Shown here: piece by piece, positions 1-64,000 of the stretch
Layout: the number at the start of each line of letters is the position of its first letter
Numbering within the stretch: the first letter of the stretch is position 1
Origin: Planctomycetota bacterium
GTDB taxonomy: Bacteria; Planctomycetota; UBA11346
Length of the DNA stretch: 64,000 nucleotides
Reading direction: 5' to 3'
Assembly (NCBI GenBank): GCA_023150565.1
Contig: JAKLKR010000003.1
Coordinates: forward strand, 17,823 to 81,822
Made by a program: the position numbers and the translations under genes
Notes under the pieces: generated by a model
Database searches by the model: none
Seen by the model: only the letters and a program-made list of their open reading frames with translations
What the model was told of the DNA's origin: nothing

Positions 1-1065
1 TACCTGCTCGACACCCCCGAACCCGGCGAGATGCGCTCGTTCGTCTACGAGAGCCTGGCGCGCGGCGCCGATTCCCTGCTGTTCTTCCGCTGGCGCACCT
101 GCCGCATGGGCGCCGAGGAGTACTGGTGCGGCATCCTCGACCACGACAGCGTGCCGCGCCGGCGCTACGCCGAGGTCGCCGCCATCGGCGCCGAGCTGGC
201 GCGGGTCGGCCCGGCGCTGCTGGGCACCGCGGTGCGGGTCGAGGCGGCGGTGGCGGACGGCGACCTCGCGGTCGAGACCGCGGCGGCCTCCTACAGCTGC
301 GGCCTCGACCTGGGCGAGGCCACGCGCGACGCCCACCGCGCGCTGCTGCATGCCGGGCTGGCCGCCGGCCTGGTCCATCCCGCCGACGACCTGTCCACCC
401 TGGGCCTCTACATCATCCCAGGCTGGGAGCTGATCGACCCCGCCTGGGTGGCGCCGCTGGAGCGCTGGGTGGCGGCCGGCGGGGTGCTGGTGATCGGCCC
501 GCGCTCGGGCACGCGCACCCCCGACAACCGCATCACCGCCGACACCTGGCCGGGGGTGCTGCGCCCGCTCGCCGGCGCCACGGTGCAGGAGTTCGGCCGC
601 CTCAACCACCCCGCCTCGCGCCCCTTCACCCTGGAGCTGGCCGGTCGCGCGCTGCCCGCCAGCGGCTGGTACGAACTGCTCGCCCCCGACGCGGACACCG
701 CGGTGGTGGCGCGCTGGCGCGGCCGCCACCTCGACAACCAGCCGGCGATCACACGCCGCGCCCACGGCCGCGGCCAGGTGTTCTACGTCGGCACCTGGCT
801 GGACGCCGCGCTGTGGGAGGCGCTGCTGCCGGTGGTGCTGGCCACCACCACCCTGCGCCCGCTGCTGCCCGGCTGCCCTCCGGCAGTCCATGTCAGCGTG
901 CGCGAAAATGCCACCCGTCGCCTGTGGTTCGCCATCAACCACGGCGAGCAGCCGGCCACCGTGCCGCTGCCCCCCGGCCTCGACCTGGTCAGCGGCCGCC
1001 GCAGCGACGGGCCCATGACCCTGGAGCGCTTCGGGGTGGCGGTGGTGCAGACAGAGGCGGGATGA
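1..1065 (+). CDS. Beta-galactosidase, glycoside hydrolase family 42, C-terminal ~354 aa (5' end lies upstream of the window)
   Basis: Frame 1 is open from base 1. 'SLARGADSLLFFRWRTCRMGAEEYWCGILDHD' matches the conserved end of the GH42 TIM barrel. It is followed by a GATase-like trimerisation domain ('VAAGGVLVIGPRSG') and a small C-terminal beta domain. Confidence 0.8.
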   Translation, partial: YLLDTPEPGEMRSFVYESLARGADSLLFFRWRTCRMGAEEYWCGILDHDSVPRRRYAEVAAIGAELARVGPALLGTAVRVEAAVADGDLAVETAAASYSCGLDLGEATRDAHRALLHAGLAAGLVHPADDLSTLGLYIIPGWELIDPAWVAPLERWVAAGGVLVIGPRSGTRTPDNRITADTWPGVLRPLAGATVQEFGRLNHPASRPFTLELAGRALPASGWYELLAPDADTAVVARWRGRHLDNQPAITRRAHGRGQVFYVGTWLDAALWEALLPVVLATTTLRPLLPGCPPAVHVSVRENATRRLWFAINHGEQPATVPLPPGLDLVSGRRSDGPMTLERFGVAVVQTEAG

Positions 1066-1078
1066 CGGAACGAAGCGC

Positions 1079-1108
1079 CCATCCATAAAGGGGCCATCCA
1101 TAAAGGGG
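1079..1108. repeat. Tandem direct repeat CCATCCATAAAGGGG x2
   Basis: Read directly: 1079-1093 and 1094-1108 are identical. The second unit runs into the left arm of the 1102-1143 palindrome. Confidence 0.9.
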
Positions 1109-1143
1109 CCACACCACCTTGCACAAGGTGGTGTGGCCCCTTT
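1102..1143. terminator. 42-bp near-perfect palindrome AAAGGGGCCACACCACCTTG-CA-CAAGGTGGTGTGGCCCCTTT; probable bidirectional terminator after the GH42 gene and best-preserved copy of a local palindrome family
   Basis: The 20-bp arms are perfectly complementary, flanked by AAA/TTT, and lie 37 bp after the GH42 stop codon. Confidence 0.55.
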
Positions 1144-1266
1144 AAAAAGCGGCCCCTTTTAAATAACGCAGGATGTGCGGCTATATCCGGCGAAACCAGT
1201 TGTCGAATGGCACAGGAAGAACATCTTCGGCAAAATTGGCTGAACAGTTAATGGCGCGGGGCACAC

Positions 1267-1304
1267 AAAGGGGCCACACAATCTTATTAAGGTGATGTGG
1301 CCGC
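1267..1304. repeat. Degenerate second copy of the GGGGCCACAC palindrome
   Basis: AAAGGGGCCACACAATCTTA..TAAGGTGATGTGGCCGC. The outer 7 bp (GGCCACA/TGTGGCC) still pair and both arms align to the 1102-1143 arms. Confidence 0.6.
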
Positions 1305-1332
1305 TGTATATCCCCCGTGAGCAGTCGTGACT

Positions 1333-1437
1333 GTGGCGCTGCCCCCCGGCCTCGACCTGGTCAGCGGTCTCCGTAGTGACGGCCCCGTGACCCTGGAGCG
1401 CTTCGAGGTGGCGGCGGTGCAGACCGGGGTGGGGTGA
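1333..1437 (+). pseudogene. Orphan diverged duplicate of the last 34 codons plus stop of the GH42 gene
   Basis: 1333-1437 aligns colinearly to 961-1065 at roughly 85-90% identity. It encodes VALPPGLDLVSGLRSDGPVTLERFEVAAVQTGVG* versus the native VPLPPGLDLVSGRRSDGPMTLERFGVAVVQTEAG*. An in-frame TGA lies 5 codons upstream, so it is not part of a longer gene. Confidence 0.85.
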
Positions 1438-1464
1438 TGGACGTAGATAGATAGAGGCGAGCGC

Positions 1465-1508
1465 AAAGGGGAACACCTCTAAATATACAGAGTGGTGTGG
1501 CCCCCTTT
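1465..1508. repeat. Third, degenerate copy of the GGGGCCACAC palindrome
   Basis: AAAGGGGAACACCTCT..AGAGTGGTGTGGCCCCCTTT. It sits after the orphan GH42 3' copy in the same relative position that the 1102-1143 palindrome has after the native gene end. Confidence 0.6.
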
Positions 1509-1822
1509 GCACTTGTGCAGTCGTTGAAGCAAGTTCGGACCCGCATGCTGCCTGAAGTGCGGCCAGCGATTTCAGGGTCCACTCATCGCGGGTTTCCGCC
1601 TCAGCAATATTTAGGAGGGAAAGAAGAAAAAGCAGGGCTCGTATTGGCAATTTCATGTGAAGTGCTGGATAAGGGGCACAACGAACCACGCCACCATTTA
1701 TTCCAGCGGAGCGTCGGAGACTCCCAAACCCGTCCCTGATCACAATCCCAGCCCCATGATCCAAGCGGAATTTCCCCTCTGCGCTCCCCGCAGGCAAGCG
1801 GCAGGCCCAGGTCAACGGAAGT

Positions 1823-1836
1823 TGCAACCGGTTGTA
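1823..1836. promoter_or_regulatory. Putative LacI-family operator TGCAACCGGTTGTA (13/14 match to the palindrome TGCAACCGGTTGCA), overlapping a TATAAT box
   Basis: One of four copies of the same 14-mer in the window. The TATAAT at 1835-1840 ends 5 nt before the ATG at 1846, which suggests a leaderless or near-leaderless mRNA. Confidence 0.55.
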
Positions 1837-1845
1837 TAATACGGT

Positions 1846-4800
1846 ATGCTGACCTCCATGTGCAACCTCCGCGGTCTCTGCCCCACCCTGCTGCTGATCG
1901 CCTGCAGCGCGCTTGCCGCGGCCGAGCCGGGGCTGGTCCCGGTCGCCACCACCAACGTGCCTGCCGGCCAGGAGTTGCGCGGCTTCGGCCGGGTGGGCAG
2001 CGCGACCACCGTGCTGCGCGGGGCGGCCGGCGAGGCCATCCTCGGCACCTTCCGCTGCCAGGACGCCGCCCATGCCCGCGTGCTGGCCGGCAAGTACCTG
2101 GCCGACCTCGACCTGTCGCCCGGCACCGCCACCGTGCCCGCCAAGACCGGCGGCGGGGTGCCGATGCGCACCCTGGCGGGCGGCGCCTCCGTGCTGGTGG
2201 CGGTGGCCGGGGCCACGGTGCAGGTGCTGGCCGCGTCCGACGCCGCCACCCTCTCCACCGCCCTGGCCGAGCGCCCGGACCTGGCGCGCGGGGCGGTGGA
2301 CAAGGCCGACTACCCCAGCTTCCTCGACCGCTTCGACCGCTACGGCTTCGGCTTCTACGGCTTCGCCGGCTGGGGGAACCGCACCCGGGTGGCCTACGAC
2401 CTCAAGAACCTCGGCCACCAGCTCAAGGCCGAGGACGTCAACCCGCTCGACGACCTGGACTGGTGCGTCAAGGGCGGCTGGCGCTTCGAGCCCTGGCTCG
2501 ACCCCGCCCACTTCGATGACAGCGACGGCATCATCAAGAACACCGAGGTCGAGTGGCAGGTCGCCAAGGCCAAGGAGGCCGGGCTCAACCTCTCGTTCCG
2601 CGTCTACGCCGACGCCGGCGGCGCCGGCTGGTCGGGGCGGCGCTTCGCCGACCTGCTCGAGCAGCCCTTCGCCTTCCTCACCAGCGGCTGGCACGGCCGC
2701 CACGACAACTGGAAGTCCGACCCGCACTTCAGCTGGTCCTCGCTCGACGTGCAGAAGTACATCGCGGTGAAGACCATGGACCTGATGCGCACGCAGGTGG
2801 CGCAGCCGCACGTGATGGGCTGGATGCACCCACACGGCGAGCTGGTGCACAGCGAGTGGTACGACAAGCACGCCGACCGCTCGGTCCTGGCCCAGCGCGA
2901 CTGGCGCGCCTGGCTCGGCCAGCGCTGCACCCTGGCCGAGGCCAGCGCGCTGTTCGACCGCGCCAAGCGCCCGTTCGCCAGCTGGGACGAGGTGCCGGTG
3001 CCGGAGTTCGCCACCTTCGCCGGCCTCGACGGCCAGATCGCCGACCTCGGCGGCATCTGGTGGGCGCGGCGCGAGCCGGCGGTCGACCCCAAGACCCCCG
3101 ACAACGCCCTGCCCCGGCCGGGGATCGAGCAGCAGTGGTGGGAGGGCGAGGCCGACCAGGCCTGGACGCGCATCGCCGCCCCCGGCGACGACCGCATGCA
3201 GCAGCTGCTGAGGAAGGCGGGCGGCAAGGACGCCACCTGGTTCAAGCGCGGCTTCGACCTCGACGCCGGCGACCTGGCGCGCGCCGGAAAGGTCTACCTC
3301 TACTGGTTCCCGATGAGCAGCCGCGGCCTGCACGTGGGCAAGGCCCCGCGCTTCAACCAGGTGTGGGTCAACGGCCAGGAGGCGGGCGAGGTCGGCTCGT
3401 GGGGCGCGCTCGACGTCAGCAAGCTGGTGCATGCCGGGCAGAACCGCATCGCCGTGCGCCTGCTCGGCGACACCTGGGACGGGCGCATGTTCCTGTCCAG
3501 CGAGGCGCCGTCGGTCTACCCCTACCTCGCCGGCGGCAAGAACCGCCTGTGGCTGCTGTGGGACGACTGGCGCAAGGACATCAAGCACCGCGGCTGGGAC
3601 GTGATCCTCGACGGCATGCGCCAGGTCGACCCCGAGCGCCCGGTGAAATTCATGGCCCCCAAGGCCTTCGGCGACAGCCGCTGGCTCGACCTGGCGACCC
3701 GCTGGGGCGGCTTCGGGCACTTCACCGGCGAAGGCATGTGGTTCTTCCCCTGGTACAAGCGCGGCAGCTTCCTGCACGGCCTGCCCGGCACCTCGGAGAT
3801 GGCCGGCCCCGCCAACAACCTGGCGGAGATGTTCGACACCTACCGCCGCATCTTCCTCGCCGGCCTCAACGGCCACGACGCGGTGTTCCTCGCCCAGCAC
3901 TACACCCGCATCCCCGAGCTGCGGAAGTTCGTCGAGGACCATGCCGCGGTGCTGCACCAGATGGGCAAGTACGACCTGCACGGCAGCCAGGTGCTGATCC
4001 ACCGCAGCGCGCGCAACGTCACCGGCATCGTGCCCAGCGCGCCGCATCCCGGCCTGGGCGAGAAGACCCGCGAGGTGCAGAGCCCGTGGGACTGGGACCT
4101 CGGCCGCGGCAGCCTGCAGGCGCTCGGGCACTCCTACGTCTACCTCGACGACGCCGCCCTCGCCGAGGGGCGCATGACCGGCTACACCACCCTGGTCGAC
4201 TGCGGCAACGAGATCCTCGATCCCGCCGCGCTGGCGAAGATCGGCGAATGGGTCGAGGCCGGCGGCACCTACGTCGCCTTCGCCATGACCGGGCGCAACT
4301 CGCTGGAGCAGCCCGACGCCTGGCAGGTGCAGCGCCTCGCCGGCTGCTCGGTCGCCAAGCTGCGCACCCCCGGCAAGGGCACCGTCACCATCGCCAAGGA
4401 CAGCGCGCTGTTCCCCGGCCTGGGCGGGAAGCAGTTCCCCGACCTCGGCCACTGCACCGACTGGCAGGGCGGCAACCACTGCCTGTGGGATGTGGCGCTG
4501 CAGCCCGGCGCCGGCGCCGAGGTCGCCGCCACCTACGAGGACGGCTCCGCCGCCGTGCTGCGGGTGAGGAAGGGCGCCGGCCAGATCATCCTGCTCGGCA
4601 GCTCGTTCTGGCGCGGCGCCGCCGACCGCAAAGGCATCTGGTGGCCCGAGCAGCACGAGAGCGAGGTGCTGGGCGCGCTGCTCGCCGGCGTCGGCCAGCA
4701 GCCCCAGGTCACCAGCAGCGACCGCCTGGTGTGGGCGCAGCCCTACCGCTCGAACAACGGCCTCGACGCGGTGGCCTGCCTGGTGAGCTGGAACGACGAC

Positions 4801-5916
4801 CAGGAGGTCGCCACCACCGTGCGCATGCGCGTGCCGCGCAAGCCGGCGGCGGTGCGGGTGTTCGAGGTCGGCGGCGAACGCGAGCTGCCCTTCCAGTGGG
4901 CCGACGGGGTCGCCACCGTCGAGCTGAGCATGCCCGCCAAGGAGGTGAAGGTGGTGCGCTGCCAGGGCGTCTACGCCCCCGGCGAGGCGCTGGCGCACTG
5001 GTGGGACTACCAGCAGCGCATCTGGCACGGCCTGGCCAAGCCGGCGATCGACTTCACCCCCTACACCCAGGGGCGCTGGGCCGATCCCACCCTCGACCTG
5101 CGCCGCGAGGTGCGCTGGACCGCCGAGGCGCCCCAGGGCGAGGCCTGGAAGCGCCCGGGCTTCGACGCCCAGGCGTGGAAGGCGATGCCGGCGCTGGGGG
5201 TGCTCACCCTCGATGCCGGCGCGCCCACCGGCAAGCCGCTGTGGGTGCGCAAGTCGTTCACCCTGCCCGCCCACTGGCAGGCCCAGGGCGGCAGCGTGCG
5301 CCTGGTCTCGGGCGCCTGGTTCCACGGCGACCACTACCTGGGCAAGGCCCGGCTGAGCCTCAACGGCACGGTGCTGCACGAGCCGCCCGGCAGGAGCTAC
5401 CAGGACTTCGACGTCACCGCCCTGCTCAGGCCGGGCGAGAACGTGGTCACCGTCGAGCTCGCCGGCGACCGCGAGCAGACCGGCATCATCGCCCAGATGT
5501 ACCTCTACCACCGCGCCCCGGCCCAGGCCGCCCTCGACCTCGCCGGCACCTGGAACGGCACCGGCAAGGGCGGGGTCCCGGTCGAGGCCCGGCTGCCGGG
5601 CGAGGCGGCGATCAACCGTCCGACCCTCATGCTCACCGTGCCGGCGGAATGGAGCGGGTCGCGCGTGCGCCTGGTCAGCGAGGGCGACAGGGATTCGGTG
5701 CTGGGCGCGTGGGTGAACGGCCGCCTGGTGCGCCGCCACCACCACGCCCTGCACGGCCACACCGACATCGACATCACCGCCCACCTGCGCTTCGGCGAAG
5801 CCAACGAGATCGTGCTGGCGCGCGCCGGCGACCAGAACGGCGGCCCGGTCGATCACACCCGGGTCGAGAAGGTGCGCATCGACAGCATCCGCCTCGAACG
5901 CTTCGCGCAGCCATGA
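1846..5916 (+). CDS. Exported ~1355-aa multidomain glycoside-hydrolase-like protein (family not assignable by eye); paralog of 12264..16133
   Basis: Signal peptide 'LLLIACSALAAAEP'. Blocks shared with the paralog: FASWDEVPVPEF/FASWDQVPIPMDY, GHFTGEGMWFFPW/GHNTGEGGFFRPW and WVEAGGTYVAFAMTGR/WVEAGGTFVALHQTGR (a GH42-like GATase-fold domain). C-terminal galactose-binding-like domains. GC3-rich codon usage. Confidence 0.8.
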   Translation: MLTSMCNLRGLCPTLLLIACSALAAAEPGLVPVATTNVPAGQELRGFGRVGSATTVLRGAAGEAILGTFRCQDAAHARVLAGKYLADLDLSPGTATVPAKTGGGVPMRTLAGGASVLVAVAGATVQVLAASDAATLSTALAERPDLARGAVDKADYPSFLDRFDRYGFGFYGFAGWGNRTRVAYDLKNLGHQLKAEDVNPLDDLDWCVKGGWRFEPWLDPAHFDDSDGIIKNTEVEWQVAKAKEAGLNLSFRVYADAGGAGWSGRRFADLLEQPFAFLTSGWHGRHDNWKSDPHFSWSSLDVQKYIAVKTMDLMRTQVAQPHVMGWMHPHGELVHSEWYDKHADRSVLAQRDWRAWLGQRCTLAEASALFDRAKRPFASWDEVPVPEFATFAGLDGQIADLGGIWWARREPAVDPKTPDNALPRPGIEQQWWEGEADQAWTRIAAPGDDRMQQLLRKAGGKDATWFKRGFDLDAGDLARAGKVYLYWFPMSSRGLHVGKAPRFNQVWVNGQEAGEVGSWGALDVSKLVHAGQNRIAVRLLGDTWDGRMFLSSEAPSVYPYLAGGKNRLWLLWDDWRKDIKHRGWDVILDGMRQVDPERPVKFMAPKAFGDSRWLDLATRWGGFGHFTGEGMWFFPWYKRGSFLHGLPGTSEMAGPANNLAEMFDTYRRIFLAGLNGHDAVFLAQHYTRIPELRKFVEDHAAVLHQMGKYDLHGSQVLIHRSARNVTGIVPSAPHPGLGEKTREVQSPWDWDLGRGSLQALGHSYVYLDDAALAEGRMTGYTTLVDCGNEILDPAALAKIGEWVEAGGTYVAFAMTGRNSLEQPDAWQVQRLAGCSVAKLRTPGKGTVTIAKDSALFPGLGGKQFPDLGHCTDWQGGNHCLWDVALQPGAGAEVAATYEDGSAAVLRVRKGAGQIILLGSSFWRGAADRKGIWWPEQHESEVLGALLAGVGQQPQVTSSDRLVWAQPYRSNNGLDAVACLVSWNDDQEVATTVRMRVPRKPAAVRVFEVGGERELPFQWADGVATVELSMPAKEVKVVRCQGVYAPGEALAHWWDYQQRIWHGLAKPAIDFTPYTQGRWADPTLDLRREVRWTAEAPQGEAWKRPGFDAQAWKAMPALGVLTLDAGAPTGKPLWVRKSFTLPAHWQAQGGSVRLVSGAWFHGDHYLGKARLSLNGTVLHEPPGRSYQDFDVTALLRPGENVVTVELAGDREQTGIIAQMYLYHRAPAQAALDLAGTWNGTGKGGVPVEARLPGEAAINRPTLMLTVPAEWSGSRVRLVSEGDRDSVLGAWVNGRLVRRHHHALHGHTDIDITAHLRFGEANEIVLARAGDQNGGPVDHTRVEKVRIDSIRLERFAQP

Positions 5917-7805
5917 TCGACCAAAGCGAAGCTCGCGAGCGCCTGTACGCCGCCCACCGTCCCACCATCACCCGCTGGTGGGACGCCGACGGGCGCTTCA
6001 CGTGGCCCCAGGCCCCGGAGCATCACGGCGGCCTGCGCGCCATCCTCTGGCACTGCCTGTCCTACCTCGGCGGCGACGCCGAGTGCGTGCGCCGGGCCAA
6101 CGCGGTCATCCGCGCGCACCACCACCAGCAGCCCTGCCACTTCGCTCCCGGGGCGGCGATCGACGTGCTGGCGATGCACCGCGCCCGGCTGGAGCCCGAC
6201 GTCGCCGCGCTGCTGACCCGCTACCTCGAGCTGAACCTGTCGTACATGTCGACCGAGGACCTCAAGATCCACGGCTACAACGACAACCATCCCTTCAAGG
6301 CCATGCACGCCCTGATCCTGGGCGGCGAGCTGCTGGGCAGCCGCCAGCTGGTGGAGTGCGGGCTGCACAAGCTGCGCCAGGCCCTGGCGGTGTACCGCCG
6401 CAACGGCCTGCCCTGCGAATACAACTCGCCCACCTACACCCCGGTATCGCTGGTGCCGCTGGCGCACCTGGCCGAGCACGCCCGCGAGCCGGAGGCGCGC
6501 GACACCGCCCTGCGCCTGGAGCGCTTCTTCTGGCAGGACCTGGCGCTGCACTGGGATCCCCGCGCCGGCCTGCCCGCCGGCCCGCTCAGCCGCGGCTACG
6601 TCAACGACCACACCGGCCTGCTGGGCGGCGCCACCATGCTGCTCGCCCACCTCTTCCCGCAGCGCTTCCCCTTCAGCGTCGCCGACGAGCTGTTCACCAA
6701 GGGCGCGGCCAGCCGCCTGGTCGATCCCGCCACCATCGCGCGCTCGCTGCCGTTCTACGCCGCCCACCCGATCTGGTACGCCAGCGCCGACTACCACCTC
6801 GACGCGGCGATCGAGCGCGCGCTGTTCGACAAGCCGGCCGGCGCCTGCGTGCGTGGCACCGCCGAAACCGGCACCTGGGGCATCGGCTGGGACGATCCCG
6901 CCAAGCGCCCGGCCGACGCCCCCAAGGTCCATCACGCCGGCCCGCGGCGCAGCCTGTGCACCACCTGGTTCGGCCGCCGCCACAGCCTGGGCACCGCCCA
7001 GTACAGCTGGCTCGACAACGGCCAGGCGCACGGCTTCCTCGCCACCCTCGCCGGGCCGGTGGACGGCGACCAGACCGGGGCGGCGACGTGGTTCGCGCGC
7101 ATGTTCTTCGACGAGCGCTGCCCCTACGCCGAGCCGCCGCACACCGCCGACTGCTTCCGCGACGACGGCGACATCCGCACCCTCCAGCACCAGTCCACCG
7201 CCCTCGTGCTGTACAACCCCCATCCCCTCAACGGCCGCTTCAAGCGTCTGCGCACCGGGGTGTTCCGGCCGCTGGCCTTCACCCGCCCCAAGTCGGTGTG
7301 GATCGGCGAGACCGAGGCCCCGGCGCTCAACCTCACGGTCGACCGCCTGGCGCCGGTGGCGGTCGACGAGGGTGGCCACTACGTCGGCATCGTGCCGCTG
7401 CGCCTGCACGACCGCGGCAACTGCCGCAAGGCCCACCTGCAGGTCAGCGACCGCGGCGGCAAGCTGGCGGTGCTGATCTCGTCCTTCGAGGGCTGGGGGC
7501 CGCAGGCCTTCACCTACGAGCAGATCGTCGAGACCTGCTCGGGCTTCGCCTTCGAGATCCGCGACGCCGCCGACTTCGCCTCGTTCGCCGATTTCCGCCG
7601 CTGGCTGGCGGCGGCCACGGTCGAGGACGACTACTACGCCGACATGCGCACCACCGCCTACCGCCGCGACGGGCTGGAGCTGGCCACCTGCTATTCGCCG
7701 TACCAGTCCGCCTTCCGCTTCGCCGCCATCGATGGCGAGGCGCTGGCGGTGCCGACCCTGGCGATCACCGGCATGCCCGATCCCGGCCACGCCATCTCCC
7801 GCTGA
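5913..7805 (+). CDS. Conserved hypothetical protein (630 aa, no signal peptide), translationally coupled to the upstream GH-like gene
   Basis: ATGA start/stop overlap at 5913-5916. The product looks coherent and non-repetitive ('GYNDNHPFKAMHALILGG', 'NGLPCEYNSPTYTP'). No family recognised by eye. Confidence 0.7.
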   Translation: MIDQSEARERLYAAHRPTITRWWDADGRFTWPQAPEHHGGLRAILWHCLSYLGGDAECVRRANAVIRAHHHQQPCHFAPGAAIDVLAMHRARLEPDVAALLTRYLELNLSYMSTEDLKIHGYNDNHPFKAMHALILGGELLGSRQLVECGLHKLRQALAVYRRNGLPCEYNSPTYTPVSLVPLAHLAEHAREPEARDTALRLERFFWQDLALHWDPRAGLPAGPLSRGYVNDHTGLLGGATMLLAHLFPQRFPFSVADELFTKGAASRLVDPATIARSLPFYAAHPIWYASADYHLDAAIERALFDKPAGACVRGTAETGTWGIGWDDPAKRPADAPKVHHAGPRRSLCTTWFGRRHSLGTAQYSWLDNGQAHGFLATLAGPVDGDQTGAATWFARMFFDERCPYAEPPHTADCFRDDGDIRTLQHQSTALVLYNPHPLNGRFKRLRTGVFRPLAFTRPKSVWIGETEAPALNLTVDRLAPVAVDEGGHYVGIVPLRLHDRGNCRKAHLQVSDRGGKLAVLISSFEGWGPQAFTYEQIVETCSGFAFEIRDAADFASFADFRRWLAAATVEDDYYADMRTTAYRRDGLELATCYSPYQSAFRFAAIDGEALAVPTLAITGMPDPGHAISR

Positions 7806-7832
7806 GCGGGCCGGGGGACAGCCACCGCTCAG
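7802..7832. terminator. Short hairpin CTGAGCGG-N15-CCGCTCAG between convergent genes; both stop codons lie in the arms
   Basis: The 8-bp arms are complementary. TGA (7803-7805) and the reverse-strand TGA (7829-7831) are inside the arms. Confidence 0.4.
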
Positions 7833-10414
7833 TTCTCGCCCAGGTAGGTGCGCGACCAGCAGCTGAGCCAGTAGATGCCGAGCAGCACGCCGGTGCCGTC
7901 AGGGGCGCTGCCGTCCTGCCGGCCCAGGCCGTCGCGCAGCAGCTTGAGATGGCGCATGCCCACCCCGGTGCGCGGGTTCGTCTCGCCGATCACGGCGATC
8001 CAGGCGTCGAGGCCGTCATCACCGGCGGGCGGTGGCAGGTTGAGTTCGAGACCGGTGATGAAACGGCCGATCACGAAGAGATGCTGCACGCAGTCGGCGG
8101 TGCGCCCTTCGACATAGGCGACGTCGAGCGCGCTGATCAGCGACGCCACCCGCCGGCCCTCGGCCTGGCTGGCGGGCTTGGCGCGGCAGACGTGGGTCAC
8201 CGCCTCGGCCAGGTGCCCCAGCATCTCCTCGACCCGGCTGCCGGGCTTGCGCTCCTCCTGGGCAAGCAGGCGGTAGAAGCCGCCGGGCTCGCCGAGGAGG
8301 TCGCCGAGGTTGACGGTGAGGGCGCGGCGGTGCCGGCGGTCGCTGGTGGCGGTGGCGCGGCTCACCAGCTCGGCGGCGGCGGCGAACTCCTCCAGCCGCA
8401 CCAGGGCCTCTGAGCAGGCCACCACCAGCTTGGGCTCGCTGGCGCCGCGCAGGTAGGCGAGCAGGACCGGCCCGCTGGCCGGGCGGAAGCCGATCACCCC
8501 CAGCGTCCGGACGATCTCGCAGGCGGTGACGGGATCGGCCGCGGCCAGCAGGCGGATCAGCACCGTCTCGATGCGCCGGCGCTGCAGGTCGGGGATGCGG
8601 CTGGTGATCTGCGGCAGCAGCTCGGCGATCGGCAGGGTGATGCGGCGGAGGATGCTCTCCAGCGACGCGCCGGTGTGCTCCTGGCGCAGGGCGCGGACGA
8701 TCTCCGGGACCAGGTCGCTGCGCGGATCCTCGAGCCGGAGCAGCAGGGCGTCGATGGCGTCATCGCTGCCGATCGAGCCGAGGGCGGTGGCGGCCTCCTC
8801 GCGCACCTCCAGCGACGGGTCGTCGAGGCGGGCGATGAGGTCGGCGACCGCCAGGGCGGTGCGCTCCTCGCCGAGGCGGCGGGCGGCGTTGGCGCGATCC
8901 CCGCGGGTATCCGAGGCGCCCATGCTCCAGATGTTGGTGATGCTGGCGACCATGCGCAGCGGGTTGATCGTCACCAGGCGGTTGAAGGCGGTGCCCAGGG
9001 CCATCTCGCCGGTGCGGCGGCGCACCATGCACAGCAGCGGCACCGCGACCAGCCAGCAGAGCGCCGTCTGCACCAGCACGGCGAAGTGGAAGAAGTTGAG
9101 CGGGATGCCGGTCGGCGGCACCCAGGCCACGGGATGGGCGGTGAACCAGTCCATCACCCAGCCGCCGACCAGGGGCCCGGCGGCGGCGGCGAGGCCGATC
9201 AGCGCCCAATGCACGGCCATGAACATGGTGCGGCCCTGGACCGGCGAGAGGGCGCCGAGCAGGCTCATCTGCGCCAGGCCGATGCCGGAGAAGAGCGCGC
9301 CGGCCACCAGGTTGACCAGCAGGAGCGCCACCACCATCGAGGGCAGGGTCACGGCGAGGGCGAATGGCAGCTGCAATTCCACGCTGCCGGCATCGACCAG
9401 GAACCACACCGCGCCGCACAGCGGCGCCAGGACCATGGTGAGGATGCCGAAGTTGCGCGCCCCGACCCGGTCCATCACGTAGCCCCAGAGGAACCCGCCC
9501 CCGATCACCCCGACGGTGGCGGTGACCACCGTCCACGAGATCTGGGTATAGCTGGCCTGGTAGATGCGCTTGAGCGCCAGCACGCCGAACTGGCCGGTCA
9601 CCGACAGGGCGAACGACCACACGCACAGCGACAGGGTCAGCCAGCGGAAGTCGGCGCTGCGCAGCGGCGCCAGCACCCGTTCGGCGATCTCGCGGGCGGC
9701 GAAGCGTATCGGGACGGTGCGCGGCTCGGGCACCTTGAAGTGGATGAGGATGTCGATGCAGCCGAACAGGCCGGCGAGGCCGAAGACGAGGCCGTAGCCG
9801 AGGTAGGAGCCGGCCGGCGTGCGCGGATCGGGGAAGAGGTCGAGGGCCCAGCCGGCGAGCACGGTGGCGAGCAGGAACGGGATCATCACCACGCTCTGGC
9901 GCACCGCCCAGAAGGTGGAACGCGAGCGCTCGGGGATGAGATCCGCCATCCAGCCGAACCACACCGGCGTCGCCGCCTGCGCCAGCAGGCTGCTCGCCGC
10001 CAGCAGCAGCAGCAGGGCGAAGGCCATCAGCTGGGTGTTGCCGCCGCACAGCCAGGGCAGGCAGGCGATGACCAGCCAGCAGGCGCGGTGCAGAAGGGCC
10101 AGCACGCCCCAGTACAGCTTGCGCGTCGCCAGCATCTCGCCGACGAAGGCGGCCGGCACCTGCAGCAGCATGGCGAACTGCTGCACCGTCACCGCCATGC
10201 CAATGGCCACACCGCTGGCGCCGATGGCATCCATGAACATGGTCACCGGCATGCCGCCGGAGATCGCCACCCAGACCATGCCGAACGAACCGGCGATGAT
10301 GTTGGTGCGCATGCCGACGCGCAGCCGCCGGTCGTTGATCGGCTCGCCGCGGGTGTCGACGAGGCTGCTGGGCGGTGGGCTGGCGGGAAGCTTGGAGGAG
10401 GCGGCCGAGGGCAT
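7829..10414 (-). CDS. MFS-type transporter (about 12 TM, ~470 aa) fused to a ~390-aa C-terminal HEAT/armadillo-repeat domain
   Basis: N-terminal hydrophobic helices typical of MFS. C-terminal 'LIARLDDPSLEVREEAATALGSIGSDDAIDALLLRLEDP' is a PBS-lyase/HEAT repeat signature. Confidence 0.75.
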   Translation of the reverse strand: MPSAASSKLPASPPPSSLVDTRGEPINDRRLRVGMRTNIIAGSFGMVWVAISGGMPVTMFMDAIGASGVAIGMAVTVQQFAMLLQVPAAFVGEMLATRKLYWGVLALLHRACWLVIACLPWLCGGNTQLMAFALLLLLAASSLLAQAATPVWFGWMADLIPERSRSTFWAVRQSVVMIPFLLATVLAGWALDLFPDPRTPAGSYLGYGLVFGLAGLFGCIDILIHFKVPEPRTVPIRFAAREIAERVLAPLRSADFRWLTLSLCVWSFALSVTGQFGVLALKRIYQASYTQISWTVVTATVGVIGGGFLWGYVMDRVGARNFGILTMVLAPLCGAVWFLVDAGSVELQLPFALAVTLPSMVVALLLVNLVAGALFSGIGLAQMSLLGALSPVQGRTMFMAVHWALIGLAAAAGPLVGGWVMDWFTAHPVAWVPPTGIPLNFFHFAVLVQTALCWLVAVPLLCMVRRRTGEMALGTAFNRLVTINPLRMVASITNIWSMGASDTRGDRANAARRLGEERTALAVADLIARLDDPSLEVREEAATALGSIGSDDAIDALLLRLEDPRSDLVPEIVRALRQEHTGASLESILRRITLPIAELLPQITSRIPDLQRRRIETVLIRLLAAADPVTACEIVRTLGVIGFRPASGPVLLAYLRGASEPKLVVACSEALVRLEEFAAAAELVSRATATSDRRHRRALTVNLGDLLGEPGGFYRLLAQEERKPGSRVEEMLGHLAEAVTHVCRAKPASQAEGRRVASLISALDVAYVEGRTADCVQHLFVIGRFITGLELNLPPPAGDDGLDAWIAVIGETNPRTGVGMRHLKLLRDGLGRQDGSAPDGTGVLLGIYWLSCWSRTYLGEN

Positions 10415-10681
10415 GGCTGGGGCGGCGTCCCGGCCGCCGTGGGGCGGAGCCTAGCGGCGGAAGGCCGCGTCGGAAGAGAGCGGGTAGAGAGGTGCGCGGG
10501 GTGGCGGCCTGTCTGCCAGAGGACCCCGGGGCGAACCGTTGCGACGAGAAACCCCGACACGGTCTGCCAGGGCCTGCTGAGGACGTGATGCGAAGAGTGC
10601 CCCTGGGAGCGCAGGCCGTCCGCCAGCTGGGTGCCGGCCTGCTCACCTGCCTCGCCGGACCCTGCTGGTCCGGCGCTGAGT

Positions 10682-12022
10682 TCAGCGTCGGCGAACGTGG
10701 AGCAGGACCAGACCGCTCAGGACCAGGCCGAGACCGCCCAGGCCGCACCGCCCGCCACCACCGCCTCCGCCCGCCGGCAATGCCGGCAGGGAGGCCGCCG
10801 GCGGTAGCGGGACCGCCACCGCGGCACCGGTCGCCACCGGCATCTCCGGAGGAACGGCGCCGGCGGCTTCGTAGGCGCCGATGTCAGGGGCGGCGCCGCT
10901 GGTGGTGCGCGGCTCGGATGAGGCCGGATGGAGGTACTGCCGCGCCGGCAGCAGGGCCTGGCCGTCGGCGCTGCCGGGGTCGGCGCCGGCGTCGATCGCC
11001 GCCGCACCGGTCTTCAGATGGTAGTCGTAGGCCGCCCGCCCCAGCAGCGGATCGGTGGTGGTGGCGAGGTTGTGCAGGGCCGCCGCCGTGGTCAGGCCGC
11101 CGATGGCGGTGCCGGGCCCGAGGAAGAGGTTGTTCTCGACCCGTGCGAGGGTGGCGGCCGGATTGATGTACAGGAAGACGGTGGTGGTGCTGGGATGGTC
11201 GTTGACGATGGTGTTGCTGCACACGTAGAGGCGGCTGACCGGATTGGTCAGCCCCTCGGCGCCGTAGACCACGATCCGGCTGTGATTGCTGCTCGCCGGC
11301 CCTTGCTGGATGCAGTTGCCGCTGATGAAGCTCAGCCCGCCGTTGGGCAGGTCGATGGCGTAGCTGGCGGTGCCGGTGGCCTCGTCCATCAGGCGGTTGG
11401 CGATGATGTGGTTGCTCTGGGCCCGGCTCTTGAGGTTGTGCCCGACCTTGGTGTGGTGGCTGTAATTGCCGCGGAAGGTCAGGCTGCGGACGGTGCCGAT
11501 GTAGACGTTGTGGGCATAGCCGTTGTTGCCGCTGGAGCTGAATTCGCAGCCCTCGATCAGGATGTCGCTGGCGGGGTTGGCGCCGCTGAGGATGCCGTTC
11601 TCGTTCTGGTGGAACTGGCAGCCGCGCACGGTCAGGCCGGCCCCCTCCTGGCGGATGCCGGCGCCGTTCTCGTCCGGCACCTTGGCGTCGGTGAAGCGGA
11701 TGCCCTCGATCGTGGTGTTGGCGCCGGCGATGACCCAGATCGCCTTGCCGTTGGGGATGGTGAAGCCGGGCACCGACAGCACCGCGTACCCGCCCACCCC
11801 GCGGATGGTGAGGTTGTCCTTGGTCCAGGTGCAGACGTCGTTGAGGTAGGTGCCAGCGTCGATGCTGATGGTGTCGCCGTGGTTCGCGGCGGCGGCTGCG
11901 AGGCTGGGCTTGGCGTAGGTCTTGCCCGGGCCGACGGTCAGTTCGGCGGCGGTGGCCGACAGCGCCAACGTCCCCAGCAGGATGCCACGCAGGACTGGGG
12001 TGCAGGTGGTCATGACCGCCAT
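10682..12022 (-). CDS. Exported right-handed parallel beta-helix (pectate-lyase-fold) protein with a Gly-rich/Cys + TM + RRR C-terminal sorting-type tail
   Basis: Signal peptide 'LLGTLALSATAAE'. Repeated beta-helix turns ('NTTIEGIRF', 'LTVRGCQFHQNENGI', 'ILIEGCEFSSSGNNGYAHNVY'). Tail 'GGGGGGGRCGLGGLGLVLSGLVLLHVRRR'. The start could be 12013 or 12022. Confidence 0.7.
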   Translation of the reverse strand: MAVMTTCTPVLRGILLGTLALSATAAELTVGPGKTYAKPSLAAAAANHGDTISIDAGTYLNDVCTWTKDNLTIRGVGGYAVLSVPGFTIPNGKAIWVIAGANTTIEGIRFTDAKVPDENGAGIRQEGAGLTVRGCQFHQNENGILSGANPASDILIEGCEFSSSGNNGYAHNVYIGTVRSLTFRGNYSHHTKVGHNLKSRAQSNHIIANRLMDEATGTASYAIDLPNGGLSFISGNCIQQGPASSNHSRIVVYGAEGLTNPVSRLYVCSNTIVNDHPSTTTVFLYINPAATLARVENNLFLGPGTAIGGLTTAAALHNLATTTDPLLGRAAYDYHLKTGAAAIDAGADPGSADGQALLPARQYLHPASSEPRTTSGAAPDIGAYEAAGAVPPEMPVATGAAVAVPLPPAASLPALPAGGGGGGGRCGLGGLGLVLSGLVLLHVRRR

Positions 12023-12175
12023 GAGGGGCTCCGCAGGATCGAGATGATACCGGCCTCGCCTGCCGGACATGGATGGCATGGTGGGTGAACTGGAGGATTT
12101 GGCGAGCCGCCATCGCTCCTTGGCGCTCAGCGTGGCTCCTGCACAACACCGGTCGACTGCCGCCGTATAACAAAT

Positions 12176-12189
12176 TGCATCCGGTTGCA
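12176..12189. promoter_or_regulatory. Putative LacI-family operator TGCATCCGGTTGCA (13/14) in a divergent promoter region
   Basis: Lies between the beta-helix gene (start 12022, minus strand) and the GH-like paralog (start 12264, plus strand). A TATAAC hexamer sits 4 nt upstream. Confidence 0.5.
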
Positions 12190-12263
12190 TCCCAGGACCC
12201 CTTCGACTCTGCTGAATCGCCAGCGCCTGCACCGCTCCTTTCAACCCGCCGCCAAGGACCGCC

Positions 12264-15200
12264 ATGCCCACCCTCCGCCTGCTGCCCCTGCTCGTCCCCG
12301 CCCTGCTCGCGGTCGCCGCCGAGACCGCCCCCGTGCAGCTGCGCGGCTTCGGGCCGGTGGCCGCGGCAGCGCCCGCCGACGGGGCGCTGGCCGAGCGCAG
12401 CTTCGCCTGCGCCTCGCCGGCCCAGGCCCAGGTGTTCATGCACAAGCTGGCGCGCGACCTGGCGCTGTCGGCCACCGGCAGCGCACGCTGGGAGGAGCCG
12501 GCCATCGCCGGCGCCGCCCGCCGGGTGCTGGTGCGCGAGGGGCTGGGCGCCTTCCTGCCGGTGGTGGTGGGCAGCGAGGTGCGGGTGTTCGCCGCCGCCG
12601 AGGTGGCCGGCCTGGCCGCCGCCGCGCCGCGCCTGGCCGGCGCCGCCGGCTACGACCCGGCCTTCGCCTATCCGGCCTGGCTCGACCGCTTCACCACCGC
12701 CGGCATCGGCTCGTGGTATCCGATCTACTGGGGCCAGGGCAGCGACGGCAAGAAGCTGACCCAGCCCAACAGCGTGCCCGACCACCTCGCCTACTTCCGC
12801 GAGCACGGGCTGACCATCCAGCCCAATTCCGGCGGCTACATCCTGCGCAACCTGCTGCCGCTGATCCGCGCCGCGGGCCTGGGCTGGCACTTCTGCCAGT
12901 GGCACGAATGGAGCCAGGACCTGGCGCGCCTGGCGCCCGAGGACCTGGTCCAGCCCAGCGACCGCTTCAGCACCATGCCGCACTACTACGGCCAGGTGGG
13001 CGAGGGCGGGCAGCGCCTGCGCGCCTACCGCGACTGGACCTTCCAGCAGACCATGGCCACGGTGCAGGACGACCCCAGCCTGATCGACTGGCTCGACCCC
13101 AACGGCGAGGTCGGACCCTTCTCCTTCTTCACCTACTGGGACTTCTCCGAGGCCAACCGCCGCAACCTGGTGCGCTACCTGTCCACCGCCTGCGGCTACA
13201 CCCCCGAGAAGGTCGGCCAGGCGTGGTACGGCAAGCCCTTCGCCAGCTGGGACCAGGTGCCGATCCCGATGGACTACGACGTGTACGGCTGGCGCCCCGG
13301 CGACCCCCTCGCCGACCGCGCCTGGCGGGTGCATCCGGCCGACGACAAGGAACCGCTCGCCGCCGGGCTGGCCGCCGGCTGGCAGCGCGAGGACTGCGAC
13401 GATGCCGGCTGGGCGCAGATCCAGCACCCCGGCGCCGAACTGGGCTCGCTGCACTGGCGGGTGGGCCGCCGCACCTCGTGGAACCGCGGCACCATCACCG
13501 TCGACGCCGCCTGGCTGGAGCGCGCCCGCGCCCAGGGCCCGGTGTGGCTGACCATGGCCTCGCTGGTGCCGGCGGGGGGCTGGCGCAACCCCGACCGCCT
13601 GTGGATCAACGGGGTCGAGGCCGCCGCCCTGTCCAAGGCCCCCGGCCACGAGATGGTGGCCCAGGTCGAGGTCGGCGCGCTGCTGCGCCCGGGCGTCAAC
13701 CGCATCACCTACCTGCCGGCGGGGGCGATCGATGCCGGCATGGCCGGCCCGATGTTCCTCACCACCGCGGCCTTCACCGGCTTCCCCACCGCCGACGAGC
13801 GCCTCAACACCCGCAACCGCGACTGGCGCGAATACCAGTCGTGGTGCGTGATGGAGCGCATGGAATCGACCTTCAAGGCCATCCGCGGCATCGACCCCCA
13901 CCGCTTCATCAAGATGCACGCCGCCGAGGACAAGCACCTCGGCATCCCGCTCCAGGCCAGGTTCGGCTGCTACGGCCACAACACCGGCGAGGGCGGCTTC
14001 TTCCGCCCCTGGGACCGGCGCTTCGGCTACCACTACGACGTCCCCGGCTCGGCCGAGTTCGGCGGCGGCATCACCACCGCCGATGGGCTCAAGCGCTGGC
14101 TGGGCTGGTACACCTTCGAGGGCCTCAACGCCTTCGACAACTTCCACAACGTGCAGGAGATGATGTACAGCCCGGCGGCGCCGGTGTGGAAGGAGGCGTT
14201 TGCCTACCTCAAGCTGGCGCCGTGGCGCGACATCAGGCAGCCCGAGATCGCCCTGCTGTGGTCGGCGCGCGCCGCCCACCTGGTGTCGCGCCCGGCGCAG
14301 TACTGCTTCGACCTCGGGCGCGGCGACCTGCAGCCGATCGGCTACAGCTACACCTACGCCAGCGAAGCCACCATCGCCGACGGCAGGCTGGGCGGCGCCC
14401 AGGTGCTGTGGGACAGCGGCACCTGGGTGATGGACCCGGAGACGGTCGACGGCATCCGCCGCTGGGTCGAGGCCGGCGGCACCTTCGTCGCCCTGCACCA
14501 GACCGGCCGCCACACCTCGACACGCAGGGACGCCTGGCCGATCAGCGCGCTGACCGGCTTCCGGGTGAAGGAGGTGCGGCCGATGGAGGGCACGGTGGCG
14601 ATCCTCCACGACCAGCCGCTGCTCAAGGGCCTGGCCGGGCGCAACTGCTACAACCGCGGCACCAGCATCGACTACTCGGGCTACAACTTCGCCGATCAGT
14701 GCGTGGCCCTGGAGCCGGCGGCCGAGGGCGTGCAGCCCATCGCCCGCTATGGCGACGGTGCCATCGCCATCGGCCTGCGCAGGCTCGGCAAGGGCCGGGT
14801 GGTGGTGCTGGGCAGCCCGTTCTGGCGCGACTCCTACGACAAGACCGGGATGTGGTGGCCGGGCGAGCAGCAGAGCGAGTTCCTGCAGGACATCCTCGCC
14901 GGCCTCGGGCTCAGGCCGCTGGCAGCGTCCGCCGACCGCGCGGTGTGGCGCGAGCACTACCTCGCCAACAACGGCACCGAGGAGCAGCTGGCGCTGTTCA
15001 ACCCCACCGACGCCCCGCGCACCCTGTCGGTGGCCTGGCGCACGGCGAAGCCCCTCGCCCGCCTGCGCGACCCGCGCACCGGCGCCGAGGTCGCCGGCAG
15101 CGTCGACGGCACCACGGTGAACCTCGCCCCCATCACCCTGCAGCCGCTCGAGACGCGCATCGTCGCCGGCCAGGTGCAGGGCGCGCCGGCGGCGGCCATC

Positions 15201-16133
15201 GACGGCTGGTTCGCCAAGACCGCCTCGTGGTGGCGCGCCTCGGAGCCGGGTGCGGTGCTGCCGCGCCCCGACCTGCCGCAGTACACCCTCGACCTCGCGG
15301 TGGGCATGAACGGGCGGGTCTATCCCGGCGGCGCCGGCGCCCCCGAGCCCGCCGCGCTCTCGCGCCTGGCCGATCCCGGCCAGGGCTTCGCGCGCTGGGC
15401 CGGGCAGAGCACCGAGGAGCTCAAGAACCGGCCCGATCCCGCCCGCCGCGTGCTGCTGCACACCCCGCTGGTGCTGCCGGCTGCCTGGAAGGCCGGCGAC
15501 CGCATCGAGCTGGTGGTCAGCACCATGGGCTACGACGCCCAGGTCGGGCCGGTGGCGGTGTGGCTGGACGGCGCCCCGGTGGTCGAACGCCGCAGCCTCA
15601 CCACTCCCGGCTACGGCGACCTCGACGACGGCGCGGTGGTCGACATCACCGCCCAGGTGTTCAAGCCCGGCGCCCACGCCCTGGTCATCGACGCCGGCAG
15701 CACCGGCTTCGTGGGCAAGGTCACCCTGCGCCGCCGCCCGGCGGTGAGCGCCGAGCTGGCGGTCACGGGCACCTTCCAGGTCCAGCGCAGCGGCACCGGC
15801 GGGGTCGGCACCCTGCAGCTGCCCGGCCGCCTCGACGGCCTCTACGCCTGGCAGGACGGCATCACCCTGCCCGCCGACTGGAAGGGCTCGCGGGTGTTCA
15901 TCGACCTCGACGTGCCCAAGCCCGGCGACTTCGACTCCTTCGCCATCAACGGCAAGCTGGTGTTCCACCCGGTGAACTGGCACCGCGCGGCGACCTGGAT
16001 GGACATCACCCCCTGGCTGCGCTGGGATGCGCCCAACCGCCTGACCCTGGTGACCAAGGCCGCCACCCGCGAGTGGAAGCCGGGGGCGCTGGAGATCCGC
16101 AGCATCCGCCTGCAAAAGGTCGACACGCCGTGA
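12264..16133 (+). CDS. Exported ~1288-aa multidomain glycoside-hydrolase-like protein; paralog of 1846..5916
   Basis: Signal peptide 'LLPLLVPALLAVAAE'. Conserved blocks shared colinearly with 1846..5916 (listed under that feature). Confidence 0.8.
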   Translation: MPTLRLLPLLVPALLAVAAETAPVQLRGFGPVAAAAPADGALAERSFACASPAQAQVFMHKLARDLALSATGSARWEEPAIAGAARRVLVREGLGAFLPVVVGSEVRVFAAAEVAGLAAAAPRLAGAAGYDPAFAYPAWLDRFTTAGIGSWYPIYWGQGSDGKKLTQPNSVPDHLAYFREHGLTIQPNSGGYILRNLLPLIRAAGLGWHFCQWHEWSQDLARLAPEDLVQPSDRFSTMPHYYGQVGEGGQRLRAYRDWTFQQTMATVQDDPSLIDWLDPNGEVGPFSFFTYWDFSEANRRNLVRYLSTACGYTPEKVGQAWYGKPFASWDQVPIPMDYDVYGWRPGDPLADRAWRVHPADDKEPLAAGLAAGWQREDCDDAGWAQIQHPGAELGSLHWRVGRRTSWNRGTITVDAAWLERARAQGPVWLTMASLVPAGGWRNPDRLWINGVEAAALSKAPGHEMVAQVEVGALLRPGVNRITYLPAGAIDAGMAGPMFLTTAAFTGFPTADERLNTRNRDWREYQSWCVMERMESTFKAIRGIDPHRFIKMHAAEDKHLGIPLQARFGCYGHNTGEGGFFRPWDRRFGYHYDVPGSAEFGGGITTADGLKRWLGWYTFEGLNAFDNFHNVQEMMYSPAAPVWKEAFAYLKLAPWRDIRQPEIALLWSARAAHLVSRPAQYCFDLGRGDLQPIGYSYTYASEATIADGRLGGAQVLWDSGTWVMDPETVDGIRRWVEAGGTFVALHQTGRHTSTRRDAWPISALTGFRVKEVRPMEGTVAILHDQPLLKGLAGRNCYNRGTSIDYSGYNFADQCVALEPAAEGVQPIARYGDGAIAIGLRRLGKGRVVVLGSPFWRDSYDKTGMWWPGEQQSEFLQDILAGLGLRPLAASADRAVWREHYLANNGTEEQLALFNPTDAPRTLSVAWRTAKPLARLRDPRTGAEVAGSVDGTTVNLAPITLQPLETRIVAGQVQGAPAAAIDGWFAKTASWWRASEPGAVLPRPDLPQYTLDLAVGMNGRVYPGGAGAPEPAALSRLADPGQGFARWAGQSTEELKNRPDPARRVLLHTPLVLPAAWKAGDRIELVVSTMGYDAQVGPVAVWLDGAPVVERRSLTTPGYGDLDDGAVVDITAQVFKPGAHALVIDAGSTGFVGKVTLRRRPAVSAELAVTGTFQVQRSGTGGVGTLQLPGRLDGLYAWQDGITLPADWKGSRVFIDLDVPKPGDFDSFAINGKLVFHPVNWHRAATWMDITPWLRWDAPNRLTLVTKAATREWKPGALEIRSIRLQKVDTP

Positions 16134-18019
16134 CCTTGGCCTTCGACGGCCTGACCGGCGACCACCTGGTGCTGCAGCGCCGGCGGCCGCTGGCCATCCA
16201 CGGCCGCGCCGACCCGGGGGCGACGGTGGAGGTGGCCCTCGCCGGGCACCGGGCCCAGGCCCTGGCCGGCGCCGACGGCCGCTGGTGCGCGCGCCTGCCG
16301 GCGCTGGAGGCCGGCGGCCCGCACCGGCTGGAGGCCGCCAGCGCCGGCGAGCGCATCACCGCCGAGGACGTGCTGATCGGCGAGGTGTGGCTGGCGGCCG
16401 GGCAGTCGAACATGGACTGGCGGCTGGGCGACACCCGCGACGGCGCCGCGGCGCTGGCCGCCGCCGACGGCCTGCCGGGCATCCGCGTGGCGGTGATGCC
16501 ACGGGAATGGACCCCGGGCGAGGACCGCGACATCGCCGTGCCCTGGCAGGTCGGCTCGCGCGCCACCGCCGCCGCCTGCTCGGCGGTGGCCTGGCACGCC
16601 GCCGCGCACCTCCACCGCGAGCTGGGCGTGCCGGTGGGGATCATCGACGCCGCGCGCGGCGGCTCGCGCATCCATTCCTGGCTGCCGCGCGCCGACCTGG
16701 CGCGCGATCCGCTGTGGGGCCCGCTGCTGGAACGCCATCTCGCCGAGCTGCCGCGCCACGCCGAGCTGCTGGCCGCGCACCGGCTTGCCGCCGCCGCCTG
16801 GCAGCCGCCCGCCGACCCGGGGCTGGCGGCGCACGCCGCCACCTGGGCGGATCCCGGCCTGGACGACCGCGGCTGGGCGCTGATGCGCCTGCCCTGCTGG
16901 TGGCAGTACGGCGGGCACGAGCGCCCGGGCGTGCTGTGGTTCCGCCGCACGGTGGAGCTCGACGCCGCGGCCGCCGACGACCCCGCAGCGGTGCTGCACC
17001 TGGGGATGATCGACAAGGCCGAGCGCACCTGGGTCAACGGGGTCGAGGTCGGGGCGACCGGCTTCGACAACCCGGACTGCTGGCGCACCCCGCGCAGCTA
17101 CCGCATCCCCGCCGGGACGCTGCGCGCCGGCGCCAACCTCATCGCGGTGCGCGCCTGCTCCAACGTGTTCCAGGGCGGCTTCACCGGCCCGGCCGCGGCC
17201 ATGCGCCTGGCGGGTACCGGCTGGTCGCGCCCCCTGGCCGGTCCGTGGCGCTGGCGCCTGGAGCACGACTTCGGCACCGTCACCCCGCCGCGCCCGCCCT
17301 GGGGGCCGGGCAGCAGCGACGGCCCGGCGATCCTGTGGGAATCGCTGGTGGCGCCGGCGCGCCGTCACGCCCTCGCCGGCTTCTGGTGGTACCAGGGCGA
17401 GTCCGACGAGGACGCGCCCGCCGACCACCGCCGGCTGCTGACCGCGCTGATCCGCGCCTGGCGGCGGGAATGGGGCGCCGCCCTGCCCTTCCTCTCGGTG
17501 CAGCTGCCGGGCATCGGCTCCGACCTGTCCTCGGGCACGCGCTGGGCCGCCCTGCGCGAGGCCCAGGCCGCCTGCCTGGACGAGCCGGCCACCGCCCTGG
17601 TCCCGACCATCGACATCGGCGACGCCAACGACCTGCATCCCCACAACAAGGCCGAGGTCGGCCGCCGCCTGGCCCTGGCCGCGCTGGCGGTGGCCCATGG
17701 CGACCGCCGCCCGGGCCTGCTGGCGCCGCGTATCGGGCGCATCACCGCCGAGGGCGGCCGCCTGCGCCTGGCGATCGACGACGCCGGCGACGGCCTGCGC
17801 CTGGGCCAGGGCGGCCTGCGCGGCTTCGAGCTGGCGGGCGACGAGGGCGTCTTCCACCCGGCCGAGGCGCTGGTGGACGGCGCCAACCTGGTGGTGTGGA
17901 GCGCCGCGGTCCCGGCGCCGCGCCAGGTGCGCTACGCCTGGGCCGACATGCCGGTGGCCGACGTCGCCAGCGTCGCCGGCCTGCCGCTGATGCCGTTCGC
18001 CGCGCGCTGCGCCGGCTGA
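16130..18019 (+). CDS. Sialate O-acetylesterase-family (SASA) carbohydrate esterase
   Basis: 'GEVWLAAGQSNMDW' catalytic Ser motif, 'FWWYQGESD' and 'DLHPHNKAEVGRRLA' are typical of the SASA/9-O-acetylesterase family. GTGA overlap with the upstream stop codon (GTG start at 16130). Confidence 0.8.
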   Translation: MTLAFDGLTGDHLVLQRRRPLAIHGRADPGATVEVALAGHRAQALAGADGRWCARLPALEAGGPHRLEAASAGERITAEDVLIGEVWLAAGQSNMDWRLGDTRDGAAALAAADGLPGIRVAVMPREWTPGEDRDIAVPWQVGSRATAAACSAVAWHAAAHLHRELGVPVGIIDAARGGSRIHSWLPRADLARDPLWGPLLERHLAELPRHAELLAAHRLAAAAWQPPADPGLAAHAATWADPGLDDRGWALMRLPCWWQYGGHERPGVLWFRRTVELDAAAADDPAAVLHLGMIDKAERTWVNGVEVGATGFDNPDCWRTPRSYRIPAGTLRAGANLIAVRACSNVFQGGFTGPAAAMRLAGTGWSRPLAGPWRWRLEHDFGTVTPPRPPWGPGSSDGPAILWESLVAPARRHALAGFWWYQGESDEDAPADHRRLLTALIRAWRREWGAALPFLSVQLPGIGSDLSSGTRWAALREAQAACLDEPATALVPTIDIGDANDLHPHNKAEVGRRLALAALAVAHGDRRPGLLAPRIGRITAEGGRLRLAIDDAGDGLRLGQGGLRGFELAGDEGVFHPAEALVDGANLVVWSAAVPAPRQVRYAWADMPVADVASVAGLPLMPFAARCAG

Positions 18020-18024
18020 GCGGC

Positions 18025-19125
18025 TCAGCGCCGGGCTTTGATGCGCGCGCGGATCGGCCGCGCCGGGGCCGGGCCGGTCGAGGCGCGCACCACCAGCTGC
18101 TCGGAGATGAGGATGCGCCCGGCGGCGGGCGCGCGCCGCTCGATCAGCGCCACCACCCGGTCGACCGCGGTCGCGGCGATGGCGGCGACATCGAAGCCGA
18201 CCCCGGTCAGGGCGGGGATGGTCTGGGTGTTCACCGGCAGGTCGTCGGCGCAGGCCAGGCTGACGTCCTCGGGGATGCGCAGGCCGGACACCACCAGCTC
18301 GCGCCAATAGGGCAGCACGTCGCAGCTCTGGTAGCAGACCAGGGCGGTGGGCGCCGCGGGACCGCGCAGGCCGGCGACGACCTCGGCCGGGGTGCGGCGG
18401 ATCCAGTCGGCGAGGCTGCCGCCGACCCGGGCGAGGACCCCGGCGAGCGCGGCGGCGCGGTGGTCCAGGCAGGGATGGTTCGGCCCGATGCGGCTTGTGA
18501 TCCCGATCAGGGCGACCGAGCGGTGACCGAGGGCGACCAGGTGCGAGCCCAGGTCCTCGGCGCCCTGGCGATCGTCGGGCAGGACCTCGGGCAGGCCGGC
18601 GACCGGGCCGGTGTTGATCAGCACCGCCGGCGGCAGCGCCGCGGGATCGACCCGCGCCAGCTCGACCGGCAGGGGCAGCACCACCAGGAGGCCGTCGAGC
18701 AGCTGGTTGGCGCGACCCTGCAGCCATTCGCCGATCGGCCCGCTGACCGGGGCGTAGGCGAGGTGGAAGCCGCGGGCGGCGACCTCGCGCGAGACCGCGC
18801 GCAGCAGCTCCCAGTTGTGGCCGGTGCTCACCGGCAGGTCGCCGGCGAAGACCAGGCCGATGGCGCGCAGCCGGCGCGGGTGGCGCCGGCGGTGGCGGCC
18901 GGGCTGGTAGCCGAGCGCCTCCGCCGCCTGGCGCACCCGCCGGGCGGTCTCGCCAGAGATGCGGTAGCGCTCGGGATGCTCGCCCAGCACCTTGCTGACC
19001 GTGGCCTTGGCGATGCCGCAGCGGCGGGCGATGGCGTCGACGGTCGGCCGGCTTCCTGCCGTGCCCGCCCTGTTCCGCTCCGGGTCCGAAGGCCCTCCGC
19101 TCCCCGGCAGCCTGCGGCTGCTCAC
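18025..19125 (-). CDS. LacI/GalR-family transcriptional regulator
   Basis: HTH 'TVDAIARRCGIAKATVSKVLGEHPERYRISGETARRVRQAAEALGYQP' plus a periplasmic-binding-protein-like effector domain. There is no in-frame ATG; a GTG at 19125 overlaps the upstream stop (GTGA). The start is uncertain. Confidence 0.75.
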   Translation of the reverse strand: MSSRRLPGSGGPSDPERNRAGTAGSRPTVDAIARRCGIAKATVSKVLGEHPERYRISGETARRVRQAAEALGYQPGRHRRRHPRRLRAIGLVFAGDLPVSTGHNWELLRAVSREVAARGFHLAYAPVSGPIGEWLQGRANQLLDGLLVVLPLPVELARVDPAALPPAVLINTGPVAGLPEVLPDDRQGAEDLGSHLVALGHRSVALIGITSRIGPNHPCLDHRAAALAGVLARVGGSLADWIRRTPAEVVAGLRGPAAPTALVCYQSCDVLPYWRELVVSGLRIPEDVSLACADDLPVNTQTIPALTGVGFDVAAIAATAVDRVVALIERRAPAAGRILISEQLVVRASTGPAPARPIRARIKARR

Positions 19126-21878
19126 CGTCCGACCTCTCCTCCGACCAGGACGGTGCCGCCGTCGGCGACCGCCTCGGCCGGGTTGCCCCACAGGTCGCAG
19201 ACCTCCAGCCCGGCGGCGCGCAGGGCCGCGAGGTCGGGGGCGGCGCCGTCGGCGCGGTCGACGATCACCGCCGCGGCGCGCCCGGCGCCGGCGAAGCGGT
19301 AGGCGGTGGTGCCGGGCGCCAGTTCGCGGGTGCCGGCATAGGCCAGGCCCTCGACCAGGTGGTGGAAGCTGGCGACCGCCAGCGCGGCGGGGTGCGGGGT
19401 GCCGTCGCCGGCGACCAGCGCCGCCCAGCCCGGCCATTCGTTCAGCCCGCTGACGCAATGGGTCGAATAGAGGAAGCTGCGGGCGCAGCCGGCGGCGATC
19501 GCGCCCAGCTCCCAGCGCACCAGGCGTTCGCCCAGCGGAAGGGGGCCGGGGACCACGCGCCCGAGGGCGACCTGGCGGTAGCCGCCGTCGCGGGTCTCCT
19601 CGGGCGGCATCGACGGCGCGCCCTCGGTCAGCCACACCGGACGCCGCGGCCGGCCGTCGGGCCCGCAGGCCGGCCCGGTGGCGACGCGGAAGCCCTCGGC
19701 GACGGCCTCGATGATGCCCGCGGCCGAGCCGCCGGTGTAGCAGTGGAAGTCCATCGCATCGCAGCTGTCGAGGCCGCCCGCGGCGACGATGCCCGCGGTC
19801 CAGCGGTCGCCGGCGATGCGCTTCTCGCGCCCGGAATCGTGGTCGTTGGCGGTGCTGGTGCTGTTCACCCCGACCACGGTGAGGGCGGGATCGACGGCCT
19901 TGGCGGCGCGGTGCGCGGCCGCCATCAGGGCGGCGAAGTCGCGCTGCGGCTCGGCGCTGGTGGTGAAGCGCTCGCCGCTGGCGGTGTTCTCGTGGCCCAC
20001 CGCCCACCAGGCGCCGATCCACGGCTCGTTCCACACGAACCAGTGGCGGATGTCGGCGCGGTGGCGGGCGGTCACCGCGCTGACGTAGCCGGCGAAGACA
20101 TCGATCGACAGGGGCTGGAAGTAGCGTTTGAAGTAGCCGTCGATGGTGTTGCCGGGGAACTTCGCGGCATGGCTGGCCCACACCGGCGCGGTGCCGAGCT
20201 GGCCGAGGATGGTCAGGCGGTGGTCGCGGAAGCGCTTGATGGCGTCGTCGCGGAACTCCATCCGCCCCTGCTGCGGCTCCAGCCAGGCCCAGCCGGTGTA
20301 CTCGAAGCCGGCGTCGTGCAGGCGCACCCAGTTGTAGCCGAGGGCCTTGACCATCCCCAGGTGGCGGTTGACCGCCAGGACGTGGACGCCGAACGGCGAC
20401 TCCGGGGCGTCGGCGCCCCAGGCGCGCGGCCGCGGCAGGCGCAGCACCACCAGCTCGTCGACCGTGCTCGCCCCGGTGATCTGCGCCTCGACGCGCAGGG
20501 CGGCGCGGCGCCCGGCGGGGATCGGCAGGCGCGCCACGCCCTCCTCCAGGGGCAGGCCGGCCAGGCGCACCGCCGGCGCCGGCCAGGCCTGGCCGTCCTG
20601 GTCGTGGGCGGTGATGCGCAGCTCGCCGCCCGCCGGCGCCCCGCTGGCGCACCAGCGCACCGCCGGGGCCTCGTCGAGGAACTGGCAGCGGCCGGCGGCG
20701 GCATCGCCCGCGGGCAGCGCCAGCTGGACCTCGGCCCCGCGCTGGCTGGCATAGGGCCGCTCCTCCGCGCCGGCGGTCACCTGCAGGCCGTCGAGGCGCA
20801 GCTCGCCCTGGCCGCTCAGGCGCAGGGCGTGGACATGGCCCTCGCCCAGGGCCTTGGGGGTGAAGACCAGGCCCAGGCGCGACCACGCCTCGCCCGGGCG
20901 CAGGTCGGCGCCGGCGAGGACGCTGCCCCCCTCCATGACCTCGATCCGGCCGCGCCAGGTGCCGGCGACGTGCAGCGACAGGCGGTGGGGCAGGTCGGTC
21001 TGGGCGCAGTCGAAGGGCGCCGAGAACACCCGGGTGTGCACCGGGGTGGAGATGCGCAGGGCGGGAAAGCCGCTGGGCCCGGCGGGCGCGGCGCCCAGCA
21101 CCGCGACATCGCCGTCGCTGACCGTGCGGTCGAGCATCCAGCCCGAAGGCAGGCCGAGGGGGAAGCGGCTGATGCGCACCAGGTTCGGCGAGCCGACCCC
21201 GCCGCAGCGGGCGATGCGCTCGGCGGTGAAGGCGGCGGGATCGCGCTCGCTCATGGTCAGCTCGGCGAGGTCGAGGCTGCCGATGCCGTGGATCTGCACC
21301 CAGATCCCCACCGCCTCGCCGGCGACCCGCGACACCGCCAGGTCCTGCTCGATGCGCTGCCAGCCGCCGGCCGCCGCCGGGGCGCACGACCCCAGCATCC
21401 GCCACGGCGCGGCCTGCTGGCGGATGCCGATGCGCACCTCGGCGCCGGGGGTGGCGCGCACCTGGGCGCTGAGGCGGTAGACGCGCTCGCCGGCCTCGTC
21501 GGGCAGCAGGCGGGCGAACTGGGCGAAGCCGCTGGTGATGCGCCCGGTGCGGGCGGTGAGGAAGCGCACCCCGTCCTCCTCGCGGACGCTGTAGGCGACC
21601 TGGAGGTCGGCCCAGGCGGAGTCGTCGCGCCAGGGCGCCGGCAGCGCCCCCGAGACCTCGGCCTTGCCGCCGCCGCCGGCGACCGCCACCCCGGGCTCGC
21701 CGAAACGCTGGCTGAACAGCACGCGGTCGGGGCGCAGGGCGGGAGCCGCCAGCACGGCCGGGGCGCTGGCCGACGCCGGCGCCGCACGCGCGGCCGCCTC
21801 CGGCGCCGGGCCGCTGCAGGATGCGGCGCAGAACAGGAGCGAGGCCAGGAGCGGGATGCGGCGCATGCGGTACCTCAT
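19122..21878 (-). CDS. Exported (lipoprotein-like) clan GH-A TIM-barrel glycoside hydrolase with N-terminal beta-sandwich domains
   Basis: Signal 'LLASLLFCAASC'. 'GYNWVRLHDAGFEY' and 'HWFVWNEPW' are typical of the acid/base region in GH5/GH30/GH39-type enzymes. Confidence 0.7.
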   Translation of the reverse strand: MRYRMRRIPLLASLLFCAASCSGPAPEAAARAAPASASAPAVLAAPALRPDRVLFSQRFGEPGVAVAGGGGKAEVSGALPAPWRDDSAWADLQVAYSVREEDGVRFLTARTGRITSGFAQFARLLPDEAGERVYRLSAQVRATPGAEVRIGIRQQAAPWRMLGSCAPAAAGGWQRIEQDLAVSRVAGEAVGIWVQIHGIGSLDLAELTMSERDPAAFTAERIARCGGVGSPNLVRISRFPLGLPSGWMLDRTVSDGDVAVLGAAPAGPSGFPALRISTPVHTRVFSAPFDCAQTDLPHRLSLHVAGTWRGRIEVMEGGSVLAGADLRPGEAWSRLGLVFTPKALGEGHVHALRLSGQGELRLDGLQVTAGAEERPYASQRGAEVQLALPAGDAAAGRCQFLDEAPAVRWCASGAPAGGELRITAHDQDGQAWPAPAVRLAGLPLEEGVARLPIPAGRRAALRVEAQITGASTVDELVVLRLPRPRAWGADAPESPFGVHVLAVNRHLGMVKALGYNWVRLHDAGFEYTGWAWLEPQQGRMEFRDDAIKRFRDHRLTILGQLGTAPVWASHAAKFPGNTIDGYFKRYFQPLSIDVFAGYVSAVTARHRADIRHWFVWNEPWIGAWWAVGHENTASGERFTTSAEPQRDFAALMAAAHRAAKAVDPALTVVGVNSTSTANDHDSGREKRIAGDRWTAGIVAAGGLDSCDAMDFHCYTGGSAAGIIEAVAEGFRVATGPACGPDGRPRRPVWLTEGAPSMPPEETRDGGYRQVALGRVVPGPLPLGERLVRWELGAIAAGCARSFLYSTHCVSGLNEWPGWAALVAGDGTPHPAALAVASFHHLVEGLAYAGTRELAPGTTAYRFAGAGRAAAVIVDRADGAAPDLAALRAAGLEVCDLWGNPAEAVADGGTVLVGGEVGR

Positions 21879-21892
21879 GGGCCCCGATCATC

Positions 21893-21924
21893 GTTTCCCG
21901 CATTTGTTTCCCTACCTGTTTCCC
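21893..21924. repeat. Three direct repeats of GTTTCCC (GGGAAAC on the coding strand) spaced 12-13 bp apart
   Basis: GTTTCCC occurs at 21893, 21906 and 21918, in the 98-bp gap between two same-strand genes, 15-46 nt upstream of the ATG at 21878. Confidence 0.8.
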
Positions 21925-21976
21925 TGCCCGCCCCGGGGCCCGCCCCCGGCGACGCCGCCGTTCGCTGCCTGGGGCC

Positions 21977-24841
21977 TCAGGGGCCTCCTGCCGGCCTGGC
22001 CAGGGCGGTGTCGCTGAGCACGATCTGGTCGGCGAGGATGTGGCCCCAGGCGCCGGTGGCGCGGTCGGCGATCTCCACCCGGGCCGTCCGGCCCTTGAAC
22101 GCGGCGAGGTTCCAACTCGTCCAGGCGAGCCGCTCGCTGTTGCGGCCCCTGGCGCTGAGCATGGGCTTGCCGTCCACCACCAGCGTCACCGTCGTCTCGG
22201 CCCCGCCGCCACCGCCGACCAGCAGGTTGAGGTAGCCGCGGTCGATGACGAATGCGGGCGAGGTCAGGGTGCCGATGGCGGAATCGCCGCCGCGGAAGCT
22301 GTTGGCCAGGCCCTTGCCCATGAAGTCGTCGACCGGGGTCTGCCCGGGCAGGGCGCCAGCCGCCGGAGCATCCCCGAAGGCGGCGCCGGTGGCCGTCCAG
22401 CCGCCCCAGGAGCCGCCCTCGAAGTCGGCGATGACGCGGTCGGTGGCCGTTCCCCAGCCGGCGGTGGCGCCGGCCGGGATCCCTGGCGGTACGGCCAACC
22501 GCACCGCCGGGGCGATGGCGACGCCGGCCTGCAGCTCGGCTCCGCTCCAGGTGCCGGCGGCGGCGCCGTTGACGGTGACGGCATAGCGCTGTCCGGCCTC
22601 GGCGTGGCGGAAGACCACCGTCGCCGGGCGGCTCCAGGCGAAGGGGCTGGCGAGGGCGAAGGACACCGCCGTCCCGTCGACCTTCAGGCCGGTGAGGTCG
22701 AGCCCGTTGACGCCGACGCCCACCCCGGCGCGCAGGTCGACGATGGCGTCGCGCAGGAAGTCCTCCTCCAGCTCGATGCCGGCCATGCCCGAGCCGGTCC
22801 CCCAGTGGAAGCTGCTGACCACGCTGGCTCCGCCCCAGCCCTCATGGGCCCAGTTCTCGTCGGGCGAGACCGGGAACTGCGCACGCAGGGCGGCGACGCC
22901 GCGTTCCAGGTACTCGGCGGTGCCGGTCTCGCGGTACCAGTCGAGCAGGGCGTTGCCGATCTGGCTCTGGCGCGCGTCCGACCACTCGGCGTCGGCGTTC
23001 TGGGTGGTGAAGCCGCCCAGCAGCATGGTCGGCGAGGTCATCGCATGCATGCGCGGGCTGGGGCTGGTCCAGCACTGCTGGAAGAGCAGCAGGTAGTCGA
23101 GCACGATCCCGCCCTGGTCGAGCCAGTGCCGGTCCCCGGTCGCCTGCCAGGCCTTGAGATAGGCCGAAACGGTCTGCGACATGGCGAGGTTGTTCACCGG
23201 CCACTGCTGCGTCCGCTGGTCGAAGGTCTCGGGCCTGGCGTTGCAGCTGAAGAAGGTCTCGAAGTCGTACCACTGGCGGGTCGCCACCACCTCGCGGTCG
23301 AGGAAGGCGAGGGCCTTGAGCGCCGCCTCGACCAGCTTCGGGTCCGGGGCCTGGGCGTTGAGCTCGAGCAGGAACAGCGCGATCGGTCCGCTCTCGGCGC
23401 GCAGCTGGCGAGACATCGCCTCGTCGGCCGAGCCGTCCTCGTCGAAGCGGCTCGCGATCAGGCCGTCGGGGTACTGGCGGGCGAGCAGGAAGGAGGCCAG
23501 GGCCTGGCAGCGCGGCAGGATCGCCTCGGAGCCCGGCAGGCCGGCGGCGCGCCACTTGAGCAGCCAGTAGGCGGTCCAGCTCATGTCGTAGCCGAGATAG
23601 CCGGTCTTCAGGCTCCACAGCTTGCCGTCGCCGGCCCAGTGCTGGGTCGTGCCGTCCGGCTGGGGCACGGCGATGCACTTGAAGGCGCCGTCCCTGCCCG
23701 GCAGGGCCAGGGCCAGGTCGAGGGTCTGGCGGGCCCGGCGCAGGGTCTCGGCATCGCCGCTGCGCCTGGCGTACAGGCCCATGCCCACCGCGGTGCGCAG
23801 CGAATTGAACCACGTCGAGAAGTACAGCGAGCGGTGCGGCCGCTGCGTCGACACCGCGCCGCCGGTGCCGCCGCCGGGCAGGGGCAGCTCCAGCCACTGC
23901 GCCCTGGACTCGGCGGTCCACACGAACGGGCGCCAGGAGTCCCACAGGTCGAGCCTGGCGAAGCCGCCATGCTTGCGGCCCTGCTGCTGGGCGCCGGCGC
24001 GCGCCTGCTCGGCGCGGCCGTAGCGGCTCCAGTGCAGGCGCACCGCGCGGCGGAAGGCCTGGCCGGGCTCGGCGTCGGCGTCGAGCTGCAGCAGGTAGCT
24101 GTTCTCGAGCGGCGCCTTGACCTCCCAGCTCTGCTCGCCATCGGCCGCGAACACGGTGTGGCGGACCTTGCGCGCGGGCATGAAACCGACGGTCAGCAAC
24201 GGACCGCCGGGCACATCGAGGTCGAGGGCGTGCGGGCAGAGGCCGAGCGCGGCGCGGTCGAGGGCGGCCAGCTCGGGGATGATGCCGACGGCGCTGCGGC
24301 CCGACTGGGCGAGGATCAGCGGCGACTTGTACTTGGCATCGGGATCGAAGCCGCCGACCGACGGCGCATAGCTCCAGTCCGGCTTGGCCGCGGCGAGGTA
24401 CTGGTCGGCGAAGGCGCGCAGCCAGAGCGGCCTGGCCGGCTCCAGGCGGGTGGTGATTTTGACCCAGGCGCCGTCCAGGGCGATCCGCCGGATCAGGCGG
24501 GATCCCTCGACCTCCGACATGACGGTCAGCGTCCCGTCGGCCAGGGACAGCCGATGGCCGGCGCCCCTGGCCGCATGCGCGCTGGTGAGGAAGGGGGAGA
24601 AGGCCCCGCTGCCGCCGGCGCGGTCGGCGACCACCAGGTGGACCGGTCCGGCGCAGAGCCCGGGGGCGTTGCGCGCGACCTCGATCCACTCCGCCCCCCT
24701 GCGCGCCAGGTAGCGTTCGACCAGGGCCCCGTCGACCACCTGGGCCTCGACCGCGACCGCGTCGCCGGTCAGGCGCAGCGGCGCCTCGCCGGCGCAGGCG
24801 AGGGCGGCGAGCAGGGCGGGCAGGATGATGCGTGCGTTCAT
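21977..24841 (-). CDS. Exported ~954-aa protein: N-terminal domain, (alpha/alpha)6-barrel-like middle and C-terminal LamG/concanavalin-type domain of the kind appended to GH32 fructanases
   Basis: Signal 'LPALLAALACAGEA'. The C-terminus 'DFEGGSWGGWTATGAAFGDAP...GKGLANSFRGGDSAIGTLTSPAFVIDRGYLNLLVGGG...WGHILADQIVLSD' matches the accessory jelly-roll seen in Bacteroides and PVC GH32 enzymes. No GH32 catalytic motif is present. Confidence 0.7.
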   Translation of the reverse strand: MNARIILPALLAALACAGEAPLRLTGDAVAVEAQVVDGALVERYLARRGAEWIEVARNAPGLCAGPVHLVVADRAGGSGAFSPFLTSAHAARGAGHRLSLADGTLTVMSEVEGSRLIRRIALDGAWVKITTRLEPARPLWLRAFADQYLAAAKPDWSYAPSVGGFDPDAKYKSPLILAQSGRSAVGIIPELAALDRAALGLCPHALDLDVPGGPLLTVGFMPARKVRHTVFAADGEQSWEVKAPLENSYLLQLDADAEPGQAFRRAVRLHWSRYGRAEQARAGAQQQGRKHGGFARLDLWDSWRPFVWTAESRAQWLELPLPGGGTGGAVSTQRPHRSLYFSTWFNSLRTAVGMGLYARRSGDAETLRRARQTLDLALALPGRDGAFKCIAVPQPDGTTQHWAGDGKLWSLKTGYLGYDMSWTAYWLLKWRAAGLPGSEAILPRCQALASFLLARQYPDGLIASRFDEDGSADEAMSRQLRAESGPIALFLLELNAQAPDPKLVEAALKALAFLDREVVATRQWYDFETFFSCNARPETFDQRTQQWPVNNLAMSQTVSAYLKAWQATGDRHWLDQGGIVLDYLLLFQQCWTSPSPRMHAMTSPTMLLGGFTTQNADAEWSDARQSQIGNALLDWYRETGTAEYLERGVAALRAQFPVSPDENWAHEGWGGASVVSSFHWGTGSGMAGIELEEDFLRDAIVDLRAGVGVGVNGLDLTGLKVDGTAVSFALASPFAWSRPATVVFRHAEAGQRYAVTVNGAAAGTWSGAELQAGVAIAPAVRLAVPPGIPAGATAGWGTATDRVIADFEGGSWGGWTATGAAFGDAPAAGALPGQTPVDDFMGKGLANSFRGGDSAIGTLTSPAFVIDRGYLNLLVGGGGGAETTVTLVVDGKPMLSARGRNSERLAWTSWNLAAFKGRTARVEIADRATGAWGHILADQIVLSDTALARPAGGP

Positions 24842-25118
24842 GATGACTGCTCCATGACCAGGGTCAGCGTCCGGTTGCCGCCGCTGGGTGTGACCGAGGG
24901 GTGCCCGGCGGCAGGCAGGCGTTCAGGGATGCAGGCGCCCGCTCCAGGCGCCAGGGATGGGATGGCGACGTACCGGCTTGGCGCCGGCCGTCGTGCCGGA
25001 GCCCTCGTGCATCCCGGGCGGCGCGCCGAGCGCCGCCGCCGGCAGGGTTCCGGCGCAGAGCACGATGCTCGCAGGATGCGCATGGCGCCTGTCCCCCGGG
25101 TGCGGTCGTCCATCGCCG

Positions 25119-26591
25119 TCAATCCAGCCTGACCGCGCGCAGGCCCTGCAGGGCGATCCAGCCGTCCGAGGCCAGCTCGAGGGCGAACGCGCCGTCCTCG
25201 GCCACCACCTCGCCCAGCGCGACGTAGGCGGCGTCGCCCTGGCGGCGCAGGGTCTCGGCGCGCGGCGCCGCCGGCTGGCCGCCGGGCAGGGCGAAGCGGG
25301 CGGTGGCGTGGCACCAATGCGGGATCGGCTGCACCTCGACGCGGTAGCGGCCGGGGCGGCCGGGCCGCAGCGGCACCTGCACGCGGCGGCCGTCGAGCCG
25401 GACGCGCACGCCGCCCTTGGTGCGCAGCCACTCCTGCTCCTGCAGCCAGCCGGGCACCCAGAACACGGTGGCAACCTCCAGGCCGAGGGCTCGCAGCGGC
25501 ACCTCCAGAGCCGGCACATCGAGCGGCGGCGCCGGCTCGTCGCCCTCGATGCCGGGATGGCGGCGGGGATGGTTGGCGGCGCCCGCCGGCAGCGGCGCGC
25601 GGCCGGCGATGGGCCGCTCCTGGTACCAGAAGGCGGTGGAGGCGAAGCCGTTGGCGCCCGCCCCGCCGTCGAAGGAGTCGATGGCGTCGCCCCACTGATG
25701 CTCGATGGTGACGCGGATGTGGCGCTCGAAGCGCACCGGATCGGGGCCGTGGAAGCGGTACCAGGTGTGGAAGGCGCCGCCGTCCGGCCGCTTCTCGATC
25801 AGGGGCACCCCGTACCAGGGGTAGGTGAACGGCTTGGCGAAGCCCCAGGCATTGCAGAAGTAGTCCTCGGTGCCGGTGCCGTTGATGGTCGGCATGGGGT
25901 CGCGGTCGATGAAGATCATGTCATCGCCCTCGCCGTACCAGCCCGGGGTGCGGCTGTCGACATAGAGGAAGCCGCCGACGTAGTGGCCGCGCCCCTCGGT
26001 CTCCAGCAGCACGTAGTTGTCCTTGCCGTCGAGGTTCATCCACGGCTGGCTGGCCAGTTCGCGCTCCTGGCGGAACACGGCGTGGAACAGGCCGAGATCG
26101 GGGTCCTGCGGCCCCAGCTCATGGTCGACATGGAAGTAGAGCGAGCGCAGGCTGCGCTCGCCGTTGTTGCACAGCTCGATGCGCGCATGGCGCCGGAAGG
26201 GCATCGGCCAGTAGCAGTTGAAGGAGCGCTCGTTGCTGCCGACGGTGATGGGCGCGGCGGTGAGGTGGAAGTCGCGCTTGTAGTAGAGATAGGGCGGCAG
26301 GGCGTGGCCGAGGCCGAAGAAGTCGCCCAGCGGCACCTCGACGCTGGGCACCGCGCTGCCTTCCCAGTACATGCGCAGCACCAGGTCGCGCAGGGCGGTG
26401 GTGTGGCCGGGGTACTCGAAGTAGGTCAGCCAGAGGTGGGTGACCCGGCCCGGTCCACCGGTGTCGAGCAGCACCTGGGTCGCGCCCGGCGCCAGGTCGC
26501 TGATGTTGTCGTTGTTGCCGCCGGTGCGGTCCCACGACGACGAGCGCCGCGAGCGGGCGGAGGTGATGCGGGCGAGGTGCGCGAGGTCCAT
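25119..26591 (-). CDS. GH172 / DUF2961-family glycoside hydrolase with a ~140-aa C-terminal extension
   Basis: 'SSWDRTGGNNDN', 'GPGRVTHLWLT', 'PLGDFFG', 'NCYWPMPF', 'WYGEGDDMIFID' and 'GTGTEDYF' are DUF2961 hallmarks. Start chosen at MDLAHLARI (ATG at 26591). Confidence 0.8.
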   Translation of the reverse strand: MDLAHLARITSARSRRSSSWDRTGGNNDNISDLAPGATQVLLDTGGPGRVTHLWLTYFEYPGHTTALRDLVLRMYWEGSAVPSVEVPLGDFFGLGHALPPYLYYKRDFHLTAAPITVGSNERSFNCYWPMPFRRHARIELCNNGERSLRSLYFHVDHELGPQDPDLGLFHAVFRQERELASQPWMNLDGKDNYVLLETEGRGHYVGGFLYVDSRTPGWYGEGDDMIFIDRDPMPTINGTGTEDYFCNAWGFAKPFTYPWYGVPLIEKRPDGGAFHTWYRFHGPDPVRFERHIRVTIEHQWGDAIDSFDGGAGANGFASTAFWYQERPIAGRAPLPAGAANHPRRHPGIEGDEPAPPLDVPALEVPLRALGLEVATVFWVPGWLQEQEWLRTKGGVRVRLDGRRVQVPLRPGRPGRYRVEVQPIPHWCHATARFALPGGQPAAPRAETLRRQGDAAYVALGEVVAEDGAFALELASDGWIALQGLRAVRLD

Positions 26592-26686
26592 GATCGGCTT
26601 CCTGGGCTGGGGTTCCCGCCGGGACTGCCCGGCGGGATCGGGGTCGGCGGCAGGACAGCACACGCCGCACACCATGGCGGTAATCG

Positions 26687-26700
26687 TGCAACCGGTTGCA
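26687..26700. promoter_or_regulatory. Putative LacI-family operator, perfect palindrome TGCAACCGGTTGCA
   Basis: Lies in the 194-bp gap between the two GH172 genes, about 96 bp upstream of the ATG at 26591. Confidence 0.55.
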
Positions 26701-26785
26701 TTTCATTCGCAACGAAGGCCTGCAAGCACCCCCTCGCGACCGGGGGGGGGCCGAGGCGGGGGGACCCCGCCCCGGCCACGGGCAG

Positions 26786-27916
26786 TCAGATGATCTCGAG
26801 CTGATCGCGACTGGGCAGGGCCGGGAACGGCGCGTGCGGGTCGGCCTGGTACCAGAAGGCGACCGACGACATGTCGTCCTGGTTGGGCAGGTAGCGGCCG
26901 CCGGCGCGCCAGCCGAGCGACTGCATGGTGATGGCGAGGTCCTTCTGGAAGCGCACCGGGTCGGTGATGTGCCAGCGGTACAGGCTGAAGCGGGTGTTGG
27001 CCTGATAGCAGCCGTCGGGACGGACCACGTGCGGCACCCCGGCGTAGGCGGTGGTGAACTCGCGGTAGGTCTTGGTGGTCTTGTCCTCGAAGTTGTAGCT
27101 GCCGCAGAAGTAGTCCTCGGTGCCGGTGCCGCAGATGGTCGGGTAGCACTCGCCGCCATGCTCCTTGACGTTGCGCCCCACCACCCCGCCGGGCAGGTCG
27201 CCATCGAGGTAGAACTTGATCTCGCCCTCGCCCCACCAGCCGTTGTTGTTCATCTGCCAGGCCATGTAGGTGCCGACGTAGTGGCCCTGGCCGCGCACGC
27301 CGTCGAGGATGGTGTAGACATCCTTGTAGGGCAGCGGGTTGGTGCGGCGGAACTGGGCGTGGAAGTAGGCCGCGTCGGCCGGCACCTGGGTCAGGGTGTA
27401 GTTGATCTGGTAGAAGATGGTCATCGGCTCGAAGCCGATGTTCTCCATGGTGATCCGGCAGTGCTTGCGGAAGGGCATCTCCCAGTAGCAGTTGAAGGCG
27501 TTGCCCGGGTTCACGCACACGGGCAGGGAGTCGATAGGACGGAAGGTGTTGAAATTGGTGTAGGCGCTGGCGAAGAAGTCGCCCACCGGAACCTCGACCG
27601 AGGGGGTGGCCTCGCCGTCCCAGTAGAAGCGCAGGATGGTGAAGCGGTAGTTGCCGGTGGGGGTCATCCAAATCTGCTGGATGGCGCCGGGGCCGTCGAC
27701 ATCCGCCAGCACCAGGGTCTCGCCGGGCTTGATCTGGGTGCAGGGGCGCACCTTCCAGCCGGTGCCGAGGTCGCGCGAGGCGCCGTGGGCGGGATCGACA
27801 TGGCGACCGCCCTGGCCCTTGCCGCCGGTGGGGTTTTCGGCCGAGATCGAGCGCGTCTCCGCCTGCGAGAGCAGGGACAGGTTGCCGAGGTTCATGCCGA
27901 GGCCGTTGAATGCCAT
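26786..27916 (-). CDS. GH172 / DUF2961-family glycoside hydrolase (376 aa)
   Basis: 'ISAENPTGGKGQGG', 'GPGAIQQIWMT', 'PVGDFFA', 'NCYWEMPF', 'WWGEGEIKFYLDGD' and 'GTGTEDYFCGSY'. Paralog of 25119..26591. Confidence 0.85.
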   Translation of the reverse strand: MAFNGLGMNLGNLSLLSQAETRSISAENPTGGKGQGGRHVDPAHGASRDLGTGWKVRPCTQIKPGETLVLADVDGPGAIQQIWMTPTGNYRFTILRFYWDGEATPSVEVPVGDFFASAYTNFNTFRPIDSLPVCVNPGNAFNCYWEMPFRKHCRITMENIGFEPMTIFYQINYTLTQVPADAAYFHAQFRRTNPLPYKDVYTILDGVRGQGHYVGTYMAWQMNNNGWWGEGEIKFYLDGDLPGGVVGRNVKEHGGECYPTICGTGTEDYFCGSYNFEDKTTKTYREFTTAYAGVPHVVRPDGCYQANTRFSLYRWHITDPVRFQKDLAITMQSLGWRAGGRYLPNQDDMSSVAFWYQADPHAPFPALPSRDQLEII

Positions 27917-28007
27917 GGTGGGCTCCGTGGGTGCTGCTTGGATCATGCCCGCCCGCAGGCCGCCCGCATTGCCGTGCGTTCGCCGTTTCTTGTCGTATGT
28001 TCGGCTC

Positions 28008-28835
28008 ATGGTCGACAGCCCCGCGGCCCCCCCCGGGCCCAGCCTCAAGATCTGGTATCCGCCCGGACGCCTGCCCGGCGGCACCCTCGAGGTGCGCGGC
28101 CTCGGCCGGCGCGAGGAGATGATCCCGTGCATCATCGACCGCCCGCGCGGCACCGGCGACTGGCTGTTCATGGTCTTCCACGCCGAGGTCGACCTGCGCG
28201 TCGACGGCGAGGACGTGCGCTGCCCCGGCCCGGTGCTGATGACCTGGGCCCCCGACCAGGGGCACTGGTACGGCTGGAAGCAGGCCCCCTGGCTGCACTC
28301 GTGGATCCACGCCCGCGGCCCCGCCCTCGACGCCCTGGCCGGCGCCAACGGCCTGCCGCACGGTCGGCCCATCCCCGCCTTCCCGCCCGCGGTGCTGGAG
28401 GCGACGGTCGACGCCCTGCAGCGCGAACTGGCCCGGCCCGACCCCGACCCCACCCTCGCCCGACTGCACCTGGAGGCGCTGGTGCGCGAGGCCGCACGCT
28501 GCGCCGCCGGCCCACCCGCCAGCGCCCCGCCGCCGTGGCCGGACATCCGCCGCTTCATCGACGAGCACCACGCCCAACGCCTGACCCTGGCGGGGATGGC
28601 GCGCCGCTTCCGCATGTCGCCCCAGCACCTCTGCGAAGGCTTCCACCGCTGGTTCGGCGCGCCCCCGATCGAATACCTCATCCGCCTGCGCCTGGACCGC
28701 GCGCGCATGCTGCTGAGCGACCGCAACCGCAGCGTGGCCGCGGTCGCCGCCGAGGTCGGCTGGCACGACGCGCCGCATTTCACCCGCCTCTTCCGGCGCC
28801 GCTGCGGGGTTTCCCCACGCAGCCTGAGGACTTGA
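28008..28835 (+). CDS. AraC/XylS-family transcriptional regulator (cupin-like N-terminus plus double HTH)
   Basis: C-terminus 'LTLAGMARRFRMSPQHLCEGFHRWFGAPPIEYLIRLRLDRARMLL...VAAEVGWHDAPHFTRLFRRRCGVSP'. Divergent from the GH172 gene. Confidence 0.8.
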   Translation: MVDSPAAPPGPSLKIWYPPGRLPGGTLEVRGLGRREEMIPCIIDRPRGTGDWLFMVFHAEVDLRVDGEDVRCPGPVLMTWAPDQGHWYGWKQAPWLHSWIHARGPALDALAGANGLPHGRPIPAFPPAVLEATVDALQRELARPDPDPTLARLHLEALVREAARCAAGPPASAPPPWPDIRRFIDEHHAQRLTLAGMARRFRMSPQHLCEGFHRWFGAPPIEYLIRLRLDRARMLLSDRNRSVAAVAAEVGWHDAPHFTRLFRRRCGVSPRSLRT

Positions 28836-28858
28836 TTGCAACCGGTTGCAATGTAGCA
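28831..28858 (+). promoter_or_regulatory. Sigma70-like promoter TTGATT-N16-TAGCAT with the palindromic operator in the spacer
   Basis: The hexamers and spacing were read directly. The -10 element ends 10 nt before the ATG at 28869, which implies a very short leader. Confidence 0.4.
28836..28849. promoter_or_regulatory. Putative LacI-family operator, perfect palindrome TGCAACCGGTTGCA
   Basis: Starts 1 nt after the AraC stop codon and ends 19 nt upstream of the ATG at 28869. Confidence 0.55.
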
Positions 28859-28868
28859 TGCGGGGACC

Positions 28869-31073
28869 ATGGCAGAATCCCGCGCGCGCCGCCCCTTCGA
28901 CCAGAGCATGGGGTTCTGGCTCAACGATCCCGCCATCCATGAGCCGCAGCGCATCGCCGCGGCGATGGCCGACCTCGCCGCCAGCGGCTACGGGATCGTG
29001 CGCATCATGGTGCGCCAGACCTGCTTCCACCACCGCTCGCCGGAGGTGATCGCGGCGGTGGCGCGGGCGGTCGAGCACGGCCACCAGCTCGGCCTGCGCG
29101 TGGTGCTCGACTGCGAGCCGCACAAGCTGGTGGCGGAGCAGATCGGCCAGGGCGGCCGCAACGCGCTCGGCTGGCGCCTGTTCCGCGCCAGCGGCCCGCT
29201 GCGCGACGGCGCCTTCCGCGCCGACCTCCAGCTCGGCGACACGAACGGCATCACCTTCGACCACATCGCCGCGGCGGTGGTCAGCGATGCGGCCGGCGAG
29301 CGGGTGGTGCCGACCCCGGCCTGCGCCCTCGACTGGGAGATCAACATGGCGCCCGCCGGCATCGCCGACGCGCGCCAGGAATACGGCGACGGCAAGAGCT
29401 TCCGCCAGACCCGCCATCTCGGCCTGCGCGGCCGCGTCGCCGGCGCCGGCGACGGCACCATCGTCCTCTATGTGGCGGTGGCCGACCGCCAGCTGGTCGA
29501 CTTCGCCGCCCCCGAGACCCGCGCCTGGTTCCGCGCCCTGGTCGCCGACTACCGCCACATCCCCCTCGACGGCCTGTGCTGGGACGAACCCGCCATCGCC
29601 GGCGACTGGAACAGCTACCGCTATGGCCGGGGCTTCGCCCGGCGCTTCGCCGAGCTGAACGGCTACGAGCTGGCGCCGCGCCTGCACCTGCTCGACGCCC
29701 CCGGGCTGAGGCCGGAGGCGGTCAAGGTCCGCCTCGACTACTACCGCACCCTCAACGAGTCGCTGTTCGCGGCCCAGGCCGACCTGATCGCGGCGGCGCG
29801 CGCCGCCTTCGGCCCCGACGTGCTGCTCGGCAACCACCACACCTGGCAGGGCGAGGGCGGGATCAACGACTACCGCGCCGGCGCGGTCGACTACTTCCGG
29901 CTCAACGACCAGATGGACGCCGGCTACACCGACTGCTGGTGGTGGGATCCGGCCTCGGTCGCCTACAGCTACGCCCTGGGCTCGTCGCTCGGCCGCCTGA
30001 CCCCCTCGGGCGAGGCCGAGTGCAACACCTGGCACGCCAAGCCCACCGTGCGCAGCACGCGCTGGAACGCCCGGCTGATGAGCCTGATGCACATCACCTG
30101 GTTCAACATCTGGTATGGCGACGACGCCGACACCGCGATGTATCCCGCCCACCACGCCTGGCCGGCCCAGGTCGCGACCATGCAGCGGCACCGCCGCTGG
30201 CAGCTGGCGCTGGGCCGGGCGCGGCCGGTGGTCGATATCGCCGTGCTGCACGACTGGCAAGGAGTGTGCGGCGCCAACCGCGCCCACGCCGCCAACCTGC
30301 ACAAGTCGTTCTGCATGAACCTGTCGCTGCGCGCGCAGGCGTGCAGCACCGCCTTCGACTTCATCGACGTCCGCCTGCTGGCCGGCTCGACGGTCGACGG
30401 CGTGGCGCTGGGCAACGCCCTCGGACGCTACCGCGTGCTGGTCATCCCCGGCGCGGCGGTGCTCGACCGCGCCTCCTGGCGGCGGGTCCAGGCCTTCGCC
30501 GCCGCCGGCGGGCGGGTGGTTTTCGCCGGCCCCCCGCCCAGCGTCGACGAGGCCGGCGGCGACCTCGCCGCCGAGTTCGCCGGCCTGCTCGCCATGCCTC
30601 CGCTGCACGCCGACGCCTACGACGCCTGGTTCGCCCAGACCGGCGCCCCCCTGCCGCAGCACCGCCCGGAGCGCTTCGACCTCGCCTATCCCCTGGCGGT
30701 CGACCCGGCGCGCGCCATCCCGTGCGACGAGGGCGGCATCCACGGGGTGCGCTCGCCGGCCGGCAACGTGGTGTGGTTCAGCGGCTACGAGGCCTCGGAG
30801 GATGTCCTCGCCCAGTGCCGGCGCTGGGCCCCGGCGGCGGTGGGCTGCCACTCGGCCAGCGTGCTGTGGCGGCTCTACCGCGACGGCGGACGCTCCCTGC
30901 TGATGCTGGTGGCGCGCGAGGACGCCGAGCTGTCCGGCATCATCGAGTACGCCGGCCACCGCCTGCGCCTGGCGGGCGGCACCTGCGCCTGCCTGGCGGT
31001 GGAGGCCGACGGCGCCGCCCGACTGCTGCACGACGACGAGGCCGCCGGCTCCACCCTCGAGAGGATCGCCTGA
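28869..31073 (+). CDS. Cytoplasmic ~734-aa glycosidase-like protein (TIM-barrel-like N-terminus plus GATase-fold domain, GH42-like architecture; family unassigned)
   Basis: No signal peptide. 'GYGIVRIMVRQTCFHH...LGLRVVLDCEPH' looks like a TIM-barrel start. 'YRVLVIPGAAVLDRASWRRVQAFAAAGGRVVFAGPP' resembles the GH42 domain B. Confidence 0.65.
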   Translation: MAESRARRPFDQSMGFWLNDPAIHEPQRIAAAMADLAASGYGIVRIMVRQTCFHHRSPEVIAAVARAVEHGHQLGLRVVLDCEPHKLVAEQIGQGGRNALGWRLFRASGPLRDGAFRADLQLGDTNGITFDHIAAAVVSDAAGERVVPTPACALDWEINMAPAGIADARQEYGDGKSFRQTRHLGLRGRVAGAGDGTIVLYVAVADRQLVDFAAPETRAWFRALVADYRHIPLDGLCWDEPAIAGDWNSYRYGRGFARRFAELNGYELAPRLHLLDAPGLRPEAVKVRLDYYRTLNESLFAAQADLIAAARAAFGPDVLLGNHHTWQGEGGINDYRAGAVDYFRLNDQMDAGYTDCWWWDPASVAYSYALGSSLGRLTPSGEAECNTWHAKPTVRSTRWNARLMSLMHITWFNIWYGDDADTAMYPAHHAWPAQVATMQRHRRWQLALGRARPVVDIAVLHDWQGVCGANRAHAANLHKSFCMNLSLRAQACSTAFDFIDVRLLAGSTVDGVALGNALGRYRVLVIPGAAVLDRASWRRVQAFAAAGGRVVFAGPPPSVDEAGGDLAAEFAGLLAMPPLHADAYDAWFAQTGAPLPQHRPERFDLAYPLAVDPARAIPCDEGGIHGVRSPAGNVVWFSGYEASEDVLAQCRRWAPAAVGCHSASVLWRLYRDGGRSLLMLVAREDAELSGIIEYAGHRLRLAGGTCACLAVEADGAARLLHDDEAAGSTLERIA

Positions 31074-33466
31074 TGCGCCGCACCGCCCAGCCCTTCGCCG
31101 ATGCCGCCGGCCGTCCCCTCACCCGTGGCGGCCTCGGCCGCTCGGCCTGCTGGATCGCGGGCGGGCGCACCGCCTGCTCGCTGGTCGAGCACGGCGGGAT
31201 CGAGGAGATCGCCTGGTTCGGCGACCAGCCGCTGCACCGCCAGGCGCTCTTCCGCGGCGGCTTCCGCAGCGCCTACGCGCGGGTGTTCCGCCCCCAGCTG
31301 CTGGTCGGCGACCGCCTGTGGACGCTCGGGATCGGCGACGGCGCGCTGCATCCCTCCGGCTGGACCGGCCGCATGGCCATCCCCGCCGAGGGGCTGGAGC
31401 TGGAGCTGGCGGTGGTCTGCACCAACAACGCCCTGATCCAGTCGGTGCGGGTGCTGAAGAATCCGCGCCGGCATGCCCTCGGCCTGCGCCTGTCGCTGCG
31501 CGACTACCTGCGCGTGCAGCTGGAGCGCCGCAGCTGGAGCGCGTGGAAGCCGGCCGACGGCGCCGTGGTGTGCACCGTCACCGACACGGCACCGCCGCAC
31601 CAGGATGACGGCCACGAGGAGCTGAACGCCGGCCAGCTCAGCTTCACCTATCCCGACCAAGCCGAGCCCCGCACCACGCGCATCGCGGTGGTCGGCGATG
31701 GCGCGGTGGCGATGCGCTCCTTCCGCAGCCAGCTGCGCCAGTTCGACCTCGCCCCCGGCCGGCGCGCGGTGCTGGGCATGGCGCTGGTTTTCGCCTCGTC
31801 GGCCAAGGCCCTCGCCGCCGAGCGCCGGGCGCTGGCCGGCGGGGTGGGCGCAGCGGCGTGGACGGCGACCGCCTCCTGGGCGGCGGCCGAGCGCGATGCC
31901 ACCCGGCCCGCCGGGCTCTCGCCCGAGGTGGTGTCGTTCGCGCAGCAGGTGCCGGCGCTGGTCCACGCCGCCATGCCCGCCGACCTGCCCGGCGCCATGC
32001 GCGCCAGCTACAACTCCTACTGGGTGTGGGGCTGGGACACCCTGGTGCACGCCCACACCTACCTGCTCAACGGCGTCGACGACCTGGTGGCGCCGGCGCT
32101 CGACCTCTACGTGCGCACCGCCCACCCCGAATACGGCATCGGCCACGCCTTCGACAAGCGCATGCGCCCGCTGCTGACCCAGCCGCTCACCGCCCAGGGG
32201 CTGTTCGCCATCGCCGCCTGGCAGCTGTGGTCGCTGCGCGGCGACCTCGATGCCGCGCGCCGGCACTGGCCGTTCATCGTGCGCTGGCTGCAGCGCTGCC
32301 GCACCCGCCCGGTGCGCGACGGGCTGTTCGTGGGCATGGCCCTGATCCCCGACTTCCCGCAGGACGCCGGCCAGGACGGCGACGACCTCAGCCCGTTCAA
32401 CAACAGCGTGATGTACCAGGCCTGCCGCTGCATCGAGGGCCTGGCGGGCGCGCTCGGCGACCACGCCACCGCGGCCTCGGCGGGCGAGGTCACCACCGCC
32501 ATGCGCGCCGGCTTCGCCCGCCGCCTGTGGGACCCCCGCCGCGGCTTCTGGAACGACAGCGTCAGGGCCTCGACCTGGCAGCGCCGGCCCAGCTACCCCG
32601 CCCACGCGCTGATCTGGGTCACGCCCTTCTGCCGCGAGCTGATCAACGATCCCGAGACCGCCGCCGCCTTCGCCGAACGCCACCTGCGCATGGCCGGCGG
32701 CATCCGCCCGTATCCGGCCTGGGACCCCGCTTTCAACGCCGACGGCAACCAGCTCGCCCAGCATTACGCCCCCGGCCAGGATCCGCTGTTCCTGCGCCTG
32801 ATGGCGATGACCGGCCGCCAGGCGCGCCTGCGCGAATGGCTGCGCTGGAAGGACGAGCTGTGGGGCGACCTCACCGTGCCCGAAGGGGTGACGGTGGAGG
32901 CCGAGAACGACGGGCCGGTGCGCCCCGACCTGCCCGGTGGCCGCCAGATGTTCGCGGTCAAGGCCTGGAGCGACGGCCTGTTCGGCGCCGTGCTCGGCAT
33001 CGCCGTCGACCCCGGCGGCCTCACCGCCGAGCCCGGGCTCGATGGCCCGCTGCGCTGGTCCAACATCCCCATCCGCGGCCGCCGCTGGAGCGTCCGGGTG
33101 ACCGGCGCCGGCGCCCACATCGCGCGCATGCGGGTGGCGGGCAGGGTGTGGCACGGCACGCGCAAGGTGCCGCTGCCGGCCCGCGGCGCTGCCACGGTGG
33201 TGATAGAGCGCAGCGCGACCCCGCCGCGCCAGCCGGTGCTGCAGGCCGCCGACGGGGCCAGCGTGCTCGCCAGCCGGGTGGGCAGGGACGGCCTGGAGGT
33301 GCGCCTGGCGGCGCCCGGCCGCACCCTGGTGCGGCTGTGGGCGCCCAAGCGCCCGCAGGTGCTGGTCGACGGCGCTGCTGCCGCCATCACCTGGGACCGC
33401 GCCAGCCGCATCGCCGAGCTGTGGCTGCCCGCCTGCCCGCAGGGCTGCCTGGTGTCGGCCGGCTAG
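31073..33466 (+). CDS. Cytoplasmic ~797-aa six-hairpin (alpha/alpha)6 glycosidase-like protein (GDE_C/GH15/GH63-like fold)
   Basis: The TGATG stop/start junction shares 1 nt with the upstream gene. The N-terminal beta-sandwich is followed by 'SYNSYWVWGWDTLVHAHTYLLNG', typical of the start of an (alpha/alpha)6 catalytic domain. Confidence 0.65.
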   Translation: MRRTAQPFADAAGRPLTRGGLGRSACWIAGGRTACSLVEHGGIEEIAWFGDQPLHRQALFRGGFRSAYARVFRPQLLVGDRLWTLGIGDGALHPSGWTGRMAIPAEGLELELAVVCTNNALIQSVRVLKNPRRHALGLRLSLRDYLRVQLERRSWSAWKPADGAVVCTVTDTAPPHQDDGHEELNAGQLSFTYPDQAEPRTTRIAVVGDGAVAMRSFRSQLRQFDLAPGRRAVLGMALVFASSAKALAAERRALAGGVGAAAWTATASWAAAERDATRPAGLSPEVVSFAQQVPALVHAAMPADLPGAMRASYNSYWVWGWDTLVHAHTYLLNGVDDLVAPALDLYVRTAHPEYGIGHAFDKRMRPLLTQPLTAQGLFAIAAWQLWSLRGDLDAARRHWPFIVRWLQRCRTRPVRDGLFVGMALIPDFPQDAGQDGDDLSPFNNSVMYQACRCIEGLAGALGDHATAASAGEVTTAMRAGFARRLWDPRRGFWNDSVRASTWQRRPSYPAHALIWVTPFCRELINDPETAAAFAERHLRMAGGIRPYPAWDPAFNADGNQLAQHYAPGQDPLFLRLMAMTGRQARLREWLRWKDELWGDLTVPEGVTVEAENDGPVRPDLPGGRQMFAVKAWSDGLFGAVLGIAVDPGGLTAEPGLDGPLRWSNIPIRGRRWSVRVTGAGAHIARMRVAGRVWHGTRKVPLPARGAATVVIERSATPPRQPVLQAADGASVLASRVGRDGLEVRLAAPGRTLVRLWAPKRPQVLVDGAAAAITWDRASRIAELWLPACPQGCLVSAG

Positions 33467-33503
33467 ACCCCGAACCGTTCCCCGAGCAACCCACCAGGTG
33501 CGT

Positions 33504-33611
33504 CCTACACGCGGCAGTTGGTAGCGGCAGCAAGGCGCCGACACGCGATGTGTACTGGTGTACATGAGCGTGTCGGGAACGCAGCTGCCGCCTCCAAATG
33601 CCGCGTGTAGG
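33504..33611. terminator. 108-nt multi-tier imperfect hairpin between convergent genes (bidirectional terminator or REP-like element)
   Basis: Outer arms CCTACACGCGGCA/TGCCGCGTGTAGG (13/13). Middle tier about 12/14. Inner arms CCGACACGC/GCGTGTCGG (9/9). Apical TGTAC/GTACA. The hairpin ends 1 nt from the metG stop codon. Confidence 0.6.
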
Positions 33612-33612
33612 C

Positions 33613-35640
33613 TCAGTGCACGCGCTGGCCCGGCTTGGCGCCGGCGTCGGGCGACAGCACGAAGATCTCGGCGTCGCCGGGGCCGGCGGCCACCACCATG
33701 CCTTCGCTCAGGCCGAAGCTCATCTGGCGCGGCGCCAGGTTGGCCACGAACACCACCAGGCGGCCGGTCAGCTGCTCCGGCTTGTAGGCGGTCTTGATCC
33801 CGGCGAACACCGTGCGCTGCTGGTCGCCGCCCAGGGACAGGGTGAGCTTGAGGATCTTCTTGGCCTTGGGCACCTCCTCGGCCGCCACCACCCGCGCCAC
33901 GCGCAGGTCGACCTTCTGGAAGTCCTCGAAGGTGCACACCGGCGCCAGCGGCTCGGCGGCGAGCGCGGCCCCGTCGTCGACCGGGGCGGCCGCGGCCGGT
34001 GCCGCGGCGGGGGACTCGACCGCGCTGGCGGCGATCATCGCCTGCAGCTTGGCGGGGTCGACGCGGGCGACCAGGTGCTGGAAGGGCGCGATGGCGTTGC
34101 CCGCCAGCGGGCGCTGGGCGTCGCCCCAGGCGGCGATCGGCGCCCCGAGCAGGTGGCTGGCCTCGGCCGCCAGCCCGGGCAGCACCGGCGCCAGGTACAC
34201 GCACAGCTGGCGGAAGAGGTTGAGCGACACGGTGCAGGCGCGCTCCAGCTCGGCCGCCTTGGCGGGGTCCTTCTTCAGCGCCCAGGGCGCGGCCTGCTCG
34301 ACGAACTCGTTGGCGCGGTCGGCCAGGGCCATGATGCGGCGGGAGGCCTCGGCGAAGTCGCCCGCCTCGTAGGCGGCGGCGATGGCGTCGGCCTCGGCGG
34401 CGCCGCGCGCGAACAGCCCGCCGTCGTCGGGATAGCTGGCGGCCAGCCGGGGCACGAACTTGGCCGTGCGGCTGGCGAGGTTGGCCACCTTGCCCACCAG
34501 GTCGCTGTTCACCTTGGCGGCGAACTCGTCGAGGTTGAGGTCGAGGTCCTCGGCGCGCGCGGTGAGCTTGCTGGCGTAGAAGTAGCGCAGGTACTGCGGG
34601 TCGAGGTGGTCGAGGTAGGTGCGGGCGCGGATGAAGGTGCCCTTGGACTTCGACATCTTCTCGCCGTTGACGGTGAGGAAGCCGTGGATGTGCACCTTGG
34701 CCGGCAGGTCGATGCCGGCGGTCCTGAGCATCGCCGGCCAGAACAGGGTGTGGAAGTAGGTGATGTCCTTGCCGATGAAGTGGTGGATCTCGGCGCCGCC
34801 GCCCTCCCACCAGCGCTTCCAATCGTCGCCGTTCTTCGCGCACCAGTCGATGGTGCTGGCGATGTAGCCCACCGGGGCGTCAACCCACACGTAGAAATAG
34901 TTGCCGGGAGCGTCGGGGATCTCGAAGCCGAAGTAGGGCGCCGGTCGGCTGACGTCCCAGTCGCGCAGCTCGTCGACCAGGAAGGTGTTGGCGATCCACC
35001 GGGCCATGTCGGGGTGGAGCGTGCCGCTCGCGGTCCATTCCTTGAGGAAGGCGCGGAACGGCTCGAGGCGGACGAAGCAGTGCTTGGCCGAGCGCAGCTC
35101 GGGGGTGGCGCCCGAGAGGGTGCTGACCGCGTTCTTCAGCTCGGTGGGGCTGAAGGTGGCGGCGCACTTGTCGCACGAGTCGCCGTACTGGTCGGCGGCG
35201 CCGCACTTGGGGCAGGTGCCCTTGACGAAGCGGTCGGCGAGGAAGCAGCCGGCCTTGGGGTCGTAGAGCTGGGTGACGTCGCGTTCGACCACGTGCCCGG
35301 CGGCGCGCAGCGCGGCCCAGATGCGGTGCACCAGCTGGCGGTTCGATTCGCTGTCGGTGGAGCCGTAGTGGTCGAAGGCGATGCCGAAGCCGGCGAAGTC
35401 GGCCTGGTGGGCGGCGGCCATCTCGGCGATGATGGCCTGCTCGCTGCGCCCCTCCTGGCGGGCGCGGATCATGGTCGCGGTGCCGTGCGTGTCGTCGGCG
35501 CAGATGTAGACGGCCTGGTTGCCCACCAGCTTGTGGAAGCGCACCCAGATGTCGGTCTGGATGTACTCGACCAGGTGGCCGAGGTGGATGTGGCCGTTGA
35601 CGTAGGGGAGGGCGGCGGTGACGAGCAGGCGGCGGGGCAT
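33613..35640 (-). CDS. metG: Methionine--tRNA ligase with a C-terminal EMAP-II-like tRNA-binding domain
   Basis: '[13 protein letters not shown]' (HIGH motif), 'KMSKSKG' (KMSKS motif), a Zn knuckle 'CPKCG...CDKC' and the C-terminal '[10 protein letters not shown]...LSLGG' domain. Confidence 0.95.
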
Positions 35641-35664
35641 GGGCGGGGAGTGTGCGCCCCGCCC
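35641..35664 (-). terminator. GC hairpin GGGCGGGG-N8-CCCCGCCC, terminator-like, downstream of the flagellin gene and abutting the metG start codon
   Basis: The 8-bp perfect arms were read directly. They occupy the 24 nt immediately 5' of the metG ATG. Confidence 0.5.
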
Positions 35665-35682
35665 CGGCTCCGCCAGCGCCCG

Positions 35683-36531
35683 TCAGCCGAGAAGGCGCAG
35701 CACGTTCTGGGCGGTGAGCCCGCGCTGGGCCTGGGTGGCGATACCGGCCTGCATGAGGATGTTCTGGCTGGCCAGGTTGGCGGATTCGCGGGCGAAGTCG
35801 GTGTCGCGGATGGTGGATTCGGCACCGATCAGGTTCTGGCTGGCCACCGCCAGGCTGCGCAGCCCGGTCTCGAGCGCATTGGCCTGCACCGCTCCCAGGT
35901 CGCCGCGCTGGCGCCCGACCTCGGTCAGGGCGGTGTCCAGGCGGGTGAGGGCGTCGGCCGCCCCCTCGGTCGAGGACAGCGAGGCACCGGACAGGCCCAG
36001 CCCCTGGCGGTCGTAGCCGGTGGAGCTGCCGCCGATGGTGCTGGCGATGGTCAGGTCGATGCTCTGCCCGCTGTCGGTCCCGGTCTGGATGGAGCGGTCC
36101 TTGTAGCTGCCATCGAGCAGCTTGTTGCCGCCGTAGCGGGTGTTTGCGGCGATGGCGTCGATGGCCTTGCCCAGGGCCTGGAACTGCTTGTCGAGCACCG
36201 CCCGGGCCGAGGGGTCGAGCACCGCATCGTTGCCGGCCTGCAGGGCCAGGTCGCGCTGCTTCTGCAGCAAGGCGTTGGTCTGCTCGAGGGCGCCATCAGC
36301 CACCTGGGTCAGGGCGACGCCCTCCTCGAGCCCGTCGCTGACCCGGCTGAGCCCGGCGATCTGGGCGCGCATCTGCTCCGAGATGGAGAGCCCGGCGGGA
36401 TTGTCGGCGGCGCGGTTGATGCGCATGCCGGTGGCGAGGCGGGCAAGCACCAGCTGCATCTCGCGGTCGCGTTTGGCGAGCTGGTTCACCCCTTGCAGGG
36501 CTCCGGCCTGGTTTCCGATCGACAGGCTCAT
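35683..36531 (-). CDS. fliC: Flagellin (short, 282 aa; D0/D1 domains only)
   Basis: N-terminus 'LATGMRINRAADNPAGLSISEQMRAQIAGL' and C-terminus 'IRDTDFARESANLASQNILMQAGIATQAQ' are the conserved flagellin helices. Confidence 0.9.
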   Translation of the reverse strand: MSLSIGNQAGALQGVNQLAKRDREMQLVLARLATGMRINRAADNPAGLSISEQMRAQIAGLSRVSDGLEEGVALTQVADGALEQTNALLQKQRDLALQAGNDAVLDPSARAVLDKQFQALGKAIDAIAANTRYGGNKLLDGSYKDRSIQTGTDSGQSIDLTIASTIGGSSTGYDRQGLGLSGASLSSTEGAADALTRLDTALTEVGRQRGDLGAVQANALETGLRSLAVASQNLIGAESTIRDTDFARESANLASQNILMQAGIATQAQRGLTAQNVLRLLG

Positions 36532-36635
36532 GACGCACCCCCTGGCGGGACCACGCTCCGCCGCGCGTGCAGTCTACCACATCCGCGCGGCCAAGGGAGC
36601 GGCAGATGGAGCAACCGCCCCCATCGTCGCTGGTC

Positions 36636-36650
36636 TGGCACGGCCCTCGC
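36636..36650 (+). promoter_or_regulatory. Possible sigma54 promoter TGGCAC-N5-TCGC upstream of flhB
   Basis: Matches TGGCAC-N5-TTGC at 9 of 10 core positions. Lies about 50 nt upstream of the flhB ATG at 36702. Confidence 0.3.
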
Positions 36651-36701
36651 CCATGAAGCCAGCAAGGCCGCCGCACGTCGCGGAAGCCGACAGGAGCCGT
36701 C

Positions 36702-37766
36702 GTGCCGGAAGACGCCCAGGGCGGGGAGAAGACCGAACAACCGACACCCAAGAAGCTGGCGGATGCCCGCAACGAGGGCCAGGTGGCGGTCTCCCCCGAG
36801 GTCAATACGGCCCTATTGCTGCTGCTGGGCCTGATCGCCATCGGCCTGTGCTCGCCGTGGCTGTTCCAGGTCTCGGCGGTGAGCGTGCGCACCTGCATCC
36901 TCGAGGATCTCGGACGGGAACTGACCATCACCAGCGCGATGCAGACCATGCTCACCCTCGCCACCCCCTTCGCCGCCCCCACCGCGGTGCTGGTGGGACT
37001 GGCCTTCGCCGCCGGGCTGACCGCCTCGATCGGCCAGGTCGGGCTGCAGGCCTCGCTCAAGCCGCTGATCCCCAAGTTCAACCGGGTCAATCCGCTCACC
37101 GGCCTGCAGCGGCTGTTCGGCATGCGTGCGCTGATGCGCTTCGCGGTCAATCTGGTCAAGCTGATCCTGATCCTGTCGGTGGCCTGGCTGGTGCTGCGCC
37201 AGGACATCCCGCGGCTGGCCTACCTCGACCTCGATGTCGGCAAGCGCCTGGCCACCGACGCCAGCCTGATCTGGTGGCTGGGCCTCAAGCTGGCGGCGGT
37301 GCTGGGCCTGATCGCCCTCGCCGACCTCATCTACCAGCGCTGGCAGCACACCCAGGACCTGATGATGACCAAGCAGGAGGTAAAGGAGGAGATGAAGCAG
37401 GCAGACGGCGATCCCCTGGTCAAATCGCGCATCCGCCAGCTCCAGCGCCAGATGGCGCAGCGGCGCATGATGCAGGAGGTGCCCAAGGCCGACGTGGTCA
37501 TCACCAACCCCACCCACGTCGCGGTCGCGCTCAAATACGACGCCGGCGCCATGGCCGCCCCCATCGTCCTCGCCAAGGGCTACGACGAGGTCGCCCAGCG
37601 CATCAAGGCCATCGCCGCCGAGCACAACATCACCATGGTCGAGAACGTCACCCTCGCCCGCGCCCTGGCCAAGGAGGTCGATATCGGCAAGCCGGTGCCC
37701 ACCAAGTGGTACCAGGCCGTCGCCGAGGTGCTGGCGATGGTGTACCGGTTGAAGAAGGCGGGGTGA
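36702..37766 (+). CDS. flhB: Flagellar type III export apparatus switch protein FlhB
   Basis: N-terminus 'GEKTEQPTPKKLADARNEGQVAVS', four TM helices and the 'NPTHVAVALKY' autocleavage site. Confidence 0.95.
   Translation: MPEDAQGGEKTEQPTPKKLADARNEGQVAVSPEVNTALLLLLGLIAIGLCSPWLFQVSAVSVRTCILEDLGRELTITSAMQTMLTLATPFAAPTAVLVGLAFAAGLTASIGQVGLQASLKPLIPKFNRVNPLTGLQRLFGMRALMRFAVNLVKLILILSVAWLVLRQDIPRLAYLDLDVGKRLATDASLIWWLGLKLAAVLGLIALADLIYQRWQHTQDLMMTKQEVKEEMKQADGDPLVKSRIRQLQRQMAQRRMMQEVPKADVVITNPTHVAVALKYDAGAMAAPIVLAKGYDEVAQRIKAIAAEHNITMVENVTLARALAKEVDIGKPVPTKWYQAVAEVLAMVYRLKKAG
37627..37659 (+). repeat. 33-bp core (ACATCACCATGGTCGAGAACGTCACCCTCGCCC) inside flhB that is shared by all three flhB-3' copies; candidate att core
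   Basis: The same 33-mer, with 1-3 substitutions, occurs at 40599-40631 and 49961-49993. Copy B homology begins exactly at its left edge and copy C homology ends exactly at its right edge. Confidence 0.7.
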
Positions 37767-37975
37767 GGCCGACGGCCACCTGGGAGTAGGCGATACCCAC
37801 CAGGATGGAACTTGCCCCGGTCGCCAGCTGTGCCACCAGTCAATGCGTCGCAGGGCTGAATGCCGGCGCCGGGTGACCGACCAAGCAGCCTGTGATCCCA
37901 ATGACCACGCCCGTGTTGCGATGCGTCGTCTCTTCCAGGTCGCCCCTCGCACCAATTGACCCTGTCGTAGACACG

Positions 37976-37993
37976 TTACACTCTATGGTGTAA
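37976..37993. promoter_or_regulatory. Inverted repeat TTACAC-N6-GTGTAA overlapping the ArsR start codon; candidate ArsR/SmtB autoregulatory operator
   Basis: The perfect 6-bp arms were read directly. The last base of the repeat is the A of the ATG at 37993. Confidence 0.45.
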
Positions 37994-38355
37994 TGAAGAA
38001 CAGCATCTCACCAACCTGTACCCCGAAGGCGGACCTGGCGAAGCGACCGTTCCTCTCCAAGCGCGAGTCGGCGGACCTCGCCGGCCTCTTCAAGATCCTC
38101 GCCAATCCCGTGCGGCTGCGGATGGTGCATGCCCTGGTGGTCCAGGGACAGATACCCCTGACCGAACTGGGAGAGGCCGTCGGGCTGAAACCGCAGGCGG
38201 CCTCCAATCAACTCCAACGCCTGGTGGCCGCCGGCTGCCTGGCAAAAGAGCGACGAGGCAAGTCGGTGTTCTACCGCATCTGCGACCCTTGCGTTCCCAT
38301 CCTCATCGAACGCGGCTGGTGTCTGCTGGAAGACGCGAAAGGCCGTCGGTCATGA
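37993..38355 (+). CDS. ArsR/SmtB-family metalloregulatory repressor
   Basis: 'LFKILANPVRLRMVHAL' and 'LGEAVGLKPQAASNQLQRLVAAGCL' form the winged HTH. C-terminal Cys cluster 'ICDPCVPILIERGWC'. Confidence 0.85.
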   Translation: MKNSISPTCTPKADLAKRPFLSKRESADLAGLFKILANPVRLRMVHALVVQGQIPLTELGEAVGLKPQAASNQLQRLVAAGCLAKERRGKSVFYRICDPCVPILIERGWCLLEDAKGRRS

Positions 38356-39986
38356 CCCCGTTCCCCGACCTGGACGAAGGGTTGCATCAGTTGCGGGCCG
38401 CCACCCAGGCGAAGAAGTGCTGGACCTGCAACTGCTTTCACAGCTCGTTGCGCTCCCTGGAGCGCGAACTGCCGGCGGATCGCCGTCCGCCTGTCCTCAA
38501 CGAGGCAGTCACGGCGGCCCAGGCCGTCCTGCAACCGATCCGCTACGAGTGCCTGGGCTGCGACCCCTGCCACCCGCCCCAGGCGTTGAATGCCCTCGGC
38601 GTGGCGGGCGAGGCCTGCGGCGCCGCCCCCGTCGAATCGCGGGCGGGATGGCCGCCCCTGCCCGGAAGCTACCACGTCCTGCGCTATTCGGCGCCGGTGG
38701 CAATCTGCACCCTGACCGACGAGAATCTCGCCCACCGTATCGCGGCGGCAGGATCGCCGCAGATCGCCATCACCGGTCCCATGCAGACTGAAAATCTCGG
38801 CATCGAGCGGTTGATCGCCAATCTGGTAGCCAACCCCAACATACGATTCCTCATCCTGTGCGGGAATGACACCGAGAAGGCAGTCGGCCACCGGCCCGGC
38901 GCCTCCCTGGCCGCCCTGGCACGATCTGGCCTGGACGGGGCCAGCCGCATCATCGACGCGCCTGGCAGGCGGCCGGTCATCAAGAACCTTGATTCCGCCG
39001 CGGTCGAGCGATTCCGCCAGCAGGTGGAGATCGTCGACCGCATCGGCAACGCCGACATCCCCGCCATCCTCCATGAAGTCGCCTCCTGCGCTGCCCGCTC
39101 GCCCGGACCAGCCACGCCGTTCGCCAGCGCCCGCCAGATCGAGACCATCACCGGACGGGTTCCCGAGCGCATGGTCAGCGACCCGAGCGGGTATGTGGTC
39201 ATCGACGTCGACCGGGCCAACCGTCAGTTGGTGGTGGAGCACTACACCACGGCTGGCGTCCTCGATCTGATCATACGCGGTGCCACCGCCAACGAGGTGA
39301 TGGCACCGGTGTTCGCCAGGAATCTGGTGTCGCGCTTGGACCACGCCGGGTATGTCGGCAAGGAGTTGACCCGTGCCGAGGCGGCCTTGCGCAGCGGCGA
39401 CGGATTCACACAGGATGCCGCGCCCGAGCAGCGTCGTGTCGCCATCGAGTCGGCCGCGTCCTGCGGCAGCGGCTGCGCCTGCTACGCTCCACCCGCACCC
39501 ACGTCCAACCCACACGCCGATTGCGGATGCGCCCCGCAGCTGGAGTCGTCAATGACCACCCGCACGAAGCCCGTCCTGGTCGTCGTTGGATTGCTGGCTC
39601 TGACGGCCGTCGCCCTCGGCCTCCGCACGACTCGGTCGTCAGCCGGTACCGCCGAGTCTCCGGCAAACCCGCCGGCGAATGCCGTGGATGCTCCGCTCGG
39701 CATCAACGCTTTCATGCAAATGGAGCGCCAACCGAAGGAAGCGGTCGCGGTCCAGGGTGTCGTCAACGGCCACTTGGCCGATCAGCATCTCCTGTTGCTC
39801 GTCGATGACGCGGATGGGGCCTGTGCCGGCCAGTCCTGCTGCGCGCCGCTGATCCTGCCGGTTCGTTGGCCCGGGACGGTACCGACCAACGGAACGGCGG
39901 TGATCGCCACCGGACAATTCGGAACCGAGGGCGGCAAACAGGTCTTCCTGGCGACGAGCGTCGCCCCTCGCGGAGGCAAGCCGTGA
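38352..39986 (+). CDS. Cys-rich membrane-anchored MtrA-like (corrinoid-binding fold) plus DUF4346-like protein, 544 aa
   Basis: ATGA overlap with arsR. N-terminal CWTCNC...CLGCDPC. MtrA-like blocks 'SAPVAICTL', 'ITGPMQTENLGIERLIANLVANPNIRFLILCGND..AVGHRPGASLAALARSGLD'. DUF4346-like 'DPSGYVVIDVDRANRQLVVEHY'. 'CGSGCAC..CGC'. TM helix 'PVLVVVGLLALTAVALGL'. A ~120-aa tail with 'CAGQSCC'. Confidence 0.7.
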   Translation: MTPFPDLDEGLHQLRAATQAKKCWTCNCFHSSLRSLERELPADRRPPVLNEAVTAAQAVLQPIRYECLGCDPCHPPQALNALGVAGEACGAAPVESRAGWPPLPGSYHVLRYSAPVAICTLTDENLAHRIAAAGSPQIAITGPMQTENLGIERLIANLVANPNIRFLILCGNDTEKAVGHRPGASLAALARSGLDGASRIIDAPGRRPVIKNLDSAAVERFRQQVEIVDRIGNADIPAILHEVASCAARSPGPATPFASARQIETITGRVPERMVSDPSGYVVIDVDRANRQLVVEHYTTAGVLDLIIRGATANEVMAPVFARNLVSRLDHAGYVGKELTRAEAALRSGDGFTQDAAPEQRRVAIESAASCGSGCACYAPPAPTSNPHADCGCAPQLESSMTTRTKPVLVVVGLLALTAVALGLRTTRSSAGTAESPANPPANAVDAPLGINAFMQMERQPKEAVAVQGVVNGHLADQHLLLLVDDADGACAGQSCCAPLILPVRWPGTVPTNGTAVIATGQFGTEGGKQVFLATSVAPRGGKP

Positions 39987-40576
39987 ACCGCCTGACCCAG
40001 GCCATCTGGTCCATTGGTGGCTTCATCGGCGTCTTCTCCCTCCATGCCGGCTGGCATGCCCTCTTGCCCAGCACGGTCGACGCCGCCCAGTCGCGCTGGG
40101 TGACGGTGCCGACGGCCGCTCCGCCCTGGCATCAGACCTACCTGAACGGGGGCGATGTGTGGCTCGGCCTGTCCATCGCCAGCGCCGGAGCCTTCGCCAC
40201 CTGGGCGATCCGCCGCTGGTGGCTCCGCCGCACCGCCCTCATGGGGGTCGCCGGCGGCGAACTGCTGATCCCGACCTGCGTCCTGCTGTTCGGGGTCGAT
40301 CTCAAGCTCGCTGGCAGCCTGGCGATGGCGGTCAGCCTGCCAACCATGCTCATGGGATTCGTCCGCTACAGCCGCGATCCTACCTTCGCCGTCATCAGAC
40401 GTGAACGCCGTTTCCTGGCGTTGCTCTGCCTGGGATCGCTGATCGGGGTCGCTCTGGGTGGTCTGCTTCTGGGCGCCGTGCCGACCGATTGGCTCCTCGG
40501 TGGTCTGTCGTTCATCCTCGCCGTTTCAACCCTGAAGACGTGGATGCACGCCCAGCCGGCAGCACGCACCTCGTGA
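39983..40576 (+). CDS. TauE/SafE-family permease, half-size (197 aa)
   Basis: GTGA overlap with the upstream stop codon (GTG start). 'GVAGGELLIPTCVLLFGVDLKLAGSLAMAVSLPTMLMGFVRY' and 'LGSLIGVALGGLLLG' resemble one TauE repeat unit. The N-terminal third is atypical. Confidence 0.55.
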   Translation: MNRLTQAIWSIGGFIGVFSLHAGWHALLPSTVDAAQSRWVTVPTAAPPWHQTYLNGGDVWLGLSIASAGAFATWAIRRWWLRRTALMGVAGGELLIPTCVLLFGVDLKLAGSLAMAVSLPTMLMGFVRYSRDPTFAVIRRERRFLALLCLGSLIGVALGGLLLGAVPTDWLLGGLSFILAVSTLKTWMHAQPAARTS

Positions 40577-40598
40577 TTGCTTCTCGCTCCATTAATCC

Positions 40599-40740
40599 AC
40601 ATCAGCATGGTCGAGAACGTCGCCCTCGCCCGCGCCTGGCGAAAGTGGTCGACATCGGCAAGCCGGTGCCCACCAAGTGGTACCAGGCCGTCGCCGAGGT
40701 GCTGGCGATGGTGTACCGGCTGAAGACGGCGGGGTGAGGG
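40599..40740 (+). pseudogene. Displaced or duplicated flhB 3' end (copy B), frameshifted
   Basis: Aligns to native 37627-37769 at about 93% identity with a 1-bp deletion near 40639. It encodes ...VVDIGKPVPTKWYQAVAEVLAMVYRLKTAG* versus the native ...VDIGKPVPTKWYQAVAEVLAMVYRLKKAG*. Confidence 0.9.
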
Positions 40741-40851
40741 TGAGGCCGGCAGCTGTACCGACCCAAGGAGAGAGTTGATTCGTCTATACGATGGTCATTG
40801 CTGCCATTGACAGGAGACGAACCACATGTTCGGAGGTGACGTCAATCAACT

Positions 40852-41994
40852 TCAAGCTGGGACCACTACACGCGGCTCGACGAAGATGGTCCGCCAAGGA
40901 GCCGTTGGTGCGGCTTGGCGCTCTAGCGCCAAGTCCGCCATGCGAGCCCCGATCTCCACGTTGCACTTGTCGACGGTCGCCAGCGGCGCTCCGGGGAAGT
41001 GCGCCATGTCCCAGTGCTCGCTCCAGAAATCATCGTATCCGGCCACCGGCACCGGAGCTCCGTGCAGGACCGCAGCTTCGCGGCAGGCGGCGACCCAGGC
41101 GTCCGAGGGGGCCAGGATGGCGTCGATGCCTTGGCATCGTCCGATCAGGTTGCCTGCCACAAGCCGGATACGTGCCACGGCGTGTTGGCGGGCGCGGCCG
41201 CGCATCAACACCCCGTCGCCATGCAGGCGCACCTCGGGCAGCGGTGCAATCCCCAGGCTGGCGCAGGCACGTGTGTATCCCGCCAGTCGCTCGCACGTCC
41301 ACGATTTGGCGGCTTCTGGCAGGACGGGCAGGATACGGCGATAGCCCAACCCGACGAGATGCCGTGTCAGGGCCTCCCAGCCGGCGGCATGGTCAGACAG
41401 CACATGATCGGCCTCCTCGAGCAAATGCTGCCCGCTGAAGATCGCTATGGCAGTACCGGCGGCGCACAGGCGTCCACACAACCGGCGCAACCAGTCGTCG
41501 CTGCCGGGGTGGTATTGACCGGGCTGCGACTCGGGGACCAGCAGCATGCCGGGTGGCGAGGCGGCGATGGCGGCCAACGACCCCTCGTCGAGATGGGCGA
41601 CATCGACCGAGCGTACCTGCCTGCCCGCCGCCTTCAGGCGCTGAACCGCGCCCAAGGTGATGAAATCCGACCAGCCTGGGGCGGCCCGAGATTCCGTCAC
41701 GGTCAGCGAGGAGGCGGCAATCAACGCCGTGCCGCGATCGAGAGGCGGCAGCGAGGGCGCCATGGCCGCACCGTTGGGCATGCGGGCGATGATGCGGCGG
41801 TAGCCGCCCAGATGGCGGATGACGCCCTCCTGCTCCAGCCGCCGCACGGCATGACGCACCATGACCCGGCCGCAGTCGAGGCGCATGGCCAGATCGCGCT
41901 CGGACGGCAGGCGCTCACCGACCGCCAGGTGGCGTTCGAGGATCTGCCGACGGAGCTGCTCGAGGACGGCATCGACACCGGTCGCGCCGCTCAT
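40852..41994 (-). CDS. AraR-type chimeric regulator: GntR-family winged HTH plus LacI/PBP1-type sugar-binding domain
   Basis: N-terminus 'LPSERDLAMRLDCGRVMVRHAVRRLEQEGVI' is a GntR HTH. The remainder is periplasmic-binding-protein-like, as in LacI effector domains. Confidence 0.7.
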   Translation of the reverse strand: MSGATGVDAVLEQLRRQILERHLAVGERLPSERDLAMRLDCGRVMVRHAVRRLEQEGVIRHLGGYRRIIARMPNGAAMAPSLPPLDRGTALIAASSLTVTESRAAPGWSDFITLGAVQRLKAAGRQVRSVDVAHLDEGSLAAIAASPPGMLLVPESQPGQYHPGSDDWLRRLCGRLCAAGTAIAIFSGQHLLEEADHVLSDHAAGWEALTRHLVGLGYRRILPVLPEAAKSWTCERLAGYTRACASLGIAPLPEVRLHGDGVLMRGRARQHAVARIRLVAGNLIGRCQGIDAILAPSDAWVAACREAAVLHGAPVPVAGYDDFWSEHWDMAHFPGAPLATVDKCNVEIGARMADLALERQAAPTAPWRTIFVEPRVVVPA

Positions 41995-42426
41995 GGCGAC
42001 CCAGCCTGCTCCGCCATCAGCTGAGTGTGGCCCGCGGGCATCACGGCGACGCGGGCGTCGGGTCCGGCCAGACGGCTGGCGACATGCAGGCCGGGAGTCA
42101 CGGACATGTCCATCGACTTTCCGGGCGGCAGCATGCGGTCAAGACGATGCTGCATGTCGAGATGCCGGCAGACGTAATCCCCGCGCCACCAGCGGCGCGC
42201 AGGTCGGTGCCCAGGCAGACGAAGGACCTGCCGACACTGGCGGCGGCGTCCTCAGACGGCGGCGCAAGCTGTTGTCCGCCCGGCTCAACCAGCCACCAGC
42301 GAGGCCAGGAGGGGGCGCCATGCACGCTTCCACGGGAGGGTGCACGCAGCCACAGGCATGTGCCCTCCTTCGATGGGGAATCTGGCGTTGAGGCGCCCCA
42401 AACGCGGGGAAAAGCCTGCTGCTGAT

Positions 42427-43794
42427 TCATGGCCGCACGCCTCCTGTCGCCGGCCCCTTCGCTTCGCCTCCCGCATCCGTGGGGAATGGCCGGATGTGGA
42501 TGCCCTGCGCGGCATCCATCGGCGTCTCCTGGAACTCCAGGGCTGAGCGCGCATCGGCCTGTTCCTGGCGCAGGACGACGTTCTGGCAGGCAAAGCCCTG
42601 GACGCCACGCGCATAAAGGCCCCACACGGCCAGGGCTCGTGCGTTCTTGCCAGGTCGGTCGAAGGCGCGAGGCACCTCGTCCGATGCCCGCCAGGACACG
42701 TCCACATCGCGCAAGGTGACGGCGCGGATCCAGCCGCCATCCCACCCCTCGAAACTGAGTGGCGCACGGTACTGGCCGGTGACCCGCAGGCGTTCGACCA
42801 GAAGCCCGTGCAGCGAGCAATCGCGCAGGGCGACCACGTGCAGGGCCGTGGTGACCGCCTGCATGGTCAGGTCGCGCAGCACAATGCCGCTGCTGGCGCC
42901 GGCCATGCCGGGATCCCAGGCCGCCGGCTGGATGCAGATGCCGGCCAGCATGTTGGTACGTCCGCTGGTGCGGTGCGGACGCCCACCGGGGCCGATGAAG
43001 GTGCAGCGCTGCACCTCGAAGCGGTCCACCGGGCCAATGATGCGCACGCCGTTGCACGACGAGTTGATGGCGCAGTCCTCAATGGTGAAGCGTCGCAGAA
43101 AGCAGCCGGCGATGCTGTCGTCACCGGTCACGAAGCGGCATCGCCTGATGGTGATGCCATCGCTCCACTGCTCAGCCGAGCCGCGCAGGTGCACGCCGTC
43201 CCAGCCGCCGTCAAAGGAGCAGTCCTCGATCACCACCTCGTTGCAGTGATGCATGAGAAGCGCGTAGTTGCCGGAATCGCGAATGGTGATGCCGCGGATG
43301 GCGAGCTGGGCGCAACCACCCAGCATGATGGTGTGCGGCCCGCGGATGCGCTCCTCGCCCGCCGGATCGGTCACCGCCCCGCCATCGACGGTGCCGGCAC
43401 CGGTGATCGATACGCGCTGGACGCCTTCGGCGAGGATTAGGCTGCGCAGCCGGTTGCGGGCCGGCAGTCGGGCGTCGGCTCCGCTGTAACCCGAGTAGGT
43501 CTCCGCATCCGCATGGCCGCGCAAGGTGGCACCGGCTGCCAGATGCAGTTCGATGTCGGACTTCAGGCGGAGCGTGCGGGTGAGGAACACGCCAGGGCCG
43601 ACCACGACCCGACCGCCGCCACCGACGGCGCAGGTATCGATCGCCGTCTGGATGGCGGCGGTGTCATCGGCGACGCCGTCGCCGATGGCGCCGAAGGCGC
43701 GGGGGTCGTGGTCGAGGGCGGCGAGGCTGGTCATGGTCGCGGCGAAGAAGATGGCGATGGCGGTGTTGCCCCCGCCGATGGGGAGTCGGTTCAT
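42427..43794 (-). CDS. GH28-like pectin-lyase-fold glycoside hydrolase (exported or anchored)
   Basis: 'FGAIGDGVADDTAAIQTAID', 'GWDGVHLRGS' and 'TGDDSIAG' (GDDxIA motif). ATGA overlap with the upstream gene. Confidence 0.65.
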   Translation of the reverse strand: MNRLPIGGGNTAIAIFFAATMTSLAALDHDPRAFGAIGDGVADDTAAIQTAIDTCAVGGGGRVVVGPGVFLTRTLRLKSDIELHLAAGATLRGHADAETYSGYSGADARLPARNRLRSLILAEGVQRVSITGAGTVDGGAVTDPAGEERIRGPHTIMLGGCAQLAIRGITIRDSGNYALLMHHCNEVVIEDCSFDGGWDGVHLRGSAEQWSDGITIRRCRFVTGDDSIAGCFLRRFTIEDCAINSSCNGVRIIGPVDRFEVQRCTFIGPGGRPHRTSGRTNMLAGICIQPAAWDPGMAGASSGIVLRDLTMQAVTTALHVVALRDCSLHGLLVERLRVTGQYRAPLSFEGWDGGWIRAVTLRDVDVSWRASDEVPRAFDRPGKNARALAVWGLYARGVQGFACQNVVLRQEQADARSALEFQETPMDAAQGIHIRPFPTDAGGEAKGPATGGVRP

Positions 43795-46337
43795 GGCCAC
43801 ACGAACAGGGGGAAGAGGGTGGGATCCTTGCCTCCGTCGATGCCGGGGGCGAGGCGGATGAGGCCCTCCCGGCACTTACCTGCAGGATCGTCGAGATCCT
43901 GGACGAGCAGATTCAGGCGCAGGCCGGTAGTGAGGTCGCCGGCCTCGAACCCGAACGGGGCGAAGGGCAGTTCGAGCCGGTAGACGGTCTCGTCTTCTCC
44001 GCGCTCGACCTGGGCGGTGAGCGCATTGACCGCCGCTGCGGCGTTCCTTCCCGTCGGCGCGATCCAGGCGTGGCGCAGCATGTGACCGTCATCGCCGCGG
44101 GCGAACCCCAGTTCCCACCAGCCGGCCATACCCGGGGCCTGCATGGCGAGCTGCAGGCAGTCGCCGGCCCACATGCCGGCTTTGTCGAACGGCTGGCGAT
44201 GAACATCATCCCGCACGCGTACCAGCAGCCGAAGGGATTGCTGCGTGCGGTGCAGCCAGGCGCGGACCGACAAGTCCTGCGCTCCCTTCCAGGTCAGGTG
44301 CATGGTGGTCGGATCGACATCGTTGCTGTTGACCACCTGGTGGGGGCGGTCGAGGACGATGTCGGGCGCGCGGGCATCGCCACCGCCATCGGGCACCAGG
44401 GTGGCCAGCACCACGGGCACCCGCGTGCTGGCCATCAATCCACCGATGTCGGCATTGAGGATGATGGCCGCATCGCCGGACAGGCTGGCGCCCAGCGGAC
44501 AGTCGATGCGCAGAGCGATCGACTGCTCGGTGCCGCCGGCGATATCGATCACCTGCTCGGGCTCGGGCAGGATCAGCGGGGCAGGTGCATTCGCACCCAG
44601 GCGCACCCGCACCGGCGTGGTCCCGCCCTGGCGCAGCCGCACCGTCAGCTCGGCCGGCCGGCCGGGGACGGCGGCCAGCACCGGCTCGCTGCGCAGAGCC
44701 CAGCCGTGCACCTCGGGACGGGCGCCAGCCCGGCGCAGCACCAGGTAGCCTGGCTCGCGCGCCACCGTCCACAGCACGCGGCCGTTCTGCACAGCCAGGG
44801 AGGTGCGATTGCCCATGAGGTCGATCGCCTCGGCTGCGGTGGCCTGCGGGCATGCGACTACCAGGGCCTCGGCGGTGGCGGTGGCGGTGGCGTTCCAGCC
44901 GACCAGCACCCAGTCGTCGGCGCTGCCGCCGTCGATGCTGCCCGCCCCTTGGAAGGCGCCGACCCAGCGCTCGCAGCCGGCCGCCACGGCGCCGTCGGGC
45001 CGCCGTCCGCGCAACATGCGCGCCATCGTGTCGTAGGCGATCCAGGCCGGACGCGGCGACCAGTCCGGCCAGAACATGGCGTAGGTGTCGGCACTGCCCC
45101 CCGAGCCGTCGCTCCAGATGGTGAACCAGTACCAGCCCTTGGCACCGGTGGCCCACGACCATGCCCCCTTCTGCACCAGGATGGCGGCCTGGTCGCGGTC
45201 GCGCCCGCGCTCGCGCCCGACGGCTGTCTCCGTCCAGTAGAGCTGTCGATCGGCCGCTCCATGCTGTGCCATGAGTGGACGTAGCGATCCTTCGATCTCG
45301 TCGCGCATCATCTCCCAGGTGCCATGGCGGTGGTAGGCCAGCCAATCCCAGGTGCCGGTGGCCTGCAGGGTGCGTACCAGGACGTCGCGCCGATGGGTCG
45401 GGTGGTCCATGTTGGCGAAACCGCCAGTGGTGACCACGCAGGCCGGATCCGCGCGCTTCAGCTCCTCGTGGGCGATGGCCAGCAATTCGACGTACTCCTC
45501 GGCGCTGCCGCGCCAGAACGGCAGGTCGGGCTCATTCCACACCTCCCAGGTGGTGACGCGGCCGCGGTAGCGCTCGGCCAGGCTGCGCACCCAGCTGCGC
45601 CACAGCTCCGGGCGCGGCGGGTAGGTGGCCAGCGGCCAGCGCCGCCGGACATCGATGCCGGCAGCCGCGGCGCGCGCCAGCGTCTCGGGTGACTTGGTCC
45701 AGGCGTTGCCGCCATAGGCGATCAGGCCGAGCGGCGCCATGCCAAGGGCGATCGCACGGTCGATCTGCGCGTCATAGCGGTCCCACCGCATGGCGCCCGC
45801 CGTCGGTTGCACGGTGGACCAGTCGAGGTCGATGCGCACATGCTCGGCGCCCACCACAGCGATGGCACGGGCAGCGATGGCCTCACGCTCGGGTGTGCTG
45901 TCGATGGTCGAATTGCCGAGGTGGAAACCGTCCTCGACTCCGGCCGTGATGCCCACGGGGGCGAACACCGCGCAGGTGGCCAGGCCATCCCGTCGCGCAT
46001 CACCAGCGTGGGCGCTCCAGAAGGCGTAGCGGATGGCGCGCCGGCTGCCCAGGCAGTCGGCCGGCACATCGACATCGACAGCGCCAGCGGCCGGCACCAC
46101 CACGTCGACCGGGGCAGGCAGGACCGGAGATCCGTTGGGATGGTCGGCGATCGTCCAGGCGAAGCGCAGGCCAAGCGTCGTCGCACCTGTGTTGGCAAGG
46201 CGCAGCTTGGCGCCAGCGCCCGGTACGACCACGCGCAGGGGATCACCGGTCTCGAATGCCACGGATAGCGATGCGAGGGGACCAGCCTCGCCGGCCGCGA
46301 GCAGGCCGACGAGAAGGATCAGGGGGATGGAACGCAT
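43791..46337 (-). CDS. Exported clan GH-A TIM-barrel glycoside hydrolase with a C-terminal CBM9-like domain
   Basis: Signal 'LILLVGLLAAGEA'. 'VRIDLDWSTVQP' and 'TWEVWNEPDLPFW' are GH-A signatures. The C-terminus 'DKAGMWAGDCLQLAMQ' is CBM9/DOMON-like. Confidence 0.7.
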   Translation of the reverse strand: MRSIPLILLVGLLAAGEAGPLASLSVAFETGDPLRVVVPGAGAKLRLANTGATTLGLRFAWTIADHPNGSPVLPAPVDVVVPAAGAVDVDVPADCLGSRRAIRYAFWSAHAGDARRDGLATCAVFAPVGITAGVEDGFHLGNSTIDSTPEREAIAARAIAVVGAEHVRIDLDWSTVQPTAGAMRWDRYDAQIDRAIALGMAPLGLIAYGGNAWTKSPETLARAAAAGIDVRRRWPLATYPPRPELWRSWVRSLAERYRGRVTTWEVWNEPDLPFWRGSAEEYVELLAIAHEELKRADPACVVTTGGFANMDHPTHRRDVLVRTLQATGTWDWLAYHRHGTWEMMRDEIEGSLRPLMAQHGAADRQLYWTETAVGRERGRDRDQAAILVQKGAWSWATGAKGWYWFTIWSDGSGGSADTYAMFWPDWSPRPAWIAYDTMARMLRGRRPDGAVAAGCERWVGAFQGAGSIDGGSADDWVLVGWNATATATAEALVVACPQATAAEAIDLMGNRTSLAVQNGRVLWTVAREPGYLVLRRAGARPEVHGWALRSEPVLAAVPGRPAELTVRLRQGGTTPVRVRLGANAPAPLILPEPEQVIDIAGGTEQSIALRIDCPLGASLSGDAAIILNADIGGLMASTRVPVVLATLVPDGGGDARAPDIVLDRPHQVVNSNDVDPTTMHLTWKGAQDLSVRAWLHRTQQSLRLLVRVRDDVHRQPFDKAGMWAGDCLQLAMQAPGMAGWWELGFARGDDGHMLRHAWIAPTGRNAAAAVNALTAQVERGEDETVYRLELPFAPFGFEAGDLTTGLRLNLLVQDLDDPAGKCREGLIRLAPGIDGGKDPTLFPLFVWP

Positions 46338-46345
46338 GGAATTCC

Positions 46346-47125
46346 TCAGTAGCGAGCGTACCAGCGGTTGGGTGGCGCATTGCTGGGTATGAGGTTGGCC
46401 TGGAAGGTGGCGGTATCGGAAGGCATCGCCATTTCGACGCGACCGTCATAGCACAGGACGTTGGAGCGGCCTCGATGGTTGACGCGCCACGACGCATATG
46501 TCCATGGTCCGTTCATGGTCGGAGTGCGGCGCTCGCCGGCGACGTAGCCGCGGGCGGCGATGTCGATCTTGGCGCTGATGTTGGTCGAGGTCCCATCGGT
46601 GTTGATGCCCCAGATCTCGCTGACGGCGATGGTCTGGCTGGGTTGCGGAACGCGAGACCGGACGATGCCGCTGAATCCGCCGGCCATGCCCTGGCTCGCA
46701 AGAAGAGACGCCGGAAGATTGGCGTTCATGCCATAGCTGGACATGAAGAACTGTGCCGCATTGCCGATCTGCGACCGTTTCCAATTGCCGTCCGGACATG
46801 CAAAGTAGGCAGGCGGCTCCAGTGGCCTGACGTCCAGGTGCCCGGCGATCTTGGCGGTCCAGTGTCCCCAGTGGGTGTTCTGGTTGGAGGTGCCCCACGG
46901 TCCGCCCATATCCGCAGCCGCCATCTCCCAGAACGGGAACTGCCCGTCCCAGTCGTTGGCGTAATCCTGCAGCGCCAAGCCGATCTGCCTGAGGTTGTTG
47001 GCGCAGACGGCAGTGCGAGCGGTACTGCGCACCAGCGAGACTGCCGGCAACAGCATGGCCGCCAGGATGGCGATGATGGACACCACGACCAGCAGTTCGA
47101 TGAGAGAGAATGCGCGCGTTGTCAT
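46346..47125 (-). CDS. Type II pseudopilin-like protein: prepilin N-terminal methylation domain plus DUF1559 with an H-X9-DG motif
   Basis: '[26 protein letters not shown]' and '[12 protein letters not shown]' (H-X9-DG). Visibly lower GC than the core genes. Confidence 0.85.
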
Positions 47126-47661
47126 GGTGTCTTCTCCATGGTTTCATAGCCGGGAGGACCAGGACGTTCTTCAAGGATGCGGCCGAGCGAACCGATCAAC
47201 ATAATGCGATCGATGCGTGTGCCGCCACGGCCGAGTACGGCTAGAACATGGGCTACCGGCCATTGCCCCTGCTCGGGATGGGCGAGGCCGACGGCGCTCG
47301 GCCACAACAGGGCGTGGGTCCCGGCGGCTGTGGCATCGACCCGCTGGCCCTGGCCGAGCAGGGCGACAAGAGATGTCAGCGAACGCCCCTGCATGGCGAG
47401 GACTGCGGCGGCAGCACTCGCCGTTGCTGGCTGCGGCAGCAGGTCTGGCACGGGTACCTGTCCCCCGGTCAGCCACACCTCGCCACCGCGCCCTTCGAAG
47501 GCGGTGCGATCTACGCTCGGTGTTGATTCATGCATGAGCCAGAGCGAACCTGTCACCGCCACGGCCGCCGCCGTGAGCAATAAAACGGCTGCGCGTGCTG
47601 GGAACCGGTTCGAGTGAGGTCCTGCCGGTTTTCGATGTGAAGCACGGCCCGAGTTGCTCAT
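47122..47661 (-). CDS. Hypothetical single-pass membrane protein (179 aa)
   Basis: ATGA overlap with the downstream DUF1559 gene. TM helix '[20 protein letters not shown]'. No family recognised. Confidence 0.5.
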
Positions 47662-47794
47662 GATGCTGCTCTGCGGGTGTTGCCTCTGATGATACCTTCG
47701 ACAGCTGACAACCGCCAGTCCGAGGCACTGGGCCTCCGGGCTGAATGCAGATGCTGCGGCCAGAAATGACACCAGTGGGCGCTGGCGACCCCGT

Positions 47795-48952
47795 TCACGG
47801 CGACACGCGACGACGATAGACACCATCGGTCCATGCCAGATACATCCAGGATCCCGCCTGGGCAAAGGAACGGCCGCTGTAGACATCGCGCAGAGGCCAT
47901 ACTTCGATGACGCGCGTGGTGCCATCCTGGGCGATGAGGGGCACGCGCAGCGGAACGGCGCCAGGCCGGCGTCCAAGGGGCAAGCCGGTACTGGCCTGGC
48001 GCCAACCCGCGCCGCGATCATCACTGATCCACACGCCATCGTCGGAGGCCAGCCAGATGCGATCCGGCTTCGCCCGATCCCACACCACCGGGCCCGTGCC
48101 GCCTCCGGCGCGAATGCGGATCCACGACTCACCGGCGTTGTCGCTGCGGTAGATGCCACTGGCCGTCTGCACCACCAGACCGCCCTGATGGTACCGATCG
48201 ACATCGAGGGCAAAGGCCATGTCGCCCTGCAGCGGCATGCCAGAATAGTCGACGGAAGCACGGTCGATGCCGTCGCTGGTGCGCTGCCAGGTCAGGCCGC
48301 GATCGTCGGAGCGGAACACGCCGGCCCGCTCCCCCTCGCCGGTGGCATAGACCGCGATATGTATGCGGCCCCGGCGATGCGGATCGTGGACGATTGCCGT
48401 GATGGTCAGCGATACGTCCGTGCCCGCGCTGGCTGTCGTTCCCGTGGGAAGGCCGGCGGTCACGCGCTTCCAGCGCCGTCCGCCATCGTCGGATGCATAG
48501 AGTCCTCCATCCGTGCCAAGCAGCGCCCGGCGCGGATCCTGCGGGTCCAGCGCCAGGCTGACGGCATTCATGCCACGACCACGGCGGATACCGGCATTGC
48601 TGGCCGTCCACGTGCGGCAGTCGTCTGCGCTGATCCACACGCCGGAGCGCTCGTAGCCAAGCAGCCATCGGCCGGGTGTGGATGAATCCTGCACCATGCC
48701 GTTGTTCACCCCCACGGCGCCGTCGGCATCGGTGGGCGGAGCCCCATGCCGGGTCCAGGTGACGCCGCCATCGCCGCTGCTCCACACTCCGAAAGGACGG
48801 GTGGCACACCACAGGCGCCGCTCGTCGGCGGCATCGCAGCGAACCTGGTAGGCGATGGCTGTGCCGGGCTCGAAGCCCGGCCCAATGGGTTGCCAGGCGC
48901 CCTCGTCTGAGGCGAGAATTCCGATGGAGGCGAGCAGGAGCAGACTGCGCAT
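47795..48952 (-). CDS. Exported BNR/Asp-box beta-propeller protein (sialidase/GH74/Ycf48-like fold)
   Basis: Signal 'LLLLASIGILA'. At least six Asp-boxes: SGDGGVTW, SADDCRTW, SDDGGRRW, SDDRGLTW, SDNAGESW, SDDRGAGW. Confidence 0.8.
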   Translation of the reverse strand: MRSLLLLASIGILASDEGAWQPIGPGFEPGTAIAYQVRCDAADERRLWCATRPFGVWSSGDGGVTWTRHGAPPTDADGAVGVNNGMVQDSSTPGRWLLGYERSGVWISADDCRTWTASNAGIRRGRGMNAVSLALDPQDPRRALLGTDGGLYASDDGGRRWKRVTAGLPTGTTASAGTDVSLTITAIVHDPHRRGRIHIAVYATGEGERAGVFRSDDRGLTWQRTSDGIDRASVDYSGMPLQGDMAFALDVDRYHQGGLVVQTASGIYRSDNAGESWIRIRAGGGTGPVVWDRAKPDRIWLASDDGVWISDDRGAGWRQASTGLPLGRRPGAVPLRVPLIAQDGTTRVIEVWPLRDVYSGRSFAQAGSWMYLAWTDGVYRRRVSP

Positions 48953-48959
48953 GGCCGCC

Positions 48960-49526
48960 CTACTTCGCCACACTGACATCGTCGATGAAGATTTCGCCTG
49001 CCGGACTGTCCGTGGCGCTGAAAGTGACGGCGTAGCCGTGCAGGCGCACGGGCAGGTCGATGACCTTGTCGACCTTGCCGCTCGGCCCCCAGCTGCCGTC
49101 CGGCTTGGCCGCATTCAACGGTATGACCACTTCCCGCCAGCCCTGGCCCCTGGGGACCTTCACCCGCCATTGGAAGACCTCCTCATTCGCGTCGCGCAGG
49201 CGGATGGCGAACTGTTCCACCTGGGCGTCGGGCCCCAGGTAGAGCCAGGCGCGCGCCTCGCCAGCGACGCCCGCGTCGAACATGGTCATCGGCACTTGCG
49301 ACAGATACGAGCAGTCCGCGTAGATTACTTGCCTGTTCGGCCACGACAGGCGCAGGGCTGTGCCCTTGCGGCCGTCCGGCGCGCTGACCAGGGAGACCTC
49401 CGACTTCATGCCATCGGCACCGTGTCCGCGCAGCCCAAGACGGCTGGCCTCGAAATCGTCGATGGTCACCGCCGCGGCGGTGCTGGCCGCGAACAGGTGA
49501 CAGGCAAGGAGGTGGACTGATGTCAT
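48960..49526 (-). CDS. Small exported CBM/CIA30-like beta-sandwich protein
   Basis: Signal 'LLACHLFAASTAAA'. 'VTIDDFE' at the N-terminus and 'GEIFIDDVSV' at the C-terminus are typical of CIA30/CBM11-type modules. Confidence 0.55.
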   Translation of the reverse strand: MTSVHLLACHLFAASTAAAVTIDDFEASRLGLRGHGADGMKSEVSLVSAPDGRKGTALRLSWPNRQVIYADCSYLSQVPMTMFDAGVAGEARAWLYLGPDAQVEQFAIRLRDANEEVFQWRVKVPRGQGWREVVIPLNAAKPDGSWGPSGKVDKVIDLPVRLHGYAVTFSATDSPAGEIFIDDVSVAK

Positions 49527-49601
49527 GGCTGCCTCGGGCTGGGAGGATCCGGTCTGCGCTACAAACCAAATACCAAATTTGGGTCATCTGTCAAGCTGCA
49601 G

Positions 49602-49865
49602 TCAAGCCCAGCCACGACGCAGACGCGAGTCAGGGGATGCGATGGATCCACATACGAGGACGATCGCCCGGCATCGGCGTCCAACCTGGCAAGACTGGGT
49701 GCGCGCGCCGCAGGCATCATTGCAGCCGATAGCCAGCCCAAGATCATGAAATTTGACCAGGATGACATTCAGTCGTCTCGGCATCTCAGCGCCAGCGCAG
49801 AGAGCGGACGCCAGCAAGGGCAGCAGGACGAAACACACAAGTTCCTCAGAAGATCCATTTACCAT
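49602..49865 (-). pseudogene. Possible N-terminal remnant of a sulfatase gene
   Basis: 'LVCFVLLPLLASALCAGAEMPRRLNVILVKFHDLGLAIGC' resembles a sulfatase signal peptide plus 'NIILI..DDLG.GDLGC'. It degenerates afterwards ('VCGSIASPDSR' in place of 'CxPxR'). Lies in a low-GC region. Confidence 0.3.
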
Positions 49866-49917
49866 TTTAGGAAATTTACCGCATGACGTAAGGCGCCAAC
49901 ATCGGACGAACAGCAAG

Positions 49918-49993
49918 ACGAGGTCGCCCAGTGCATCAAGACCATCGCCGCCGAGCACCACATCACCATGGTCGAGAACATCGCCCTCGCCCA
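49918..49993 (+). pseudogene. Third partial copy of flhB 3' sequence (copy C), ending at the 33-bp core
   Basis: Aligns to native 37584-37659 at about 90% identity. It would encode DEVAQCIKTIAAEHHITMVENIALA versus the native DEVAQRIKAIAAEHNITMVENVTLA. Homology stops abruptly after ...CCCTCGCCC. Confidence 0.85.
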
Positions 49994-50255
49994 TGGTCGG
50001 GTGCACCGAGTTCATCGACGCGGCCTGGCAGTACGGGGATGGATCCGAAATAGCCGCTACCTCTGACCCCGGTTTATTCCCCGTATACCGCTTCTATGAA
50101 ACAGCTTATGACCGCATCATGCGGGCGGTTTTCAAGCTCGAAAGCCGGTCTCCGCTGCCAGTTGCGCCCCCTTCAACGATGGCGCGTGGCGTAGCGGGGA
50201 GGGGTGACGATCTGCGCGCGACCAGCGTGCTACCAACCAGGCCGATGTGGTAAGG

Positions 50256-52047
50256 AGTGGCGGTCGCAAAACCCACCTGTTTGGCTGGCCCGCCACCAAT
50301 TCCCCTGGGCGCAGGGGGCCCATGCGGTCATGGGCAGGCGTAGATCGCTCGCGAGAGCCTTTCCAGGCAGTGGATCCAGACCTCCGCCGGGGCTTCGCCC
50401 CTGGCCCCTGATAGGGCGTCCAGGATCCGGGGGTGGCGGCTCTACGCGGCCTTGCGGCGCGATCGTGCGGGCAGGGCCTCAGGGTCGTCCTTGGCCCAGC
50501 AGAGGCGGCCCAGGGTGATGAGGTTGCTGGCAAGGACGGCGGTCTGGAGGAATCGGGCATAGCCGTGGCGACCCTTGTCGGGGCAGCGGCGGCAGCCGCG
50601 GTTGTCTTGCAGGGAGCCGATTGCGGCCTCGATGCCGGAGTGGTGGCGTCGCTGCCAGGTCCAGGAGGCGCTGGCGCTGGCAGCCTGGGCGGCGAGGGCC
50701 TTCTCGCCGGAGTTGGGTAGGCAGGCGTCGGGCAGCAGGTCGGCGATGCGTCGGGCGTTCTCGGGGCTGTGGAATCCGCGATCGAAGGAGGCGCTGGTGA
50801 GGGCCGGGTGCGCGGCCTTCAGTCTTTCGACCAGCGGGATCGCAGCGTCGCGGTCCTGCTGGCCGTTGGGCATGACCTCGGCGGCGACGATGAAGCCGGC
50901 GGCGTCCTCGGCGACCAGGACCCGGTGACCGAACTCAACCGCTGCCCGGGCCTTGCCCCGGTAGATCAGTTCCGTGTGCGGCTCGAAGATGCTGAACAAG
51001 CGATCAGACAAGGCGACCGGCCGGCCGAGGACGAGGCGCTCGCGCGCCACGTGGGTGCAGGTCGCCAAGGCCGTCACGTCGAGCATCATCCAGCGGTGCT
51101 CGCTGGATGCCTGGGCGTGGGTGATGGCGTCGAGCCCCGGTTCGGCCTGCCGGGACTGCCCGCTCAACACCAGCGCTTGGTCGCAGCGCTCGTCGGCGAA
51201 GTCGCACAGGGCGGCGACCGCTGCCGCCAGGCGCTCCTCGCGATCGCGGTGCCTTGACGCCGATGCCCGGCTCGCCGCCAGCACCAGGTGCCGGGACCGG
51301 CGCTCCAGGTGCGCATGCTGGCGCAGCAACGTGCTCCCGATCGCCTCCGCCAGGCGCGTGGCGTGGCGCAGCACCACCCGCAGGCCATCGGCCACCTGCC
51401 GGATGTCGCTGGGGTGGTGTACGTTCGTCTGCATCACGAAGCTGTCGACCCGCACGTGGGTGGGAGCCTCCGGCGCGACCTGATGCCCCAGCCGAACCAC
51501 CCTCCGACTGATCTCGGCAACCGTCTCGGCCCGGACCTTGCGCACATTGCGCCAGATTCGCGTCCAGTCGAACACCTCCTGCTGCTGCCAATCGCCGATG
51601 CCCAGCGCCGCCCGCACCAACCGATGGTTCTCCACCAGGTCCTCCAGTCGGTCATAGTCCAACCGCAGCGCCTCCCGGCAGCACAGCAGGACGAAGATCG
51701 ACCACAGATCCATGCCCGGTCGGCCCACATCGTCGCGGACCTGGCCCAGGACGTCCTGGCGGATCAGCGCCAAAATCGCCTGCCGAGCCTCCAGATCGCC
51801 ATAAACCGCCTGCAGGCCACGCATCATCTTCACCGTTTCATCCCGGCTGCGCGGATTCAGGTGCACCGACATCAACGGGGTCTGGTCGATGCGCTGCTGG
51901 GTCAGAGGGTCATCGATTCGCATGCGAAGATTCCCAGGATGGGGGTGAATGCACCGCGGTTGCCCTGACATTCTCTGGCGTCTTCGACGGGATGAGGTGC
52001 TGAATCCCACGGCATTTCTTCGGTCATTCGCATTTCGCCACGCCCAC
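50256..52047 (-). mobile_element. Insertion sequence (~1.8 kb) with imperfect terminal inverted repeats and a TAAGG(AG) target-site duplication
   Basis: TAAGGAG occurs at 50251-50257 and 52048-54. The ends AGTGGCGGTCGCAAAAC and GTGGGCGTGGCGAAATGC (reverse complement) match at about 11/16. Joining the flanks restores a methyltransferase reading frame. Confidence 0.6.
50442..51923 (-). CDS. DDE transposase (IS4/IS5-superfamily, IS1182/ISNCY-like)
   Basis: Candidate DDE triad contexts 'VDSFVMQTNVHHPSD', 'SFDRGFHS' and 'HSGIEAAIGSLQ'. Start chosen at MRIDDPL (ATG at 51923). Confidence 0.7.
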   Translation of the reverse strand: MRIDDPLTQQRIDQTPLMSVHLNPRSRDETVKMMRGLQAVYGDLEARQAILALIRQDVLGQVRDDVGRPGMDLWSIFVLLCCREALRLDYDRLEDLVENHRLVRAALGIGDWQQQEVFDWTRIWRNVRKVRAETVAEISRRVVRLGHQVAPEAPTHVRVDSFVMQTNVHHPSDIRQVADGLRVVLRHATRLAEAIGSTLLRQHAHLERRSRHLVLAASRASASRHRDREERLAAAVAALCDFADERCDQALVLSGQSRQAEPGLDAITHAQASSEHRWMMLDVTALATCTHVARERLVLGRPVALSDRLFSIFEPHTELIYRGKARAAVEFGHRVLVAEDAAGFIVAAEVMPNGQQDRDAAIPLVERLKAAHPALTSASFDRGFHSPENARRIADLLPDACLPNSGEKALAAQAASASASWTWQRRHHSGIEAAIGSLQDNRGCRRCPDKGRHGYARFLQTAVLASNLITLGRLCWAKDDPEALPARSRRKAA

Positions 52048-52394
52048 TAAGGAGGCCGCACCGTCGGCTCGGTGGCGATGCTCGAGCCCGCCTGCACCAG
52101 CCAGCCACGCATGGCTTCCGGGCGGGGACGGATGGATAGGTCGTGGCCGCGCGTGGTCGGCACACCGCAGCGCCAGTGGATCGCCGCCACCCGGCCTCCT
52201 GGGCGAACCGCCGCCACCGCTGAGCGGAGCAGTGCGCCCAGGTCCTCGCAGTGGGGCAGGTTGAACAGAAGCACCAGGTCGGCGCTGCAAGGATCAACGC
52301 CCAAGGAGGTCGCGAGAATACCGCCCAGACGCGTCTGAACCTGCCCAAGCCCGGCTTCCCGGGCTCCCGATGGCCACCCCTTTCTGTATCGGCC
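52048..52394 (-). pseudogene. Class I SAM-dependent methyltransferase remnant: 5'-truncated at the cupin stop codon and split by the IS (its 3' part continues at 50106-50255)
   Basis: 'AREAGLGQVQTRLGGILATSLGVDPCSADLVLLFNLPHCED...LRSAVAAVRPGGRVAAIHW' corresponds to motifs post-I to IV of type-11 methyltransferases. The GxGxG motif I is missing. The frame is the same as the cupin gene and begins right after its TGA. Confidence 0.55.
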
Positions 52395-52712
52395 TCAGGC
52401 CGGGCGCATCATGGTCAGCAGCCAGCGCGACGGCTGCTCGGCGCGCACCCCATGTGGCAGGGCGGCCGGCAGCAGGATCACTTCGCCCGCCACCACCGCG
52501 TGCAGCGCCTCGCCGACGGTGACCTGGAGGGCGCCGTCGAGCACCTGGACCAGGGCCGGGAAGCGCACGGTGTGGGCGCTGATCGCCTGGCCGGCGTCCA
52601 TGGCGAAGAGGACGATCTTGCAGCCGTTGGCCTCGTGGATCGGGCGGGAGACATTGGCCCCGGGCACGATGGGGGCGGCGTCGAGCAGGCGGAGCGGGGC
52701 GGGGGTATCCAT
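52395..52712 (-). CDS. Cupin-domain protein (105 aa)
   Basis: 'KIVLFAMDAGQAISAHTVRFPALVQVLDGALQVTVGE...GEVILLPAALPHGV' is the two-motif cupin pattern. Confidence 0.75.
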   Translation of the reverse strand: MDTPAPLRLLDAAPIVPGANVSRPIHEANGCKIVLFAMDAGQAISAHTVRFPALVQVLDGALQVTVGEALHAVVAGEVILLPAALPHGVRAEQPSRWLLTMMRPA

Positions 52713-52790
52713 GCCGGCAGCCTAGCGGGCGGGGTCCGGCAGGGCCATGATCCAGATCAACCCCACCCGACGGCTGCGGGCCGGGCTTCA

Positions 52791-53312
52791 TCACGGCACC
52801 TGGGCGACCTCGAGCAGGCGGGCGAGGTCGAAGCCCTGGGCGCGCGCCGCCGCCTCCATCGCCGCACGGTCGCCGGGCGCCAAGACGGGGGTGCGGGCGA
52901 GGAACCACAGGTAGTCGCGCGAGGGATGGCCGACCACCGCCCAGCGGTAGCCGGGATCCAGCGCCAGCACCCAGTAGGACCCCCAGAACGGCCAGAAGAA
53001 GCGCACCCGCAGCTTGGCCGGCTCGGCCGGGTCGGGCAGCCAGGCCACCGCCTCGGCGCGCTTTTCCGCCCCGTCGAGGCCGCCTGTGCGGCCGGCGTTG
53101 ACCACCGCGATGCGTCCATCCGGCAGCGGGGTGTAGTCGGCGGTGACAGCGACCATGCCGCGCTCGAAGATGTGGTCGTAGCGCGCGATCTCGTACCAGC
53201 GCCCGCTGTAGCGCTGGAGGTCGAGGGCACCCACCACCTGCACCGGGGGCAGGTCGCTGCGGGCGCAGCCCGCCAGGCCGAGGGCGATCAGGAGCAGGGG
53301 GAGCAGGCGCAT
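52791..53312 (-). CDS. blc: Outer-membrane lipoprotein Blc (bacterial lipocalin)
   Basis: Lipobox 'LGLAGC'. 'LQRYSGRWYEIAR' and 'YWVLALDPGYRWAVVGHPSRDYLWFLAR' are lipocalin signatures. Confidence 0.9.
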   Translation of the reverse strand: MRLLPLLLIALGLAGCARSDLPPVQVVGALDLQRYSGRWYEIARYDHIFERGMVAVTADYTPLPDGRIAVVNAGRTGGLDGAEKRAEAVAWLPDPAEPAKLRVRFFWPFWGSYWVLALDPGYRWAVVGHPSRDYLWFLARTPVLAPGDRAAMEAAARAQGFDLARLLEVAQVP

Positions 53313-53364
53313 GGCGTCATCAGGCCAGGCTTCCGGGGCAAAGCCAGCGCGCCGGCCGCAAACG

Positions 53365-53396
53365 CAGACAGCCGCGCCTTGCGGCGCGGCTGTCTG
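53365..53396 (-). terminator. Perfect 14-bp-stem hairpin CAGACAGCCGCGCC-TTGC-GGCGCGGCTGTCTG downstream of hppA
   Basis: Read directly. Lies 31 nt after the hppA stop codon on the minus strand. Confidence 0.6.
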
Positions 53397-53426
53397 GATC
53401 CCTCAGCGGGATGGCCCGGATCGCGA

Positions 53427-56189
<2,763 letters not shown>

Positions 56190-56453
56190 GACGCCTCCTT
56201 TGCGGTGGAGCCGCGACGGTAGGCCATTTCGGCTAAGCAAATCCGAAAATCCATTTTGAGGGTTTACCGCACCGCTATTCCGCATGGGTTACGATGCGTG
56301 GTGCGCATTTCAAACCATACGCGCGCCAGAATGAGCGGGATGTTTGCTCGCACAATTCCGAACAAACACTCGGGATTACCCTCATTCCGCGACCGGGGTC
56401 AATGCGGCATTTCGCGGCAGAAACCAGACAGAACGCATCCGGATGCAGGACTG

Positions 56454-56486
56454 GGACCGCTGCCGCCCCGAGCGCGGCAGCGGTCC
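56454..56486 (-). terminator. 13-bp-stem hairpin GGACCGCTGCCGC-N7-GCGGCAGCGGTCC downstream of grpE
   Basis: Perfect arms read directly. Lies 40 nt after the grpE stop codon. Confidence 0.55.
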
Positions 56487-56526
56487 GTCGTCAATCCATT
56501 TTCACATCAACAATGATGCAAAACCG

Positions 56527-57096
56527 TCATGCTCCGGCGGGTGCCGGCGGCCGCGCCACCACCACCTGGGCGGCGCGCACCAGCTGCTCCTTGAGCCTCC
56601 AGCCGGTGCGGTGGACCTGGAGGATGGTGCCCTTGGGCACGCTGGCGTCCTCGTGCTCGGCCAGCACCTCGTGCACCGCGGGATCGAACACCCCTTCGCA
56701 CACCACCTGTTCCAGCCCCTGGCCGGCGAGCCCGGCGCGCAGGTTCTCGCGGATCATGGTCACGCCCTGGGCGAACTCGGTGAAGGCCTCGGGACGGGCG
56801 GCGTCGATCGCCCGCCCGAGGTTGTCGAGCTCGGTGAGCAGCGGCTTGACCGAGCGCGCGACCGCGCGCGTACCGGCCTCGTCGGCCTCCTTGCGCAGGC
56901 GCTTGCGCACGTTGTCGAATTCGGCCTGGTTGCGCAGGCAGCGCTCCTTCCATTCGCCGACTTCGCGGCGCAGGGCCTCGAATTCGGCCACCGGCAGGGT
57001 GATGGTCTCGGCCGAGGCGGCAGCCTCGGGGGCGGGCTGCTCGGCGGCGGGGGCGGGCTGGGGGGCGGGGGCGGGCTGGGGGGCGGGGTCGCTCAT
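56527..57096 (-). CDS. grpE: Nucleotide exchange factor GrpE
   Basis: 'RNQAEFDNVRKRLRKE', 'FDPAVHEVL' and 'VHRTGWRLKEQLVRAAQVVV'. Pro/Ala-rich N-terminus. Confidence 0.9.
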   Translation of the reverse strand: MSDPAPQPAPAPQPAPAAEQPAPEAAASAETITLPVAEFEALRREVGEWKERCLRNQAEFDNVRKRLRKEADEAGTRAVARSVKPLLTELDNLGRAIDAARPEAFTEFAQGVTMIRENLRAGLAGQGLEQVVCEGVFDPAVHEVLAEHEDASVPKGTILQVHRTGWRLKEQLVRAAQVVVARPPAPAGA

Positions 57097-57098
57097 GG

Positions 57099-58211
57099 TC
57101 AGGTGAACATCTTTCTGATGCGGTCGAAGAAGGAGCGCTGCTCGCCCTGGTCGTCCTCGATGCGGCCGAGCTCCTGCAGCAGTTCGCGCTGGCGGTCGGT
57201 GGGCTTGCGCGGCACCGTCACCTGCACCACCACCAGCTGGTCGCCGCGCTGGCGGCCTTCGCCGATGCCGAGGCCGCGCATGCGCAGCACCTCGCCCGGC
57301 TGGGTGCCGGCGGGGATGCGCAGGGTGGCGGAGCCGTCGAGGGTGGGGATGTCGATCTCGGCCCCCAGGGCGGCCTGGGCGTAGGTCACCGGGGCCTTGC
57401 ACACCACGTCGTCCTCGTGGCGCTCGAAGAACGGGTCGGCGGCGACCTGGACATAGACATAGAGGTCGCCGCGCGGGCCGCCGTCGCGCCCTGGCTCGCC
57501 CTCGCCCGACACGCGCAGGCGCGAGCCGTCCTCGATCCCGGCCGGGATGCGCACCTTGATGGTGACCTTCTGCGGCACCACGCCCTGGCCGCGGCAGTCG
57601 CGGCAGGGGTCGCCGATCATCTGGCCGCTGCCGCCGCACTGCGGGCAGGTGGTCTGGACCACGAAGAAGCCCTGGCCCTGGCGCACCGCGCCGTGGCCGT
57701 GGCAGAGGGTGCAGGTCTTGGGTTTGGTGCCGGCCTTGGCGCCGGTGCCGTGGCAGGTGGTGCAGGTCTCGTTGCGCTTCAGCTCGATGGTGCGGGTGCA
57801 GCCCTTCACCGCCTCGCGGAAGGGGATCTCGAGCCCGAGCTTGAGCGAGGCCCCCTGGTTGCGTTCCCCGCGCCCGCCGCCGGCCCCGAAGAACTGGTCG
57901 AAGATGTTGCCGCCACCGAAGATATCGCCGAACTGGGCGAAGATGTCCTCCATCGACTGGAAGCCCTGGCCGGCGTGGCCCATGCCGTCGACGCCGGCGT
58001 GGCCGTGCTGGTCGTAGCGGGCGCGCTTCTTCTCGTCCGAGAGCACCTCGTAGGCCTCGGCGGCCTCCTTGAACCTGGTCTCGGCCTCCTTGTCGCCCGG
58101 ATTGCGGTCAGGGTGGAACTTCATCGCCAGTTTGCGATAGGACTTCTTGATGTCGTCGATGGAGGCCCCGCGCTCGACGCCAAGAACCTCATAATAGTCG
58201 CGCTTGGCCAT
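57099..58211 (-). CDS. dnaJ: Molecular chaperone DnaJ
   Basis: J domain '[33 protein letters not shown]', a G/F region and four CxxCxGxG zinc motifs. Confidence 0.95.
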
Positions 58212-58330
58212 AATTCTCTCGTGGGGGCGGGTCAGAGTGGCCCGGTCGCGGGACTGTCTAGCGCGGAGTGTTCCAGCCGCCGGACGGGGGGCGCGGTTGC
58301 GGCGACCAGGATAAGGCCAAGGGTGGGGGC

Positions 58331-59437
58331 ATGACCGCCGCGCCTGCCGTCCCCCCCCTGCGCGTACTCGCCTGGGAGCTGACCCGCGCCTGCCCGCTCG
58401 CCTGCAGGCACTGCCGCGCCGAGGCCCTGCGCGCCCCGCCTCCCGGCGAACTCGACCACGCCGAGGCCCTGGCCCTGATCGACGATCTCGCCGGCATGGG
58501 CGGGGGAGCGGATTCCCGCCCGGCGGCGGCCCACCCCGGCCGCCCCCCCCGAGCCGGCGGCGCCATGCCCGGGCGCACCGCCATGGCGCCCATCCTCATC
58601 CTCACCGGCGGCGAGCCGATGCTGCGCCCGGACTTCTGGGAGCTGGCCGCGCACGGCCACCGGCGCGGGCTGGTGGTGGTGGCGGCGCCCTGCGGCGCCT
58701 ACGTCGACCGCGCCGCGGCCGAGCGCATGCGCCAGGTCGGCATCGCCGGCATCTCGCTGTCGATCGACAGCACCACCGCCGCCGGCCATGACGCCTTCCG
58801 CGGCTGGGACGGCGCCTTCGCCATGGTCACCGGGGCGGCGGCGGCGGCGCGCGCGGCCGGGCTGCCCTTCCAGGTCAACAGCACCATCCACGCCGGCAAC
58901 CACCACGAGCTGGAGGGCCTGGCGGCGCTCGCGCGCCAGCTCGGGGCCGCCAAGTGGGACGTGTTCCTGCTGGTGCCCACCGGACGCGCGCGCCAGCTGC
59001 GCGGCCGCGAGCTGACCGCCCGCCTGTACGAGGACGCCCTGCTGCGCGTGCGCGCCGAGGCCGAGCGCGGCGACCTGCCGGTGAAAGTCACCTGCGCGCC
59101 GCATTCCATGCGGGTGTTCGCAGAAGAAGGCCGCGAGCCGCGCGCGCTCGGCGCCACCCCCTGCCTGGGCGGCAGCGCCTTCGCCTTCGTGTCGTCCACC
59201 GGCCAGGTGCAGATCTGCGGATTCCTCGACCTGCCCGCCGGCAACCTGCGCGAGCGCCCGCTGAGCGCGATCTGGCGCGACAGCCCGCTGTTCCTCGCCA
59301 TGCGCGACCGCGCCGGCTACCACGGCAAGTGCGGCGTGTGCGACCACCGCGACCACTGCGGCGGCTGCCGCGCCCGCGCCTATGCCGTCGGCGGCGACGA
59401 GCTGGGGGCGGAGCCGTACTGCTCGTACAACGGCTGA
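58331..59437 (+). CDS. Radical SAM/SPASM-domain protein (AhbD/NirJ-like heme or heme-d1 maturation type)
   Basis: '[12 protein letters not shown]' (CX3CX2C), 'LTGGEP', 'FQVNSTIH' and the C-terminal SPASM '[20 protein letters not shown]...EPYC'. Confidence 0.75.
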
Positions 59438-59446
59438 GCGCCCGGG

Positions 59447-60481
59447 TCAGGGGGCGGCAAGGCGCGCCGCAATCGCGTCGGCGAAGCGGGCGAAGCCGGC
59501 GGCGTCGGGGTGCAGGCCGTCGGGCAGCCAGCGGTGGTCGTGCGGCATGCAGGCGCTGCCGTCGACCAGCTCCAGCTCGGGCGAGAGCGGTTCCAGGGCG
59601 TCGCGCAGGGCAGCGCGCACCCGCCCCACCCGCGCCCCGGCGGCGGTGTCGAGCGGCACGCCCATGTACTCGGGCGGGCCCTTGCCGTCCTCGCACGGCT
59701 TCCACGGCGGCAGGATCCACACCGCCCGCGCCGGCCGCGCCGCCAGCACCAGGCGCGCCAGCTCGAGCGCGCGCCCAGCCGCCAGGGCGGCGTCGGAGTC
59801 GCGCCAGCCGTGGTTGCTGCCGAGGTTGACCGTCACCAGCCCCCACGGCTGCGCGGCCAGCGCCCAGGCGAAGGCCTCGGGCTCGATGCGGATGCCGCCC
59901 ACCCCCAGGTTCCAGGCGCGCAGGCCCCAGCGCCGCTCCAGCCGCGCCACCCAGCCGGCCAGCGGCGACCGGCACGAGAACCCCTGGGTCAGGCTGTCGC
60001 CGATCGCCAGCCAGCGCGGCGGCGGCACCGGCGCGGCCTCGACCAGCGCGCCCTCGGCCACCGCCACCCCCGCCACGGCGCAGGTGGCGATGGCGGGCAG
60101 CCACAGGGCGCAGGCGGCGCTGCCGCCGCCGCGCTCCAGGCCGGTGGCCAGGCGCACCGCCAGGTCGCCGTCGCGTTCGCGCAGGTCGGGGCTCTCGACG
60201 GTGAGCACGCCGTCGGCGTGCTGCACCTCCATCGCCAGCGACTGGGCCACCGGCTGGTGGTGGCGCAGGCGCGCCAAGCGCAGCTCCAGCCACGGGCTGT
60301 CGGTGGCCAGGCGCAGGCAGCAGCCGGGCGACGGGCGCAGGTTGGCGAGCGGGCCGATCTGGCCGGCGAGCAGGCCCTCGACCGCGCGCGGGAAGCGCGC
60401 CAGGCGCACCTCGGCCAGGCCGCGGTCGACCGGCTGCGGGCAGTCGAAGGCCAGGCGCGGATCGGCGGGGGTCAGCAGCAT
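59447..60481 (-). CDS. SGNH/GDSL-family hydrolase with an N-terminal beta-sandwich domain
   Basis: 'WLAIGDSLTQG' (block I), 'NLGVGG' (block II), 'VNLGSNH' (block III) and 'DGLHPD' (block V). Confidence 0.75.
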   Translation of the reverse strand: MLLTPADPRLAFDCPQPVDRGLAEVRLARFPRAVEGLLAGQIGPLANLRPSPGCCLRLATDSPWLELRLARLRHHQPVAQSLAMEVQHADGVLTVESPDLRERDGDLAVRLATGLERGGGSAACALWLPAIATCAVAGVAVAEGALVEAAPVPPPRWLAIGDSLTQGFSCRSPLAGWVARLERRWGLRAWNLGVGGIRIEPEAFAWALAAQPWGLVTVNLGSNHGWRDSDAALAAGRALELARLVLAARPARAVWILPPWKPCEDGKGPPEYMGVPLDTAAGARVGRVRAALRDALEPLSPELELVDGSACMPHDHRWLPDGLHPDAAGFARFADAIAARLAAP

Positions 60482-60546
60482 GGCGACACCTTGGCCCGTC
60501 GCCGGCGCTGGCCAGCGCCGCCCGCGCCGGCATCCTGCCGCGCGCC

Positions 60547-61116
60547 ATGCATGACGCCGTCACCGCCATCACCACCGGCCTCGCCCTCTCCGCCGACGCG
60601 GTGGCGGTGGCGATCGCCGCCACCGCATCGGCCGGCGCGCGTCCCGGCCGGGTGCGCCGCGCCTTCGCCATGGCCGCCACCTTCGGCGGCTTCCAGGCGC
60701 TGATGCCGCTGCTCGGCTGGCTGGGCGGCGCCGCGCTCAAGGAGCCGCTGGCGGCGGTCGACCACTGGATCGCCTTCGCGCTGCTGCTGGCGGTGGGCGG
60801 CAAGATGGCGTGGGAGGGCTGGCGCGGCGGCGACGAGGCCGACGCCAGCGAGATGGGCTGGCGCCGCCTGCTGCTGCTCGGGGTGGCGACCTCGATCGAC
60901 GCCCTCGCGGTGGGGGTGACCTTCGCCTTCATCGCCATGCCGCTGCTGCTCACCGTGGCCCTGATCGGCGCCACCACCTTCGCCTGCTGCCTGCCCGCCG
61001 GCCTGCTCGGCGGCCGCCTGGCCGCACTCGGCCACGGGCGGGTGCAGATCGCCGGCGGCCTGGTCCTGGTCGGCCTGGGCGCCAAGATCCTGATCGAACA
61101 CCTGCGCGGAGGCTGA
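60547..61116 (+). CDS. mntP: Manganese efflux pump MntP
   Basis: Two DUF204 repeats: 'LALSADAVAVAIA' and 'GVATSIDALAVGVTFA'. Six TM helices, 189 aa. Confidence 0.85.
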   Translation: MHDAVTAITTGLALSADAVAVAIAATASAGARPGRVRRAFAMAATFGGFQALMPLLGWLGGAALKEPLAAVDHWIAFALLLAVGGKMAWEGWRGGDEADASEMGWRRLLLLGVATSIDALAVGVTFAFIAMPLLLTVALIGATTFACCLPAGLLGGRLAALGHGRVQIAGGLVLVGLGAKILIEHLRGG

Positions 61117-61119
61117 CCC

Positions 61120-61911
61120 ATGCGCGTGGTCCTGCTCGCCACCGTGATCCTGCTCGCCGCCTGCGCCGACGCCCCGCGCGAACACCAGGGCGTGTGGGTG
61201 CTGCGCTGGATGGAGGCCCCCACCGCCGCCGGGAACCTCGCCGCGGTGCCGGAATCCGACCGCGTCAGCTTCCGCAAGGTCGGTTCGTGGGATCCCGACG
61301 CCCCGCTCGCCGCCCCCGACGCCTTCGCCATCGCCCGCGACGCCCTGCTCGAGGGCGACGTGCTCGCCTTCCGCATGGGCGAGGCCGAGGCCGCGCGCAG
61401 CATCGCCACCGGCAACCTCAACCACGTCGCCTACAGCCTCTACCGCTACGGCCACCTCGCCATCGTGGTCAAGGACCCGGCCAGGCCCGGCCGCCTGGTG
61501 CAGTTCTCCTCGCAGAGCTTCAAGGGGCCCAACACCGACGAGGGCCTCGACCTGCTCGCCGGCCACCGCTGGGACGTCTACCGCCTCGACCGCCGCGACC
61601 GCATCGACACCGCCCGCCTGGACGAGTTCGTGCGGGTGGCGCGCGAGAAGGCCGGGCACTGGTACGGCTACGACTTCATCGGCATGTTCGGCATCGCCAA
61701 TGCCGAGCTGCACCCCGACACCCCGGCCGAGGTCGGGCGCTGGTACATCTGCTCGACGGTGGTGCTGGCGGCGCTGCACTACGCCGGCGTGAGCCTCGAC
61801 TGCGAGCGCAACCGCGGCATCGGCGACCTGGTCACCCCCGCCCAGGTGGTGGCCAGCCGCGGCCGCATCGTGCCCCCGCCGCAGGTGCGGATCGAGGCCG
61901 AGCAGCGCTGA
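61120..61911 (+). CDS. Lipoprotein, permuted papain-fold (YiiX/NlpC-P60-like) putative amidase
   Basis: Lipobox 'LLAAC'. 'YGHLAIVV' (His) precedes 'WYICSTVVLAALHY' (Cys), as in permuted YiiX-type enzymes. Confidence 0.55.
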   Translation: MRVVLLATVILLAACADAPREHQGVWVLRWMEAPTAAGNLAAVPESDRVSFRKVGSWDPDAPLAAPDAFAIARDALLEGDVLAFRMGEAEAARSIATGNLNHVAYSLYRYGHLAIVVKDPARPGRLVQFSSQSFKGPNTDEGLDLLAGHRWDVYRLDRRDRIDTARLDEFVRVAREKAGHWYGYDFIGMFGIANAELHPDTPAEVGRWYICSTVVLAALHYAGVSLDCERNRGIGDLVTPAQVVASRGRIVPPPQVRIEAEQR

Positions 61912-61993
61912 GCCCGCCCAGGAAGGGATGACAGGTCCGGGCGCTGCTGCGGGGTGCGGCAGACGGCGGGCGGATTTGCGGGTATCCTGGGGC

Positions 61994-64000
61994 ATGGACC
62001 CTCTCGAACGGAGCATCCGCCGGATCGGGCTGGAGCTGTTCGCGGCCCAGGCCGCCCACCAGCCCTGGCCGCTGTCGCGCGCCTGGCTGCACGACCGCGG
62101 CATGGCCCTGTCGCTCTCCGACCCGGCGCTGCAGCTGGCGCTGTTCCGCTTCATCGACGCGCTGCCCTCGGCGCGCGACGGCGCCACCGCCGCGCGCCTG
62201 CTGCGCGAGCACCTGCAGCCGGTGGCGGGCCGCCTGCCGGAACCGGCGCGGCGCGCCCTGGCGGCGCTGCCCGCCGCCCCCGCCGGGTGGGTCGGCGCGC
62301 TCGCCGGCCTGGGCGCGCGCGAGCTGGCGGCGCGCTTCCTGCTCGGGGCGCGCATCCCCGCCATCGTGCGCCACCTCGACCGCCTGCACCGCCGCGGGCT
62401 GTGCTTCACCGTCGACCGCCTGGGCGAGGCGGTGCTGACCGAGGCCGAGGCCGACGCCTACCTGGCCTCTTACCTGGAGCTGCTGCCCGCCCTGACCGGG
62501 GCCGCCGCCGCCTGGCCGGCGCAGCCGGGGGTGCCGGCGGTCAACCTCAGCATCAAGCTCTCGGCCCTCACCAGCCGCTTCGAGCCCGCCGACCCTGCCG
62601 GCACCTGCGCACGGGTCGGCGCCCGCCTGCGCCCGCTGCTGCGCGCCGCACGCGCCGCCGGGGCGCTGGTCAACCTCGACATGGAGCACCACGCCTACCG
62701 CGACGCCACCCTGCACATCCTGCGCACGCTCGGCGGCGAGGACGAGTTCCGCGCCTGGGACGGCCTGGGCATCGCCATCCAGGCCTACCTGCGCGGCTGC
62801 GGCGACGACCTCGCCATGCTGGCCGCCTGGGCGCAGGCGCGCGGCGCCCCGCTGTGGGTGCGGCTGGTGAAGGGCGCCTACTGGGACCACGAGACCGCGC
62901 TCGCCGACAGCCGCGGCTGGGACTGCCCGGTGCACCGCGACAAGGGCGCCACCGACGCCGCCTACGAGCGCCACACCCGCTTCCTGCTGGAGAGCCGCCG
63001 CTGGCTGCGCCCGGCCTTCGCCAGCCACAACGTGCGCTCGCTCGCGCACGCCATCGCCCTGCGCGACCGCCTGGGCATCCCCGCGCACGAGGTCGAGTTC
63101 CAGCTGCTGCACGGCATGGCCGACCCGCTCAAGGCGGCGCTGGCCGGGCGCGGCGAGCGGGTGCGGGTCTACTGCCCGGTGGGCGAGCTGCTGCCGGGGG
63201 TGGCCTACCTGGTGCGCCGGCTGCTCGAGAACACCTCCAACCAGGGCTTCGTGCGCGCCAGCAGCCTGGAGAACCGCCCGTCCGCCGAGCTGCTGGCCGC
63301 GCCCACGCCCGCCGACCCGCCTGCCAAGGAACCGTCCATGTTCAGCAACCACCCGTGCGCCGACTTCAGCTGCGAGGACCAGCGCCGGGCGATGGCCGAC
63401 GCCCTCGGCGCCCTGCCGGGCTGGGAGGCGGCCGGCTGGGAGGCGCGCATCGCCTGCCTGGAGCGCCTGGCCGGGCGCCTGGCCGAGGACCGCTGGCGGC
63501 TGGCCGCGCTGCTGGTGCGCGAGGTCGCCAAGAGCTGGCGCGAGGCCGACGCCGAGGTCTGCGAGCTGATCGACTTCTGCCGCTATTACGCAGTCCAAGC
63601 CTGCCGCCTGGCCGCGGGCGCGGCGGTCGACGCACCCGGCGAGACCAACGACACCGTCTACGGCCCGCGCGGGGTGGCGGTGGTGATCGCGCCGTGGAAC
63701 TTCCCCCTCGCCATCCTCGGCGGCATGGCGGTGGCCGCGCTGGTGGCGGGCAACCCGGTGGTGCTCAAGCCGGCGGAGCAGGCCCCGGTGGTCGCGTGGG
63801 CGCTGCACCGCCACCTGCTCGCCGCCGGCATCCCTGCCGAGGCGGTGCACTACCTGCCCGGCGACGGCGAGGAGGTCGGCCCGGCCCTGGCCGACCATCC
63901 CGCCACCGCGCTGATCGCCTTCACCGGCTCGCGCGCGGTCGGCCTGGGGCTGAACCGCCGCGCCGCCGAGGCGCTCGACCAGCGCCGGCAGGTGGTGCGG
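61994..64000 (+). CDS. putA: Bifunctional proline dehydrogenase / L-glutamate gamma-semialdehyde dehydrogenase PutA (3' end lies beyond the window)
   Basis: Not in the ORF track because it is open to the window end. Own translation from the ATG at 61994 gives 'LFRFIDALP', 'VNLDMEHHAYRD', 'GIAIQAYL', 'VRLVKGAYWD' and 'LLHGM...VAYLVRRLLENTSNQ' (PRODH domain), then 'VIAPWNFPLAI' (ALDH domain). Confidence 0.9.
   Translation, partial: MDPLERSIRRIGLELFAAQAAHQPWPLSRAWLHDRGMALSLSDPALQLALFRFIDALPSARDGATAARLLREHLQPVAGRLPEPARRALAALPAAPAGWVGALAGLGARELAARFLLGARIPAIVRHLDRLHRRGLCFTVDRLGEAVLTEAEADAYLASYLELLPALTGAAAAWPAQPGVPAVNLSIKLSALTSRFEPADPAGTCARVGARLRPLLRAARAAGALVNLDMEHHAYRDATLHILRTLGGEDEFRAWDGLGIAIQAYLRGCGDDLAMLAAWAQARGAPLWVRLVKGAYWDHETALADSRGWDCPVHRDKGATDAAYERHTRFLLESRRWLRPAFASHNVRSLAHAIALRDRLGIPAHEVEFQLLHGMADPLKAALAGRGERVRVYCPVGELLPGVAYLVRRLLENTSNQGFVRASSLENRPSAELLAAPTPADPPAKEPSMFSNHPCADFSCEDQRRAMADALGALPGWEAAGWEARIACLERLAGRLAEDRWRLAALLVREVAKSWREADAEVCELIDFCRYYAVQACRLAAGAAVDAPGETNDTVYGPRGVAVVIAPWNFPLAILGGMAVAALVAGNPVVLKPAEQAPVVAWALHRHLLAAGIPAEAVHYLPGDGEEVGPALADHPATALIAFTGSRAVGLGLNRRAAEALDQRRQVVR

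Follow-up and report, generated by a model that had tools for sequence, protein, structure and literature searches.

The region between flhB and the cupin gene

The window analyzed here is a 64,000-nt stretch of DNA from a planctomycete contig. Within it, the DNA at 37770-52394, which lies between the stop codons of the convergent genes flhB and cupin, is a variable region. The native flhB end is followed by island 1, copy B, island 2, copy C, and segment Z, in this order. The features are as follows.

36702-37766, plus strand: intact flhB (354 aa; full-length Bac_export_2 match, E 2.7e-119; GC3 0.94)
37770-40598, plus strand: island 1 (GC3 0.78-0.82; family matches)
37993-38355, plus strand: ArsR/MarR-type HTH gene of island 1 (family match)
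38352-39986, plus strand: MtrA-like/DUF4346 gene of island 1 (family match)
39866-40576, plus strand: ORF of island 1, its end a truncated TauE gene (only the N-terminal ~100 aa of the permease)
40599-40740, plus strand: copy B, displaced flhB 3' fragment (equivalent to native 37627-37769; 1-bp deletion)
40741-49916, all genes on the minus strand: island 2 (GC3 0.75-0.85; family matches)
40852-41994, minus strand: GntR-HTH/periplasmic-binding-type regulator of island 2 (family match)
42427-43875, minus strand: GH28-like beta-helix protein of island 2 (family match)
43791-46337, minus strand: 848-aa protein of island 2 (weak GH39 match)
46346-47125, minus strand: DUF1559/N-methyl protein of island 2 (family match)
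47795-49114, minus strand: BNR/sortilin-repeat protein of island 2 (family match)
48960-49526, minus strand: 188-aa ORF of island 2
49917-49992, plus strand: copy C, flhB fragment with its right side missing (equivalent to native 37584-37659)
49993-50250, minus strand: left part of segment Z, variable DNA with the 3' end of a weak, 5'-truncated methyltransferase-like ORF
50251-52047, minus strand: ISNCY-family insertion sequence (transposase 50442-52010; 7-nt duplication TAAGGAG at both ends)
52048-52394, minus strand: right part of segment Z, reaching the right border of the variable region (GC3 0.77)
52395-52712, minus strand: cupin gene (Pfam Cupin_2; GC3 0.94), conserved in L166 and marking the start of the core on the right

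Homology with relatives (93-95% nucleotide identity) stops exactly at the flhB stop on the left and at the cupin stop on the right. The MetRS-flagellin-flhB synteny is retained in the relative L162 at 94-95% nucleotide identity, and homology with the relative L166 (93% over the end of H+-PPase, Blc, and cupin) is lost exactly at 52395. Between these borders, L162 and L166 carry different genes. The interval is a horizontal-transfer hotspot. As the sequence-only reading had noticed, the islands are less GC rich (0.668 and 0.678 for islands 1 and 2) than the left and right core (0.724 and 0.703). The contrast is far sharper in GC3, at 0.75-0.86 for genes of the variable region versus 0.93-0.98 for core genes. 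Also in agreement with that reading, no tRNA was found in the region and no integrase domain among the main ORFs tested across its 14.6 kb.

Other parts of the earlier annotation were revised. The supposed sulfatase remnant had no family match. The methyltransferase, from which the right flank had been thought to start, is methyltransferase-like but just a weak, 5'-truncated remnant with only weak PDB methyltransferase matches (E 0.5-0.8), and the conserved flank begins at the cupin gene. The ISNCY element, located 258 nt from the end of copy C, had been overlooked. Its ORF at 50442-52010 matches the ISNCY-family transposase model NF033593 over the full length with 342 bits, above the curated cut-off of 325, and the element is bounded by a short target duplication. 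It is strain polymorphic with an intact transposase: in run X4, 50250 and 52048 are adjacent in a contig that lacks the element, where 7 nt fit on either side, and in run X6 the element lies in a different context. It covers only 50251-52047, is a late passenger, and leaves the flhB repeats unexplained.

The islands also vary among relatives. Island 1 is located 3' of flhB in L165 (run X5) as well, at 96.4% identity but with another right junction; in both X5 and the source run, X1, it ends at base 40576, despite differing sequence beyond. The ArsR-MtrA gene pair is found in other contexts in L163 and L164, where it is ordinary chromosomal cargo. Island 2 is present in X1, X4, X6, and X7 and is mostly missing from X5.

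Copies of the flhB 3' end and their recurrence in the clade

Copies B and C derive from the last 183 nt of flhB (37584-37766) plus 3 nt past the stop codon. In the repeat search and BLASTN, native 37627-37768 was aligned with copy B at 40599-40739 (93.7% identity, 8 mismatches, 1 gap, E 3.9e-57) and native 37584-37659 with copy C at 49917-49992 (93.4%, 5 mismatches, E 8e-28). Both copies reported from the sequence were thus confirmed, with the coordinates of copy C corrected by one base. The frameshifting 1-bp deletion of copy B was likewise present, opposite native 37665, but it is polymorphic, the base being present in the copy-B unitig of X6. A 33-nt segment is common to the three sequences (37627-37659, 40599-40631, and 49960-49992; variable positions 7, 21, and 24) and had been regarded as an att core. 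Copy B does start and copy C does end exactly at this segment, but by construction: the segment is merely the overlap of the two fragments and therefore provides no independent att evidence.

Copy B has four differences from native flhB in common with the orthologues in L162 and L161, and four unique changes that are mostly nonsynonymous, which indicates decay. In copy C, all five differences are nonsynonymous and at first codon positions. Differences between the copies and the native gene are distributed across all codon positions, whereas 81% of those between orthologues are at the third position. The sequence-only reading had suggested that the intact gene end is element-borne. After 37650, native flhB diverges from L162 at 8 of 117 positions versus 4% for the whole gene, a difference that is not significant and does not demonstrate import of this end. 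Both junctions of copy B are present in X1, X4, X6, and X7, and copy C with an identical right end is also found in X4 and X12. Taken together, the data support two or more insertions of foreign DNA at the flhB end, whose layers are stacked with displaced and decaying pieces of the flhB 3' end between them.

Five or more further lineages of this planctomycete clade also have partial flhB 3' copies downstream of the gene.

L001: one copy, 251 nt, 87%
L083: three copies, spacing 1366, 486, and 349 nt
L084: partial copy
L085 (same lineage as L167-171): partial copy
P0008 contig: 104-aa Bac_export_2 ORF 4.3 kb downstream

Such copies were present at 4 of 13 clade loci but at none of 127 other flhB loci (approximately p = 5e-5, hypergeometric estimate). 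In window coordinates, the left ends of ~13 partial copies fall at no fewer than nine distinct places between 37504 and 37723 (~220 nt): 37504 (twice, in L001 and X7), 37559, 37584, ~37611, 37625-27, 37632 (twice), ~37690, 37696, ~37702, 37720, and 37723. There is a loose cluster at the left edge of the 33-nt segment, comprising copy B (37625-27), two L083 copies (~37632), and the right end of the L165 fragment (37638). Downstream of flhB, testing of the main ORFs over ~5.5 kb (L001) and ~10 kb (L083) revealed no integrase, and neither did the gene tables of L167 (~4.4 kb) and the P0008 contig (~10 kb), which list precomputed Pfam matches only. An integron integrase of the tyrosine recombinase type is encoded in L006, 420 bp 3' of flhB. 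In L083, a ~100-nt stretch preceding one copy reappears at ~82% identity at the end of another cassette.

Within flhB, nt 600-1065 are 74-84% identical across genera versus 53-67% for the first 600 nt, and exact runs of 17-44 nt between genera are restricted to this conserved part. The L161 gene is a mosaic, with ~14% divergence over the 5' two-thirds and ~3% over the last 350 nt. The end of a GH42 gene in the window has the same architecture (958-1069 versus 1330-1441, 87% identity), with a different insert in X4. In an X12 contig, the flhB stop (37766) is joined straight to 37559, a 208-nt tandem duplication with no cargo. The earlier proposal of a real insertion point at the flhB 3' end that has been used repeatedly is upheld by the border divergence in L162 and L166, the variant junction in L165, and the presence of this architecture in distant genera of the clade.

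Origin of the stacked layers

We tentatively favor homology-anchored sequential displacement as the best mechanism for the stacked insertions, and we infer the following recombination route and order of events. Incoming DNA from related strains or genera would have one end inside flhB, and a single crossover would occur within the gene. The last ~465 nt of flhB would serve as the homology anchor, as this is the only stretch well conserved at the DNA level across the clade. The other end of the donor DNA would be joined to the resident flhB 3' region illegitimately or via very short homology. The product would be an intact hybrid flhB followed by the donor's downstream genes. Behind these would lie the part of the resident flhB 3' end located past the joint, with its former downstream DNA still attached. 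Repetition would stack the layers, with the newest adjoining flhB, and the displaced ends, released from selection, would decay. The ISNCY element would have been inserted into segment Z later. An element-encoded recombinase would not be required.

Displacement is favored by the border divergence at both stop codons (L162 and L166), the GC3 contrast, the recurrence in the clade, the scattered left ends, and the lack of an integrase in the arrays covered. The truncated TauE end of island 1 with its ordinary ArsR-MtrA cargo, the conservation of the flhB anchor, the L161 mosaic, the decay of the copies, and the second locus at GH42 also count in its favor. Integrase-free arrays formed by "sequential displacement" have already been described and were explained by homology-facilitated illegitimate recombination, which is rare in experiments (PMC5361080). 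This rarity counts against displacement, since at least ten events would be needed at one gene. The coinciding left ends (L001 and X7 at 37504; copy B and L083 within 5 nt), the repeated stretch in L083, which resembles a defined element end, and the integron integrase in L006 count against it as well, as does the common end of island 1 at 40576 in X1 and X5, which is not predicted by a random joint.

Site-specific integration, as suggested by the sequence-only reading, is unlikely. The islands would then be non-autonomous integrative elements with an attP mimicking the flhB 3' end, integrated in tandem by a tyrosine recombinase that was supplied in trans or has meanwhile been lost, comparable to CIME/ICE accretion and to the partial-tRNA arrays of tycheposons. 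The architecture is canonical for such elements, with an intact target and directly oriented displaced 3' fragments that each close an island, and tycheposon islands likewise push older elements and scatter partial tRNAs (bioRxiv 10.1101/2020.12.28.424599). In addition, flhB is targeted specifically and clade-wide, as few other genes in ~250 kb of clade loci have such repeats. However, the arrays examined over several kb yielded neither an integrase nor a remnant of one, although the tyrosine recombinase of L006 adjoins flhB. The junction cluster at 37625-37638, the 37504 boundary, and the repeated "element end" of L083 fit integration, but nine or more left boundaries among ~13 copies indicate that there is no common core, and the sequences to their left are not conserved between lineages. 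Island 1 terminates in a truncated gene, and the GH42 locus would require a second, different integrase. No excision-type joint was seen in X1, X4, X6, or X7, all of which have the same fixed arrangement, and the 26-nt core pattern was absent from a viral contig collection. Thus, the hotspot with stacked, end-restoring insertions is supported, but site-specific att recombination is not.

It is quite improbable that each insertion duplicated the resident flhB 3' segment, for example through repair of widely staggered breaks or template switching, with both copies coming from one genome and the downstream copy decaying. The right ends of the repeats are always at or just past the stop codon while the left ends vary, and about half of the substitutions are at third positions, which fits one constrained and one decaying copy. 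However, the four L162/L161 states of copy B that are missing from the native gene fit different alleles better, and duplications of 44-263 nt ending invariably at a stop codon are not the product of any known mechanism. The cargo-free X12 duplication fits this explanation, but it is one unitig in a complex metagenome.

An assembly artefact, in which the contig chains the flhB-downstream regions of several coexisting strains via the shared repeat, is scarcely credible, even though the sample contains several flhB variants (extra unitigs, depth 11-30) and native flhB and copy B are identical over 66 nt (37683-37748), beyond bridging by 31-mer unitigs. In X1, single unitigs (37719-38857, 38840-40676, 40711-45644, 45616-49971, and 49950-53729) span all five unique/repeat junctions, including 40598/40599, 49916/49917, and those from a fragment to the next island, at an even depth of 7.5-10 over all parts. 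Each junction recurs outside X1, in one or more of X4, X6, X7, X12, and L165, which include the independent samples X4 (sediment), X6 (groundwater), X7, and X12, and the architecture is present in unrelated assemblies (L001, L083, and L167-171).

Comparison with known systems

[quoted passage not shown] The same article extends this attribution to C-terminal displacement at Rhs/CDI loci (PMC5361080; Jackson 2009 cited therein). As in those arrays, the flhB array has a conserved upstream anchor, a new module next to the gene, and no integrase; older 3' parts are pushed downstream and stack as orphans, and finished arrays move between strains via ordinary homologous recombination. However, the displaced parts in those arrays are variable toxin tips kept with immunity genes under selection. 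At flhB, a flagellar export gene with a housekeeping role, it is the conserved 3' end that is displaced; the displaced ends are of no use and decay, and the genes carried along, among them regulators and glycoside hydrolases, bear no relation to flhB. In both cases, the mechanism is a proposal.

CIMEs and ICEs accrete in tandem at the fda 3' end in Streptococcus thermophilus. Tycheposon islands are located at tRNA genes in Prochlorococcus (bioRxiv 10.1101/2020.12.28.424599). In these systems, as at flhB, the insert brings a replacement 3' end so that the target gene remains intact, successive layers are delimited by partial copies of the target, older inserts move outward as newer ones arrive, and some layers carry only cargo without an integrase. 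Unlike the flhB array, they have a fixed crossover position with identical att cores, integrases or their remnants in the islands, and demonstrable excision; at flhB, the boundaries are scattered, the arrays examined contain no integrase, and excision left no signal. Our literature search found no report of flhB as an insertion target.

Pangenome studies have led to the general concept of chromosomal hotspots of gene flux that lack an integrase and lie between core genes. The locus resembles them in that the same core genes, flhB and cupin, enclose wholly different gene sets in close relatives and that the flanking gene shows recombination mosaicism. However, a plain double-crossover replacement does not duplicate parts of the flanking gene. 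The stacked flhB fragments indicate that one-sided events also occur at the flhB-cupin locus.

Variable DNA behind the flhB gene

Two partial copies of the flhB 3' end were found downstream of the intact (native) gene, both in direct orientation. Island 1 is flanked by the native end and copy B as direct repeats, one of which lies inside the intact gene. Island 2 is flanked by copies B and C, of which copy C lacks the part after 37659.

Features of the flhB locus, in window coordinates
36702-37766, intact flhB; full-length Bac_export_2 match, E 2.7e-119
37770-40598, island 1; genes for an ArsR/MarR-type regulator and an MtrA-like/DUF4346 protein, and an ORF with a truncated TauE end
40599-40739, copy B, corresponding to native 37627-37768; 93.7% identity, 8 mismatches, one 1-bp deletion, E 4e-57
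40741-49916, island 2; genes for a GntR-HTH/periplasmic-binding regulator, a GH28-like protein, an 848-aa protein, a DUF1559 protein and a BNR-repeat protein, and a 188-aa ORF
49917-49992, copy C, corresponding to native 37584-37659; 93.4% identity, E 8e-28
49993-50250 and 52048-52394, segment Z, following copy C; weak, 5'-truncated methyltransferase-like ORF
50251-52047, ISNCY-family insertion sequence within segment Z; transposase NF033593, 342 bits (cut-off, 325)

The copy coordinates and identities in the sequence-only reading were correct, except that copy C was one base off. That reading had also taken a 33-bp "core" with "exact" boundaries as evidence of att sites. The segment, common to all three copies, is real, as are its three variable positions, but it is only the overlap of a fragment starting at 37627 with a fragment ending at 37659, so the coincidence of boundaries is uninformative. 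The 1-bp deletion that it described in copy B was found again and is recent, since the copy-B unitig of another sequencing run (X6) lacks it.

Differences between copies and native flhB fell at all codon positions; among orthologues, 81% of the differences were at third positions. Copy B has four allelic-looking states in common with the related loci L162 and L161, and most of the four changes found in it alone are nonsynonymous. This pattern marks the displaced ends as former working ends that are now decaying. For a diversity-generating retroelement, no reverse transcriptase match was obtained in the ORFs tested, and the mismatches between native flhB and copy B, which involve all four bases, were not confined to adenines. 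Silent cassettes for C-terminal variation of FlhB (pilin type) were rejected as well, because FlhB is a cytoplasmic or membrane-bound protein and the copies are conserved, not variable, and in decay. The intact 3' end was not visibly foreign (8/117 versus 4% for the whole gene, not significant).

Directly after the end of copy C (window 49985-50000) stands CCATGGTCG, a 9-mer also present within the shared segment (37633-37641). It was considered as a second diverged flhB end and dismissed, as its translation had no similarity. In locus L165, carried by run X5, an flhB-like piece terminates right after CCATGG, which may be compared with CCATGGTCG beside the copy C end. By eye, no convincing dyad or recombinase-binding symmetry was seen at CCATGG in the 33-nt segment.

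An exact-match search with the FlhB protein returned no record, and among the genome and metagenome contigs of the JGI and reference genome collections its relatives reached at best 63-68% amino acid identity; closer relatives were obtained only via protein clusters and Logan runs. The JGI contig L162 was 94-95% identical to window 28497-37766, with the order MetRS-flagellin-flhB kept, and its similarity was gone right after the flhB stop, where a DinB-family gene came next. Locus L166 was 93% identical over the H+-pyrophosphatase gene end, Blc and cupin; there, the cupin stop (52395) was the exact point at which similarity ended, with 9.6 kb of different genes beyond it. Because L162 and L166 diverge at the flhB and cupin stops, the variable region was set at 37770-52394, bounded by two convergent gene ends. 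Thus, the methyltransferase previously counted as conserved flank lies within the variable region and is not core. The deviating composition of the islands was borne out, with a GC3 of 0.75-0.86 for every gene inside the variable region versus 0.93-0.98 for the flanking genes, in a window of about 70% GC. The left core of the window holds a long run of glycoside-hydrolase-type genes, which includes two adjoining DUF2961 paralogues (25119-28987, minus strand).

Island 1, copy B and island 2 were arranged alike in runs X1, X4, X6 and X7. L165 had a 96.4% identical island 1 behind the flhB end; past the TauE fragment stop (40576) came the flhB-like piece (22/25 nt matching 37614-37638) and then unrelated DNA, with copy B and island 2 absent. 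The flhB gene of L161 was a mosaic, about 14% divergent over its first two-thirds (~720 nt) and about 3% over its last ~350 nt, which shows only that recombination occurs. By alignment of L161 1185-2249 with window 36702-37766, the breakpoint lies near window 37420. In L161, a methyltransferase gene replaces flagellin upstream of flhB; the methyltransferase-like ORF of segment Z has no real similarity to it. Loose-end sequences from other runs had no match among the sequences compared, and no joint linking the repeats was found in the contigs of X1, X2, X4, X6 and X7, which are assembled unitigs and drop rare variants.

That the repeat arrangement is an assembly artifact is hardly credible. 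The window belongs to an uncultured planctomycete known from a metagenome, and its source, the activated-sludge run X1, contains 97% of the sampled words. Its unitig breaks fall only within repeats, every junction of unique DNA with a repeat lies within a single unitig, and depth is even (7.5-10). Each junction was found again in one or more of X4 (sediment), X6 (groundwater), X7, X12 and L165. Native flhB and copy B are identical over 66 nt, and the junction evidence, from assembled contigs, reaches this stretch from either side. Many contigs of the clade stop shortly past flhB.

Family searches of the main ORFs tested found no integrase domain in the variable region or elsewhere in the window, and no PF00589, resolvase or recombinase match within 37770-52394. 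No tRNA is present, and, with respect to integrons, the window contains no intI. The earlier statement that the islands contain neither integrase nor tRNA agrees with these searches. The "sulfatase remnant" of island 2 is not supported: this 188-aa ORF had no family match. The last ORF of island 1 has at its end no more than the ~100 N-terminal residues of a TauE permease. The MtrA-like/DUF4346 protein (38352-39986) has 544 aa, about 150 aa beyond the 390-aa family model, and its start codon shares bases with the stop codon of the ArsR-type gene (ATGA). This ArsR-MtrA pair is conserved in loci L163 (81% amino acid identity) and L164 (58%), in different chromosomal contexts.

The insertion sequence in segment Z was missing from the sequence-only reading. 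Its transposase has 522 aa, and a contig from X4 joins 50250 directly to 52048, giving an empty site at which 7 nt (TAAGGAG) fit either side. The element is identified by the family transposase, the 7-nt target-site duplication TAAGGAG and its mobility; its terminal inverted repeats are imperfect (~11/16 in our alignment of the end sequences). It was present in X1 and X2, missing at this site in X4 and located elsewhere in X6. The empty site and the other context mark it as a recent, polymorphic passenger. Truncation of copy C by this element was rejected, as 258 nt separate copy C from the element, and copy C ends identically in X4, which lacks the element here.

Recurrence across the clade and scatter of boundaries

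The flhB gene end is a recurrent, clade-wide insertion hotspot. The search covered all flhB loci collected, and copies turned up in several distant planctomycete lineages with FlhB proteins 53-69% identical to that of the window. Downstream partial copies occurred at 4 of 13 clade loci with 1 kb or more of sequence beyond flhB, versus 0 of 127 flhB loci from other phyla (P ~5e-5, our hypergeometric estimate). The direct-repeat list over about 250 kb of clade loci was dominated by flhB repeats; L172 and L176 had no downstream partial copy.

Downstream partial flhB copies at other clade loci
L001, 251 nt at 87%, 2.8 kb downstream, after PBP-like and chemoreceptor genes
L083, three copies (94%, 80% and 88%) at spacings of 1366, 486 and 349 nt, separated by short ORFs on the same strand
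L084, a 42-nt copy at the end of its contig
L085 (of one lineage with L167-171), an 80-nt copy at 81%, behind a gene with ankyrin repeats
Contig of protein P0008, a 104-aa Bac_export_2 ORF, 4.3 kb downstream

The left ends of the partial copies were compared in window coordinates.

Left ends of partial flhB copies
37504, L001 and a unitig of X7
37559, X12, directly joined to the flhB stop
37584, copy C
about 37611, L165
37625-27, copy B
37632, L083, twice
about 37690, L167
37696, a unitig of X4
about 37702, L084
37720, L083, fourth copy
37723, a unitig of X17

Neither a shared crossover position nor an identical core was found: there were at least nine left boundaries between 37504 and 37723, with only partial clustering. 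The few near-coincidences are not compelling, because about three are expected by chance (our estimate, for ~13 boundaries over 220 nt). The sequence just left of the boundaries showed no conservation between lineages. Right ends usually lay at or just past the stop codon and were cut short in copy C (37659) and in the L165 piece (37638).

Several flhB loci had further peculiarities. In the X12 contig, a single unitig from a complex sample, the flhB stop (37766) was joined to 37559, giving a 208-nt tandem duplication with nothing between. In L084, four 10-nt tandem units (GGTTCGAAGC; 11270-11330) precede the partial copy and consist of flhB sequence from this boundary. L083 holds a cassette-like array of four short ORFs on the flhB strand (9200-12260), with HipA and PhyH genes beyond it; a ~100-nt stretch before copy 2 (about 10310-10430) recurs at about 12105-12225, at the end of a later cassette (~82%). 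By eye, the spacers of this array are flhB fragments, not palindromic attC sites with GTTRRRY ends. In L008, about 2 kb of DNA beside a Cas1 gene are enclosed by a 177-nt direct repeat (11217-11393 and 13248-13424, 80%), which begins 150 nt past flhB and has no overlap with it.

The ORFs tested in L001 and L083 yielded no integrase, and none is listed in the precomputed Pfam tables of L167-171 and the P0008 contig. The sole recombinase seen beside flhB was an integron integrase in L006 (4632-6083, minus strand; TIGR02249, 406 bits), which has a 165-aa N-terminal extension and lies 420 bp downstream of flhB. As it is convergent with flhB, its array would sit on the opposite side. The contig ends 200 bp past this gene and shows no repeat over its short length; long palindromes occur twice in the spacer between flhB and the integrase gene, at about 4300-4345 and 4385-4442. 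The viral contig collection held neither a relative of this integrase nor the core pattern.

The same layout of intact end, insert and displaced end was seen at a GH42 beta-galactosidase gene (ORF 1-1065), whose 3' end (958-1069) is repeated 372 nt downstream (1330-1441, 87%). The repeats enclose 264 bp of AT-rich, hairpin-rich DNA, with a different insert in X4. A palindrome, GGGGCCACACCACC...GGTGGTGTGGCCCC, at 1100-1144 (also 1270-1305 and 1493-1504) occurs in several contigs of X1, X4 and X7, and its differing flanks mark it as an element of REP-like or terminator-like type that is dispersed in this genome.

Routes of insertion

Repeated one-sided insertions at the flhB 3' end are consistent with all the data. 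Each insertion would leave flhB intact and shift the former end, together with its downstream DNA, further downstream.

A plausible route, which we hold to be just short of probable, is homology-anchored insertion. The last ~465 nt of flhB were 74-84% identical across genera versus 53-67% for the remainder, and only this part contained long exact runs (17-44 nt) across genera. In addition, flhB is the last gene of the conserved MetRS-flhB block, and the DNA downstream is unrelated between lineages. With its conserved last ~465 nt closing this block, flhB offers a place where incoming DNA may cross over; the other end would then be joined illegitimately inside the resident flhB end. For T6SS and Rhs loci, such homology-anchored illegitimate joining has been used to explain integrase-free "sequential displacement" arrays (PMC5361080). 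Three features of such arrays were found here, namely, a conserved anchor beside non-homologous DNA, stacked remnants in direct orientation (two in the window and three in L083) and varying joints. The route would also require a host that takes up DNA, and it would be expected to leave 3-10 nt of microhomology between the parents at the joints. Awkward for homology-anchored insertion are the end of island 1, which falls at the identical base in X1 and X5, and the repeated element end in L083.

Site-specific integration of elements with an attP mimicking the flhB end is favored by several observations: the architecture is canonical, the insertions are specific for flhB, L083 holds an "element end" and junctions partly cluster at 37625-37638. 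However, the boundaries are scattered, no integrase was found in arrays examined over several kilobases, a truncated gene closes island 1 and no excision signal was seen; moreover, the GH42 end, an unrelated gene in the window, shows the same architecture. We therefore regard this explanation as rather unlikely. Of the site-specific integration model proposed from sequence, the direct repeats flanking each island stand; a common core was not found, nor was a recombinase in the arrays examined.

Less likely still is that the flhB 3' end of this clade serves as a dedicated landing pad capturing promoterless foreign genes, a reading that the L083 array, with its four ORFs in the flhB orientation, matches in appearance. 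It would require a so far undescribed system, perhaps a recombinase that acts in trans and is not strict about its crossover position, or a one-sided homologous route of unusual efficiency. Duplication of the flhB end by the insertion process itself is improbable; synonymous and nonsynonymous counts were compatible with both imported and in situ copies. Simple tandem duplication was rejected, as island 1 is unrelated to island 2 and there is a 6-7% difference between the copies.

Meaning of the locus and known systems

The mobile-element biology of the poorly studied Planctomycetota is, to our knowledge, almost unknown, and flhB was not described as an insertion target in any paper from our literature search. 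Here, the flhB locus provides a clear natural example of foreign genes piling up beside a conserved housekeeping gene that stays unbroken, and the scars recur across planctomycete genera. Homology-facilitated illegitimate recombination is known chiefly from laboratory transformation experiments. If the route is integrase independent, the stacked flhB fragments would be field evidence for this process. If a recombinase is involved, flhB would be a new attachment site, with the enzyme still to be found. A landing pad, if true, would amount to an integron-like gene-capture site without an integrase of its own. In any case, the repeats break assemblies at the flhB locus and are a warning for the binning and annotation of clade genomes.

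Two known systems come nearest to the flhB locus, namely, tandem accretion at gene 3' ends, as in CIME/ICE accretion and in tycheposon islands (bioRxiv 10.1101/2020.12.28.424599), and sequential displacement arrays. Tandem accretion is defined by a fixed core, a recombinase and excision; at flhB, no fixed core was found, and no recombinase in the arrays examined. In contrast, sequential displacement arrays have the anchor, the stacked remnants and the variable joints that are also seen at flhB.

Follow-up and report, generated by a model that had tools for sequence, protein, structure and literature searches.

A widespread, mobile bacterial operon pairs an ArsR-type repressor with a membrane-tethered protein predicted to have an MtrA corrinoid fold

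The usual products of metal(loid) operons under ArsR control are pumps, reductases, or SAM methyltransferases. In the CadC/CadA-type Cd/Zn/Pb efflux operons, a thiolate-rich ArsR/SmtB repressor acts on a palindromic operator. The transposon-borne mer relay, under MerR, comprises a periplasmic Cys-pair protein (MerP), a CC-x-x-P membrane protein with cytoplasmic Cys residues (MerT/MerC), and MerA, a cytoplasmic flavin disulfide reductase with flexible Cys arms. Corrinoid proteins are represented by MtrA, encoded in the mtrEDCBAFGH operon, with the cytoplasmic MtrA homologues of methanogens (5LAA, 5L8X, 8Q3V); by HgcA/HgcB; and by the MetH/MtaABC-type methyltransferases. An ArsR-like regulator is reported beside hgcAB (bioRxiv 10.1101/2022.10.17.512643). 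In the cassette described here, on which we found no literature, the conserved core instead appears to be a protein of the vitamin-B12 type linked to a cysteine relay.

We analyzed 64 kb of DNA from a Planctomycetota bacterium (the window), in which the cassette forms an island of three + strand ORFs (37993–38355, 38352–39986, and 39983–40576). These overlap at ATGA (arsR/544-aa gene) and GTGA (544-aa gene/third ORF), as the initial annotation had read them. The insertion target of the island is an intact 354-aa ORF (36702–37766, + strand) that we take, from established knowledge of the FlhB family, to be flhB; an NPTH autocleavage motif can be read from its translation. Its last 140 nt, together with 2 nt beyond the stop codon, constitute copy 1 of a direct repeat (37627–37768, + strand; repeat families D1 and D5), and copy 2 (40599–40739, + strand; repeat search and sequence reading) is a displaced, frameshifted flhB 3′ fragment. 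The two copies are 94 to 95% identical, and the proposed bracketing of the cassette by flhB repeats thus holds. The lower GC content that had been noted is real but small (0.64–0.69 in the island against 0.65–0.78 in the flanks). By blastn, the cassette DNA common to the closest relatives spans 37934–40234 (+ strand): one related locus, L087, is 84.6% identical to the window over this interval, and another, L088, is 99.4% identical over 39276–40235; the flanking DNA varies from locus to locus. Across the related loci, variable flanks, duplicated copies, and transposases are signs of mobility. We conclude that this island is an inserted and partly decayed copy of a conserved operon that moves horizontally, in agreement with the suspected horizontal acquisition.

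The central gene (38352–39986, + strand) encodes a membrane-tethered MtrA/DUF4346 corrinoid-type protein of 544 aa, identified through Pfam and NCBIfam scans, a PDB match, alignments, a structural model, and Foldseek; its parts, given here in + strand coordinates, include every element that had been claimed for it. An N-terminal helical Cys domain (residues 1–95, 38352–38636), delimited by alignments and a domain model (pLDDT 83), has seven residues that are invariant in homolog alignments (C23, C26, C28, C67, C70, C73, and C89) and one, H30, that is nearly so. No PDB fold matched it with an E value below 5, and its similarity to a ferredoxin-like CxxCxxC..CP pattern is non-significant; we conclude that this 7-Cys domain is novel. 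The MtrA corrinoid-binding Rossmann-type domain follows (residues 96–253, 38637–39110), matching PF04208 (E 1e-40) and the sequence of PDB 5LAA (E 1e-32), and its model superposes on MtrA with cobalamin with a Foldseek TM score of 0.84 and an rmsd of 2.3 Å. The His of the VGH motif, H180, which had been proposed to sit at the cobalt-ligand position, aligns with MtrA His84, and E147 aligns with Glu54; in MtrA these are the cobalt ligand and its hydrogen-bond partner (PMC4915002). Both residues are invariant in 76 homologs, and a TENLGIER loop is invariant across phyla. We conclude from alignment and model that the central domain has a genuine MtrA corrinoid fold and retains the predicted cobalt-ligand His.

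Downstream of this fold lie a DUF4346 domain (residues 277–355, 39180–39416; PF14251, 72.2 bits against a cut-off of 29.6, E 6e-20), a Cys cluster in a disordered linker (C371-G-S-G-C-A-C ... C391-G-C393, 39462–39530; sequence, alignment, and model), and a single TM helix (residues ∼407–424, 39570–39623; helix 411–421 in the model). Most short homologs end in a C-x-CGS-x-C cluster, and a TIGR00284 match reflects that DUF4346 elsewhere accompanies pterin-binding proteins. The C-terminal tail forms an OB-like beta domain in the periplasm and contains C491 and C496-C497 (39684–39971; jackhmmer and Foldseek). In most relatives this tail is a separate gene. A jackhmmer search over the 83 loci, the window among them, recovered its family in 36; its members share a conserved Cys pair and an LPVRW motif. 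Foldseek gave weak RPA/PriB OB matches (E about 1e-2), and the family matched no Mer, Pfam, or NCBIfam model. The protein as a whole aligns with NF002128 (PRK00964.1-6) over profile positions 12 to 389 of 390 but scores 422 bits, below the cut-off of 568, and its score for the MtrA equivalog TIGR01111 (131.9 bits) is likewise below the cut-off of 249.15. It shares the NF002128 architecture and is, by sequence, a diverged branch that has gained a C-terminal half.

Compared with MtrA, the protein shares the fold at about 40% identity, the His84 ligand and Glu54 relay, and a membrane anchor consisting of one TM helix C-terminal to the domain. Unlike MtrA, it is bacterial, mobile, and under ArsR control outside an mtrEDCBAFGH operon, and it adds the 7-Cys domain, DUF4346, the Cys clusters, and the periplasmic OB domain. 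HgcA/HgcB resemble it in combining a membrane-associated corrinoid protein with Cys-rich or Fe-S-like elements and terminal Cys pairs. There is, however, no homology, as had been stated at the outset: Pfam and NCBIfam scans of the central protein matched only MtrA-type and DUF4346 models and no HgcA-type domain. HgcA is CFeSP-type with a cap-helix Cys, whereas the cassette protein is MtrA-type with a His ligand; the cassette contains no 2[4Fe-4S] ferredoxin gene and is carried by many aerobes. With MetH/MtaABC-type methyltransferases it has in common a corrinoid module, Cys-rich (possibly Zn or Fe-S) modules, and DUF4346, but the cassette has no recognizable pterin-binding barrel, Zn-thiol MT2 domain, or activation domain.

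The first gene (37993–38355, + strand) encodes an ArsR/SmtB-family repressor of 120 aa, an assignment that NF033788 (64.7 bits, cut-off 55), Pfam HTH_20 (28.6, cut-off 27), and a homolog alignment sustain. In the NCBIfam scan no equivalog model reached its cut-off for this protein, which gave weak BigR and TsoR matches. Cys9, Cys55, Cys100, and Cys110 are conserved across the regulator family, in a pattern that fits no named ArsR/SmtB inducer site exactly; the window regulator keeps Cys9, Cys100, and Cys110 and lacks the usual α3 Cys55. An inverted repeat, TTACAC-N6-GTGTAA (37976–37993), read from the sequence, had been noted to overlap the start codon, and indeed its final base is the A of the ArsR ATG. 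A −35-like hexamer, TTGACC, lies at 37956–37961; a consensus promoter scan gave no match. Searching for TTACAY-N6-RTGTAA, we found 36 matches in 938 kb of the 82 related loci, all 36 just upstream of an arsR-like gene, and a single match in the 64-kb window. We conclude that ATTACAC-N6-GTGTAAT is a putative family-specific palindromic operator that overlaps the repressor's own promoter and start codon; an imperfect palindrome at its own promoter is what an autoregulating ArsR/SmtB repressor is expected to have. The regulator and the 544-aa protein do each contain a CDPC tetrapeptide, but the hint of a shared ligand fails: because only 2 of 63 regulator homologs have its first Cys, we regard the match as coincidence.

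The third ORF is not the half-size TauE permease that had been proposed. Codons 1 to 84 (39983–40234, + strand) are a 5′ fragment of the cassette's own third gene, which encodes a 4-TM membrane protein with a GCCGSP motif: the residues are nearly identical to those of an intact family member (P0123), L088 matches the DNA at 99.4% identity as far as 40235, and the family alignment agrees. Codons 85 to 197 (40235–40576, + strand) come from the 3′ part of a tauE/TSUP gene that has been joined on in frame. By BLASTP, the ORF is 68% identical over query residues 50 to 197 to a 270-aa TauE protein (P0122), whose C-terminal 113 aa (residues 158–270) are near-identical to residues 85 to 197, and by blastn the DNA from 40233 on is 79% identical to four other loci (L083–L086). 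The breakpoint thus lies at 40233–40235, with microhomology at the junction, and the same chimera occurs in two further loci (L089 and L090). The Pfam TauE score is 32.9, barely above the cut-off of 32.6, and the ORF does not encode a complete two-repeat TauE/SafE (TSUP) protein of about 240 to 270 aa. Homologs are never linked to tauE, and a dedicated TauE partner is not supported. The third ORF arose by deletion or fusion, at the cost of the true third gene of the cassette: a microhomology-mediated deletion joined the first 84 codons to the tauE tail and took out the CC motif. The operon in the window is crippled.

Relatives occur in 216 species of many phyla, and we examined 80 genome loci and 2 metagenome contigs (82 related loci, 83 with the window). 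Of the 83 loci, 63, from more than 10 phyla, have an arsR-like gene immediately upstream in the same orientation, so the expected linkage to ArsR genes is borne out. In intact cassettes the next gene encodes the 4-TM protein, with its intramembrane GCCGSP motif and cytoplasmic Cys residues. This family, with the motif invariant, was found in 31 loci and the OB-tail family in 36, always immediately downstream, and Rosetta-stone fusions were found in both directions. About 14 loci have thioredoxin-like and CcdA/DsbD-like genes in place of the tail and 4-TM pair; such a pairing fits electron export and metal transport equally well. MacB-type exporters are a third alternative partner in some loci. 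The 4-TM family matched no Mer, Pfam, or NCBIfam model, and hhalign of its CC-x-x-P hairpin with MerT TM1-TM2 (four MerT sequences) gave 44% probability over 48 columns, pairing CC, P, and K/R-P.

Metal genes neighbor a minority of the loci: a CadA/ZntA-type P1B ATPase lies within 7 kb in 13 of 82 and a CzcA-type pump nearby in 13 of 82, with mer genes and transposases also among the neighbors. In Dechloromonas hortensis the cassette sits between merRTPCA and a Tn3 transposase, and Planococcus plasmids have the order ArsR-CopZ-CadA-variant, the variant carrying three extra ACGCxDxxC repeats. These neighborhoods strengthen the proposed metal(loid) link. The cassette resembles the mer relay in its periplasmic Cys-pair protein, its CC-x-x-P membrane protein with cytoplasmic Cys residues, its cytoplasmic protein with flexible Cys arms, and its transposon-borne contexts, but family-level sequence matches are absent, the regulator is ArsR-type, and the terminal protein is corrinoid-type. 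Like CadC/CadA-type operons, it has a thiolate-rich repressor on a palindromic operator, and several loci are linked to CadA/ZntA-type ATPases; unlike them, its core gene is no pump, and its operator sequence and Cys pattern are its own. No MtrH or pterin-binding methyl-donor partner recurs among the about 294 neighbor genes of the 82 loci, extending the absence already seen in the window.

Recurrence beside heavy-metal resistance genes suggests B12-based handling of toxic metals, and we tentatively favor the reading that a mobile operon encodes a cysteine relay that responds to metal(loid)s and supplies a corrinoid enzyme. The repressor would be released by a thiol-reactive species or by a soft metal(loid), for example Hg, Cd, Pb, Zn, or As(III). 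The MtrA fold, 7-Cys domain, DUF4346, and flexible Cys cluster face the cytoplasm and are tethered by the one TM helix to the periplasmic OB-like domain and its Cys pair. As in MerP/MerT/MerA, the bound species may travel inward from the periplasmic Cys pair by way of the membrane CC motif and the Cys clusters in the cytoplasm to the protein-bound corrinoid, where Co(I)/methyl-Co(III) chemistry would follow, either methyl transfer to or from a metal(loid)-thiolate or two-electron reduction; the N-terminal Cys domain could supply electrons or a thiol-activating metal site. The usual methyl acceptor of a His-on corrinoid is a nucleophile, for instance a thiolate, rather than a metal cation. This chemistry, the lack of a recurrent methyl donor, the thioredoxin-like and CcdA/DsbD-like replacements, the absence of family-model matches for the 4-TM and tail proteins, the N-terminal domain without a structural relative, and the minority share of metal neighbors weigh against the reading. 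A more specific proposal, that a previously unrecognized corrinoid pathway methylates, demethylates, or reduces a soft metal(loid) on mobile elements independently of hgcAB, merAB, and arsM, strikes us as rather unlikely. Its candidate substrates include Hg(II)/methylmercury, As(III), Cd, and Pb, and its carriers are many aerobic and anaerobic phyla.

Of the alternatives, the one that survives best, although we think it unlikely, is a thiol-disulfide relay. Here a cytoplasmic corrinoid/Cys reductase would supply electrons, by way of a membrane Cys conduit resembling DsbD (either the 4-TM CC protein or CcdA), to a periplasmic Cys protein (OB tail or thioredoxin-like), keeping it reduced when metals or oxidants cause thiol stress in the envelope, and the regulator would be a redox/persulfide sensor like BigR. 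The replacement of the tail and 4-TM pair, in 14 loci by CcdA/DsbD_TM-like genes and in 10 by TM-anchored thioredoxin-like genes, the recurrence of AhpC/TSA, Redoxin, DJ-1, and DsbD_N genes among the neighbors, and the regulator's BigR and TsoR matches are consistent with such a relay. However, we know of no disulfide reductase that uses a corrinoid; the P1B ATPase, Czc, and mer neighbors point to metals themselves; the DsbD_2/CcdA-like proteins may also be organoarsenical permeases (ArsG match); and the MacB-type partners argue against it as well. Metal buffering or metallochaperone activity, whereby the Cys clusters sequester soft metals or pass them to pumps and the MtrA-like domain is a scaffold or binds corrinoid non-catalytically, would suit the varying number and position of the clusters (for example, the metallothionein-like repeats in Planococcus) and the Planococcus plasmid operon that the gene shares with CopZ and a CadA-type ATPase. 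We consider it improbable, since the invariant cobalt-ligand His, Glu partner, and TENLGIER loop are hard to explain for a mere scaffold and the membrane relay proteins are conserved too. Cobalt or corrinoid handling (cobamide storage, salvage, or protection, or cobalt sensing, under an ArsR-type Co/Ni/Zn sensor) draws on the corrinoid fold and on Czc (Co/Zn/Cd) pumps near 13 loci. Known ArsR/SmtB Co/Ni/Zn α5 sites use His/Asp/Glu, whereas the conserved ligands of this regulator are Cys; the window contains no cobalamin riboswitch, and B12 transport or biosynthesis genes do not recur near the 82 loci, leaving this explanation very improbable. Finally, a bacterial counterpart of methyl-H4MPT:coenzyme M methyltransferase in C1 metabolism, implied by the database name and the NF002128 architecture, is scarcely credible given the scores below both equivalog cut-offs, the absence of mtrB-H genes adjacent in the window or recurrent in the 82 loci, and the ArsR control, mobile metal-resistance contexts, and spread over phyla without methanogenesis.

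We conclude that the cassette is a widespread, uncharacterized bacterial gene set that recurs beside heavy-metal resistance genes, and that the window holds an inserted island in which the third gene has been destroyed. Strict operator conservation, cultured carriers (Dechloromonas hortensis, Fontivita pretiosa, and Planococcus plasmids), and gene fusions make the question of function directly testable. If the metal link is true, the cassette would bring new enzymology to metal resistance and metal(loid) methyl cycling and would correct hundreds of entries named "tetrahydromethanopterin S-methyltransferase subunit A." Should the soft-metal corrinoid pathway also prove true, metal biogeochemistry would gain a new route, one that is a candidate for turning over methylmercury in settings that lack hgcAB or merB.

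The island in the window holds three ORFs on one strand, namely an ArsR-like gene (37993-38355), a 544-aa ORF encoding the central protein (38352-39986), and a 197-aa third ORF (39983-40576); an intact flhB (36702-37766) precedes them, and a displaced duplicate of its 3' end follows. The ATGA and GTGA overlaps that join them bear out the translational coupling proposed in the initial annotation. Very long spurious antisense ORFs, as is typical at about 70% GC, occupy both strands of 33598-37955 (for example, a 1078-aa antisense ORF at 33598-36834, opposite metG and flagellin), so ORF length alone is no evidence of a gene in the window.

The central protein retains the fold and ligand residues of a corrinoid protein. 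Pfam places an MtrA domain at residues 96-253 (E 1e-40) and a DUF4346 domain at residues 277-355 (E 6e-20), in agreement with what had been read by eye. NF002128, an NCBIfam model 390 residues long that describes the Cys-MtrA-DUF4346 architecture, aligned end to end but reached 422 of the 568 bits set as its cut-off; the true MtrA equivalog model scored 131.9, with a cut-off at 249. From these sub-cut-off scores, taken with the domain matches, we conclude that this is an MtrA-domain protein and not MtrA. The best solved relatives were the Methanothermus fervidus MtrA homologue with cobalamin (5LAA, E 1e-32) and the MtrA chains of Mtr complexes. The AlphaFold model (mean pLDDT 73; above 90 for most of residues 11-250) superposed on 5LAA with a TM score of 0.84, an rmsd of 2.3 Å, and 42% identity, and Foldseek with the whole model returned MtrA matches, weak OB matches, and nothing else. 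In the HMMER alignment, residue counting places H180 (in VGH) at His84, the lower cobalt ligand in MtrA, and E147 (in TENLGIER) at Glu54, the hydrogen-bond partner of His84 (PMC4915002). Both residues are invariant in 76 homologs, and the earlier placement of the VGH histidine at the cobalt-ligand position stands.

Cysteine-rich elements lie on either side of this fold. Residues 1-95 form a helical domain in which C23, C26, C28, C67, C70, C73, and C89 are invariant and H30 is nearly so; modelled alone, the domain reached a pLDDT of 83. Because it has no Pfam match and no structural neighbour in the PDB by Foldseek (best E 5.6), and because the resemblance of its CxxCxxC...CP pattern to ferredoxin motifs among PDB sequences is non-significant, an Fe-S or ferredoxin assignment stays a guess, with zinc as the alternative. 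DUF4346 is followed by a disordered linker (C371-GSG-C-A-C ... C391-G-C393), a TM helix at approximately residues 407-424, and a beta-rich C-terminal domain that carries C491 and C496-C497 and has a weak OB-fold likeness (RPA, PriB; E ~1e-2). The Cys cluster, the TM helix, and the Cys-bearing tail of the initial annotation are thus all present.

The 120-aa regulator scored 64.7 bits on the NCBI ArsR/SmtB metalloregulator model (cut-off 55), which confirms the ArsR identity of the first ORF, and reached no equivalog model among the NCBI models. Its homologs conserve Cys9 (54/63), Cys55 (44/63), Cys100 (52/63), and Cys110 (56/63); the window copy is without Cys55. A CDPC motif common to regulator and target had been taken to hint at a shared ligand. 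We regard it as coincidence, since Cys97, the first cysteine of the regulator's motif, occurs in just 2 of 63 homologs and the equivalent motif in the target family is C-L-G-C-[ED]-[VP]-C.

The inverted repeat TTACAC-N6-GTGTAA (37976-37993), whose last base is the A of the ArsR ATG, is conserved. TTACAY-N6-RTGTAA matched 36 times in 938 kb of related loci, all 36 just upstream of an arsR-like gene, and the 64 kb of the window hold a single match, at 37976; many loci have the extended form ATTACAC-N6-GTGTAAT. Scans for consensus promoters and terminators found no match. The placement of the repeat is strong comparative evidence that the operon is autoregulated through a family-specific operator, to which the regulator would bind. 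The linkage to ArsR genes is likewise borne out: counting the window, 63 of 83 examined loci have an arsR-like gene immediately before the central gene in the same orientation, usually with an overlap.

Matches to the central protein fall into more than 1100 clusters at 90% identity, and 216 species had a match; we compared 80 loci from species-representative genomes encoding relatives, together with two metagenome contigs. Carriers span Planctomycetota, Verrucomicrobiota, Nitrospirota, NC10, Desulfobacterota, Acidobacteriota, Chloroflexota, Bacteroidota, and several proteobacterial classes. Most homologs are 380-400 aa long, end in a C-x-CGS-x-C cluster, and are named at source "DUF4346 domain-containing protein" or "tetrahydromethanopterin S-methyltransferase subunit A". 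In most relatives the C-terminal half of the window protein has its own gene, whose ~150-aa TM-anchored product combines the OB-like domain with a conserved Cys pair and an LPVRW motif; of the 36 loci with the tail domain, most have this gene immediately downstream. When the tail alone was used as query, a word-index homolog search gave no match, and only jackhmmer on the fetched loci recovered the family. The tail is fused to the corrinoid protein, as in the window, in L001 and L006 and in the homologous proteins P0002, P0003, P0057, P0065, and P0097; because such fusions recur, we reject an assembly fusion and take the 544-aa ORF to be one real gene.

In 31 loci the next gene encodes a 4-TM protein of ~175 aa with an invariant GCxLxGCCGSPML in the third helix, a cytoplasmic-loop Cys, and a C-terminal CxC; the family has no Pfam or NCBIfam match. 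Three metagenome proteins of 590-618 aa (P0028, P0037, and P0092) join the corrinoid protein to this GCCGSP protein without the OB tail; as a Rosetta-stone fusion of a second type, this speaks for the two proteins being physically associated. A profile comparison matched the CC-x-x-P hairpin to MerT TM1-TM2 at 44% probability, a likeness that is suggestive only. Other loci have a different membrane partner instead: a CcdA/DsbD-like protein in ~14, mostly proteobacterial, 10 of which add a TM-anchored thioredoxin-like gene, or a MacB-type ABC exporter in ~8.

The third ORF, described initially as a half-size TauE permease, is a chimera. Over residues 1-84 it is nearly identical to the N-terminal end of P0123, a 4-TM family protein that is intact at 177 aa, with complete divergence beyond. 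Residues 85-197 come from the TauE side: they match residues 158-270 (the C-terminal 113) of P0122, a TauE/TSUP protein complete at 270 aa, and from ALMGVAGGELL on the two sequences are almost the same. In the DNA, contig L088 matches window 39276-40235 at 99.4% identity and L087 matches up to 40234 at 84.6%, and similarity to the tauE loci L083-L086 begins at 40233. The junction (40233-40235) is an in-frame fusion with a few bases of microhomology. An assembly artefact was rejected because L089 and L090, from two further assemblies, contain this chimeric ORF as well; both contigs break inside the flhB repeat. L088 retains the intact 177-aa 4-TM gene at 99.4% identity, and the rearrangement is therefore recent. 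Pfam TauE does match the ORF (32.9 bits, cut-off 32.6), on the first half of the profile because of the family's internal repeat, but only the last 113 of 270 residues of a permease are there. No other locus examined links tauE to the cassette, and TauE as a cassette partner falls away. In its own loci, the neighbours of tauE are a gene for a solute-binding protein and the toxin-antitoxin pair ParE/Phd: L083-L085 carry the intact homolog P0122 beside ParE/Phd, in L084 it lies downstream of the solute-binding protein's gene, with another ArsR-type gene close by, and in L083 an IS110 transposase is nearby.

The flhB 3' direct repeats do bracket the island. Copy 1 (37627-37768, 142 nt) comprises the last 140 nt of flhB and two bases; copy 2 (40599-40739) is displaced, 94-95% identical, and a dead fragment on account of an indel. 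The lower GC reported for the island is correct in direction but slight in size (0.64-0.69 inside, 0.65-0.78 outside). The repeats look like the scar of an element that targeted the flhB end and later lost part of itself. In the simplest history, a larger element would have entered at the flhB 3' end and duplicated that end, and the later 4-TM gene/tauE deletion would have removed the intervening DNA. No recombinase gene is found between the two copies in the window; since none remains, it may have lain within the deleted stretch.

Horizontal acquisition is supported insofar as the cassette is a mobile module with variable flanks, while the insertion history of this island is our reconstruction. 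Across 82 loci the flanks are heterogeneous, as expected for such a module, yet enriched in metal genes: within 7 kb we found a P1B ATPase in 13/82, a CzcA-type RND pump in 13/82, ArsM-like genes in 4/82, and MerT in 4/82. The five nearest-neighbour P1B ATPases match Zn/Cd/Hg/Pb ATPase models, and the ATPases of L001, L034, and Planococcus plasmid L092, scored individually, all score higher on Cd/Zn/Pb-type than on copper-type models. L001, the closest relative with context, has a CadA-type ATPase before arsR and an RND system after. In Dechloromonas hortensis MA-1 (L072 2952-14494, NZ_SSSQ01000014.1), the cassette sits between a canonical merR-merTPCA operon and a Tn3-family transposase, with genes for a MacB-type ABC exporter and a DsbD_N-domain protein after the cassette, apparently as cargo of a mercury-resistance transposon. 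The Dechloromonas sp. ARDL1 chromosome (L053, L073; 6342-15125) holds two copies 99.97% identical over at least 8.8 kb, covering the cassette and downstream DNA and beginning ~260 bp upstream of the arsR-like gene. Planococcus plasmids (L091; pA30H1, L092 2465-8282) carry an operon of ArsR, a CopZ-like protein, a CadA-type ATPase, and a 459-aa variant of the corrinoid protein, adjacent to an ISL3 transposase; behind its N-terminal Cys domain the variant has three additional metallothionein-like repeats, ACGCxDxxC.

The cassette is a mobile, conserved operon with a dedicated operator and frequent metal-resistance neighbours, in which a corrinoid fold with intact ligand residues is tied by gene order and fusions to periplasmic, membrane, and cytoplasmic Cys-bearing elements. 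We postulate that a soft metal(loid) or thiol-reactive species would release the thiolate-rich repressor and pass from the periplasmic Cys pair to the membrane CC motif and on to the cytoplasmic Cys clusters, on the model of the inward Cys hand-over of MerP-MerT-MerA, and that the bound corrinoid would then act on it, either transferring a methyl group or reducing it through Co(I). We give this reading as a whole a little under even chances. The main rival, a relay of reductant, draws on the CcdA/thioredoxin variants of the cassette and on peroxiredoxin and DJ-1 neighbours, and we consider it unlikely. Metal buffering is less likely, as is cobalt or corrinoid handling; the window holds no riboswitch, cobalamin type included, or other Rfam family. 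True C1 metabolism is also less likely, and the absence of an MtrH or pterin partner reported at first extends to the other loci examined, where no MtrH, pterin-binding, or B12 gene recurs near the cassette.

Bacterial MtrA homologues have been noted in one sentence (PMC4915002), beyond which we found no open-access paper or preprint on the function of these homologues, DUF4346, or the cassette. In the window, loss of an intact membrane component leaves, at best, a working regulator and tethered corrinoid protein. The domains and the database family are already known, and we file the cassette as an ArsR-controlled metal(loid) operon with the corrinoid protein at its core, whose chemistry may possibly be categorically new.
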